Below, piece by piece: positions 1 to 64,000 of a stretch of DNA of 64,000 bases. The position numbers and the translations under genes are program-made. The notes under the pieces are model-generated. The model searched no databases. It was not told where the DNA came from and saw only the letters and a program-made list of their open reading frames with translations. The DNA comes from Bugula neritina (lineage: Eukaryota > Animalia > Bryozoa). The stretch spans positions 11,852,698 to 11,916,697 of the forward strand of contig OZ037765.1 of the NCBI GenBank assembly GCA_964035545.1, written 5' to 3'. Positions within the stretch are counted from its first letter, which is position 1. Each line of letters opens with the position of its first letter.

Positions 1-3000
1 TAAATTTGAAGACTTCAGTATATCAATAGCTGGTGATGCTGTTTTATGAAGCTAAAAAAATTGTTAATGAGAACTTGACAGAATATTATGTTGACGAATG
101 CGATTATTTGAGTGTGTATAAATTTATGAATATTAAACCCATAACTTTACAATGATATTTTCATTGAATGCAAAAATATTTACTACTAATATGCATATGA
201 TAACTTTAACTTTTCTCAACATTAATAAAGATGCAGGGTTGTAGATGTAAACTTACAACTCTAGTTGAAATGTTGTACTCTCCACAAGAAAAAAAATCAT
301 GGACTACGTTGTTTTCATTACATGCTACGACCAAATTTCTGATAGGGATCCCCATTTTCTAAAATTTACAATATAAAACATGTTAACAAAAACTATTCAT
401 CAGGTAGAATAATGCATGTTTCACAGTAAAACATTGAGTAGAGCAAGTCAACAGCTGTTCTGCCAAGAGATTGCTGTTGAATCATAGAATAGAGATTATT
501 GGTTAAAATGAGTAGCACAATGACTGTGCTTTTGTGTATAACTTATGCGAACAATAAAATATGCCCATTGCATACTGATGTGGCTAAAATAGGTCTAAAA
601 TTTACTATCTACCTTCGCGTAGTATGCACCAAGAATGTTGCCAAAGTTTCCTGTAGGTACACATACATCAATTAGTTGTCCCATAGGTATGTGTCCATGT
701 TTTACCATTAGGAGGTAAGAAAATGCATGGTAAACAATCTGTGGTAAGAGGCGAGCAAAGTTGATGGAATTAGCAGAGCTGAAACATACCAAGACATTAA
801 GAAGTTGATAGTAGGTAAAATGGCAAGCCTGTTAGCTTTTTACTAGCCACTTCTTATGAAATAATGCTTGCAAAACATAAAATAAATTTGATTTTTTGGT
901 TTACTCAATGTAAAATTTTAGTTTAGTCTCTTCAAAGAGCAGACATAAATGTAAAAAACTATGAGCACCAATACTAGCAAAACTCTATTATATTTTTCTA
1001 AAACAATATTTATTCAACACAACAAGTTTCAAGTCAAAATTGAAATGAAGCACAATCCCATAAGGTTTTTATATTAAATAGCAGTGAAATTGAATGAAAG
1101 AAAATCGTACTAAAATGTTTTAATACTTAAGGACTATTAAACTCATACATACCTTAACCGATATCCAAACTTATCAGCATATAACGATTCTAATTCCTTA
1201 TTTTCAAATATGCTTTTTATAGCACTTTGACAAAAGTCAAAATCTCCTTTAATTCCTGCAAATGTAACCAAAAGTCATAAGAAAATGTCCCTATTTACAA
1301 ATATGGTATGACATTATAATACAAAAATAGTCGCACAATTTTAGGCATAAATATTTACCATTGGCATAAAAATGAGAAGTGCACCTATCAATAGTTGTCA
1401 AGTGCCCCTATTTACTGCAATACTATTTTCATCTTATAAAAGCATAACTAGCTTTGAAGTAGGTGTTTTACATGAACAGTGATTAGTGTATAGCCAGTTG
1501 GGAAAGATAACATTAATTAGTCACTATACAAATAATTGGTAAAATTCTTGTAATAATTAGCTTCAAGGTAAAAAACTACAAGTAATTAACCACATACCAC
1601 AGGTTTTTTTCTAAAAATTAATTTTTGCATCCTAATGGTTTATATTCAAGGATTCAGTTTAAAAAAAAATTGAAATTCATCGCGTCAAAACTCTATAAAC
1701 ACTCTGAAAAACATCTTGAGACTTGATACATACCTAAAGCCTTACAATTAGGATGATCGAAACTGGTTAATTGGGCTTTTTGAATAGAACTTATGCCATC
1801 TTCAGGAAATAGTACTATCACATCAGTGTTGTCTACAACAAAAGTTTGTGTTACAATTAACTGCAACTGTGCATCTAGTGGAGTTGTTCGTACAACTTTA
1901 GATAGATAGGATCACTCTGCAAACACTGCACTTCTATTGCTTTAAACTATGCAAATGAATTTTTCATTCGATGTTTGAGAAGAGTTGCATCGAATGAAAC
2001 CGCCAATCATAAGTTAATTCGAAAACCTCAACCACAAATCCATCCGCATGAGCATCTGTACAGATCCATTCGAAGCAATGGAAACACAGTAATAGTGTGG
2101 TGAAGTTATTTACAAGCCACATATTTTGCTCACCAGTATGTCTTGAGAAAGCGTTCATCACTGCTCCTCCTGTATCCCCAGAAGTGGCAACCAACACCAG
2201 TGACCTTAAATACCACAACGAAACATAAACACACTCATATCATGCACCTTTTAGTAAATGAAGAAAGCTTTAAGTAATGTCAGTATATTATTATGAGATC
2301 CTTAATACTTGTAGTCAACCTTAGAAGGCAAACCAGATACACATCTACTATGCAGAAATCAACTGGTTGTTATGATTAGGTCATGCAATGGAAGTCAGCA
2401 CAATAGTAAGCAGTTATTGCAGAGTTCAAAAAGCTATGGGCTATAGCACCTCCACTTTATCTTCTGCATAATGGAAAATGCTTTTAAGTCACATGCCAAA
2501 TTTTAGGCCTGCAATGAATGATTAACTTGTTCCCTACATGTTAGGCATTGTGTTTCTGTAAGCTTGTATTTCGTTGCATATTATTTTAATTCTCACTTTA
2601 AGGCATTCTTTTCCATTTTGGAGGCATAGTTAAATATTTTTGCAGTTAGTTGAAGGGCCATGTCTTTGAAAGAGGCTGTTGGCCCATGGAATAGCTCCAA
2701 CAAGTACTGGTTTCTTTCGAGTTCAATAACTGGGGAGACATCTTTGCTTGCAAACTCGTCCCCAGCATACGTTTCGTCAACAAATGAGCGCAATTTCTAC
2801 AAATAAATATCAATAGGATCCGTAAGTAGTCTTCTAAATGTGAAAACAGCAAATACATAAATTCCTAAGAATGCTAGTGTATATATTTTTATTTCTGACA
2901 CCCTATTTAAATAAAAGAGGTACTTTTTTTGAGAAAATACTAGGGTTTATTAACTACAAATAGTGGAGTTGAAATAGATAGAACTTCCTTGTCTAAAAAT

Positions 3001-6000
3001 TAAAGTAATGTAAAGATGACAATTATCACAAGCACTTATAATATATAAGGTACACAAACCGTCTGATGTATGTCATCCGATGATACCCATTGCTCTAATA
3101 TCCGCAAAGCACATTCATTATAAGGCAAATCTATGAGTCTTTGCCATTGACCGTGATTCATATAAGGATGAGCATAGCTTGCAACAAAAAGCCCTCCATC
3201 TGGTGCTAACCCTTGAATAGCTACGTTTAGAAAGTTATAGATCTTTGAGAAAGATTTATCTCGAGTTGAAATATAACCTACAACAACAGTAACGTCAACG
3301 TAAGCACACATATAACTAGCAACAGTGTAATTGGAATTTATCTTGCCGTTTAAATACCAAACAATGAAAATATGGTAAAACTGAAATATCTACATAAATA
3401 TGTTTAATAAATTGGAACTTTACCTTACCTGACTTAGCCTGAAAGTTTGTGTAAGCCTTATATACTTTCTCGGTAATCGATGAAACAGTGTCATTAGGTT
3501 CACATATAACTCTGATGTCATAGTGCTTTTCATAAAACTGTCTCCGACAATGCAATATATCTTCCATGTTAGCATCTAATTACCAGAATTTCTATTAGTT
3601 CTTAAACGAAATAGAGCTAGTAAAGTCTTTTAACTGAAAGTAAACTAAAAAATGAAAGCATAAAATAATGTTGAAACAGAGAGATGAGTGACTGAGCATG
3701 AAGTAAATGGCACTTGAAAACTTAAACTCTTAACAATATACAATGTGTACAACAGGGCACGAGATTGTAAAAAAAAATATATAAAGAAATTGATGTAATA
3801 TATTACATTGATTTCATTGCTTCAACACAAAGGTAGAACGATAAAGAATGAAAGTTAGGTAAATAAAATTACCTTCATTGAATCCCACAATCCTATTGAC
3901 CTTCATAGCCGACAGTCGATTCAGAATATCATTTTCATAAACATCCAGATATATGATAACTCCTACATGTTTACAAAACGCACTCAATATTAATTCTGCA
4001 TGAGCTCCATGGCAAACTCATCTTCCTCACAAGTGCAATCTATTTCAATGGCTACAAAACTATAACAATACCTCATAAGCATGTTGACTCTACCAAACTA
4101 AATTACATCATTGTAAATTCAACTGTAGATGCAAATCAAGCACCTCGACATCTTATAATGGCGGAATGCTTGACATGGATACCAAACAGAAGTCCAGGCT
4201 AAAGATTAATGTGCACCAACCTGGTATCAGAGAGGTGATTTTATAGCACATACCTAATCTTTTGGCATGAGCCATTGCATCATCATTTATTGGTTGAGAA
4301 CCTGTTAATGCCACAACAGTTGTGACTGGCTTAAACTCCAAAAATACCTGAGCTTCCAATTCTAAAAATGCTTTGTCTCCAACTTCTGCCAACTGCAAAT
4401 GAAAAAAGTTTGAAATGTATCTAAGAGAGATCTATGTAGTCTGTGAATACCACTACCACAGGTGAGTAAATGGAAAAACAAAGTAAATGCATATACTCAT
4501 TTTACAAGGAAGCAGCCGTGGTCTAGGGGTTAGAGCGCTTGCCTAGTAAACACTAGGGCTTGAATTCGAGCCCAGACAAAGGCCATTGGTGATGTTAGTA
4601 GAGCATCCAGCCATAAATGCTCCTGTGCCTCATTTAAATAAGTCCTTATACACTTTAACAAAAAACCTTTCCATCAGATGTTTTCTCAAAGGGATAGCGA
4701 CCATAAACTTGCGTGAGTTTAAATATTCATTTTACATTGGTTGAAGTATCCTGATAAAACTATTAGTGGGGGTGCCAACATGCAAAAATGGGCGGGTGGA
4801 GCACATCAATACTAACCTTTGTTGCTATATATCACTGCAAAGCCAACATTCTACTGATCTCAGATCTGCGAGTACCTTTTTTGTATCTGGGGGGGTTCTC
4901 TCGTGAGAGGGGTGGATATACAGGGTTCAGCATTTTTCAAGGGGGGACTATGGAACTCTAAATATTTAATTTTCTGAGTAGTTTAAGTTTGACATTAAAA
5001 ATATTTTCAAGGAATGTTATACACATATGAAACTTTCTCTAACAAAAGTTTGGACCAAAAATAAAAAAGTGGGCGGAGCCTATAATATGACAAACTACAT
5101 TTTTGCATATGCCGGATATTCTCTAAACTGCTACTTTTCTGTTCTAGCATTTAGAATGTTGATTTTTGGTATGAAAATACTCTATTGTGTTCTAATAATG
5201 CTCTCCGATTTTCATTACGTTCTGAACTATATAACATCTTTCCCAACCATGACAAATAAAAAACATAAAACGGGAGTTATCTCCTCCGTTAAAAATTATT
5301 GCATTTCTACCCAATAATATTGCTCTTTGTTGATAGGAACAACATCAGCATGATAAAAATGTATTCTTAGCGTATTTATATTAGCTTATTGACTTATTTT
5401 CAATCATTGATTACGATCAATACTATTGAGTATTAATATTCAATATTTACTGTATAAATTGAGTGTCAGCAATAATTAACAGACCACTAATATTCGATTT
5501 TTTTATCCATAAGTATAGTAACATAAAATATGGCTCATAAAAAAGTAATATTATGATTTCAGCATCACAAGCAATTACTATGCTCTTTTATATCAGATAT
5601 TGGTAGACATTTGTAATTGTATTTATTTATAAATAAGATAGTATTTAAAATTTTAATTTACAATAGATCAAGCTTTATTACAAAGTTTTGTTATCTCTAG
5701 CGTTTATATACCAAATTAAATATATTATAACTCTTCATCAGAACTGTGTTTGTTGCCATCATCATCATAATCAGGCTCTTTGTTTGAAAAAGAAGACTGG
5801 CCACTTTCGTTGTTGCAATCGAAACATTCACATAAACCACAGCATTTCATCATCAGGCGCTTGCATTTGCATGCTTTACTCTTACAGCCTGCTTTTTTGC
5901 ATTTACATGCTGTTAAAATCACATCTGCGTTGCTCTCAAAATCATATTTTATTGGAGTCAAGTTGGTATCCCAACCATGGTCAAAAATTGGCTGATGAAG

Positions 6001-9000
6001 TAAAATAGGTGTAAAAGAAAGTTGCCAAAGTGTAACTTGATAATTGGCTCGTTTTACGTGATATTCTAGGGAATTCCTACTAGGTGGTAGCTGTGCTTCA
6101 CTGGAGACATTTTTTAAAGCCAATATTTTATATCTTGCTTCAGTAATATCATCATAGGCACCATATAGGTTGGAGACAAATCATTCACACTCTAAGTATG
6201 TTTCTTCTGATACTGGGGACCAATCATTAGAACCTAAAGACAGATTATAGCTTTCCTTTTCAAGTACCTCCAAAGCACGCTTTTTAGATATTCGGAAGAT
6301 AGAACTTACTGAGTCACAACCTGTAAGTGCATGGAGTGATAATAGATTCTTGAGAACTTTTTGTAGATTTTTTTGGCTGATTCAAAAAGAGACATATATC
6401 TTCTGTGACTCCCCATTCCAACGAAGATTACTACATCTTTATTAGCCTGCTCAGTTAAAACATTACTAAGATGATGTTAAGCGCAATAATAGCAACATTG
6501 GTATCTACTGATCTTATTACTACCAAATCGTAATCACTCAGTGCATCAGCTGCATGAAGGATTAATCTCAAGTCTGCTTCATCATGATTGGATTTCAATT
6601 TGTTACAATTTTAACGATAATGGTTTTGCAGAACACAGACTTCTTTGGCGCTACACACTAAAAATGTACCAGCTGGAATTTTCTCAATATGTCTTCTCCA
6701 TGCACCTTCACTATGTAATCTACCAACTCATTTTTGTTGTGAATATTGCTCAGAAAAGCACTCCAGTTTTTAGGAACAGGCAGGTTGTTATGAATAATGG
6801 AAATAGAGCACATCTATTGGGCACCCCGTCTAATACGCTCTTGTGCTTTAATTGATGTTTCAGAATACACGTCAAACACTACATCAACCTTTGTATATCC
6901 TTTGCCACATTCAAGAAATATTTCCAACATCTTCAGAGCATAGCTATAAAAAGTGCCTGATGTTTTTGTCGAGTGAAGTATGCACATACCATCAATAATG
7001 ATCGATTTGTTGGTGGACAGTTGACTATCATCATTGGAGACCCTGTTTCCAAGATATTTCTGTTCCAAAATATGCATTAGTTGCAATTTGCATGTTTTTC
7101 TCATCTGTCCGTTTTCAGTAAATAGAGCAAGAGGAATGGGACCAATTTTTTTCTCTAGAACTGTATGCAAATCTTTGGCACTTTTGGCACTTATGAGAAG
7201 TTTAGCAAATGATATTTTAGGAACATTTGGTTTAATGGCCGGTTGAAGTGATTTAGCCACAAAGTCAAAGGAAGGGATTTTAAGCCGGTGAATAGCAGTG
7301 TAAAATGGTTTTATTGTATTCAAAAGTCTATCTTGAAAAAACTTTTGAGCCATAGCAGTCACTATTGACAAGAAGGTCTCCGCATCGGGACTTACTCCAG
7401 TAGCAATATTAATAAGTTCAGTTGAAGTATTGCTAAACAACTTAACATCAAACTGCTGCAATGTAAAAAGAATTGCTTGTGTATCAATCTCATCCGTCAT
7501 AGTTGTAATGATTGTGTATTCCTTGTGTAGTGTTGATGACTGTGAGGCTATTTGGCAAAAATCCTTTTGCAAAGAAAGCAGTTGGGCTCTGATATGACTA
7601 GTTAAGAATCATTTTGTCCGAGCTTCTTCATGGTTGCTAATGCCAATAATGCCTCCAGATGTTTTACTGTCTCGGTTCAAAGTTTGCTCCAAGACTTGAT
7701 CTGGAGCCATACCTGCAATTTTTTTCCTGTCCTGTTTACGGTGAATGAACCCTTTGCAAACATTCCATAAACTTCTGGAGTAGATTCAGGCAAATTTAGC
7801 ATATCAATAAGGTATATAGGCAGCCACCTTGAGTAGTTTGTGCGATCATATGCAAAAAATACTGGTAGCATTGCCTGCATACTGTCCAAATATAATTGCC
7901 AGTTGCCACTACGCTCAGCTCGAATAAATCCCAACATGGCTTCTACTGCATGAAGGTAGGAATTCCAGAACATTGAAAGGTTAGATTTTAATTTAGTGTC
8001 AGAATCAAACTTTTTTATAGCAGTAGCAACTTTATCTGCAACAGTGGTCCATTCACGCAAGTTATCGTCAATAGAAATACGTATTATGAGACTCTAATGG
8101 GTCAAACTGATCATTTTATTGAAGCCGTTCCGAAAGAAATTTTAGTTTCTGCCTTGATATTGCCTCATACAAAATCTTGTGTGCCCGTACACCTCTGTTA
8201 TTATGCTTACCACATAGCACCTGTTTCACTGTAACTTCAGAATATATATCACTGTGTACAAGAACTTGGGCGAGGCCGCTTGATTTTACCATTTTGCCAA
8301 GTGCTGCCATGTAATTCATCAAGATATGAAAACCGCCCATTCGAATTATTGTGTTTGAAAATTCAGTTGGTTTGTTCCATTGAATCTCTTTGGCCATCTT
8401 GTAGATAGCTTGGTCAAATGTAATTACTGAATGTTTCTGATTTAAAACTTTCATAGTTTTCTTTAGCTGCAGAAGGATTGTATAAATTGTTGATGGATCT
8501 GTTGATGGTGCATTAATCATTGGGCAATACCCAATGACTGATCTTTTATTAGCTTCTGTGGCAACCAAATTTCTTACATTAAAGCTACTCCAGCTGGGGC
8601 AGTTATGTGTAGAAGGACTTATATCCAATTGAAATAGTTTGATTGGGGCAAGTCTTGCCAATAGCCATGCTGTATTTAGATTACATGAATCCTCAAGTGA
8701 CTTTTTCATATTCAGCAATGTCTCTTGACTAAGTTTTGTGATAAAATATGATTTTGAGAGCAACGCAGATGTGATTTTAACAGCATGTAAATGCAAAAAA
8801 GCAGGCTGTAAGAGTAAAGCATGCAAATGCAAGCGCCTGATGATGAAATGCTGTGGTTTATGTGAATGTTTCGATTGCAACAACGAAAGTGGCCAGTCTT
8901 CTTTTTCAAACAAAGAGCCTGATTATGATGATGATGGCAACAAACACAGTTCTGATGAAGAGTTATAATATATTTAATTTGGTATATAAACGCTAGAGAT

Positions 9001-9947
9001 AACAAAACTTTGTAATAAAGCTTGATCTATTGTAAATTAAAATTTTAAATACTATCTTATTTATAAATAAATACAATTACAAATGTCTACCAATATCTGA
9101 TATAAAAGAGCATAGTAATTGCTTGTGATGCTGAAATCATAATATTACTTTTTTATGAACCATATTTTATGTTACTATACTTATGGATAAAAAAATCGAA
9201 TATTAGTGGTCTGTTAATTATTGCTGACACTCAATTTATACAGTAAATATTGAATATTAATACTCAATAGTATTGATCGTAATCAATGATTCAAAATAAG
9301 TCAATAAGCTAATATAAATACGCTAAGAATACATTTTTATCATGCTGATGTTGTTCCTATCAACAAAGAGCAATATTATTGGGTAGAAATGCAATAATTT
9401 TTAACGGAGGAGATAACTCCCGTTTTATGTTTTTTATTTGTCATGGTTGGGAAAGATGTTATATAGTTCAGAACGTAATGAAAATCGGAGAGCATTATTA
9501 GAACACAATAGAGTATTTTCATACCAAAAATCAACATTCTAAATGCTAGAACAGAAAAGTAGCAGTTTAGAGAATATCCGGTATATGCAAAAAAGTAGTT
9601 TGTCATATTATAGGCTCCGCCCACTTTTTTATTTTTGGTCCAAACTTTTGTTAGAGAAAGTTTCATATGTGTATAACATTCCTTGAAAATATTTTTAATG
9701 TCAAACTTAAACTACTCAGAAAATTAAATATTTAGAGTTCCAAAGTCCCCCCTTGAAAAATGCTGAACCCCTGTATATCCACCCCTCTCACGAGAGAACC
9801 CCCCCCAGATACAAAAAAAAAGGTACTCGCAGATCTGAGATCAGTAGAATGTTGGCTTTGCAGTGATATATAGCAACAAAGGTTAGTATTGATGTGCTCC
9901 ACCCGCCCATTTTTGCATGTTGGCACCCCCACTATATGCCACAAACT

Positions 9948-10028
<81 letters not shown>

Positions 10029-10657
10029 ATTATACATGTACACAATACACATATACATAATATAGTACATTAATGATGAAACTGTTTTAAAAGCTAAAAC
10101 GTAAAACTGAACCTTTTTAGACACTGGCATGTTCCAATATGGTTCTAAAACATCATCATCAATGTCAGCCATTTTCATGCCTAAACGTTGAGCTAAAGGT
10201 TTCACCACAGAAGATTTTCCAGCTCCAGGACAGCCCATTAAAAAGATATTATTCTGTAAACAAGAACGGAGGCAATCTATCAGCTCATTAAAATACATTG
10301 CATATATATTTCACACATTTCAACAACGAAATAAAATTGAAAGAAGTTTCGACAAGTTTATGAGAGTATCATGCATTGAATCATGAATAAACAGAAGTGG
10401 TACTGACAGCAAATATGACTTTGCACACAAAAATAAGAGAAAAAAAAGATTATTTAATAAAACAACATTTTATTCTAATGAAATTATTTATTTCTCACGC
10501 TGCTTTTAATTTTTTCTGGTGTACTGGCAAGATTTTCAGACATGTGCATCGAAGCAATATGACATCTTTGATAGAATTGGCGATGTTGATGCTTGTATAG
10601 CTTTCGAGTTATTGCTGGGAAAAACCTTGCGATAGAAAATCCTGTACATGGAGCCAT
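1..10657 (-). CDS. THNSL1: Threonine synthase-like 1 (N-terminal shikimate-kinase-like P-loop domain fused to PLP-dependent threonine synthase domain); multi-exon, 3' end beyond window
   Basis: Hand-spliced GT-AG exons (minus): 10657-10499 (MAPCTGFSIARFFPAITRKLYK..., Arg/Lys-rich, mitochondrial-presequence-like), 10253-10113 (NIFLMGCPGAGKS Walker A), 4392-4254, 3962-3873, 3575-3429, 3277-3060 (QGLAPDGGLFV), 2796-2597 (LELFHGPTASFKD, PLP-lysine motif), 2204-2134 (VATSGDTGGA), 1832-1734, 1255-1153, 778-613 (SANSINFARLLPQ...VPTGNFGN), 358-257, 51-<1 (SPAIDILKSSNL). Confidence 0.92.
4511..4720 (+). mobile_element. tRNA-derived SINE (degenerate), intronic
   Basis: Pol III A-box-like TGGTCTAGGGG (~4518) and B-box-like GAATTCGAGCC (~4562), followed by a non-tRNA body (..gagcatccagccataaa..); no clean cloverleaf. 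Confidence 0.55.
4764..5952. repeat. Left arm of ~1.19-kb near-perfect inverted repeat
   Basis: Reverse complement of 8741-9934. Mirror ORFs 5027-5317(+)/9376-9666(-) and 5688-6008(+)/8712-9005(-) are near-identical over the shared arm. Confidence 0.95.
5725..8740 (-). pseudogene. Academ transposase (DDE + XPG-like nuclease + Cys8 finger), 5'-truncated, with stops and frameshifts
   Basis: Collinear ORF pieces 8116-8740, 7677-8060, 6814-7572 and 5725-6123 (LPPSRNSLEYHVKRANYQ...CKCKKAGCKSKACKCKRLMMKCCGLCECFDCNN). Confidence 0.85.
8741..9934. repeat. Right arm of ~1.19-kb inverted repeat (inverted copy of the element's 3' end, including Cys-finger codons)
   Basis: ORF 8738-8968(+) repeats the last ~75 aa of 5725-6123(-); identity stops abruptly at 8741/5952. 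Confidence 0.95.
9947..10023. repeat. (TA)n microsatellite
   Basis: Run of ~35 TA units. Confidence 0.95.
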
Positions 10658-11169
10658 GATGAATTCAATAATATCTTCTTTAACTTAATAACTGCTTTAT
10701 CCTGATAGTTCCAACACAATTGCTGCAACAAAAAATAACTGAAGATAAATTATTACCACACAACACAAACCCCAGATTAGTCAAGTAAGACGATGTCAGA
10801 ATAACATGTACATAGGCCTACACGTAGCTTTCTCTTGCATAGAAAAATAAAAAAACATGACTTAATGCAAATAACAATATTCATAGCCTCCGGTATACCA
10901 ATGAGTAAAAATGTATGGCCTATAAAAAGCGTGAAGACTGTACTTTGAAGTGCTAGGAAATTTTAAAAGTTTGCTTCGTGTTCAAATTACAATGCCAGTT
11001 TTTAGTCCTTTTTTGAGCTACGTGAAATACCTAGTAAAATTACTCCCACATTGATAATTATACTATGAATCATTCAACTTCAAACCGGTAGGACATCAAA
11101 CTGCTTCTATAGGACACTGAGGCAGTAAGTCCTGAAGTGCCCGGAGTCTTATAAGTATCAAAAATACTT

Positions 11170-11440
11170 ATACAGCATGAAATTATTAGCACCAAAACTA
11201 TTGGTAGATGGCCCAAACCGACCTGAGGAGTGAAAAATTTTCAAGAGAATTTCAACTTTTCTTGACTGCCACCGCGAAGGATACTGCCGAAAGCAGAGAA
11301 AAGAGTGCACATTTACTACGGACTATTGGCGCAGCGGCAGTCAAATATATGGATCATTTAACAGGACTGACAAGAATGATGAAACTGACTACAAGAAGGT
11401 ACTTGAGCAATTGGATGAGTAATGCAAGCCAAGAATAAAA
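11170..11440 (+). pseudogene. Gypsy-type gag N-terminal fragment
   Basis: REFQLFLTATAKDTAESREKSAHLLRTIGAAAVKY resembles the N-terminus of metazoan Ty3/Gypsy gag; frameshifted. Confidence 0.5.
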
Positions 11441-11799
11441 TGGGTAACTAAAACTGACTCCTTTACTGACAAGTTGTAAACAGGAGATTACAATCATTGA
11501 CAAAATTTTGACTAAACTACATTTTGTGGTAAATTTCAGAGTTACCTCCCCTGTTTCTACATGCCACTTCAAGAACATCAACTCATATCTTAACGATAGT
11601 ATATTATTTATCCACCGATTAGGAATCCCATTTTCCCCCCTATTCTTTGCATAATACCCACATACTTGGTTAAGGTCAATTTTGCTAATTCATGTAAACC
11701 CACAGTTGATCGAGTTTCGGCACGCCGCGGCCGACATGACGAGTGTCGGTTTCCGATATTCGGAATGTCGGCATGCCCTGCCGAACTTCGGCTGGCCCA

Positions 11800-11995
11800 G
11801 CAATAACAAAAAGATATGTTTTATGAGATCTGCTATCAAACTCCATATTAAACTAGCTGTGACCCTGCACAGCTTGGCAGTAGGGGCAAGTTTACCATCG
11901 ATAGCGTTCCATTACAGACTAGGAAAACCAACAGTTCGTGGGATAGTAAACGACACGTGCAAAACACTGTATGAAGCACTGCAGCCACGATTAAA
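11800..11995 (+). pseudogene. Harbinger/PIF transposase fragment
   Basis: MRSAIKLHIKLAVTLHSLAVGASLPSIAFHYRLGKPTVRGIVNDTCKTLYEALQP matches the HARBI1-type HTH region. Confidence 0.75.
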
Positions 11996-12553
11996 GACAC
12001 AAAAACAGTAAAAAAAACAATTGGGATGTTTAGTGAGGTTTGTCTGACGAAACTGCAAAAGAGTGGGATGGTAAGAATGAAATTGTCATCACCATACACA
12101 TTTTTTGTTAAAAATAGCAAAAGAGAGAGTTTTAATAATCAGTTGACAATGATTGCCTGACCGCAACAGGTAGGTGGTAAAACCCATAAACCTTCCGTAA
12201 TTCAGTAAGTGAAGTTACTACAGTATTTTATAATTCATCATATTAGTTCAACCAAGTCTACCTCAGCGGATGAGGTGACTCTTGAAACAAAAAGAGAGAC
12301 CATGAACCGTGCTTGTGAATAAATACTATGATCAACATTTACCTTTTTGGTGTTGAGCAGAACTTCTTTTTTTTACTTGAAAAAATCCGCAACTCTTCCT
12401 TGTGCTATGGTGATACTGATGAGTGAACACCTGAGATTTTTCATATCTCGTTGGTACAGCGAATTAATGAGAACAATCGAAATGCTAATGGAGGTAGACA
12501 TTGCCGAATATGGAAAATTCATTTGAAGACTTATGTAATCTAAATACAGCATG

Positions 12554-12902
12554 TGTGATAGATTGTGCCTTGGTTTTGTTGTTTGCTAAATAATGTTAAT
12601 TGAGGTCCGATGTTCGGAGTTCCGAGTTTCGGCTTGTCCGAAGATCGGTTCTCCCGATCTTCGGCCCTGCCGAATTTCGGAGCTACCGAACTTCGGACCA
12701 CACACACAAAAGATTCTTTGTTCTATGTTCTTTTGTTCGCTGTATATAAAAGCAGGCGAGTTACGGTGTAGAGGCAGTCTACTACTGGAGCTCGCCTGGA
12801 CAAGTTGATATTATTTTTCTACTATAATAAACATTTTGAACTCTACTATTTCAACCTATCTTGTTCTGCACTAAGTTACATTCAACCCACAAGTTTATCA
12901 CA
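12554..12902 (+). repeat. 5' LTR
   Basis: TATATAAAAG at 12743-12752, AATAAA at 12826-12831, TG...CA ends. Confidence 0.95.
12607..12696. promoter_or_regulatory. Array of six CCGA-N3-TCGG palindromes in U3 of the 5' LTR
   Basis: Starts at 12607, 12622, 12638, 12654, 12670, 12686, ending ~46 bp upstream of the TATA box. The structure is seen directly; regulatory function is inferred. Confidence 0.7.
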
Positions 12903-12903
12903 T

Positions 12904-12922
12904 TGGTGGCAGCGGTGGGATT
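12904..12922 (+). promoter_or_regulatory. Primer binding site, complementary to the tRNA-Leu 3' end
   Basis: TGGTGGCAGCGGTGGGATT one base after the LTR end. Confidence 0.85.
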
Positions 12923-12948
12923 CTGAATACTAGTGTAAGACGAACAAG

Positions 12949-15900
12949 ATGGCTCCAGGGGGTGAGGAGGCGACCCCTGGAGCAGCCGCGACACCAACCC
13001 TCACTGTGGAGGCTTTGGTGACAGCCCTCCGAGAGTTGCAGGGGACAGGGCAGGCGCCACCTGGTGACAGGTACCGCCTCAGTCCCCCGACTTTTGGAGG
13101 TGATGGGGATGTGGAGCAATTCATCCGGGAGTTCCAGGACGTGGCCACCATCGCTGAATGGCCAGTGCGGGTGCGCGTCCTCCAACTCCGGGCCTGTTTG
13201 ACAGGCCGGGCCAAGAGTTTCGCTCTGGGGCCCGATGAAGCACACATCTTACGTGCCCTAAGGGCCAGGTTTGGCGTGACGTCAGAAGAGGCGTCTGACC
13301 GCCTACAGGCCCTGAGAAGGGACAGGAGGACATCGTTGGAGGACCACGCCAACGTGGTGGAACGCTTGGCCCAGGCTGCTTTCAGCCATGCTACCGGAAC
13401 GGAAAGACAGCGCCTGGTGTACAACGCGTTTTTCCGGAGTATAAATCATCCTGACTTCCAACGCTATTGGATGGCTGGCAAGGTGGGCAGCCTGGACGAA
13501 GCTCTGGAAACGGGTAAAGCCTATTCCCAGGTAGAGGAGCTTCAAGGACCAAGATTCACCGCCCGCCAGGTGGTCGATGAGGAGACCACCATGCCTGCTA
13601 AACCTCAAGTAGCGGCCGCAGCAACTGAGTCATCAGAGCAGACTCAGCTCACCATGTTGGTAGACATGGTGAAGGGCCTGCAGGCTACAGTGACCGAGTT
13701 GCAACGAGGCCAGACGGGTAGAAGGCTCCCGGAGTGCGGGACGACCCTACCCGCCCCTCTCAACTCACCTGCTGGGGGTGCGGAGACACTGTCCGAAAGG
13801 CAATCTGCCTTTAAACAACCAGGGCTCACGGTAACTTCCGCCAACCGTGGGCCCCAAGCCAATCCCACCCGGGACAGGGCTCAGAGGAGGACTGAGAGGA
13901 CCTCGATGGAGCTTGCCGATACCGAGTGGCAAGCACCGCGGAGATCTCGGAGGCCGAAAGGTCAGCCCGATCCTCCCGCCATGCCACTCGAAGCCCGGGT
14001 GAAGTCAACAGACGTAGGATGGCAGGCACCTCGGAGATCTCGGAGACCGCAAGGTCTACCCGATCCTCCGGCCTGGCCACTCCAGAACCGGTTCGCGGGA
14101 TTGCCCGAGGAGGTTGTGGAGGAGGACTCAGCTTACTCGCAAGAGTACCCCAAGCTACCCTCCCAACCTCAGAAAACCCCCGTCGTCTCCAAGACGAAAA
14201 GGAGGCCCGCAGTGCGGACCCAAGTTGTGTCTCCCCCAGAGACTGACCGCTCCAGGAGCACCCAGCCGTACGGAAGAGGCTACTTCCTGCCCGGAAAAAT
14301 TTCGGGTAAAGCTGCCACATTCCTACTGGACACTGGGTGCACTACCAACCTGTTGAGTAGGCGTCTCTTCGACACTCTTGGTGCACGAGAGCGGGCGAGC
14401 CTTGAGCCGTATGAAGGTGCGCATGGTACGTTGGCGGACGGATCATGCATTCCTTTTTACGGCGTCATTTCACTGCCTGGACGCGTTCGTGATCAAGCGA
14501 TTCACGAGACGTTCATAGTCAGCCAGCTGAAGAAAGACGCCATCCTGGGAATGCCGTTTCTGGAGAAACACCAGTGTCGCATGGATTTCCAGAAGTCGGT
14601 GGTGGTGATGGCTGTAAAGGAACTTGTCTGTGTGGACAAGTTTGGCAGGCCCTTGGTGGGCGGAGTCCAGGTAGTGCGGGACTGCACAGTTCCGGGAAAA
14701 TCCAAGGCGACTCTCCGCTGCAGAGTCAACTGCAAGGAGATCGCCGGCCTGGGGGTGGTTGAAGGAACGCACGGAGCGATCCGACTAGCAAACAGCCTGA
14801 ATCGGCTAGACTGTCGGCAAGAGCTCCTCGTGCAGTGCATCAACCCCTTCACGGAACCTGTCCGATTATCGGCCGGAGCGATGGTGGGGAAGTACCACTC
14901 CATCCAGGAGACAGATGTGGGTCTGGCACTGGAAACAGTAACCGACACCCAGGGAAACCCCCCTCACACCCGCCGAGGAGCAGTCCCGGAGCACGTGGCT
15001 GACCTGTATAGTGGAGCATGTGGAAACTGCACGAGTAGTACTGAACGCCAAGTACTGGCTCAACTACTCGCGGAGTACAGTGAAGTCTTCAGCCGTGGCG
15101 ATGGAGACATGGGGCTGACCAAGGTTATTTCCCACGAGATACCCCTGGCAGCCGGCACCACTCCCATCAGGCAGCCCACCCGACGTCTAGGCCCAGAGAA
15201 GGAGGTGAGCCGACAGGTACAGGATCTTCTCGACCGGGATCTGATTGAGCCTGCCCACGGTGCGTGGAGCTCTCCCGTAGTCCTGGTCAAGAAGAAGGAT
15301 GGTAGCTGGAGATTCTGCGTGGACTACCGCAGACTCAACAGCGTTACCATCCAGGACGCCTACCCTCTCCCGCGGATAGATGAGTCTCTGGATGCCCTCG
15401 CGGGTAGCAAGTACTTCAGTACTTTGGACCTGCTTAGCGGGTACTGGCAAGTGCCCCTAAGTCCTGATGCCCAGGACAAAGCAGCGTTCATCACTCGCGA
15501 CAGGCTCTGGAAGTGGAAAGTACTGCCATTTGGACTGACGTCCGCCCCGGCAACTTTCCAACGGCTGATGGAGCAGGTCCTCAGTGGATTACACTGGAAG
15601 ACCCTCCTCATCTATCTAGATGATGTCATTGTCATCTCCTCAGACTTTTCGACTCATGTCAGTCGTCTGCGGGAGGTCTTTGACCGTCTCCGCGCAGCCG
15701 GACTGAAATTGAAGTCCTCTAAGTGTGCACTCCTGCAGCCGGAGGTCACGTACCTGGGCCATGTGGTTGGCCGCGACAGGGTCGCTACCGACCCGGAGAA
15801 GGTACAGGCTGTGAAGGAGTGGGCTGTCCCCCGCGACCTCCCTGAGTTGCGCGCATTCCTGGGCCTAGTAGGTTACTACCGGCAGTACATACCTGGGTTC

Positions 15901-16674
15901 GCAGGGGTGGCTCAGCCGTTAAATTGGCTGACCGCAAAGGGGGTCCGGTGGCAGTGGACACAGGAGGAGCAGCAGGCATTCGGCCACCTCAAGCAACGGC
16001 TAATGGAGGCGCCAATCCTGGCGTACCCTAATCCAGCTAAGGAGTACATCCTGGACACCGACGCCAGCGACCACAGTATGGGAGCTGTCCTGTCCCAAGT
16101 CCAGGGTGGAAGTGAGGTGGTTGTGGCTTACTACAGCAAGACTCTCGCGGCCGCCGAGAAGAACTACTGCACTACTAGGAAGGAGCTCCTAGCCGTAGTC
16201 AAGGCGGTCAAGCACTTCCGGCCATATTTGTATGGGAGAACGTTCCGATTGCGAACAGACCATGCATCATTGATATGGCTGTGTAAACGTGCGGAGCCTT
16301 CGAGCCAAAGAGCTCGTTGGCTGGAGATTCTTGCTGAGTTCTCCTACCGGATAGAACACCGTGCCGGCCCGAAGCACGGGAATGCCGACGGCATGAGTCG
16401 TCGGCCGGTTGAGGACTGTAAGCAATGCCTGCATATAGAGAGACGGGACGGGGGACCCGCTTGCCTTGACGTAGAGACAGAATTAGGGGAGGGCGCCGTC
16501 TATCGGTGGAAGCACGGCCATCTTCTGACCGAAACCCACTCTGACGACGTCCAGGCACTTCATGCCAACCCCACTCTGTATCAGAACGTCAAGGAACCGT
16601 GCCGACTCCAGGAGACGCTACCCGGCGCGGTAGCAGACATTTTTCTGGGCCAAGAGGGAGGGCCGACGACCTAG
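12949..16674 (+). CDS. Gypsy Gag + protease + reverse transcriptase + RNase H (open in this copy until a frameshift near 16640)
   Basis: FLLDTGC (aspartic protease), WRFCVDYRRLN, LPFGL, YLDDVIV (RT), ILDTDAS and HGNADGMSR (RNase H). Confidence 0.93.
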   Translation: MAPGGEEATPGAAATPTLTVEALVTALRELQGTGQAPPGDRYRLSPPTFGGDGDVEQFIREFQDVATIAEWPVRVRVLQLRACLTGRAKSFALGPDEAHILRALRARFGVTSEEASDRLQALRRDRRTSLEDHANVVERLAQAAFSHATGTERQRLVYNAFFRSINHPDFQRYWMAGKVGSLDEALETGKAYSQVEELQGPRFTARQVVDEETTMPAKPQVAAAATESSEQTQLTMLVDMVKGLQATVTELQRGQTGRRLPECGTTLPAPLNSPAGGAETLSERQSAFKQPGLTVTSANRGPQANPTRDRAQRRTERTSMELADTEWQAPRRSRRPKGQPDPPAMPLEARVKSTDVGWQAPRRSRRPQGLPDPPAWPLQNRFAGLPEEVVEEDSAYSQEYPKLPSQPQKTPVVSKTKRRPAVRTQVVSPPETDRSRSTQPYGRGYFLPGKISGKAATFLLDTGCTTNLLSRRLFDTLGARERASLEPYEGAHGTLADGSCIPFYGVISLPGRVRDQAIHETFIVSQLKKDAILGMPFLEKHQCRMDFQKSVVVMAVKELVCVDKFGRPLVGGVQVVRDCTVPGKSKATLRCRVNCKEIAGLGVVEGTHGAIRLANSLNRLDCRQELLVQCINPFTEPVRLSAGAMVGKYHSIQETDVGLALETVTDTQGNPPHTRRGAVPEHVADLYSGACGNCTSSTERQVLAQLLAEYSEVFSRGDGDMGLTKVISHEIPLAAGTTPIRQPTRRLGPEKEVSRQVQDLLDRDLIEPAHGAWSSPVVLVKKKDGSWRFCVDYRRLNSVTIQDAYPLPRIDESLDALAGSKYFSTLDLLSGYWQVPLSPDAQDKAAFITRDRLWKWKVLPFGLTSAPATFQRLMEQVLSGLHWKTLLIYLDDVIVISSDFSTHVSRLREVFDRLRAAGLKLKSSKCALLQPEVTYLGHVVGRDRVATDPEKVQAVKEWAVPRDLPELRAFLGLVGYYRQYIPGFAGVAQPLNWLTAKGVRWQWTQEEQQAFGHLKQRLMEAPILAYPNPAKEYILDTDASDHSMGAVLSQVQGGSEVVVAYYSKTLAAAEKNYCTTRKELLAVVKAVKHFRPYLYGRTFRLRTDHASLIWLCKRAEPSSQRARWLEILAEFSYRIEHRAGPKHGNADGMSRRPVEDCKQCLHIERRDGGPACLDVETELGEGAVYRWKHGHLLTETHSDDVQALHANPTLYQNVKEPCRLQETLPGAVADIFLGQEGGPTT

Positions 16675-18267
16675 CGAGGAACAGCAGCGGCAGGGAGACG
16701 TTGAGTTCCAACTCCTCTGTCGTCGCTGGGATGCCCTCAAGGTCAGTCCTGATGGCCTCCTGATGATAACGTTAGCAGCAGACAACCGTCAGCAGGAGAG
16801 GGACCGCGTCGTCTGTCCACGCGCCCTCCAACAGGAGCTGATCTGGGACACCCATAAGCAGGCTCATTCTGGAGTCAGTCGGGTCATCAGGTGTCTGCGG
16901 CTGCGTTGGTATTGGCCCGGAATGACTCGGGACGTACGACTGCGGGTACGGCAATGCGCGGTCTGCCAAGCTAGCAAGCATGGCCGCCCCACGGAAACCA
17001 CTGGTCGACGCCGGCTATACGCTGGTCGACCGTGGCAAGTAGTGGCGGTAGACCTCGTCGGGCCTATGCCGTTATCCGCCAGAGGGAACACCTGGATACT
17101 GGTGCTCACGGATCACTTTACCCGGTGGGAAGATGCTCTGGCTATTCCAGACGCAACAGCCCCCACAATGGCCCGGACCCTGGACCAACATGTGTTCTGT
17201 TACCTCGGTTTACCCGAGCAGATACATACAGACCAGGGTGCCCAGTTCCAGTCCCAGCTCATGGGAGACTTCTGCCGGATATGGGGGGTGAACTAGAGTC
17301 GGACCACCCTATATCACCCGCAAGGGAACGAAGTCGTCGAGCGGAACAACAGGATGTTGGGTGACGCCCTCAGGAGCCTGCTCCTTGGTCGAGGTCAGGA
17401 AGAATGGGACAGGGTGCTGCCGCAAATCATGCGGGCTTACCGCAGCACACCACACACCACCACACAGGAGACCCAAAACTTCCTGATGCTAGGCCGGGAA
17501 ACGCGGGTTCCGGAACACCTGACATACCCTGTTCCCGCCCCCGAGTCGCCGGTACATGAGTACGTAGAGAGACTGATAGAGATCATGGGTAAAGCCCATG
17601 ACGCACTGCGGGCCCAGCAGTGGCAGATCCGCACGGAGGAGTCAGAAGAGCCCCATTGTATCAGGTGGGAGACTGGGTCTGGATGGTGATCCATCGTAGG
17701 CGACACGGACAGTCGGCTAAACTTCAGCCCAAGTTCGTAGGTCCCTACTGCGTTGTGGAGGTGCTGGCCAACCACACATACCGTGTGGAGCGCTCTGGAC
17801 AGGTCTCAGTTCAGAGCGAACAGCGCCTGAAACCATACCATGCCAGCCCAGACGCGGTGGGTCAGGCTCCACCCCTCCTGGAGCCAAACCGCCAGCCTAA
17901 CCAGCGGGGGAGGGTCACCCGACCCCGGGAGGTGGAAATTGTCATCCGAAGGGAGGCAGAGCAAGAGCAGGCTGCCCTACGAGAACAGTTGGAACAACAA
18001 CAAAGGCAGGAGCAGCAGCAGCAACACGCCCCAGAGCCGCCGCCCCTCTTGGGGGAGGACACCCCCACCCGTATTACGGGTGAAGGCGGGGACCCTCCTA
18101 CTGTGGCAACTCAAGAGCAGCTGGCACCACCAGCACTTGCACCGCCAGAAAGGAGCCAGAGAGTGAGGAAACCACCCAGATATCTGGCAGACTATCACAT
18201 AGGACACCTAGGGTTGCCCCCCCCCCAAGTGGGAATCCATCTGTCCAGGGCCATTATTCCTCCTTAG
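16675..18267 (+). pseudogene. Gypsy integrase, disrupted (TAG at 17294-17296, frameshift near 17650)
   Basis: HHCC zinc motif (HKQAHSG...CAVCQ), AVDLVGP, IHTDQG, VERNNR, GPY motif (PKFVGPY). Confidence 0.9.
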
Positions 18268-18340
18268 TAAATTCCTCCAACATGCTGGAGATTCACTACA
18301 AAAAGAAACAGTTGCAAACCGAAATTCGGAGGGCACGCGA

Positions 18341-19741
18341 TTGTCCGAGTTGTCCCTTCAAAACTCGATGGGAATTCCCCACGATCGCGTAGCAGGTAAA
18401 AATATTGAAACACGAGGCTCGGCCATTTGCACTGCTACTAACCCACGGGTAACACGCGATTTTAAAGCTGAACATTATAATCGAATTGATAACAAAGTGG
18501 ATATGGGTATTACTCTTCCCGGTAACAACACTACGAACACAGGTATTTCATTAGAGTCAGAGCCTCCCGTACCGGAGTCTGACTCAACTGTAATTAATTG
18601 GGCTAGTTTAGATTTGTTGGAATCTAATTTATTAACGGAGGAAGTCGATGTGGGTTTTGAAGAAGACTCTCTAAATGAGTTTTTATTAGACCAGGACATA
18701 GGGTCAGTCACTCTCCATGACTCACCTCGGCTCCCTACCACCCACAAAGTAGCCTATAAGGCGATGCCGAATTTCGGCGACGGCAAGACCGGCCTTACTC
18801 GGCCTCTGCTGTCTATTGTAGACACTGCAATGGAGTGTGATGAGGTGGAAGTCAGTCGAGTCGACTCCCCCCCTCCACCAGCCCCCGTGACGGCTCCTTG
18901 CAGCCCGCGGGTCGCCACAGACCGGACTGAGGTGCTATCCACCATCAAAAGTGACCCTGTCGCCAACCCAGTTGAGATACAATTAGCCGCCGGGGAGGAA
19001 CAGGGAATACTAGGCGGTGTGCCCTCCTCTACTCAAGCTGAAGACGGTGACACCCCCACCTTGGCTCTACCCCAGGCACTGGTTGCCCGCCAGTCCTGGG
19101 TCTCTCACGACACTAATCAGAAGATTAGTGAAGCATGCGGGGCAGCGGGCAACCGCATCTGCCGGCAATGTCGGAGAAAATTCTCCTCTACCCGGCGGTT
19201 GCGTGTTCACGCCCCACAACACTTCATCAACGTATTCTGCCCTTGCGGCGAATACTCCTACCAGCGGGATTATGTGCTGCGCCACCAGCGCATCTCGCGC
19301 TGCCACCCAGGTCACGTGTTCGCCGTGGATCAGGCCACGTTTCCGGAGTTCCGGGACCTCATCCTGCCGCACGTCGCGGACCCCCACAAGCGTGCCACCC
19401 TCGGCCAGGGGTTCCCGCCATGCAGAGCAATTCGGGAAGAAGATGGAGAACCCGCCGCCGCCCTCCAACCAGCAGCCACCCAGCCTCTTCGGGTCATGCT
19501 GACAAGGGTCGGTGATGGTGCCAGACCCGGTACATCGGACCGGGACCCCCGCCCCTCGGCGGCGAGCAGACACCACCCGGAGCGCAGCACACTCCGCTCC
19601 CAACCGCAACTAGAAGAGGAGGTGCGCCACTTACGGCGCCGCGTGGCACGGTGTGAGGAAGATCTAACGCAATTACGACGGCGAATGATCCGGCTGGAAC
19701 GACGTCAGACCGACAACGATGATGGAACATGGAGGGAGTGA
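18341..19741 (+). CDS. Accessory ORF of the Gypsy element: acidic/Pro-rich region, tandem zinc fingers, C-terminal coiled coil (possibly a Pol extension)
   Basis: 466 open codons. CRQCRRKFSSTRRLRVHAPQH (C2H2) followed by CPCGEYSYQRDYVLRHQRISRCH; heptads LEEEVRHLRRRVARCEEDLTQLRRRMIRLE. No signal peptide or TM segment; first ATG at 18368. Confidence 0.75.
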   Translation: MSELSLQNSMGIPHDRVAGKNIETRGSAICTATNPRVTRDFKAEHYNRIDNKVDMGITLPGNNTTNTGISLESEPPVPESDSTVINWASLDLLESNLLTEEVDVGFEEDSLNEFLLDQDIGSVTLHDSPRLPTTHKVAYKAMPNFGDGKTGLTRPLLSIVDTAMECDEVEVSRVDSPPPPAPVTAPCSPRVATDRTEVLSTIKSDPVANPVEIQLAAGEEQGILGGVPSSTQAEDGDTPTLALPQALVARQSWVSHDTNQKISEACGAAGNRICRQCRRKFSSTRRLRVHAPQHFINVFCPCGEYSYQRDYVLRHQRISRCHPGHVFAVDQATFPEFRDLILPHVADPHKRATLGQGFPPCRAIREEDGEPAAALQPAATQPLRVMLTRVGDGARPGTSDRDPRPSAASRHHPERSTLRSQPQLEEEVRHLRRRVARCEEDLTQLRRRMIRLERRQTDNDDGTWRE

Positions 19742-19949
19742 GACCCCGTATCTCCCCGACTGGTGGCATGACATTTCTCTGTTATACATATTCATAGTCC
19801 CTTATACTATGTACTTGGTGTTTTGTTTTGTTTTGTTTTTTTTTGTTTCTCTCTTTCTTTTTTTTGTTATGTTTATTGTTGGTCTCATTGTTATTATATG
19901 TTATTATTCGCTCTCGTATCGGAAAGCACGCTTTCCGATAGGGGGTGTG

Positions 19950-20298
19950 TGTGATAGATTGTGCCTTGGTTTTGTTGTTTGCTAAATAATGTTAATTGAG
20001 GTCCGATGTTCGGAGTTCCGAGTTTCGGCTTGTCCAAAGATCGGTCCTCCCGATCTTCGGCCCTGCCGAATTTCGGAGCTACCGAACTTCGGACCACACA
20101 CACAAAAGATTCTTTGTTCTATGTTCTTTTGTTCGCTGTATATAAAAGCAGGCGAGTTACGGTGTAGAAGCAGTCTACCACTGGAGCTCGCCTGGACAAG
20201 TTGATATTATTTTTCTACTATAATAAACATTTTGAACTCTACTATTTCAACCTATCTTGTTCTGCACTAAGTTACATTCAACCCACAAGTTTATCACA
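19950..20298 (+). repeat. 3' LTR
   Basis: Direct copy of 12554-12902 (offset 7396); the third palindrome is mutated (CCAA). Confidence 0.95.
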
Positions 20299-20539
20299 CA
20301 TGGTTATTAGAAATAAGGGCAGGCAAAGCCTGTCTGACCGTTATACTACTACTACTTCAAAACCTGTTGGTACACCAGAGAGAGTATTCTTTGAACCGGT
20401 GCCTGTGCATCAAGAAAGCAAGGTACAGAAAGTTAAAGATAAACACCATTACCCTGAAATCTCATTGTTATTACTATTTTTTTCATTACTCCAATTAATT
20501 ATTGGATATAAAAGCAAAAACAAAAATTGAGATATTTTA

Positions 20540-20800
20540 AACAGAAGAAAACAGACTAGAAGAACTAGCTATATCCATCCTATAAATACGCAACAGGAAG
20601 CCCTGGGATTATTCAACAACCTAATTCAGGAACTAAAATGATGGTGAGAGTTTTTTAGTATTTCCAGTTGAAAATTTCAATTATTAACTTTGGTTGCTAC
20701 AGTGATACGAAAAAGATACGTTTCTGAGATCTGCTATCAAACGTGATATTAAACTAGCGGTAACACTGCACCACTTAACAGAAAAGGCAAGTTTGACATC
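20540..20800 (+). pseudogene. Harbinger transposase fragment (copy 2)
   Basis: Similar to 28480-28760 and 11800-11900 (..atctgctatcaaac..attaaactagc..acactgcaccactta..). Confidence 0.6.
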
Positions 20801-20879
20801 ATAATGCTTTTTTTAAATAATACAGTTTGAAAATTGGAAATGATACGGCCCAGTCGGGTGTGAGCTGAACTAGGTCAAG

Positions 20880-22310
20880 AATAACTTAATGTAAATTTGG
20901 GCAATTCTAGATTAAAGATATTTGGTACAGAGGGCGAGAAGTAGTAGATTGCCGGAAAATGTGCCTCTTAAGGAATTAGTTGTGGATGGCCAGTTTGCCA
21001 GCACATTAGGGGACAACTCTGCGCCATTTTTATTGGCTGACAACAAAAACAATGAATGATAATATTGCTTTCATCGAAAACATGCTTGCAACAGCTCACC
21101 AACGCAGAAGCTTGGTATACGGATGGGAACTTTGACATTTCCCCTTAGTTTTAACAAGTGGTATAGCTATACAAAAATATATGAACTGCGAAATATGCAA
21201 ATTTCAAAGTTGTTTTTTTATTAATGTAAAGATGTGGTTGTTTTAGGTGTACATAATAAGAGTGCCAATAGAGCATGGCTGGAGAACAGGTATTTATGCG
21301 CTCTTACAAAGAAAAACGCAACAGTTATACGTGGAAATGCTGTGTATGGTGGTTGACGGGTGCAACAGAAGCAGGCACCATGCACCCCAGCCAAAGAATA
21401 TACACTGTGATTTTGAGACCGCAGTACAACAGGCTCAATAAAAGGTGATGCCATTTGCAATAATAAGAGGTTACTTTTATCCCTTGTGTCAGGTAAGCTA
21501 TACAACTAGTATTTTTGATAAAGAGCAACAAAGTTTGCAAGTAAATGTTAATTGTAGGGTTTTTTGTTACACATTTTTGCAGCATGCATGCGTGTCCTAA
21601 GTGTTATAAAGCAGCTGCTCCTATATTTATTTTGTAAAAGTATCCTAAAATGCTTATTAAACCACATCCTGTGAACTCAGCACAAAGTTTCTAGCAATAA
21701 TAAATTTAATTTGAACGATATAGTGGTAAAATGCAAAACACAACATAACTGGCAAATACTTTGAAATACTAAATGTTCAGCTTTTATTTGTAGAGCACGT
21801 GGTGAAAAATGCAACAGCTAGGACTGGCAGCAGCCTATCAACAAGATATCCAGTTTAAAAGATATGTTGGCAGTTTGGATGGGTTAGCATTTTTGCCATT
21901 GGCAGATGTGAGACAAGGAAGGGCTCGTTTGACACCAAACACTCCACAAGGTAGCGGTAATGGGAACTATCTCTTGTCAAATGCTTGTCAATATTTTTAT
22001 ATAACAAAATGAGATCATGAAAGTACTAATATTATCTAATGGGTCTGGAATACAATGAACTATGATGCATATACTATATGATATACAAACTGCATGCTTG
22101 TTGTATACCAGTAAATATTTAATCTTAAATTGAATTATTGTTAATAACTTCAGAGCTTAAAGAGCTGGTGGAATATTTTGAGAGTATATGTCACTGGTAA
22201 ACGCTGCGCTGCCAGGATACCAGCACATGCAATCACCAATATTAGAATGTTTCAGCCGATGTTTCCGCCAAAAGTTTGGATTGTATGTAACCAACTACAA
22301 AGAACCAAAT
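20880..22310 (+). pseudogene. Intron-containing MULE/Mutator transposase remnant (copy 1)
   Basis: WYTDGNF, IYALLQRKTQQLY, IHCDFETAV, MQQLGLAAAYQQD...LAFLPLADV, ELVEYFESIY; pieces separated by gtaag...tag introns (e.g. ~21493-21793). Confidence 0.75.
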
Positions 22311-22369
22311 CTGACAAATCGTAATAACACCACTATTAAGCAGGCTGGACTGTTTCAGTAGAGAAGGCT

Positions 22370-23535
22370 GCTTCCTGAGTCGGCTGTGATTCGTGGTGGC
22401 CATAGACGCCAGGTGTCAAAGTCGGCTGTGGGGTAAGACAAGAAAACCCAAGCATGGAACAGATGAAATGGCAGGAGATGTGCTGGTGAATGAAGAACAT
22501 AAGTTTGAAAAGAAAAGAACAGAAAGTTAGCTAATCATGTAGGAAAACTTTACCGAGATGGAGCCAAAGGAGGGATGATTGAGGTTTCAAAGACAAGCAT
22601 GTTCCAAAAGAACTGTAGCACAGGAGTAAAGGTGACCAAATGCTCTTCCTGATATTACCAGTGCCTGGGGCATGAGCCCCATGATGTGTGTCAACAAAAG
22701 ACTTTACAAGTAAGCTAGTTACAGCTGCTTATTTCATCTATTTATATATTTTAGACAGTTCAGAAAGTAGAGTATTTTGTGTCTCTGTTGCTCTATGTTT
22801 TGAATGTAAAAGATTACTGAGCAAACGTGCAGCTTGAAAAATTTAGTTAAGCAGATAAAAGTCAAATCTAAATTAAGTTTTCTTACATGAACAAGTTATG
22901 GATGAGCAGAGCTCGCGGGAAAACGAGGCGTTTGAGGAGGGAAACCATAATCTTTATCGAAGAGATAATGGAACAGAAAAAGTTCGCAGTAATGGGCAAT
23001 TATTGATATGAAACCAAAAGGTGGAGATAATGAAATGGGAAACCTTGACAAAAGTTCTACGAGGCATTGGAGACAACCAGCTGAAGAAGGGATAGTGGAA
23101 GTAGAAGTGGTAATGCAGGTTTGAAAAACAGGCTAGTTCATAAAAATCAGACTGAATATGAAATCGAGAAGGCAGTCTTGGAAAAAGATAATGGAGCAAA
23201 AATAAAAAACGGACCTGTTGAAAAAGGGGAAATTGATAAGATCTGAAGGAAGAATTTTTAGACATAAAAAAAGTGCGCTGGTGAAAGTTGAAGATGAACA
23301 AATGACAAAAAGCTGACAGTAAAGGAATAAAAGTGCTAATGAATTTGTCAAAAACGAACCAAAAAAGTGAAACAATGGAGACACTGAGAGGAATGCTTTT
23401 AAAATGTAAATAAGAAAGAACTTCCAGAAAATGTACCAATTGACAAATCAAAAACTGAACAAAACAGGGTGATAACAAAGCTATAAAAGAAGTCAGTCAA
23501 ACTGAGAATGGCAAGGAAAGTGAAAATTGGAAAAT
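22370..23535 (+). repeat. Duplicated segment (copy A) containing a decayed Lys/Glu-rich reading frame
   Basis: Collinear similarity to ~25960-27100; ORF-track translations of both copies overlap (e.g. HQRTFFMSKNSSFRSYQFPLFQQV). Confidence 0.85.
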
Positions 23536-23549
23536 GGTACGGTCCAGTC

Positions 23550-25020
23550 GGGTGTGAGCTCAACCAGGTCAAGAATAACTTTATATAAACTTGGGCAAGT
23601 GGTAGAATGCCGGCAAATGTGCCTCTTGAGGAACTAGTTGTGGATGGCCAGTTTGCCAGCACATTAGGGGACAACTCTACACCATTTTTATTGGCTGACA
23701 ACCAAAACAATGCACGATAACATTGTTTTCATCGAAACCATCCTTGCAACAGCTCGCAAACGCAGATGCTTGGTATACGGATAGGAACTTTGACATTTCC
23801 CCTCCTTAGTTTCAACAAGTGATAGAGCTTTACAGAAAGATATGATGAACTGCTAAATATGCAATAAATGCAGTATTGAAAATGCTGATTTTCCTTCTCA
23901 TGTTTTTCACTCTGTTGGTCAATAAGTTGTTGATTTTGGGTGTAATATGTACATAACAAAATATTTAGATTTATTGATTTTTATATGATCTGCAACAAAG
24001 GCATCTTATTTTTCAAGTCTCAAAGTTATTCTTTTATTAATCTAAAAACGTGGTTGTTTTAGGTGTGCATAATAAGAGCGCCACTAGAGAATGGTTGGAT
24101 AACAAGTATTTATGCGCTCTTACATAGAAAAACGCAACAGTCATACACAGAAACATTGCGGATGGTGATTGACGGGTGCAACAGAAACAGGCGCCAGCAC
24201 CTCAGCCAAAGAACATACACTGTGATTTTGAGACTGCAGTACACCAGGCTCTATAAAAGGTGATGCCATTTGCAATAATAAGAGGTTACTTTTATCCCTT
24301 GTGTCAGGTAAGCTATACAATTAGTATTTTGGTTAAAGAGCAACAAAGTTTGTAAGTGAATGTTGATGGTAGGGTTTCTGTTATAAGGCAGCTGCTCCTA
24401 TAGTTATTTTGTACAAGTACCCTAAAATGCTTATTAAACCACATGCTGTGAACTCGGCACAAAGTTTCTGGCAAGAATAAATTTAATTTGAATGATATAG
24501 TGGTAAAATGCAAAAACACAACATAACTGACAAATACTTTGAAATACTAAATGTTTAGCTTTCATTTTTAGAGCAGGTGGCGAAAAACACAACAGCTAGG
24601 ACTGGCAGCAGCCTATCAACCAAATATCCAGTTTAAACGATATGTAGGCAGTTTGGATGGGTGAGCATTTTTGCTGTTGGCAGATGTGAGACAAGGAATG
24701 GCTCATTTGACACCAAACACTCCACAAGGTAACTAATATTTCTTGTCAAATGCTTGTCAATATTTCAATATAACAGAATGAGATCATGAAAGTACTAATT
24801 TTATCTATTGGGTTTGGAATACAATGAACTATGATGCACATACTATATAATATACAAATTGCATGCTTGTTGTATACCAGTAAATATTTAATCTTAAATT
24901 GAATTGTTGTTAATAACTTCAGAGCTTGAAGAGCTGGTGAGATATTTTGAGAGTATGTCACTGGTGAACGCTGCGCTGCCAGGATACCAGCATGTGCAGT
25001 CACCAATTTTAGAATGTTTA
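23550..25020 (+). pseudogene. Intron-containing MULE transposase remnant (copy 2)
   Basis: Collinear with ~20850-22250, including introns; IYALLHRKTQQSY. Confidence 0.75.
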
Positions 25021-25350
25021 GAGACTCGTTAAGGTGTGGAAACTACTGCGAGATTAAACTTCTCAGTCGCTACCTAGACCTTTCAAGACGACTGATTGAA
25101 GAAAAAATTAAGGCGATGGTTAACACCAAGAACATTCAATACTGCTTCCAAAAAATGAGATCGACTTCTGAGCCAATGTTCTGTTTACGAATGTTACAAG
25201 AAAGATTCAGGGAGTTCAACAGAAACCTGCACATGGTGTTCTAAGACCTAGAAAAAACCTATGACACCACTCCAAAAGACTTTTTCTGGTACTGCCTCAG
25301 GAAGAAAGGGTTGCCTGAAATGTCCATCATGACCATCAAAGAAATGTATT
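25020..25350 (+). pseudogene. RTE-clade LINE reverse transcriptase fragment
   Basis: GNYCEIKLLS...QYCF...STSEPMFCLRMLQERFREFNRNLHMVF*DLEKTYD...WYCLRKKG. Confidence 0.7.
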
Positions 25351-25959
25351 AGTTTTTTCCATGAAGTAGCAAAGAAACCAGTGTACCTAATATGTTGGAG
25401 ACAGCAATCAGACCTCGTCAGACATTGCAATACAGACCACTCAGACTATGATGGAATATATCCAACTAGAACTGACAGAAGAATTTTCGTTTTTGACAGG
25501 GAACCGACCAAAAAATTACAGGAAGCTGGGGGAGAGCACTAGATCAAACAGAAATCACTTCATCAGAAATCCAGTGACAATAAGGGCAGGAAAAGCCTGA
25601 CTGCGGGTTATACTATCACTTCAAAACCTGCTGGTAAACAGAGAGATCATTCTTTGACCCGGTGCCTGTGAATCAAGAATAGAAGGTACAGAAGGTTTAA
25701 AATAAAAGCCAATACCCTGAAACCTATTTCCCCTTAGGAAGGCTCCACTGAGGAATGCCATATCAAAGTTTGAGAAGATGTTAAGCCATTTTTCAAGCAT
25801 GTATCATGAAAAATACCAATAAAACCCAAGGGAAGCAATATAAGAAAGGTTTAGGCGTGTGTACGCAAAAGAAACATTATTGGGCAAGTTGAAAAATCTA
25901 GGATATGGTGTCCAGGCATAGTAGTAATCTCTTAAGCTGGCTGAAACCTTTCAGTAGAG

Positions 25960-27100
25960 AAGGCTTCTCTCTGGGTCAGCTGTGATTCCTGGTATCACAA
26001 TCGGCTGTGGAGTCAGACAAGAAAACCCAAGCATGGAACAGATAAAATGGCAGGAGATGCGGTGGTGAATGAAGAACATAAGTTTGAAAAGAAGAGAATG
26101 TAACAGAAAAAGTTGGATAATCAAGTAAGGAAGACTTCTTTGAGATGAAGCCAAAAGAGAGATGATTGAGGTTTTAAAGACTAGAATGTTTCAAAAGAAC
26201 TGTAGCACAGGAGTAAAGGTGACCAGATGCTCTTCCTGATATTGCCAGTGCCTATGGTATGAACCCCATGATGTGTGTCAACAAAAGACTTTACAAGTAA
26301 GCTAGTTACAGCTGCTTATTTCATCTATTTATATATTTTAGACAGTGCAAAAAGTAGAGTGTGTCTATTGCTATATGTCTTGAACGTAAAAGATTACTGA
26401 GCAAAGATGTAGCTTGAAAAATTCAGTTACGCAAATATAAGTCAAATCTGACTTAAGTTTTCTTACATGAACAAGTTATGGATGAGCAGAGCTCGCGGGA
26501 ACACGAGGCGTTTGAGGAGGGAGACCATAGTCTTTATTGTAGAGATAATGGAACAGAAAAAGTTTGCACTAATGGGGCAATTATTGATAGGAAACCAAAA
26601 GGTGGAGATAATGAAATGGGAAACCTTGACATAAGTTCTTCGAGGCATTGGAGACAACCAGCTGAAGCAGAGACAGTGGAAGTAGAAGAAAGTGGTAATG
26701 CAGGTTTGAAAAGCAGGCTAGTTCATAAAAAAAGAATGAAAAAATTGAGAAAGCAGCCTTGGAAAAAGATGATGGAGCAAAAATAAAAAGTGGACCTGTT
26801 GAAAAAGGGGAAATTGATAAGATCTGAAGGAAGAATTTTTAGACATAAAAAAAGTGCGCTGGTGAAAGATGAAGATGAACAAAATGAGAAAAGGGTAACA
26901 GTAAAGGAAGAAGTTGCTGATGAATTTGAGAAAAATGAACCAATAAAGTGGAACAATGGAGAAACTGAGATGACTGCATTTAAAATGTAAATAAGAAAAA
27001 ACTTCCAGAAAATGTACCAGTTGAGAAAGCAATAACTGAACAAAAAAGGTGATAACAAAGCTATAAAAGAAGTCAGTCAAATTGAGAATGGTAAGGAAAG
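25960..27100 (+). repeat. Duplicated segment (copy B)
   Basis: Collinear with 22370-23535. Confidence 0.85.
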
Positions 27101-28479
27101 TGATGAACTGACAAAAGGTAGCCAATGGAACTGGATTGGCAAAAACCGACGAGATGTTGTACACCTATGAAACAGTATTGTCAAAAAACAGCATTCTCGT
27201 TTTATATAAAGCTGTGTAATGGTTGTCGGAAGTAGAAGCTCTCCTGACCCCTGCTGAACATTGGTCTACATATTATATTATAGTTTGTTAGTTATTACGT
27301 TTGCCCCTAGTCTTCCCGTTTTGCATACGGCAGACAAAGTGAACTGGTATACATACTGAGTAGTTACCCTCCAATCAGCGTAGACTACAGCATGTGATCT
27401 AAACCTTATAAACAGTGCCTTCCGGCGTGCACAGCAGAACCGGCTAGGCTAGTAACTAGACAGCTAACCTCTGTATTCTTGTGTTCTTGTATTTCATAGA
27501 CTCATGTAAAGCTTTTCCTAATTATATCTTGTTTAGAAAAACTATCTATTTTTCCTGACCACATGTTTTGACCACACGTTCCGGTTGATTGTATAGGATC
27601 CATGTGATGCAGTAATTGGCAAGATACAAAACAGACCCACAAACTATAATTCTGAAAACTACAACAGCTGCTTTCGTTTGCTTTGAATTTTTGTGGTAGC
27701 TATTTTTGCTTTTAGTTTAGCTTTTCATTTGCTTCTCTTATAATACTTTTCTGTTTTATTTGCTGCTATTCATCAAGAATAGGTCTAATTTTATACTTCT
27801 CCAATATCCATATAAGCATATAGAACTTCTCCAAGTTGGTAAAAGCCTAAAACTCCCAAGTGAGTTATAAAATGTAAGTATTTATTATATATCATAGACT
27901 TTGTTTGGATTTTTCTTACTGCACATTTTGTCATCTTTGTTTATATTTCCCTTTTCTGGTTATGATCACTATATTATTTTGGAATAAACAAATTAAATTT
28001 GTGAGAGAACCCTTCTCATTTTGCCAATACCAGCACAGAAACCAACTCGAAAAGCCTATGGCATCAGGCATTGCTTTTTCAATATGCCCGACAATCTTTA
28101 AGCAGCCACTTTGCGTTGCTGCATGTAAAAGGGTAATTTTCAGTATGTAGACACTCTATACCCCTAAAACACTGCTGTATTGTACGCTGTAACAGCAAAA
28201 CGAAAATAGCGCTGCTGTTACATTTCTTCAACAAGCATCCATACGCAAACAAATACATAATGTAATGATGGTTGACTATACCCAATGAAAGTAATGCAAA
28301 ATGTTTTCTGCGAGACAGTGTGCATTTCAATTACCTTATCAACTACTTAATTATTCAACTACTCAATTAGATATACTTGTAGGTTGCCAATTTTATTTCT
28401 GTAATTACTCTCTTTAATTATTGGGTATAGGGGCAGAAACAAAAAGTGGGATATTGCTATTAAAAAGTTACTAATAATC

Positions 28480-28850
28480 AACAGAAGAAAACATAGAAAA
28501 AGAACAAGTTGGATCCATCTTATAAATAAGCAACAGGAAGCCCTGGGATATTCAACAATCTAATCCAGGAGCTAAAAAGTGATAGTGAAGAAATTTTTTC
28601 AGCAACTCAGGATGTCAGTTGAAAATGTTAATTATTCATCAACTTAGGTTGCTCCGGCAATAACAAAAAGATACGTTTTATGAGATCTGCTATCAAACCC
28701 GATATTAAACTAGCTGTAACACTGCACCACTTAGCAGAAAGGGCAAGTTTAACATCGATAGCGTTCCATTACAGACTAGGAAAATCAACAGTTCCTGGAA
28801 TAGTAAACGACAAGTGCAAAACACTGTATGAAGCCCTGCAGCTACGATTA
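28480..28850 (+). pseudogene. Harbinger transposase N-terminal fragment (copy 3); shorter copies at ~29240-29345 and ~29600-29690
   Basis: ..NNLIQELK..LRMS..ITKKI..MRSAIKPDIKLAVTLHHLAE..SIAFHYRLGKSTV. Confidence 0.7.
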
Positions 28851-30039
28851 TAAAGACACAAAAACAGTAAAAAATAACAATTGGGATATCTCGCGAGGTT
28901 TGTCTGAAAAAACTGCAAAAGATTGGGATGGTAAGAATGAAATTTTCATCCAACACATTTTTTGTTAAAAATAGCAAAAGAGAGAGCTTTAATAATCAGT
29001 TGACAATGATTGCCTGCTATGCTATCATTAGTCGATGATAAATTAATGTTGGAGATCTTACAATAGCAAACCAACTAGGCGGAGCTGCTTCCACTAAAAC
29101 TCCAATATGGAATTGATGGAAATATCTTGGTTGGTAGAAGGATGTTAATAAATCATTCGACTAAGTCATAAGAAGCATCAGCAAAATTGTATTCATCATT
29201 GGGAACATGAGTAAAAATGATCATAACTAGAAAACCATCACATCTAAAGGTTTAAAAAAGTGATAGTGAGGGATTCTTTCAGTATTTCAGGATGTCAGTT
29301 AAAAATATTAACTCTTCATTAACTTTGGTTGCTCTATCAATAACAAAAAAATATTGATAAATGCAAAAGTATCTTGAAAACAAGAATAAGTTAGTCAACA
29401 ATCATTGGGAACATGATTAAAAATGATCATAGCTAGAAAACCATCGTTTAGCGGAACATCTTTTTTTAATTCGAAAAAATCAGCAACTTCATGGTGATAC
29501 TGATAGGCCAATACTTGAGAGTTTTCATATCTCGTTGGTACAGCGAACGAATGAGAACAATCGAAATGCTTATGGGGGTTGATGTTGCTGAATATAATAA
29601 ACAGAAGAAAACGTAGAAAAGTAATTAGCTGGATCTATCCTATATATAAGCAACAACCTAATTCGGGAGCTAAAAAGTGATGGTGAGACATTTATATCAC
29701 AATAAGCGATCTAAGCAGTGCTTTAAATGTCAAGGATGCGGCAAAACTACACCAGAAAATGCAAAAGATTGAAGACCTAATGAGTGCAACATCTACCAGT
29801 CTCACTGCTAATTAAACTCCTGTTGAAGAAAGGTTTGAGAAGCTTGAACAAATCTATGCTGATGCGTAAAGGAAAAATGCTGCGAATGTATAAAAAAGCT
29901 GTTCTTGAGTTCTTGAAGAGAGCAAATGGTAAGAATGAAATTGTCATCATCATACACCTTTTTTGGCAATAGTAGACCAGAGGATGCAAAAATTGAAGAC
30001 CTAATGAGTGCAACATCTATCATTCTCACTGCTCCTGTT

Positions 30040-31720
30040 TTTTGAGCACAGTGATATATATTCTGCAGTTACACTATAACAGTTGCTATGTGGTAAGCAT
30101 TATAACAGAAGTGTACGAGCACAAAAGATTTTGTATGAGGCAATACCACAGCCCAAAATAGAATCTCTTTTGAAATGGCTTCAAGAAAATGATCAGTTTG
30201 ACCCATTAGAATCTCATAATATTTCTATTGATGGCAATTTCTGTGAATGGACCACTGTCGCAGATAGTCGCTACTGCTAAGAAGTTTGACACTGACACTA
30301 AATCAAAATCTAACCTTTCAATGTTTTAGAATTCTCACCTTCATGCAGCAGAAGCGATGTTGGGGTTTATTCAGGCTGAGCACAGTGACATTTGGTAATT
30401 GTATTTGGACAGAATGCAGGCATGCTACCAGTACTTCTTGTGTATGATTGCACAAACTACTCAAGGTGCCTGCCTATATACCTTATTGATATGCTAAGTT
30501 TGCTTGAACCTGCTCTAGAAATATACGGAATGTTTGCAAAAGGTTCATTAACTGTAAAGAGAACTGAAAATTGCTTTAATGGTAGGCTCCAGATTAAATG
30601 TTGGAGCAAACTTTGAATCGAGACAGTAAAACACCAGGAGGGATTATTGGCAACAATGAAGAAGCTCGGGCAAAATGGTTCTTAAGTAGTCATATCAGGT
30701 CCAACTGCTTTCTGTGCAAAAATATTTTTTCCAAATAGCCTCAAAGTCATCAACATTACACAATAAAGCCACGATTATTACAACTAGGAAGGATGAGATT
30801 GATATACAAGCAATTTTTACATTACAGCAGTTTGATGTTGAGTTGTTTAGCAATAATTCAACTGAACTTATCAATATTGCTACTGAAGTCTTGCTGCAGA
30901 GACCTTTTTGTAAATAGTGAGTGCTATGGATCAGGTAACAGAGCTAGCTCAAAAGTCTATTCAAGATAAACTTTTGAATGTAATAAAACCATTTTACCTT
31001 GCTATTAACTTACTTAAAATTCATTCCGTTGACTCGGTAGCTAAATCACATCAACTGACCATTCAATCAAAAGTTCCTAAGACATTGTTTGCTAAACTTC
31101 TCATTAATGCCAAAAGCCGAGAATTAAATTAGCATACAGTTCTAGAGAAAGAAATAGGTCCCATTTTTCTTACTCTATTCACTGAAACAGACAGATGAAC
31201 ATGCAAATCACAACTAATGCATTTTTTGGAACAGAAACACCATGGCAACAGGCTCTACCAAGATGATAGTCAATTTTCCAGCAACAAATCGATCATTATT
31301 GATGGTGTGTGCATACTTCATTCAACAAAAATGCCAAGCACTTATTATAATTACGCTCTGAAGATGTTGGATATGCGGTAAATGGTATATAAGGGTTGAT
31401 GTAGTGTTTGAATGTGTATTATGAAACCTCAATTAAAGCACACGGCATATTAGAGGAGGTGCCGAAGAGATGTGGTCTAATTCCATTATTCATGACAGCT
31501 TGCCAGATGCCAAAAACCGGAGTGCTTTTCTGAGCAACATTCACAACAAAATTGAGTTGAGAGATTACATAGTGAAGGTGTGGAGTAGACATACTGAGAA
31601 AATTCTAGTTCGTACAGTTTTAGAGTGCGGCGCCAAGGAAGTTTGTATTCTGCAAAACCACTATCGTCACAATTGTAACAAATTGAAATCCTATCAGAAT
31701 GAAGTAGACACGAGATTTAG
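30040..31720 (+). pseudogene. Second, more decayed Academ transposase copy (no termini seen)
   Basis: LCGKHYNRSVRAQKILYEAI, YDCTNYSRCLPIYLIDML, FTLQQFDVELFSNNSTELINIAT; collinear with 6560-8260(-). Confidence 0.85.
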
Positions 31721-31849
31721 TTGGTATCTTAACTTTGCAAGATTAACTTCAAATTCAAAACAATTCAAAGTTTAACTCAAAAAAAAGTAATGTTATCACT
31801 TTTGGTAAAAAAAGGAACTATAGAAAATGTCTTTACTTAGATACTCTTT

Positions 31850-32008
31850 TGAATAGAATTGAAATACTAAAATATCTTGGAACTATTGTTATCAGCATAT
31901 TTGAAATGAAATGAGCATATCGAAAATGTAATCTCAAAGGCATACAGAGTGTTAAGACTAATCAAGCACAGGCTAGGAAATGCTATAAAACATTTTAAAA
32001 TCCTCACA
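31850..32008 (+). pseudogene. CR1-like LINE RT C-terminal fragment interrupted by the mariner
   Basis: KYLGTI...NEHIENVISKAYRVLRLIK. Confidence 0.45.
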
Positions 32009-32910
32009 TACGAGGGTGGTTCAAAAAGTAATGCCTGTCAAGCTATAAATTATACAGTTTTAGGTTCATTTGTTTCATATTTCAAGTACATATTTTGATA
32101 TGGTTTTACTTATTTGTGACCAAAAATTTAGAGTTGTTTCCTCTTTTGATCCCAGAATTCCATTTTCAAAATGGCTACCCATGCTGATGTGTGTAAAAAG
32201 CAAAGAGCAGTGATAGAATTTTTGGTTTTGGAGGGAGAAAGTGCTGCAGCCATTCACAACAGAATAAAAAATGTTTATGGAGATAACACTCTTGATGTGA
32301 GCAATGTGAGAAGATGGGTAAGGAGGATTAAAGGCAGTGACTCTGCTAAACGTGAAGCTCTGTTGGTTGACCAGCCAAGAAGTGGAAGGCCTGCTCATGC
32401 AGTGTCAGACATCAACTTGAAACACACTGATGAGTTGATTAAACAAAACAGAAGAATCACAATCACTGAGATCAGTGAAGCACTGGACATCAGTAGAGGC
32501 AGTACAGACACTTTAGTCAGTAACCTTGGCTACAGCAAGGTCTGTGCAAAGTGGGTCCCACGGCAGCTTACAGACACCATGAAGCAGCAAAGAGTTGAGG
32601 CATCAACTGAGCTTCTCAGCATGCATGCAGAAGATGAGACATTTTTGCAAAGGATTATGACTGGTGACGAAACTTGGGTTCATCATTATGAGCCAGAAAG
32701 CAAAAGAAGGTCAATGGAATGGCGGCATGCACTCACCCAGAAAGAAGCCAGAGGAAGAGGAAAGAGAGGAAATCACCCGTCATGGGTGGACCACATTGCC
32801 TCATCCACCATACAGCCCTGACTTGGCTCTATCAGACTTTCATTTGTTAGGTTCAATGAAGGAAGGACTTAGAGGTCAGCGATTCCCTACTGACGAAGAA
32901 GTTAAATCGG
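32009..32910 (+). mobile_element. mariner element (Hsmar2/SETMAR-like transposase), internally deleted, 3' TIR absent
   Basis: TA+CGAGGGTGGTTCAAAAAGT left end; ORF from 32171 with PRSGRP, WVPRQL, IMTGDETWVHHY, then HPPYSPDLALSDFHL in another frame; the middle of the catalytic domain is deleted. Confidence 0.9.
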
Positions 32911-32911
32911 A

Positions 32912-34340
32912 GCACATGTTGAATTTCAAGTTGTATGTTTGCATGTGGTCATGAGTTGGTGTGGGCTTCAGCTCCAAAAATTGGTCGGAATTATTCTATC
33001 AACAACTTCATTTCAGCTGCAATTTTGTTTGCTGGTGGTAATGCTACTAAATGTTTAAGAATGCTTTCCAGCATCAACATTGCAGTTCCAGCTTACAGAA
33101 CATTTACCACACATCAGAGGAAGTATCTTCATGGGGTATGTCAATATTTTACAAGATGGATGACTACGTTACCTAAAATATTAGCAATAATATAGTAAGT
33201 ACTACACCAGCTAACTGGCATAGTTCTTTTTACAAAGGTATAGCTAAACTGGTGATATCAATGTTTGAAACTATGTATTAAATGGTATTCTAAACTGAAA
33301 GGTTGTGAAAGAAAAATACGAGATAAAGCCGAAAGATCTTCTAGCGAAGTTTTGCTGAAAGGGAAAGTAGATGTTGCTGGTGATGGAAGATGTGATTCCC
33401 CAGGACACAGTGCACTTTATAGCATAACAACTTTGATGGAACTTAAAAATCATCGTATAGTTTCATAAAAACTGGTCAAGGTTAGGCCATTGTATATTGC
33501 AACTTTTTTGCTATTGTATGTGTATGGATATTTTAATTTCATGGCTATTTTAAAGAGCGCAGAAGTGAGCAGCTCAAATGCCATGGAGTTGGAAGGTCTC
33601 AAACGCTGTAGGGAAGAGTTGGCCCTGCATCAGATAAAGCTGTCTTCTTTAACAACTGATAGACACACAGGCCTAACCAAATATGTTCGACAGCGATGAC
33701 CAGAAGTAAAGCACTACTTTGATACATGGCATATAAGCAAAGGTGCACCAGATTGTCACTATTGATTACTGTTTTTACATCATGTTATGGGAAGCAAAAC
33801 TATGGTAATAATTATTGATAATGTACTATAAGTCATAGGGTCAAAACAAAGATTGGCAGAGAAAACTCGACCAGTGAAATACCGAGCAATTGCTTCATGG
33901 ATTAAATCCATTTGTAACCATCTATATTGGTGTGTTTGGTCTTCTGAGGAGTAGTCATCGAGAGGAGAAATGGCAGCTTCTACTGAGCTATATAACAAAT
34001 GATCATACGAAATGCAATCTCGAAACGAAATCATCTACTAAAGCTTGGATTGTACAAGGTGCTAACCTCAAGTATTACATTGCATGTTTAGCTTATTTTA
34101 GGTGCCCGTAGTTTATAGCATAAGCAGTCTAAAACTTCTACGAAATTTCTTTTTTTGGTATGTCTATTAGTTAGTGCATGCGAGATCATATTAAGGGAAA
34201 TACTGCTCAGCTCTAGACTTATTAATGATATAAAAAGAGCAGGAAAACAAAACACAAGTGAGCTGGAAGCATTTCATGCTAAAATAAACCACTATGCTCC
34301 AAAAATAACTGGATACACATATCAAGGAATGCCTTCTAGG
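32912..34340 (+). pseudogene. Intron-containing Kolobok-like DDE transposase remnant
   Basis: ISAAILFAGG, VAGDGRCDSPGHSALY, SSNAMELEGLKRC, LTTDRH, HYFDTWHISK, WIKSICNHLYWC, NTSELEAFHAKINHYAPK; short gt..ag introns between blocks. Superfamily call rests on motif recall. Confidence 0.65.
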
Positions 34341-34399
34341 TAACAAAAGGTTATGTACTGCACGTGAAAGTTTTATGATGGTATTTTTCATTATAAATT

Positions 34400-36470
34400 T
34401 GTTTGTTTTCTTTATTTCCATCAAAAAAAAACAAAAGGACAAAAAAATACAAATATACAACAGTAACACAAAAAGAGCTAATTTCAATTTATATATAATA
34501 TCAATCGAAGTCAAGATGGGGGCCCATGTGCTCAGTAGCATAGCTATTCAAGGAGCGGGGCCCAAGTGGCAGTTGAAAAAATAGTGGGAACTATTTATTC
34601 AGATTAAGTTAAAGATTTTAGTAGGTGCTTTTTCAACAATATTTTAAATGTGGCAAAGCTTTGATGATGTCTTAAAGTCAGAGGTAGCTTATTCCAATTG
34701 CTAGACATCTGGTAGGACACTTGACGATGACCTGCTGCGGAGGTAGAGAGAGGTAAGGGTAAGGAAAGTTCAGAATGTCTGGTGAGGTAAGTTGGTGGTT
34801 GTTTGGTGTGAGATGGAGTATAATAAGCTGAATGGCCAAGAAGACATAGGCGGTAGATATACAAGAGATCAATAGGAAGAATTTCTGCTTTGATAAATAG
34901 AGGTGACGTGTGTTCAGTAGGTGATTTGTGGAAAATAATGCGAATAATGCGTTTTTGAATTAAAAGCAACTTGTTCAGATGGGTTTTAGGGGCATTTCCC
35001 CAGGCTTCTAAGCAATATGTAAGTTTGCTGTTTATCAGACTGTTATATAATAAAATCAAAGCTTTGTATGGTAAAAACTTTGAAGCCAAGTATATCATAC
35101 CAGTTACTTTGTTGAGCTGAGTCCTTAAAGAATTTATATGAGCACACCAGTTTAAGTTAATGTCAATGACTACACCTAAAAATTTTATTTCTGAGCTAGG
35201 TGAGAGAGGTATATTGTCAATATGGATGGTACTGTTAAGTACAAAATTCTTTTGGTAGTTTTCAACAATGATATAGTTTGTTTTCGTTAAGTTTAGAGTT
35301 AGTTTGTTTGCAATGCACCAGTTATTAACTTTATTTAGTGAGGAGTTTATATTTCCAATATCAGCATTTAAATCTTTGCTCTTCCAAAAAAGATTTGTGT
35401 CGTCGGCAAACAGAATAGTATCAAATAAAGGACAATGGGTAGCTAAATCATTTATGTACAGCAGAAAGAGCACAGGGCCCAAGATAGAGCCCTGGGGAAC
35501 TCCACAGGTGATATGCAAGGAATTGGATATACTGTTCTCTATTATAACATGCTGTGTTCGATTGGTCAAGTAGTTTTGGATTAAACTTATGGAGTGAGAA
35601 TAAAAATTGTAATCTCGTAGTTTCTGTAGCAAAATATTGTGGTTGATTGTATCGAATGCTTTTGAGAAATCAATGAAAATACCCAATATTACTAATGAGT
35701 CATTAAGTGCTTTGAAGGATTGGTCTGAAAACTTAAACAGTGCGTCTTGTGCACCCTTCTTCTGTTGGAAGCCAAATTGAGAAACCGACAAAATTTTGTG
35801 TAGGTTTCAATGTTCACTTAATTGCTTGCAGATTATTTTTTCAAGTATTTTAGAGTAAACTGGAAGTATTGAGATAGGCCGATAATTACTACATAAAAGT
35901 TTGTCACCTTTATTTTTGTAAAATGGCAAAATCTTGGCTACTTTCAGTTCATTAGGAATGACACCTGATTTAATTATCAAGTTTATAATATGTGTGAGAG
36001 GCTGACAAAAGTAAGTTGCACTTTGTTTAACTAGCCTCGCTGGGATCAAGTCTAAGCCTTCTGATTTATTTTCATTCAAATTTTTTAGTTCAGTTAAAAC
36101 TCTGTTTTTGTGTACCAGCTGAAAATAAAATGAAGGACAATCTTTGGCATTGACTGGGATCGCAGGAACACTTGGTATTTTATCGGCTAAGTTCTTTCCA
36201 ATGTTAGTGAAATAATTGTTTATATAGTTTGCTATTTCTGTATGGTGGGTAATGATTTCTGAGTCAGCTTTTAGCTTTACTGGGAAGCTTGGAGAGGTTG
36301 ATTTTCTTCCAAAAGCATTGTTGATTGTATTCCAAAGCTTTCTGGAGTCTGCTTGGTTAGAAATCAGCTTATCATAGTAGTTATACTTGGCTTGTTTAAT
36401 TAAGGTTGATACTTTGTTTCTTTGCTTAATGTAGGCTTGTTTAAGTTTTGGGCTGTATGGAAAAGCTTAA
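34400..36470 (-). mobile_element. 5'-truncated LINE (CR1/L2/Crack group) ORF2
   Basis: NYRPISILP, QFGF, FIDFSKAFDTINH, GVPQGSILGP, LFADDT; 3' UTR ending in an A-rich tail near 34400. Confidence 0.9.
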
Positions 36471-36609
36471 ATAAGTTAAATAAGTATTGAGGAAGTAGGC
36501 TTCATACTGTAGTCAATAGTGTACTACTTTGGCATTGAGTCACATTCAACCTTAATATGGTGGTCAGTGAGACTATACCTTACTGCTATGTAAAGCTAAC
36601 TCAGTATGA

Positions 36610-38550
36610 CTTCAGGGTGTGCAAACTGTTGAACAGGGGTGAGTATAATCAATAATATGTGGAGGACGACCAAAAAAGAGGTTCGGCGGATGAAAACTAA
36701 TTTCCTTGTGGATAAAATATGTGGCCCACTCGCACGAGGAAACTTGAAGCCCTTCTACCGTCACCTGAGAAACACAAGAATGCAGTGTCCTCCACCAATG
36801 AGCCTCCAAACAAACGGCCAATCCTCGGATGACCCCAGTGAGTGTGCAAACATGTTGAATAATTTCTTTCAGCAGCAATTTTGTCAAGATCACTGTATTG
36901 ATGGTATCCCGCCATTGGAGTCTCCCGATGAAAAAATAGAGATATCGGAAGATGGTGTTGCTAAGCTGATTGTCTCACTAGGAAATGGTAAGTCTTCAGG
37001 ACCGGATGGGATCCGGAAGCCAGACCTCATGATAAATATACATACCACCGCTGAGTGTCTCAGCCACATATATCGAGCCTCCATAAAATATGGTTGATTG
37101 CCTGACCAATGGAAACTGACAAATGTGACCCCAACTCACAAAGGAGGAGAGGCTAACCAAGTGTTCAATTACAGGCCTATTTCCCTAACATCAATACCAT
37201 GTAAGATTCTTGAACATTTTGTCCTTCATCACCTCAACAAAAAACTGGATACCTTCCTTCACCATCGGCAACATGGGTTCCGAAGAGGTATGTCCTGCGA
37301 GACCCAACTATGTGCCACTCACCATGATCTGGCTAAATCAATGGAACAGAACAAAATTACATATGCCCTTATCTTAGACTTTAAAAAGGCTTTTGACAAA
37401 GTACCACATAGCTTGCTACTGCAGAAACTGAGAGCTATTGCTGATTTAGACCCCTACCTTTTAAACTGGATTCAAGACTTTCTGACAGGGCAAAAACAAA
37501 GAGTAGTTCTAAAGAACCAAATGTCGAGTATGTGCGATGTGACATTCGGAGTACCTCAAGGTTCAGTTCTAGGGCCTACACTCTTCCTTGTATATATCAA
37601 CGATCTACCAGATGTAGTAACTTGTAACGTTAGCCTTTATGCAGATGATACCCTCTTATACCAGGAAGTCAACTGCTTAGAGGAATCGGTAAAATTTCAA
37701 AAAAACATTGATGCTGTACAAGCATGGTCGCAGAAATAGAAAATGCCATTTAACGCATCCAAATGCCATGCAATAGCATTCAACAAAAGAAGCCAAACAC
37801 CCGCGTATAAACTAGGTGATGCTGACATACCTTGGACAGACAAGACTCGCTATCTTGGTATCACGCTCCAGCAAGATCTAAAGTTTGACCAACACATCGC
37901 TCAAAAAACCAGCAAAGCAACCAAAATTCTTGGGGCTACTAAATACACACTGCATTCTGCACCTACCAAAAGCCGATTATTGGCATACACTAGCCTGTGT
38001 CGACCGATACTGGAGTATGGGGACACTATGGGATCCCACCAGTAAACAGACCATTGAATTCATAGAAAGTGTCCAACGGAAAGCTGTCCGCTTCATAAGT
38101 ACTGTTAAAGGACGGGAAAGTGTCACTGAAGCCAGAAATCTTCTTGAACTGGTACCACTAGAATCCAGAAGACGAAACCATCGAATGACATTACTACACA
38201 AAATTCTAGAAAATGAAACCAGCAATAATACTTTATCTTCTAATTATGATGAGATCGTCAACAACCGATTAAATACAACTATGACCACTAGAGCTGCGAG
38301 CAGAGGACAGTTAACATCAATATCTGCAAAGACTAGTGTCTACCACAACAGCTTCCTTCCCCGAACAATATGGGATTTGAGAATAAATATTCATGAATAA
38401 TTAAAAAAATCAGTGATATGCTGATTCACTGCCTACCCACTGTAACACACTGTTATAAACGAGGCATTTAACTTACACATTTTTGTGATATCTAAATGTT
38501 CTATCGACACAGAGTGAGAGGTACTTTTACAACAAGACCGCAAATAAAGT
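36610..38550 (+). mobile_element. 5'-truncated CR1-like LINE ORF2 with stops
   Basis: KSSGPDGI, NYRPISLTS, QHGFR, LDFKKAFDKVPH, GVPQGSVLGP, LYADDT, YHNSFLPRTIWD. Confidence 0.9.
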
Positions 38551-39059
38551 CTACCGTACGATTGAGTTACTAGTACTTGCATTTAATGTTAATTAAATAA
38601 ATAATAAATATTTACTTACACTGTGAGTGAACTTTGAACGTTGGGTTTGGTGAGTTACAGACGACGACGTCGATTGCTTTCAGTTTGAGTTTCACAGACT
38701 CGCTTTGATTTCTACTTCGAGCTTGTTATTGCGGTCTGTGACTGTAACTTTAAGGTCAATGGTAAGACCAAAAGTAATATACTCACGTTGACATTGCCTG
38801 ATCACTCAAATTAAAAACGATTATTCCTATTTTGAAAAAAATCAGGATTGGCGCTCAAAGTCGATTGCTAAGACTAACTCTAAGAGTAACTACTAACTAG
38901 TACTACTACTAGTACTAGCACTACGATTTAAAAATTCTTGCTCTGCTTTAAGTTTATTCTCAGTTAAAACTCTAAACGAAAAATTGAAATAACTAATATC
39001 ATGAACTAAAAATTACTTTTGTCATCCTAAAATTCAATAGTTTATAATAGAGTTTAATA

Positions 39060-39400
39060 GAACGCGTTTATAATAGTTGGAGCAGGCTGCAGTCATCAAG
39101 CCAAACGGCTACAGCTACATAATTGCTCACGCTGCATCAAGCATTCCGACGCGAGCGTGTTATTACTGTTGGCGCCATGAATTGACGTTGTGGAAGAGTT
39201 ATCGTCTCTAATAGAAAACTTTGAACCAAAGTTGTAAAATGTAAAGTAAATTTGAGACCGCTCGTAGACAAGCAATTGAAAACATTGACATCGTGAAATA
39301 TATGATAACTTTCGCTTTGTGCTCGGTGTGTGTAATTTATTTGATGTTGAGTTGCCTACACGCATAGGTCTATGATTCAAATTGTTTCATCTTTCGTTAA
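39060..39400. promoter_or_regulatory. Candidate CpG-rich (possibly bidirectional) promoter for KIN and THNSL1
   Basis: Locally CpG-rich unique sequence with E2F-like TGTTGGCGCC (39167-39176) between the two divergent genes; function is inference. Confidence 0.4.
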
Positions 39401-39599
39401 TGATTAATTATTACTTATGATTGTTTAAATTTAATAACTGTCACAGTTATGAAATTTAAACAATCACGAGTTATAATTATTCAATGTAACTGTGGCAGTT
39501 ATTTTTTATTAGTTCAACTATTACTGTATTAGATTTAGATTAAGTCTATGACTTGCCCTGCTCCTTGGGCTTGGAGTTGCTGTTGGTTTTACTCTTTTG

Positions 39600-39840
39600 G
39601 TAGTGCTAGTACTACTACTACTAGTACTACTAGTAGTAGTACTACTACTACTACTAGTACTAGACCTAGTAGTAGTAGTACTGGTAGTAGTACTGGTAGT
39701 ACTAGTAGTAGTACTTGTAGTAGTCGTACTAGTACTAGTAGTAGTCGTACTAGTACTAGTAGTAGTCGTACTAGTACTAGTAGTAGTCGTACTAGTACTA
39801 GTAGTAGTCGTACTAGTACTAGTAGTAGTCGTACTAGTAA
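39600..39840. repeat. ACT/AGT simple repeat ending in a ~21-bp minisatellite (agtagtagtcgtactagtact)
   Basis: About 5-6 tandem units at ~39715-39838. Confidence 0.9.
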
Positions 39841-42825
39841 AAGTGTAACACTAACTGTAGTTATAACAGTAACAGTAACTATTACTTTAGTATTTGTAAG
39901 ACTAATGCACTATACAGTAATAGTAATACTGAAGGTCCCCTCTTCCCTCTCGAGGGTCTAGAGACTCAACACAGATGCAAATAGTATTACACCAATAGCC
40001 ATTACGTTAACTTTTAGTTCAACTTTGGCTATTGGCATCAGTATGAGTATCAGTATGTTGTTCCATCACTTGCAGTTGGTCTTACCTTTAGTCTTAGACT
40101 TGAAGTTAGTCTTAGCCATAACAGTTAGCTTTAGAGTTGGTCTTATAGTTACACTTACTGATCTTGATCTTACTGTAACTGTTGATGTTACTCATACTAT
40201 TTTCTTGTTATTTTAAGTTTTACTTTGGCTTTCAGTCACTGTGGTAGAATTAGGTTTAATTTGGGTCATTTTACTTAATTTAGTACACACTGAATATCTT
40301 CAGTTTTTGGCTATTTTTCACAATTTAGCTGGTAATGAACATGGTTTTTTGGCCAAAACTAGTAAAACACCAATAAATACAGCTAAATAATCCAAGTTCT
40401 TTTTAGTTTTGCTTCAATTCCCAAGTTTTTCCCTAATTATTCAGCTAGTTTTGGTTACGGACCGTTACGATTTTTCGTAACGGTCCGCACATATAGAATA
40501 TTAAGTGCATATGACAATGACCTGTGCTTTAATGTTGGGGAATCCCCTCCCAGCCTTTTCTGTTATGCGTAGTTAAAACCAGCACATAAAAATACCATGT
40601 ATAGTAAATTTCAATTGATTTTGAGCAAACTTTAATGTTAGGTCATAAGTTGCTGGTGTGTACTAAATGAAGTAAACTGACTCATTTACTATTATGTTTT
40701 GGTATTAGACTAATAATAGTTGATATTTATTTTTTAAGTTGTTATTAATAATATGTAAATATATCTATTTGTATGCTGTGTGTTTACTTGTGAGTTGTGT
40801 TCATAATATTAATTATGAAATAATCATTTTTATAATAGTAATTGATAATAAAAAGGCAACAAAACCAAAACCAATGTTCAAGGCCAATGACTAGGATAAC
40901 TCTCTCTATTTTTTAAAAAGTGGCAAGATAGAAGATAAATGCACTTATCCAAAAAAGCTGTATAGCCAAGAGTAATAATTATTATATGATTATTATAATT
41001 CCAGTTGTTGAAATATAAACTTGAAGTATATAAATAAACTTAGGTATCATAATTTAAATAAATAGTTTTGTTTTTAAGTAACTCCAGGTCATCTTAAAAA
41101 GCTCCTTGCAATAGATGACCCTAGAATTAGGTCTATATATAAAAAAGTAAGCAGTTTTGTTGTGCTACATTTTGTCTAATTATTGTTTGGTGTAAATTCA
41201 GGTGTCTAATTAGAACATTTGTCTGTTGGTAATCATAAACTCCAACTGTTACATTTGCTTGAGCAGTATTTTTATTTCATCAATTATTTATATTTTCTTA
41301 TAGATAAATAAGCAAAGAGCAGTTTCAAAGTCGCTAGAAGCAGATCTAAGTTTTTTTTAGTTGAAGTAATACATTTATCTGCTTGTAACTGCCAACACTT
41401 TTTAATATGATTAATTATATCTTGTTAACTACATGGCCATGTTTTGTTGCTTATCATTATTCATTATGTTGATTTCATAGCATTTAATTTCTGGTCAAAT
41501 TATGAATATCAAAATATAAATAGTTACACTAATAAATAATAAAATACAATTAAAGTTTGAGTATTATTAACCCTATAAATTATAAATATAAAGTAAAACT
41601 GTCAATCTAAAACTGGAATAATTTTAGTCTATAAAGTGATGTTTGTGATCATTCAGTATACTCATGGTAATAGTGATGATGATTGGCATAATGACAGTAT
41701 TTTTAGCATATTAATTTTTACTATTGAGTTATTGAGATTTTCTACTTCTGCTTCACTGTAGAGACATTAAACCATTTACTGAGTCTCCTTCACTTCGAAT
41801 AAAAATTTCGTTGTAAAGGTAGAAGAGTTTTTTTTATAAATTACATCAGTAGGATCTTGACTGCTACAGAGTGCACAGTGTACTCTAATAAAATTTCTTA
41901 TGTGTAATAGTAAAGACAATGATCAAGAGTTTATTAAAAATCACTGCAGTTATAAACTTATTTATGTTTGTTAGTTACTTACAATTAGCTACACAAGCAC
42001 AATAAGATCAATATCTGAACTGTCTGCCCATTAGGTGCAGAGTAAATGTAATTCTGTCAAATTTACCATGACTGCCCATGGCAGTTAGTGTGACTCTCAA
42101 GCTGAAACTAAGAATGTGGGATGAAGTCGTACAGATATTTCAGACAATTTCTATGACTAAGTATCTCAAGGCCAATTTCATCAAAATTGATTTGTTGCTT
42201 ATTTTGATTTTATAAATTGAAACTAATTACTGGAAACATTTTTCTGCTAATTGACTTTAGTCGGTAATTAAACTAAAGTAATAGTTGGTATGACTATAAA
42301 AAACGGAAAATCTTTTGATAGCTTACTGTCAATGATATTAGTGTACCTCCCTGTGAATGAAAATGTTTTTATCCCAAGTTATTTAATGTTTTAGAATAGC
42401 TTTAATGATATAAGTTATAAAACATTTTAATCCACAATATTGGTGTTGGATTTTAGTTTTGTTTAGGCTATCTAACCTATTGTGATGTACATGTACATAC
42501 TTGCAACAATGTATGTTAGATTTTATTCTGACAAATTTATACTCAAGCTGCTGCATATTATTGTTGCAAAATATAGGTTTGGAATCAAACTTGGCAGCGT
42601 TTGTTATGAAAAATAATTTTTCCACAAGCGTATCATAATTTTTCAGATGAATTTGTCTTTTACTCATTTGATATTTTAGAAAGATATTAATTATCAATAG
42701 TTATATGTAATCGATTAGTCTTGTGTTACTCTTGGTTATTGAATAAGTAATTCCATTGTCACCAAAATATGCATTATATATTCAACTTGTCAAATTTTAG
42801 TTTTGTAGTATTACAATAGATAAAA

Positions 42826-45800
42826 ATGGGTAAAGATGGAAAAAGTGGAGGATTCCTGACTCCAAAGGCCATAGCAAACCGTATTAAAGCCAAAGGTTTA
42901 CAAAAGCTGCGTTGGTATTGTCAGATGTGTCAAAAACAATGCAGAGATGAGGTATTCATTTTGTAAAACTCATGAATTAGAAATTTCAAGCATTTTAAGC
43001 TAATACATGCTGCTGCTTTATAACTCAATTTATTTATGCTACATATAGAATGGATTCAAGTGCCACACTTCATCAGAATCACACCAAAGGCAGCTTTTAC
43101 TTTTTGCTGAAAACCCGGAAGATTTTCTCAGTACTTATTCTCAGTAAGTTTAACTTTTCAATACATGTGTTAAGTATTTCCAGTGAATTTAGTTTTGCAA
43201 TAGTCTGGTGGAAAACATTGGTGGCATGTGTTTATAAAAGCCTTTTGGGGGCTTTACTTGTGTTTTTTTTGTAATTACAAATATCTTGTTACAATATACG
43301 ACACATTAATATTATGTAAATGACATAAAAATGGTTTAAAAAGATTTGATGATGTTGATAATTTTACCAAACGTAGAAAAGCTTTCAATCATTTTAACCA
43401 TAGCTATTATTGCGCTTTTCCTGATAACAACAGTATAAACAACTCTCAGGTATCCAAAATGTCGACATAGTGATTTTAGAAAAGCATTCGAAATAATTGA
43501 GATAACAAATGCCAAAAAGAGACATATCACTGGTGTGTGGTATTTGAATTTTAGAGAATTTAAGGATGGATACTTAGAACTTCTTAGAAGACAGTTTGGT
43601 ACAAAACGTGTGAAAGGAAATCAAGTGTACCAAGACTACATTAATGATAGAAATCATGTGCACATGAACGCTACACAATGGGAAACCCTCACTGATTTTA
43701 TTAAGTGGTTGGGTAGAGAAGGTACTGTGATTTGCCTACAGTTTATTGTCAGCTTAACCGAATCTTTGAGAAAGTTTATAATATAAAGTTATAATTTGTA
43801 GTAAGTTAATGATTTAGTAATCAGGACTACTGCCTTTCTTATATTTTATAATATATTAATAATCTTCGGGGAATGCATGTGTCTACTTTCACAACATTAT
43901 AATCTGTACTCCCATAGGGCTATGTGTAGTTGACAATACAGAGAAAGGCTGGTTTGTGCAGTATGTAGACAGGGATCCAGAAACTATTAGGAAAATGGAA
44001 GCGGCTAAGGCAAGAGAGAAGCATGAAAAAGATGACGAGGACAGAATGGCAGCATTTATACAGGTCTTGATATAAGCTGGTATTTGTAACGAAACTATTT
44101 AGTTTATATATTCATGTGGGCTCAAGTTTTCTATGGCATCTCTGAGTTTGTATTTTATGTTCAACTTTATTTACCAACTTGTTATACTGGTAGATTGCTG
44201 CAAAGTATTTATTATAATTCTAGTTTGTCTACATTATACAACATAATTATTTGAATTTTATATTTCAAATTCTGTAGCTGTTACATTACATTTGACTTGA
44301 ATACCAATTCAAGCAACCTCTGAAGCATTCTGTGCTTTCCTTACTCTACATAGTGTATTCTCAAGTCTGGTGGAGTGATACTGCTTTCACCGCATGCGAT
44401 ATTTTTAGTCTCAAATTGAAAAAGCAAAAGAATCTACTAAGGACCAGGTGGAGACAAAGCCTACGGAACTGTCAAGAGACGATGACTCTAATAAAGGTAA
44501 CTTGGAGCTCGTGTTTTAACTACAAACATTAAATGGCTTTAAAAACAGAAGCTGGCTAAAAATTTTTTTGAAGCATCCGCAGTAGGGAAAACATATTTAT
44601 TTATTTATTCTACATTTTTTCTAAGTATGTTAGTATTTTTAAGCTGAACAATCTCCTGGTTTCAATATTGTATGTCCAAGTTCTATTTGAAAACCACAGC
44701 AAAATGCATTACTATAAAGTTATGCTCTCGAATTTTTTACTTGACTATAGTTGGTGATTTTTGTGTGCATTTTTGGTGTTTATTGCTTTGTTTGACAACT
44801 ACTCATGCTACTAATATCTACCAGTATTAGCATCCTTATTCTTAACCTTCTTCCCCAGTTTTAGATTTCCATCCAACAATGATGCATTTTATGTGACTTT
44901 ATTTAATGCCATTGCTAGTTAGTATGCATCTAAAAGCAGGTTAGGCTCAAAGAGCATATTTTCGAATTCACAATTTTCTATTTAATATAATAGTATATGG
45001 AGCTATTCTATATTTTCAATGTGGTTGTAAAAATGTTTTTATAAAGACATTGAAGTAGTTATCTGCACTTGTACATATAGGTTTATGTAAAGTATAAAAC
45101 TCAAATTTTGTTGTTTTTTCAGTGGCATTTTCTCTTGGTGAATCTAGTAAGACTTCTACCATGTCCTCAAAAACTTCTGTTGGGTGAGAAATGTATTCCT
45201 GCTATTCTCTATAGTTTTCTATCCATAAACATGTTACTGTGATCATTAGTGAGAATGTTTAGTGCATACCAATACGTATATACATATAAAAGTGGTGTGT
45301 GTTTAGTTCAACTCTGTTTTAGCTGTCCTTTTAGGACTATTTTATTTATGAAAGCATTAATGGGTCAATTAATTGCTAAAACTGAAATAATTTAGGGAGA
45401 ACAAATCCCTTTTGTGCATGTAAACAGTTCTGCTTTTTTTATCTGTGTAATTTCTACGTTCATAAACTGAGTGATGACCATTCTTTTAGTTAGTCTTTGT
45501 AATATTGAATGAATTGAATTTTTAGAGCAACTAACCCTTTACAAAATAATAAAACTGAACAGCCATTAGTTAAAAAGAAAAAAGAAACCGTAAAGAGAAA
45601 AAGTGCTTTAGATGAAATAATGGAGGTAAACTGTTTTTTTAGTTATTAGGGTAGCTAAGAATATACTTGTTTTGAATTATAATATCACCAAGTGAGTATT
45701 TGCTGGTGTAGACATGCCACATTGCTTTGAGGATTAGGTGCTGTCAGAGTGTGAACTTCCTTAGTTTATACAGATAAATCTTCTGTACAAGCTATGTAAG

Positions 45801-47514
45801 CTCAGCTGTTGATTAGTGTTGAAGTGAGTAATTCAAATTAAGATTTCTATTTATTTTTTGGGTAAGTTGATGGAAAGACTCGGCAATAAAAACTTTGTTT
45901 TCCCCAGCTGTGACTGTGTATTTATTCATATATATCAACCTGTTGCTGTTTAACTGTACTTCATTAGATTGAAGAGCAAAAAAAGAAGAAAGCCAAGTCA
46001 GTGAATAAAGATTACTGGCTTTTTCCAGGTTTGTTTCAAGATCTTCTATTTCATGTTTCTTAGCAGGCTATTGAATGCATAATTTTATCCATACTACATG
46101 GAAGTAGTCTGTGGTAGACACTTTGATTTACATGCTCTTCCATACTTGGAATGTTCAGTGTTTCATAGTTCTTACAGTCGAATTTAGATCTAGCCTGTCT
46201 TCTCTCTTTTAAAATTTATAGACATTACTGTAAGTTTATTGTTTAGTTTTAGGAATTTCTAAATTGTTTATTTGCTTCAAAGATTTGACTTGATTTTATT
46301 GTCACCTGGACCGCTGTAGTCCTGCATGGGTATTGGTAAAAAGAGTTAAATGTATTACTCAATTCTAATTTTTTTCCTCGTGATCCTCTTTAATGTATGT
46401 TGAGAAATACATTGTGCAAGAAAATAACCAAGAAGCTTGTTCCTGCTAAGTGAGCCATTAGCTTTATACTGGTGTTGTTTGTAGATATTATTGTGAAGGT
46501 TATAACGAAAAAGTTGGGAGATAAATATTACAAAAAGAAAGGTGTAATCAGAGAAGTGAGAGATAAATATACTGCAGTTATTCTTATGATTGACTCTGGG
46601 GAAAAAGTTAAGCTGGATCAAACACATCTAGAGACAGTATTGCCTGCTATTGGTAAGTGTCCTGCAGTTTTTTGTTATGATCTTTTAAAATGATGTTTAA
46701 AAAGAGTTGCGTTACTGTAATCAATTTATTATTGTAGGAAAGACAGTCCTTATTGTCAATGGGGAGTTCAGAGGTGAAGAAGGTGAATTGGTCAAATTGA
46801 ATGAATCTAAATTTTCTTGTGATGTCAAAATAATCGCTGTAAGTTTCATGTTTTATATTTTTAATATTATTTTGATTCATGTGTAAACTGATATAGGCTT
46901 AGCCTTTTAGCTACGTATTATCTCATAGAACATTTGTAGTTATCTTCAAAGGCGAGGACATTAAAGTTGGTTTTGTTATGGGAGAATATTTTGAAGGACT
47001 TTCAATTGTGCTTAATCAGTTGTGTTCTCAAAATTTGCTATAGGCTTACTCTCTTATTGTTTACTTTTTTATTCATATAGTATCCGCATAATTTCATGAA
47101 TGAATAGCAAGAATCAACTTAATTTTGTAATATTAAATGTAGCAACAAACTATCAATAATTAATTAATACTACTGCCAAGAAAAAAGATTTCGAAGCATG
47201 TACCGAAAAAGCTTTGAAGATCAGACAGTCTAAATATATTCTTTTTCATACTTGAAAAAAAACTTGTAACCTATACTCATACTTTAAAGAACACTAAAAG
47301 TAAATTCTTAGGTGGGATTGAATTTTTCTGTCATACAAAAAATAGGTGTGTGATTCAGGAAATGGGGGAAATTCTAGAAACTTTGAGAACTTAATATTAG
47401 AGTGTGCTTCTATTGCTTCAACGTGTGTATTTATTTCAGGGTCCGCATAACGGAAAGCTCGTGAGTAACCTTCCCTATGAAGATGTCAGCAAGCTTCAGG
47501 TGGAATCAACCTGA
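42826..47514 (+). CDS. KIN: DNA/RNA-binding protein KIN17, 11 coding exons
   Basis: Exons 42826-42951 (LTPKAIANRIKAKGLQKLRWYCQMCQKQCRDE), 43049-43143, 43555-43721 (HVHMNATQWETL), 43918-44063, 44409-44496, 45123-45183, 45526-45625 (KSALDEIM), 45968-46028, 46485-46652 (KLDQTHLETVLP), 46738-46838, 47440-47514 (YEDVSKL..*); phases consistent. Confidence 0.96.
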
Positions 47515-48035
47515 ATATGAAACATTTAGTTCAACCAACCTTATTCAAACTAAATCACATAGAAATTATCTTCACAATTGTATTTGTATTGACATATTTA
47601 TTTTTATATATATCCGATGTTTATGAAGAGCTTTTATAATAAATATTTTATTAACGCCAATATTTCAGGAGTAAAATGAATTTCATAAAGCAAAACTATA
47701 ATGAAGCAATTATAAGCTATAGAATATACATACAAACCGGAGAGATATTTTTAAAAGTTACATGATTGTGCACCTTTCGTTGATTGAAAATATATGGAAA
47801 ATAAAATAAAAAACTATGTAGAATTTATTTAAGGCATATGTCACAACCTGTTAATAAACCAATCGTATAAAAATATAATAATTCAACCTTGGCAATAAGA
47901 AACTGGCCAACATAACATCTACTTTGTTGATATGCATACATGGTAATATTTGCAACAGTAGCAGAGGTAATAATTGAAACACTGGTCAAACTAGAATAGT
48001 TGATTCGCACAAAATATCCATACATGAGAGAGACA

Positions 48036-51000
48036 TCATGAAGGAGAGGGACAAATGTCTGGAGATGCACCGTCTTCCATGCTGACGGCACTGATAACTG
48101 AGCGGGTAGAGCCATGATGTCGAAGCTTTTTGGCAGCTAAAGCACTAACAAGTTCAGACGGAGAGGGTGTTGGATCAACGCTGGCTTCACTGTCCTCGAG
48201 CTTAAAAATTTCTGTGGTTTTAAGTTGACCTTCTTCATCTTTATAATAGTATGCTAAGACTGCCTCAGTGTGCTCAACCACCTCAACACACTGGTCGAAA
48301 GTGTCTAAGTACTGACTACATTGACTAGAAGAAATCAGTTGTTGAGCATCTTCTGCTGGAGCATCACCCTTTATAAATTCACAAACAGCAATTTAATATG
48401 TATACCATACTGCAGTGACATGTAACAATTACTAGTATAGTTTAGCAAATGACGTAGCGTAGAAAAATAACTTTTGCTTGCTAGTATTTTTTGTTAAATG
48501 TAAATCAATAACTTTTTCAGCTTATAATTTTTATGGTAGTGCTAAAAATATAGAGTTAGTAAATGCAAATCACAATTTGGCTGAAAAAAGTATGTCATAG
48601 TTCAACATTTAGGCATTAGGATTAACATACTGAATGTCTAAATTTTCAATTCAGTGAAGTATCTATGAGCTAATTCAAGAAAAATAAGTTTTTTCTAAAA
48701 CTTCATATATGTTGCATATTGTTTAAATTGACAGTACCTCAACTAATGAACCTCGTCTGCTTGGTACAGGTGAAGTGATTCTGCTACAGCATCGGCTGTG
48801 TCGTGGTGAAAAACTAGTATGAAGAAGCTCACCTGTAATACAGTAAATCAACGTCAGTCTCTGTTGATATTGATATGTACTACATAATATAAGCAACCCG
48901 ACACATAAACCAGTATAAAACAATACAACTTAGGCAAAAATTCCAGTATAAGAACAAATTTCATTTTTTATTTACAACACGGTTTATTTCTTTCTAGGTA
49001 ATTCATACAGCCATGACCAACAAACAATCATAAACTTTACAAACTGATGTCCTCAGCTTAAGCAACTGCTCTCCGATTAGCTAGGTAGTAACCTGTATAA
49101 GCATGCTATAAACTTGAGCACATGTCTTAATTAGAAATTATTTTACATGCAATACATAACATGTAAAATGGAAAGAACAAGCTATGCATCAAGAAATTGG
49201 CCTAATTTCAAAAGATTTCAAGAGAAATTAGACAAGGTTCCCTAATAGGTTTCTCAACACAAATATAGAGCTGTAACAGTTGACAATAACTCATGACAAA
49301 GTTATACAAGCCTGTTACACCACCACTCACCCGTTGGTAAAGTTTCTTTTACATCTAACGAATCTAGTTCTTTAGAGTCTAAGTATTTTCCTCGAAGGCT
49401 TTGCACGTATTCTATGTTCTCTGCAGTGCTTAAACCAAGGTCAAATCCAAAACGTTGATCTCGGATACGGGCTCGGGAGGTCATGACCATGTCTGAAGCT
49501 ACATCTGTGTGTTGAACTTCTGTGATGGCAAACTGGCAGACAAATCTGCATAGAAAAACAAGTATACCTTGAAATAAATATTCCATAGACAAACTAATAT
49601 AACATGTACAGGATAACAATTATGAAAACTAAATATCAAGAACACTGTGCAAGTGTTTACAACCTAAAACAGCAAATTAAAATTATTTTGTAAAAAATAA
49701 ACCTGATAAAATATGAAATTGAATTTCATCTACTAAAGCATTTGCTTACTTAGCTGTGTATGTATGCTTTCCTTTAGTTATAACCTTTCCAGAGAGAAGC
49801 TTGGCATACCATACTATAGTAGCAGCTAACCAGGCAGCATCATGGTGTATTGAGGGCAACCATTTCAACATCCTGTGAAGTCAAGTCCAGTTAACGTAAT
49901 GACGGTTAATAAAAATCATATATCATGCAAAACGATTATTTGTAAACTTAGATAACACAAAATTTATACATTATTGAAAATGGCTTTATTAAAGTTACTG
50001 TTTTAAAAGTTGAAGCAATTATTTATAGATTTATGTAAAAAATTCAACTAAACATCAATATTTTTGCCAGACTAGTAAATTTTAACACAATTATATTGTT
50101 TTCCATACTTTGAAAATGTGGCAACTGTCACATCAAATGGGAGGTAGAGGGGAGAGCACAAAACTGAGAAGGTACGATAACTCCTCAGGTTCTTCATATA
50201 CAGCATGTAGTTTGAATTTACTACATTTACAGCATCTTCTAGGGCTACAAGATTAGAATACTAATTATTCAAATCATTATACTAGGACTATAATTAAACT
50301 ATTGAGAGATTCAAAAATCAAGTGCTATTATGTATTACTAGATAAGATAATATTCATAAATTAAAAAATTTACAACCATTAATGCTTGAAATTTCAATTC
50401 AACTCCGTTTTATTGGCACACTGATGCTACTGACTTAAACAAACCATTACAACCCTAAAAAAATTCAGAAAATATTTATTCAGTTGACTGATGCCAAATT
50501 TTTGGTGAGCCTTAAATCACTGGTGCCAGCTTGCACCTGAGACAAGATAAAAACAGCAATATTTCTAATTATCTTTGTCACTTCAATTTCAACTAGATTA
50601 CTAGAATAAAAGCAAACCTGTTATAACGCTTGGGTGTAGTTCCCTATCCTTCATTCTATTGGCTGTACAGTGCTCACACCCATCACGTTCATCTTCTGCT
50701 TCTTCACCATCCTCACTGAATGATGTTGAAACGCTGCGTGATAAGACTGAGCGGATGGCCAGGTGCCTCGAGCAATTCACCATATCTACAATATCAAGTT
50801 CAAACTGTAACTTGATGTTTTACTTGCCACACCAGGAATAAGTCTATATATGAGACAGTCTATTAATAAGTTATTATAAAGGCAACTCTGTCAAATTTTT
50901 GCAGAGTCCTGGAGAAAAGCACTACTTGTGAAAACATAATGGCTCAGTGGCAGTTGACTTATGAAGTTGCTGACCTGTAGGTCAATAATCTTTTCTAATT

Positions 51001-54000
51001 TTTCTTTTGATATTTTTAGCAGTTGAGAGACAGACAATCAATAGTGTAATAAAAATATTAGCCTGCCTTTCTAACTTACAAGCAGTAATTTGGTGAAGTT
51101 AACTACAGTTAAATTGTTGTGAGGAGTATGAAATAACACCATCACCTGACATAGTTTCGTGGGTGTTGTAACAGTAGACAAATTTTGCAATACCAAGTTC
51201 ACAGGTATGTAAAAATATATTAAAAGCACTAAAATTCAACTATTTTGAGTTTTATTTTAGAAAATCCGAGCCAAACCAATTCCATATACTTTAGGAAAGG
51301 TACAAGACTTCCATCTACAGGGTTAAGTTACATTAGAGAAATGTTTCAACTTCAACACCTCTACTGTTCACCTCACAATGAAAGAATGGCTTTAATCAGC
51401 TCAACATTTTTACCTTAACATTATCCAATTGCCAATATATTGACCTCCATGGGGTGGTATTGAGTAGAAAGTAAAATACTATGGTAAATGCATTTAAAAC
51501 CATTTACCTAATTGAAAATATTTGCTCTTTCACAAAGGATCAACAGCAAAGATAATACAAAACAATGTATTTGTTGGAGGAAAATTTACTACAAACGAAG
51601 TTCTAAATAGAGCCATGCAAAGTTTTCCATGCATTGGGTTGTGAACTTTGCAGAAGGAATAAAGTTAACACTAGTAAACAGTGTAGGCCTATGTCTGCTT
51701 TTGTTTAATAGGCAGCTAGAATTGAATTCTAGCCCAACTATTTAGTAGCAGGTAATTTCATGACTGCCAGCCATTAATTGAAAACTAGATAGAAATACTT
51801 GCATTTTATTTTTATACGAAAAATAAATACTTACGATTCTCTTTCAAATAAGAAAGAGCATCTTCGAAGCCCTGTTTACATATTTGACTGAGTTTTTCCG
51901 GATGAGGAGGGAACATGATTCTCGACAGTCTGTATAAATTCTTGATGGTAAACTGAAAGCTAGTGTTGGAGATAAGCCAGTAGTGAATATTCGGAGACTC
52001 GTTCTTCGGGCATATGTCACTGTGTCCGGCAAATGGTGACACTGTGATGGTGTACTTGTTAATCCTTGGCAGGTTGTTGCTCAGTGCCCCATCAACATAC
52101 CTCTAAAATCCAGACAAAAGAGGATTCAATTATCATCAGTTTGGCAGAAGGTGAACACCCTACTTCTAGATTCCTTTGAGGTCTCTCAACAGCTCACTAG
52201 TACTTGTTGAATAATTTCAACTTCAAAAACCAGGAGAGGTTATTGCAGAATTATCACTACATAGAAAGTCATGAAGTTCACCATTCAAAACCCAAATCAA
52301 GTGTTAGAAACACAGCTCCTGATTGTAGCCATTCCTGATGAAGGCGTCATTAGTAGTTATTTTATAAGTTTTCAATATTACGTCATACTCTCAATAACTA
52401 TAAATCCTAAAACTTTTAAGACTAAATTACCATTTATTGTAACTTTGACTCTTAGTTAGCAACACAAACAGCAAGATGATCATTATCAAGTTTAATTTGA
52501 AACTTAGCCTATGAAGACTTCAGGTAGATATTGATAGTAATAATCATGAAATTAAACTGTTGATAATATGCCGAGATTAATAACAAATTAATAAAACAAA
52601 ACTACTCAAACTGAAGAGCATCAAACCTACTTGAAAAATCGCCAACCTTACAGCAGTTAAATAGAATAAAATTGGAGTTGATTTCATGAGAGATAACTCA
52701 AGTGGATTAGTGTAATGCCATACATACCTCACCCTTGTAGATGGGAGGTATGAAACCAGACCACAAGGGAATGTATGCACTGCACAGCAACACCTATAAG
52801 ACATACAGCAACATGTCAATTCTACATCTGCATATACTTTGCATCCACATAACCTCATTACCTACATATCAAAACAACTATACAAACAGGTCACCTGTTA
52901 TGTGCTAATTTCAAATTAACCAAATCTTCAATGCAGAACTCTTCAACTGTGACTTAGCTAGAAAGCATTTATTGGTAACAGTACTACAAATTCTACCAAG
53001 TCTCCACAAAATTGTTTTACTGGGAAAGGCTAAAATTTGCAAATGTCACCAGCTAAAGATTCAGCTTATTTGTGGAAACAAGTACAACCTTTGAAAATCA
53101 AATTACTAATAAGCACTCAAAGTTTTTTATTCCTTTTAATTTTAATAACCAAATGGAAAACCTAAGCATAATGCATTAAATAGTGAATACTTCTGGCTGC
53201 CAACCTGAATCAAGTCAGCTCTAGTCTGAAACTCGGAGATTATTACATTCTTGCCATCTCGAACTCTGGTCATGGATACGTGAAGTTTGTTTGTGCAAAT
53301 CTCGTGGGCATTTGATGGCAAAATCTCTTCTAACCCACTTTTCAAATGATCAGTGATACTAAATGATGGGTGCATGGGGCCCAAGGACCTTTTCCTAGCT
53401 TTTGCTGCTAGCTTTAAGGTCCAGCTTGTACAATAACCTGGTGGTGAAAACAGGTTGTCAGGTTATACTATCTACCATCTACTAGCTGCTAGCATATCAC
53501 CTCATTGTCTACCAAATCACACCATTTGTATGTACAGCTAAGCTGCATCACACCATCGCAAATTCATTAATTATAATATTGTGGCCTTATGATAGGCCGC
53601 ATTGCTGAGGCCAGCGTGTAAGCGGCAAAACACGGGGCAATATATAGAGCGTTAGCAATGACCTTTGACAATGATGCACGCTTCTCATAACGTGCACAAC
53701 GTGATAGCATAGCATAGCTAGTACTAACTTGTACTACGTTGTGTTGCACAACCAGTTGGCAGAATGCCAAGCTAAGGCTAACGAATTTCAAGGTCAGTAA
53801 GTAAGTATAATGAACTGGAATTGATCAAGTTACTACAAGCTTATCAATGTAAGGTTTTTGACTTGTAGGGATTAGGGAGCTATGCTTGACATAGTGCTTG
53901 TGCATTTTATAGTATTTTTTCAACTAGGGCTTAGAACAAATTTTATATGCATGTAAAATAAATGTAAACTTGCAACATAAAGATAAGTAGCTAAAATTAT

Positions 54001-54283
54001 GCCTCTAGTTTCAAGTTAATAACAATAGTCAAGAAAAACAATAAATATGTATTCACATTTCACAATCCTAGTAAACTTGAAGAGTTAAATATTTACCTAA
54101 AGGAGCTTCACACAAGAGTAGGGCTGCCACCATCGCACCAGCACTAGCCCCACCTATGAGATGTTGGATTGTGTCAGGAGGAGCATACTCCCGCAAGCAG
54201 CTAGCTACACCAACATGGTAAATCCCCAGAAATCCACATCCAGCAAAAGTAAAGTTTGGCTTTTCCTCATCCGAATTAGTCAT
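48036..54283 (-). CDS. PNPLA2: Patatin-like phospholipase / adipose triglyceride lipase (PNPLA2/brummer-like), 10 coding exons
   Basis: Exons 54283-54097 (FAGCGFLGIYHVGV, GASAG nucleophile), 53437-53205, 52793-52728, 52102-51835 (RYVDGALSNNLP, SPFAGHSDICP), 50785-50618, 50244-50109, 49872-49750, 49545-49331, 48832-48738, 48368-48036. Confidence 0.9.
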
Positions 54284-55629
54284 GTTTACTTTATTGGTAC
54301 ATCAACATCTATGGATCTTGATTTATCAATCTCTACTACAACATAATAATAACGATAATTTTACAAAGCATCCTCAATATCTTCATTCAAATAGTTTGCA
54401 AATACTTTGATCTAGTGAGACAAGCATACCTGGTAAAAGATGACAAGCTTTTAATAATTCAAATGTTTACAAACTCAAATGCCCATTTAACCATTTTAGC
54501 CAAAAAACTTTACTGCTTTTTATAAAAAAAAAAACCGTCAAAATGAGTAAATCTGCTGTATAAGTGTATTGATATGAATGCATATACTACAATATGCTGT
54601 TAGCTATAACATTTCTGAATCACCCAATCACTAACTATCTGTGATAGTATTGGCCTGTGCATAATGTTAAACAACTGATTTTAAGAGGGGGATAAAAATT
54701 TTGCCACTGGGATTTAAATAAATTTAAAAGGGTTTAGGTTACAGAACTTAGTTACTAATACTTGTAACTTTCAAATCATAATTAGGCTATAGTTACAGTA
54801 ATAGTAATACTAATGCTCTAATAGTAATAGTAATTTAATATTAATACTAGTTACTATAAGTATTAGTATAAGTCTAAATATAACTAATAATATAACTTAT
54901 AATAAATATAACTAAACTATTAAAGTTTAATGAATACTAATACTAATAGTAATAGTATTACTAATAATATTACAATTATTATTATAACATTAACTACTAT
55001 TAGTATTACATTTACCCAATTAGTATTACAACATGAACATATAATTAATATTATAATTTATAAAGTTAAATTTAAACTTCTAACATCAAGTTTAACTGGC
55101 ACTCCCACAGTTTCAGTTTGAGTTACTTATACTTATAGTTACAGTCATACTGTCTTAGAGTTAGTAACAGTAACGCTAACAGTAACTGTAAGTAACTTAG
55201 TCAGTCACAATGTGAGTGTCACTATCACTTACACTTACAGCTAGTTACTAAGACAAAGAGTAAGACTAAAACTGTAAAAACTAAAAGTAAAAGTTGACAA
55301 AATAATATTAATTTTAATTCATATAATAAGAATGATAATAATCATTTATTATAAATATAATATTATTTTATTAATAATAATTTAATATTCATAATCTTAA
55401 TCATATTCATATTGTCATGATTGATGATAATCTAAATCATAATCATAATGATGATCAAAATGAGGATCATATTATTAATATTATTAAATTTAATGATTAT
55501 GATGAAGTTGAACTGATTATGAAGTGATAATTTATTTTATAAAATTATGAAAAACATCATGCTGAGCTATAATATAATCAAAATAAAATATTAAAAATAA
55601 TGGTAAAACAATACAAATGGCGATATACC

Positions 55630-55920
55630 ATATCTAATGAGGATGTTGATGTTCTGTAGTTGTAATACTAATCCTGATGGTAATACTAATTGGGCTATGT
55701 TTCTATCATCATAATGTAAATGTATAGTTGTTTACAATGTTACGATGTGCGTCTAAAGTACAAGTCATATGTCCGAAATATTAGACTAGTATTCCTTTTT
55801 ACGTGCGGTATTTGTTCAACTATATTCCGATAAATTATTGTCTCTACTTTACTAAACCGACATTAGTCAAATTCTGAAAGATAACTCTAATCCGCGAGTG
55901 TTGGCGCCCGAGAACAATAT
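55630..55920 (-). promoter_or_regulatory. Candidate PNPLA2 promoter / non-coding first exon
   Basis: CpG-containing patch with TGTTGGCGCC (55899-55908), a possible minus-strand donor at ~55628 and an acceptor at ~54431; inference. Confidence 0.35.
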
Positions 55921-56329
55921 TATGCATGTTAAAAGACAAAAAATAGATTTTGAATACTTTCAGGTTTGAACTGCTTGCTTGCTAATCTATATTATATATA
56001 ACTCATTAATTAAGCTAAAGTGCTTAACTTTTGCTTAGATAGCTTAAATATTGACAAAAATTTCACTTGGAGAGCAGGTGATTTTCTTTTAAGTGCTACA
56101 TCAGTTTTCTTTTGCACTAAATTTCCATAAAAATCATATACACTTTTACCGTTTACATTGCCAACTTTAATCATTTAATAAAAACTATAGCCTAACGTTA
56201 TTCTTAATACGTACGTAAAATTTCAACAAATTATCCTCATTCTAAAAATGAGACACTAGCAATAGAAGACGTCTTATAACTGTTCCAAGTGTTTCATTGC
56301 TACACTTGAAATAACATATATATCTTGAT

Positions 56330-56910
56330 CTTGATCAAGAACTCCGATTGAGAATGTCAAAAGCATCACAAACTTTTGGAAGGCTATGAGAAAGGGTTTG
56401 GGATAACGGAGACCTGACAACTAAGACAAAATGTGCAGTCTACCAAGCCATTGTTCTATCTACACTGCTATATGAAGTGGAGTCATGGACAGTCTATAAG
56501 ATCACGGCACACAAGCTGAATCCCTTTCTTATGAATCAACTAAGACAGATACTGTTAGTGAAATGGTGGCACTTTGTACCTAATATAAAGATCCTCCAGA
56601 AAACCAACATTACCAGTCTATATGGCACCGTCATCCAAAGAAATCTAAGATGGGCTGGACACATCAACAGATTAGACAACACCAGGATCCCAAAACAGAT
56701 TCTATACTCACAGCTAACAGAAGGCTCCCGTGACATTGGCAGACCGAGGCTCCGTTACAAAGATACCATTAAACGCAATCTTAAAGACAAGGGGATATCT
56801 CTTGGTAAATGGCAAATGCTGTCACTTGACAGACAAAATGGAGACTAATGATACACCAGAAGTCATAGTCGGACACGACAGACAGCAATAAGATGATGAT
56901 GATGATGATA
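56330..56910 (+). mobile_element. RTE-clade LINE 3' fragment with (GAT)n tail
   Basis: LLYEVESW...NLRWAGHINRLDNTRIPKQILYSQLTEGSRDIGRPRLRYKDTIK, followed by gatgatgatgat. Confidence 0.85.
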
Positions 56911-57035
56911 TATATATGTGTGTGTGTGCGTGTGCGTCTGCGTCTGCGTGTGCGTGTGCGTCTGCGTGTGCGTCTGTGTGTGCGTCTGCATTGTGCGTCT
57001 GCGTGTGCGTCTGTGTGCGCGTCTGCATGTGTGGT
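56909..57035. repeat. Compound (TA)/(GT)/(GCGTCT,GCGTGT) microsatellite
   Basis: Seen directly. Confidence 0.9.
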
Positions 57036-59185
57036 ATATACCTTCAACATACAGTGCAATAGCCCTATTTCAACATACCAGTTGTATCTCTTCAAGACAG
57101 CGGCATAATTACTAACTGCAGTTGAAAACTTGGCAAACTTGTTGAACACATTATTATGATGTATTTACTGAACCGGCCTACTAAGATATGTTTGCATGCA
57201 AAATACTTCAGTGAAATCCCTTGAATTTCTCTAAGATACTACAGTAGGTCAAAGTTTGCTTTTGTTTTGGAGTTGTACAACCATGTATCAATATCTACAT
57301 CTCACCCTATAAGCTTAATTTTGCTTCCAGTCTGTGAAAGGACATATTAGCTGTATCTTATTTTTTCTGTAGAAAGTCCTTAAACAAGCACCTTCAAGTT
57401 TATAAAATTGTGTTTTGTGAGAGTTACCCCTCCCTGAAAATAAGTTTGAAGTAATTTTAATAGAATATACTTATACTGGTGGTAAACGCATGCCGTATCT
57501 ATGGCCTAAATAAGTTCAAGCAGTTGTTAGGTAGACTTATACTCTATACTCTATAGTATTAGTCAACAGATCTATTGAAGTGCTGACAACTCTTCAATGT
57601 ATCATTAGTAGACATGCTAAACAGGTTCTATGTTTTGTGGATAGACAAATCTATAAACCTTGCAGCACATCTATCTGTGTCACTGCAGGAAAATACAGTA
57701 ATGGGACAGCAGCAGCATATTTTTATGAAATGTAATTAAAGTTACAAGTTTTTAAATTATGGAAAAGTCACAGTTAATTTTTTTTATACAGAAATAATTG
57801 AAAAGTCTCACTATTTTACACTAGCTATTAAGTTTGAAAATAACTTAAAGAATCCCGACACACTTTACTTATATAGTATGAAAATATTCATTTATATCTT
57901 AGCTATCTGAAAGTTAATGGAAATGTTGCATGCCCACACAATTTTGTTTTATAATGAATTTTGTGCACACATGTCTGAAAATAATTTGAGAATTTTTATC
58001 GCAATCCGGTGACGAATTACACCGCCTAATAAAATTTACACATGCATATGGTTCATTTCTGATGGTCAATTTTTGTTTGGTAATATTCTACAGCAGTATA
58101 CATGTCTAAAACTGCAACAATAATCACTTTTTGTGTAATCTAGTCACGGTTTTCTGACCAATTACCATATTTCAGCTGTATTCTATTTGTTCATCCTTAG
58201 TTTTATTGAGTATTTTTTTATCTACAAGTTATACTTGCCCATTTCAGTTTAATTGTATTCCATACCTATTTTATATAACCTTTGGTCTATTTGAAAGGAC
58301 AGCAGCACATAATGTTATAAAGTACAGTGACATAGTGGTGTATAGACTAGAGCTTGTCAGAAGTGGTAGGCTATAGACTTATTATTATGTATAAATACAT
58401 TTTAAAGCATTTTGACTGTATCGAAAATTTTGGGCTATAAAAAATAAATTATAATTTTTAAAACTGTTAGCAGATAACTTTACTAACATGTACCTGTATA
58501 ATTTGTAAATCACAGCAATTGCATCATTATCATGCAGCTATAATTATTATTATTGCCATTGGATTTGAAGTATAATTCCATATTTAATAATAAAAATTAA
58601 AACAAAAAATTACAATACAAGGCATTTTATAAAATAAATACCAAACTAATATGTCATGCCGCTATTTAGAAAGAAAAAAAATCTAAAAAGCAGCTATAGC
58701 TGCTTGTATTTTGAACAACATAAAAAAAATGTTTAAAATATATAACAGCCATTTAAACAAGCTTGCAAAAATAGAACAAAAATCAGTTTCTGATAAGCCA
58801 ATTTTTCTTCTCTCTTTATAACACTTAAAAGCTTTCATAAATAATTAAGACAGAACAATGTGACTTTTTAGATACATATTGAATGTTCACATTTAGCAAG
58901 TAGGTAGATGCATTTTTAGTTTATTCTATCAGATGACAGCAAAGGCGAAAGGTCAAACAATAATGCATATCTAGACTTGACTAGCTAGTTGTTTCTATCA
59001 CAACTACTATTACTATAACATGCACATAATATTTGCTATGGCATGCTGGTTATCTATAACCTGTGTTTTATCAGTTGCTCTCCGCATATACAAATATTTC
59101 AGGTGTGACCTTATCACTGAGCTGAAGGAAAATGTTCAGTTAGCAGTTTGGCATTTCTATTAATTGACTTGTATTCACTTGAACT

Positions 59186-62100
59186 ATGGCACCCAACTAT
59201 CTACTTCTCCTGTTCTTAACTTTTCACCTGACCTCCACTGCAGATGGTAAGTCTTATAAATCAGCATATAATAATATATGTGAGAAGACGCAAAAGTTGG
59301 TTGGTTCGATTTCATTTGGTATATAATATAGTAAAAGTAATAACTTTTTGCTACAGTTATATGCAGTTGCTATATGAGAGTTCTAGGCTTATAACAGAAT
59401 CATTATGATTTACAGCATATATAGTACACTGTACTGTGCCCAGATAAACTCTGTAAGAACACTATGCATTGAAAGGTCACAAATAAAAATTTGGGGGTGT
59501 GAAAAGTTTTATAAATAACTAATTTTCTACTTTTTGATTTGGCATTGACACATTATAAACGTCTGCTAAACTCAATACTGCATGAGAAAGTTACTCGGCA
59601 CTTATATCTTGTGGCTTTTATTGATAAAATAAAGATTTCCAGTTTACTTGCTTGACTATAGCTACTTGCAAAGCTGATAGTTTTACACAAACTTAGTATT
59701 TCATGTAATTAAAATTTTCTCTATTTATAAATTTTAATGTACACTTCATTTAACTTTCATTATGAGAAATTTTGATAGCTTTCAGTGACAATGTCCAATT
59801 TTTATATATGGAGTTTTAAATCTCAAAATTTGAGTTCATTGAAATGATTTCAAAAATCGCATATCAGAGTTATAATAAATTATGCAACTTTTTCGCTAAA
59901 CTCAGACTATTAAAAATATTAAAACTTTACATGACTTTGCTAATCTCAGTTATTGCTTTATGCCATTCAAAAACATTGCTTTATTATATATGTGTGTAGA
60001 GTATGAGATCACAAAGACTTCATTGACAGATGAACAATCCTGCTAGTTCGTAATTACACAAATGAGAAATTTATCAAAAAAAGTTGATGTTTCAACACTT
60101 CAAATATGATATTTATAATATATGTAGTCGAAATTCTTTTATGTAGTCATACAAATTGTTATAATTAGGGTATTTCGAAACGTGTAAGCAGGAAATGCTA
60201 AAAGAACTCTTTCAATGCATAGCATAGATTATACCCTGGAATTTAAAATATTTGTATAATTATGTTTTTATATAAAAACTTCACACCTAAACAACGTAAC
60301 ATTGTAGAATGTTATATACAAATTGATATTTTAGTTGACTTGGCAACGATTCCCTGTTCATCGACACCTCTAACGTTGACAGGAAGTGAAAACTTGATAA
60401 TAACAAATACTACGGGCTCCTGCAAATGGAAGCTTGTGTTTACTGGTAACTCACGAGTAAAAATTCAATCAAAAGTAAGTTTGTTGACTTCAGGGTGATT
60501 TTCAAGTTTAATGAATTACTGCCCCAAAAAAGTAGGTGCAAGCGTTCGAAGGAGTATTTTTTACAAGACTATACGGCCCGAGAAAATAACTGTAGGTTAG
60601 GGTACATCGCTTGTTATATAAGGAAACAGGTTTAAACTAGATTAAATTGCTTTAAAATTTGACTATAGCATATCAAAGTCAAAAACATACGTCTTGTAAA
60701 TGTTATATTACACTATTGTACCTATACTGACTATCAACATGTATAAGTTTAAATGATATTATATCTTTGTTTTGTATACTTTGTGCTTGTTTTAATTTCT
60801 ATGACTTTCTTAAAATGAGATGCTTAAAACTTTTTTTTGATAAAAGACATTTATTATATATAACTATATATTATAGACAACTGTAATCATGTTACCTATT
60901 TTAGAAACTGTGTTTGAGCTGCTCCGAGCAATTAAACTTTGAAGACTCTGTTTCTGGAAATGTTGTTTGGGATGTTGATACAGTACATCAGTAAGTAACT
61001 CTTCCTGCGTCTTAGCTTATTAGTTTTTTAACACTCCCATTAGGAAAAAAAGTTCATGGAAAAGTTTTTCATTTTAGTGTCATGTTACACTGGAAGAATT
61101 ATAAATATTATTTTGTGAACTATAATCAATTGCTACATATTGCTTACTATCTGTATATTTCTATTCCCATCTCTTTATCTATGAAATATCAATTGATAAA
61201 TTGGACTGTTTTCTTGACAATGAGTATTGGTTTTTAGATCAAGATAATTTCATATAAGCTTTGAATTATAATACATGTCTTTTAACCTTTATGTCTACAT
61301 TCACTTTGAATATATTATGTTATCACTTGGTGTTATTACCCCTGTTATACAGTTTAATCAACATGAATTTACATTAATTTTTTTACGCAAGAAATGTAGT
61401 ATCTGGTATAAATTAACATTTCTGTTAATTTATTACTATTGCCAACACTTATTTTGATTGTACTTTGTCAAAAACCAGCTATGTATGCTCCTCATGTTGC
61501 CACAACATCTGAGCTCCTTAAGTCAGGCGGCTTCTATGATTTTGTTTCTGCATTTCCAATCATTATGATGCATCAATTATTGCTTAATTCTGACAATCAG
61601 TATTTCTACCAGCTCTGCGATTTTTCATTTAGTAATATTAACAAATAAATTCATACTTTCAGCTTTATGATCAATATAGTTAAAGCTTGAATTGCAACTG
61701 TTATATAACAAACCTTTATTGAGGAAATTTTTTTAAACTGTGAGTTTATATTTTTCTAATGTTCTACCTCTCTCCAATTTTTTTAGGCTGATTCAAACTG
61801 TACGATATTTCTTGTAGACAAAATGGCGGAAGTGGGAAAGTATGCACACAACAGAGTATTTACTGCGGTATTGCGCAAGCCAGGGAACTCTTTGTAGACT
61901 CAGGTTCAATATACTTGGATTATAAACGGGATCCATCAACTTCACAAAAAGTTGATATTCAGTTTGAACTTACAGCCTGTGAGTAAAAGTTCTATTTTAT
62001 ATTCTACATCTAGATAACTATGCTAGCTCCATATGTGTAAGTCAACTACAAAACAAATATATAAATTGGCTGGTGTCCGGTAAAAAAAGCACCAGTGAAA

Positions 62101-63127
62101 ATGGTACAGGCAATAATGGCAAAGTAGGCACATTCTCAATACTGGAGTTTGGAGTAGGGGGTTGAGAATGGGGTTTAAGTTTGAAGATGGGAGTTTGAGT
62201 TTGGAGTTGGGTTTTAATGGTTGGGATCTTGGATTTTTGGGTGGGAGGGTTTGGATTTGAGGATTGGGAAAATTTAACATTAGTGTGCCATTTTAAACTG
62301 TCCCATTATTACCTGTGCTATTTTTACTGGTGCCATTTTTATCTAAAGTCAACTTGTTTTAGTAGTTTCAACAAATTTATTTTGAAGTATAGGGTTAGTG
62401 TAAAAGTTAAACTATGATATGAACTCTAGCCTGTCTTAAAACTACAATTAAAATTGACTGAAGTACATCGAATTTCTGTTAAGTCTGATACTCAAAGCAG
62501 ATGACTGCTAAAATAATGGGTGCATGATATACATAGTTTTAAATCATTATAACAGAGTTATTCACTCAAACAGAAAAGTCATTTTAATTACTAACTTATT
62601 AAATTCAGAATGCATTGTATATTGTGTTTTTCGTTAGTTTTACTAAATCTAAAGTTTTACTTATATTCATTTTTAACTAAATTTTAAAATTTTACCGTTC
62701 AAATCAAAATTACACAAGCTCTCCTTTTACAATTACCGGCTGTAGATAAAATTGAATTAAAAAATACTGGGTACAATGAATTTCAATAGTAAAGCACATA
62801 TATCAAGCTATCCTCTGCAATCACCTGCATGAATACATAGTGACCCTTTTGAGGGGCCTAGTTTATGTAACACTCATGTATAAACACCAATGAAGTGCCA
62901 ATGTTAAACTTTTACTCTAATTTATAGACGATAAAGCTACAACCGTGACACCTGCTATATCTTCTACTCCAAGTGCAGACCCTGGCTCTTCACCTAATAG
63001 TGCAGCCCCTGGCTCTTCACCTAATAGTGCAGCCCCTGGCTCTTCACCTAATAGTGCAGCATCTCTTTCAGCCATCAGCCGTTTTTTTATCATTTTCAGT
63101 TTCTCTACTATACTGTACTTTGTGTAA
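59186..63127 (+). CDS. Orphan ~216-aa secreted, probably GPI-anchored protein with a divergent CUB-like domain and Ser/Pro stalk
   Basis: Exons 59186-59246 (MAPNYLLLLFLTFHLTSTAD, signal peptide), 60335-60474 (IPCSS...GSCKWKLV), 60905-60990, 61818-61978 (IYCG...SGSIYLDYK), 62928-63127 (PGSSPNSAA x3, hydrophobic tail FFIIFSFSTILYFV*). Phases 1/0/2/1 join without stops. Confidence 0.75.
62070..62345. mobile_element. MITE-like element with imperfect inverted ends and a G/T-rich core
   Basis: ggtaaaaaaagcaccagtgaaaatggtacaggcaataatgg (~62079-62119) vs ccattattacctgtgctatttttactggtgccatttttatc (~62302-62343). Confidence 0.55.
62980..63060 (+). repeat. 27-bp coding tandem repeat x3 (PGSSPNSAA)
   Basis: ccctggctcttcacctaatagtgcagc repeated three times. 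Confidence 0.9.
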
Positions 63128-64000
63128 GGATATCTTACAGAAGAACAACTTACTCTATATTTTCTTATCTATTTATGAAAGCAAATATTTTCAATATTCA
63201 AGTGTTTATTATTTTTATGACCTTGTTAACATTAATAGTTGACATTTTCGTTGTGATACAAAGTTTTCCAACTTTATACAGGCACAGATAAGCAGTCGAT
63301 GTTGCCTGGATAGAATACTACAAGCATTAGTTTACAATAAATAATATGGATACAAATACTTGAAATTATCAAACATATTTTCATATTTTTCAAACACTTT
63401 GTTCTCCCTTTTTTATGAAATGCTGATATTTACAGCAAATCTTTACTCAGAGGTACCAATCGAGCTAACAGCAACAATGTAGTTAATGCTGTTGAGTTCT
63501 ATTACATATTATTATTATTATTATATGAAAAAGTAAAACCAATAAAACGCGTACTTATACACAACTATGACCAATATATAATATGTATTGTATGTATAAA
63601 TATTTCATGATGGGTTTCGAAAATGCAAGTATAGCAGAAGTAGAAAAATGTGAGCACACAGTATGAAATATTCATATATTATATATATATTATACATAAT
63701 TAAAAGTCATGTTGACAATCTGGCAGATAAAATGTAATAAAAAATTAAAAAAAACAACACAATTTAGTAGAAAAACTTGGCTGTATAATACTACTTTTAT
63801 AAAATACTTGTATTATAGCAACAGGCTCTTGGTACAATATAATGTAGAAATGTTTAATATTTTGCACAAGCATCAAGGTACTTGTTATAATATTGTAGAA
63901 TAAGTTGATCTTTATGCTCGCGTGGTATAAATTCTTGTGAAAACCATGTTCGGATCTTGATGCAATCTTGCTTTCTGATGATTGTAACAACATTTCACAT

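What the first reader, a model, noticed from the sequence alone, without database searches (positions are those of the whole stretch)
4764..9934. Fold-back Academ transposon in a host intron: a candidate 'Mu killer'-type hairpin silencer
Seen: the arms 4764-5952 and 8741-9934 are ~1.19 kb and near-identical. They contain the last ~75 transposase codons (Cys finger), the 3' UTR and the terminus. The transposase frame is cut at 8740, so the N-terminus, promoter and true 5' end are replaced by an inverted 3' end, yet the TAT TSD is intact. The element lies in the THNSL1 intron between exons 10113-10253 and 4254-4392. Established: maize Mu killer is an inverted partial duplication of MuDR, transcribed from a flanking promoter into hairpin RNA that silences the family. 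Inference: THNSL1 pre-mRNA could fold into a ~1.2-kb stem with a ~2.8-kb loop, feeding Dicer/ADAR and silencing this Academ family in trans; a two-3'-end element may also still be mobilisable.
Basis: partly seen in the sequence, partly recalled or inferred. Interest (0 to 1): 0.78.

Follow-up and report, generated by a model that had tools for sequence, protein, structure and literature searches.

The report
Amplified mirror-ended Academ transposon copy
This 5.2-kb intron insertion is one of an estimated 15-30 copies of a broken DNA transposon whose front end is replaced by a mirror image of its back end; it likely spread by borrowing a relative's transposase, a pattern already known from mariner transposons, and a silencing role remains untested.

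Summary
The structure is real: 1.19-kb arms (99.2% alike), TAG termini, a TAT duplication, inside a THNSL1 intron whose exons join in frame. It is not an assembly artefact and not a one-off locus. A contig from another study bridges the 8740/8741 junction. In three DNA runs, arm depth is 1.96-2.06 times loop depth and loop depth is 17-31 times flank depth, and many different flanks follow the terminus. So the two-3'-end form is the dominant, amplified form of the family. The unrearranged upstream frame was seen only in two contigs of one run, one at single-copy depth and 93% alike. It joins at a 2-nt overlap. None of 22 full-length relatives carries an inverted ORF piece. Best reading: a non-autonomous AcademX family made by 5'-to-3' end replacement and moved in trans, like Rhodnius mariner Rpmar49. 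Mu-killer-type silencing is untested. The hairpin did not stop amplification, covers the 3' end rather than the promoter, and RNA-guess contigs show no overall A>G excess (one 3-site cluster aside). The scan noted a similar Tc1 case in another genome. My searches found no Academ precedent.

The parts
4761..4763 (.). left target-site duplication TAT
   Evidence: X1 contig 4621-4788 spans flank and terminus with no difference
4764..5952 (-). left arm = native 3' end: last 75 codons (Cys finger), 961-nt 3' UTR and terminus, poly(A)-like hexamers at 5679/5657/5627
5953..8740 (-). loop: single-orientation middle of the transposase gene, with frameshifts and stops
   Evidence: depth half that of the arms in 3 of the 3 runs scored
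5725..8742 (-). 5'-truncated AcademX-type transposase remnant (about residues 435-1448 of P0001); lacks the N-terminal C/H finger and the conserved D365-E372-D375 block
   Evidence: FEN1/XPG fold in relative P0005
8741..8742 (.). rearrangement junction; AT fits both the upstream frame and the copied 3' end (2-nt overlap)
   Evidence: X6 loose end behind 8742 continues the frame; X16 contig 8560-9364 bridges the junction
8741..9934 (+). right arm = inverted copy of the 3' end standing in for the 5' end
9935..9937 (.). right target-site duplication TAT
10113..10253 (-). THNSL1 exon upstream of the element (shikimate-kinase-like P-loop)
4254..4392 (-). THNSL1 exon downstream of the element; intron 5720 nt, 546 nt without the element
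30039..31717 (+). older truncated relic of the same transposase family, 82% DNA identity to 6564-8264
12496..12553 (-). 58-nt relic (88% to 8666-8723) at the edge of a Gypsy insertion

Best explanation
The element is one copy of a multi-copy, non-autonomous AcademX-type DNA transposon family whose 5' end is replaced by an inverted 1.19-kb copy of the 3' end; it likely arose once by a repair or template-switch event at a 2-nt overlap and was likely moved by a transposase supplied in trans. Shown: the structure, the shared junction, two arms per loop across individuals, many flanks, and loss of the first ~435 codons. Inferred: the origin (abortive gap repair, or a deletion between two neighbouring copies), the helper (the rare parent or a sister family sharing the terminus), and that one copy landed in the THNSL1 intron and is spliced out. 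Any copy transcribed through could fold back into double-stranded RNA. That would be a by-product shared by the family, not a special function of this locus.
For: Junction bridged by an 835-nt contig of X16 (another study; 24 other letters). A deletion 8690-9009 across the same junction is seen in X2 and X6. Median arm/loop contig depth is 1.96, 1.97 and 2.06, and loop/flank is 17, 26 and 31, in X1, X3 and X6 (from contigs listed; X2 was laid but not scored). Different flanks lie behind 9934-9939: 14 contigs in 4 listed rows for X1 and 12 in 2 rows for X6. The upstream frame survives in 2 X6 contigs, one 1202 nt at depth 23.5 (flank depth ~25) and 93% alike. It reads in frame into the loop and matches the RESRA stretch of P0001. 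0 of 22 full-length relatives, and 0 of 70 loci, have an inverted ORF piece. 9 of 34 loci of 4 kb or more show inverted repeats bracketing the ORF, 54-409 nt long and outside it. The same anatomy, amplified by transposition, is described for Rpmar49 (PMC4678618, passages).
Against: Contig depth is not a copy number (the tool says so), and I picked listed contigs by hand, so 15-30 is rough. Flank contigs may include sister families: depth jumps over the last ~100 nt. The parent's own 5' terminus was never seen; the relic shows only ~1.1 kb upstream. The relatives are distant (30-54% identity to P0001). No X1 or X6 contig crossing the junction was among the pieces listed. No second full copy with its own TSD was read. 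Only 6 of 24 listed runs were laid.
Confidence: 0.8

Rival explanations
1. The parent natively has inverted repeats of 1.2 kb or more that overlap the ORF end (as Galileo does by 69 bp), and this family is a simple internal deletion from inside the 5' repeat to about codon 435.
For: Galileo precedent in D. willistoni (PMC4168063, passages). The parent's 5' end was not seen. The amplified product would look the same.
Against: 0 of 22 full-length relatives have an inverted ORF piece, and their repeats are 54-409 nt and outside the ORF. The only loose end listed before 8741 in X1 and X6 is the left-arm continuation (77 rows not shown).
Confidence: 0.1
2. Besides being mobile, the fold-back acts as a Mu-killer-like silencer: read-through from THNSL1 or other host genes yields a 1.19-kb stem that is diced or edited and represses the parent's transposase mRNA.
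For: The element lies in a host intron and the arms pair over 1185 bp (duplex -2044 kcal/mol). The parent junction is rare. One RNA-guess contig bridges the junction and has T>C at 8971, 8973 and 8974, absent from X1, X6 and X10. Read-through fold-back dsRNA is described for Tc1 (PMC3878927, passages).
Against: The family amplified while carrying the hairpin. Change spectra are alike: A>G+T>C is 7 of 28 in X10 and 11 of 35 in X16, against 8 of 37 in DNA run X6. The cluster has no matched DNA, the RNA label is a guess, and contigs show no strand. Poly(A)-like signals about 270-325 nt into the second-transcribed arm could cut the stem short. A rare parent is normal for an ageing family (inference).
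Confidence: 0.1
3. The fold-back is an assembly artefact.
For: The arm differences include homopolymer indels. Both arms share several letters that are in the minority in X1 contigs, which polishing could cause.
Against: The junction is bridged in an independent study, the 2:1 depth holds in three runs, and the left boundary is covered exactly in X1.
Confidence: 0.02

Closest known systems
Rearranged mariner lineages Rpmar49 and Rpmar17 of Rhodnius prolixus (PMC4678618; passages read)
   Same: 5' part replaced by the 3' part, long repeats containing transposase sequence, non-autonomous amplification (13 copies for Rpmar49), secondary deletions around the breakpoint
   Different: Academ rather than mariner; arms 1.19 kb rather than 221 bp; element 5.2 kb
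Rearranged mariner MITEs of Drosophila, Dromar7/11/28/36 (PMC4161770; passages read)
   Same: one end replaced by an inverted copy of the other, giving unusually long repeats; successful amplification
   Different: there the 3' end is replaced by the 5' end; short elements
AcademX DNA transposons (3-4-bp TSD and a nuclease, per PMC10045372 passage; XPG domain, Cys finger and TAG ends are recalled from Kapitonov and Jurka 2010, not seen)
   Same: 3-bp TSD, TAG...CTA ends, relatives of ~1450-1650 aa with a FEN1/XPG-like fold and a Cys-rich end
   Different: no 5' end, no N-terminal third of the protein, ORF broken, repeats overlap the ORF
Maize Mu killer (PMC3440606; passages read)
   Same: both ends from one end of the parent, ~1.3-kb inverted partial transposase duplication, host promoter available for read-through
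   Different: Mu killer is one dominant locus built from the promoter-bearing end, with silencing shown genetically; this is a multi-copy family built from the 3' end with no silencing shown
Galileo of D. willistoni (PMC4168063; passages read)
   Same: long repeats that take in the end of the transposase ORF
   Different: P superfamily; the overlap is 69 bp in the near-complete copy, which keeps its ORF

Membership tests
Academ (AcademX) | 3-4-bp target-site duplication (PMC10045372) | tested here: met
   TAT on both sides
Academ (AcademX) | transposase carrying a nuclease (XPG/FEN1-like; the XPG label is recalled) | tested here: met
   Model of relative P0005 (pLDDT 77) has FEN1 as best fold match, E 9e-4, then XRN, Rad2 and XPG. 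Sequence-profile hits to EXO1 were not significant. The window remnant aligns over the same region of P0001.
Academ (AcademX) | C-terminal Cys-rich finger (recalled) | tested here: met
   TCR/CXC hit in P0001, E 2.7e-6; weak in the window, E 0.013
Academ (AcademX) | 5'-TAG termini with inverted repeats (recalled) | tested here: met
   TAG...CTA; L006, L021 and L057 begin with TAG
Academ (AcademX) | match to a curated Academ consensus or DDE profile | not testable with these tools
   No Repbase or Dfam here; Pfam has no model for the Academ RNase H-like domain (PMC5751038 passage)
End-replacement non-autonomous family (Rpmar49 type) | one end replaced by an inverted copy of the other, with transposase sequence in both arms | tested here: met
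   upstream frame continues in the X6 relic
End-replacement non-autonomous family (Rpmar49 type) | several copies share the breakpoint | tested here: met
   2:1 depth in 3 runs, junction in X16, deletion across it in X2 and X6
End-replacement non-autonomous family (Rpmar49 type) | independent insertions, each with its own TSD | tested here: inconclusive
   Many flanks listed, but no second whole copy read; flanks may include sister families
End-replacement non-autonomous family (Rpmar49 type) | parent has short repeats and a different 5' end | tested here: inconclusive
   True of distant relatives; the parent's own 5' end was not seen
Mu killer-type silencer | inverted partial duplication with both ends from one end of the parent | tested here: met
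Mu killer-type silencer | duplicated end carries the promoter and 5' transposase | tested here: not met
   arms hold the last 75 codons and 3' UTR
Mu killer-type silencer | single dominant locus | tested here: not met
   loop depth 17-31 times flank depth
Mu killer-type silencer | read-through hairpin transcript from a flanking gene | tested here: inconclusive
   Intron position shown; RNA-guess contigs carry no strand and come from other samples
Mu killer-type silencer | small RNAs and heritable silencing in trans | not testable with these tools
   All 24 listed runs are contigs; none is labelled small RNA

The most novel reading that the evidence does not exclude
A mobile Mu killer in an animal: a fold-back derivative that first used its Academ parent to reach 15-30 copies and then, through read-through hairpins from copies in introns such as this one, produced small RNAs against the transposase 3' end and shut the parent down, so that the parasite of the transposon is also its off switch.
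Probability: 0.1. Interest if true: 0.65.

Novelty: new member of a known kind. Interest (0 to 1): 0.27.

Why it matters
As it stands, it extends end-replacement families from mariner to Academ, a poorly studied superfamily. It implies that two 3' ends are enough for Academ mobilisation and that no unique 5' sequence is needed in cis (inference). It also warns annotators: a consensus built from this genome would wrongly give Academ 1.2-kb repeats overlapping the ORF. If arm-specific small RNAs were found, the family would be a natural test of whether hairpin-forming derivatives end transposon bursts in animals.

Tried and rejected
No whole genome is held for this window, so copies could not be counted directly. 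The AcademH paper and Yuan and Wessler 2011 are not held, so some Academ features are recalled. The 20-sequence alignment was too diverse for a locus scan; a 5-sequence one gave 69 metagenome loci and 1 genome locus. None is the same family: best DNA identity 66-70% over short stretches. Sequence-profile searches of solved structures gave nothing significant. The empty site could not be tested: each stretch laid held one arm and one flank, and a high-copy repeat at ~4507-4720 crowded the tables. The X2 and X6 flank contigs leave the window sequence at 4483 with 24 unaligned letters, a weak hint that other individuals differ here. X10 had no cover over 8560-8794, which shows nothing. No tRNA gene was found in the window. 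Searches of earlier findings by place and by sequence gave nothing. Rejected: assembly artefact; a single-locus rearrangement; an autonomous element (N-terminal conserved residues missing, ORF broken).

Full report
Observation. The inverted repeat is as described: arms 4764-5952 and 8741-9934, 99.16% alike, with 5 substitutions and 3 homopolymer indels. Both ends begin TAGTGGGGG and are flanked by TAT. The element lies on the minus strand of a THNSL1 gene, between exons 10113-10253 and 4254-4392. These have canonical splice sites, join in frame and match an Octopus THNSL1. The intron is 5720 nt, or 546 nt without the element.

The coding remnant. A search with the loop peptide found 47 relatives among 742 candidates; the best, P0001, is 1455 aa and 60% identical. 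The window matches it from about residue 435 to 1448 in six frame segments, with stops. The missing part includes a conserved C/H finger and the conserved D365-E372-D375 block, which I infer holds the first catalytic aspartate. So this copy cannot encode a working transposase. A model of relative P0005 has FEN1 as its best fold match, followed by XRN, Rad2 and XPG. With the 3-bp duplication, this fits AcademX, the nuclease-bearing lineage with 3-4-bp TSDs (PMC10045372, passage). The TAG ends, Cys finger and XPG label are recalled, and no curated Academ library was available.

Is the junction real, and is it unique? Twenty-four runs from 10 studies hold part of the stretch; I laid six, all as contigs. 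X1 matches the flank with no difference and is probably the source, so it is not independent. X16, from another study, has one 835-nt contig across 8560-9364 that bridges the junction. X2 and X6 carry a deletion from 8690 to 9009, which removes the junction from a copy that had it. Median contig depth of arm over loop is 1.96, 1.97 and 2.06 in X1, X3 and X6, and loop over flank is 17, 26 and 31. X2 was too fragmented to score. An ordinary element would give about 1:1 (inference). Contigs with different flanks lie behind the terminus: 14 listed in X1, 12 in X6, and some in X10 and X16. Depth is a rough guide only, and some flanks may belong to sister families. Still, these lines agree that the two-armed form is the main form of the family.

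The parent. X6 has two contigs that leave the window sequence behind 8742. One is 1202 nt long, 93% alike over 8634-8742, at single-copy depth. Its letters continue the reading frame and match P0001 just upstream of the break. So the junction cuts the ORF, with two bases fitting both sides. No such loose end was among the six rows listed for X1 (77 rows in all were not shown). The parent's 5' terminus was not seen. Among 70 related loci, none has an inverted ORF piece, including 22 full-length ones. Nine of 34 loci of 4 kb or more show repeats of 54-409 nt bracketing the ORF. These are distant relatives, so native long repeats are made unlikely, not excluded.

How it most likely works. One event copied the last 1.19 kb onto the 5' side and joined it at the 2-nt overlap (inferred; abortive gap repair or a deletion between neighbouring copies, as proposed for Rpmar49). 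The product had two complete ends and was moved by a transposase from the parent or a sister family (inferred). The last ~100 nt are shared with many more elements, judging by depth. One copy inserted at TAT in the THNSL1 intron and is presumably spliced out. The window copy differs from the X1 majority by about 1% in the loop (14 letters in the 1267 nt of six listed pieces), while its arms differ from each other by 0.4% and share several minority letters. This suggests conversion between the arms, or assembly polishing; I could not tell which.

Silencing. The arms would pair over 1185 bp if transcribed whole, and read-through fold-back dsRNA is described for Tc1 (PMC3878927, passages). Against a Mu-killer role: the hairpin is carried by a family that expanded; it covers the 3' end, whereas Mu killer duplicates TIRA and 1.3 kb of mudrA at one dominant locus (PMC3440606, passages); and the RNA-guess runs show A>G plus T>C in 7 of 28 and 11 of 35 changes, against 8 of 37 in a DNA run. 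For it: the X16 junction contig has three T>C changes within four bases (8971, 8973, 8974), absent from X1, X6 and X10. That is the direction expected for editing of a minus-strand transcript, but without matched DNA it may be an allele. No small-RNA data were available.

Comparison. Rhodnius Rpmar49 and Rpmar17 are mariner lineages made by replacing the 5' part with the 3' part. Rpmar49 amplified to 13 copies, and Rpmar17 shows further deletions near the breakpoint (PMC4678618, passages). Seven Drosophila mariner MITE sublineages show the reverse replacement (PMC4161770, passages). Galileo repeats can take in the ORF end (PMC4168063, passages). Five searches with Academ terms (listings and abstract starts only) showed no Academ case; Repbase Reports, Dfam and supplements were not seen. 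An earlier scan note reports the same outcome for a Tc1 in another genome (unchecked; seen after I had recorded my reading).

Verdict. A real and neatly built element, but a new member of a known kind. Interest 0.27. The mobile-killer reading stays open at about 0.1.

Noticed in passing
window 12554-20298: Gypsy-type LTR retrotransposon with a CATG duplication and ~350-nt LTRs differing at 5 columns; one 1246-aa frame with protease/RT-like motifs read by eye. It sits at the edge of a 58-nt Academ relic.
   Followed up: partly
window 30039-31717: Older Academ relic, 82% alike, in opposite orientation to the element, lacking both ends.
   Followed up: partly
window ~4507-4720: Very high-copy short repeat, SINE-like by eye, 43 nt from the left terminus; depth over 1000 times the flank. 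ARAGORN calls no tRNA.
   Followed up: no
window 9829-9934: The terminal ~70-100 nt are far deeper than the rest of the arm, with loose ends at 9846, 9866 and 9921: sister families or MITEs share the terminus.
   Followed up: no
L020:1609-6315: A related element whose ORF match lacks the first ~19% and starts 16 nt after a 409-nt inverted repeat (90% alike): possibly an independent end replacement.
   Followed up: no
window 8971-8974: Three T>C changes in one RNA-guess contig (X16) only; editing or an allele.
   Followed up: partly
window 9646/9845: X1 contig with an opposite-strand joint at single-copy depth: a short two-ended derivative of the same family.
   Followed up: no
window 9947-10030: (TA)n microsatellite 9 nt from the right TSD.
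   Followed up: no
window 20939-27049: About 2.7-3.6-kb spaced direct duplications at 85-95% identity (D5-D20), not studied.
   Followed up: no
window ~32040-32900: Mariner-like transposase remnant, recognised by eye; not tested.
   Followed up: no
window 10256 and upstream: No THNSL1 exon upstream of 10253 was found by tblastn; the first exon and promoter were not located, so transcription through the element is assumed.
   Followed up: partly
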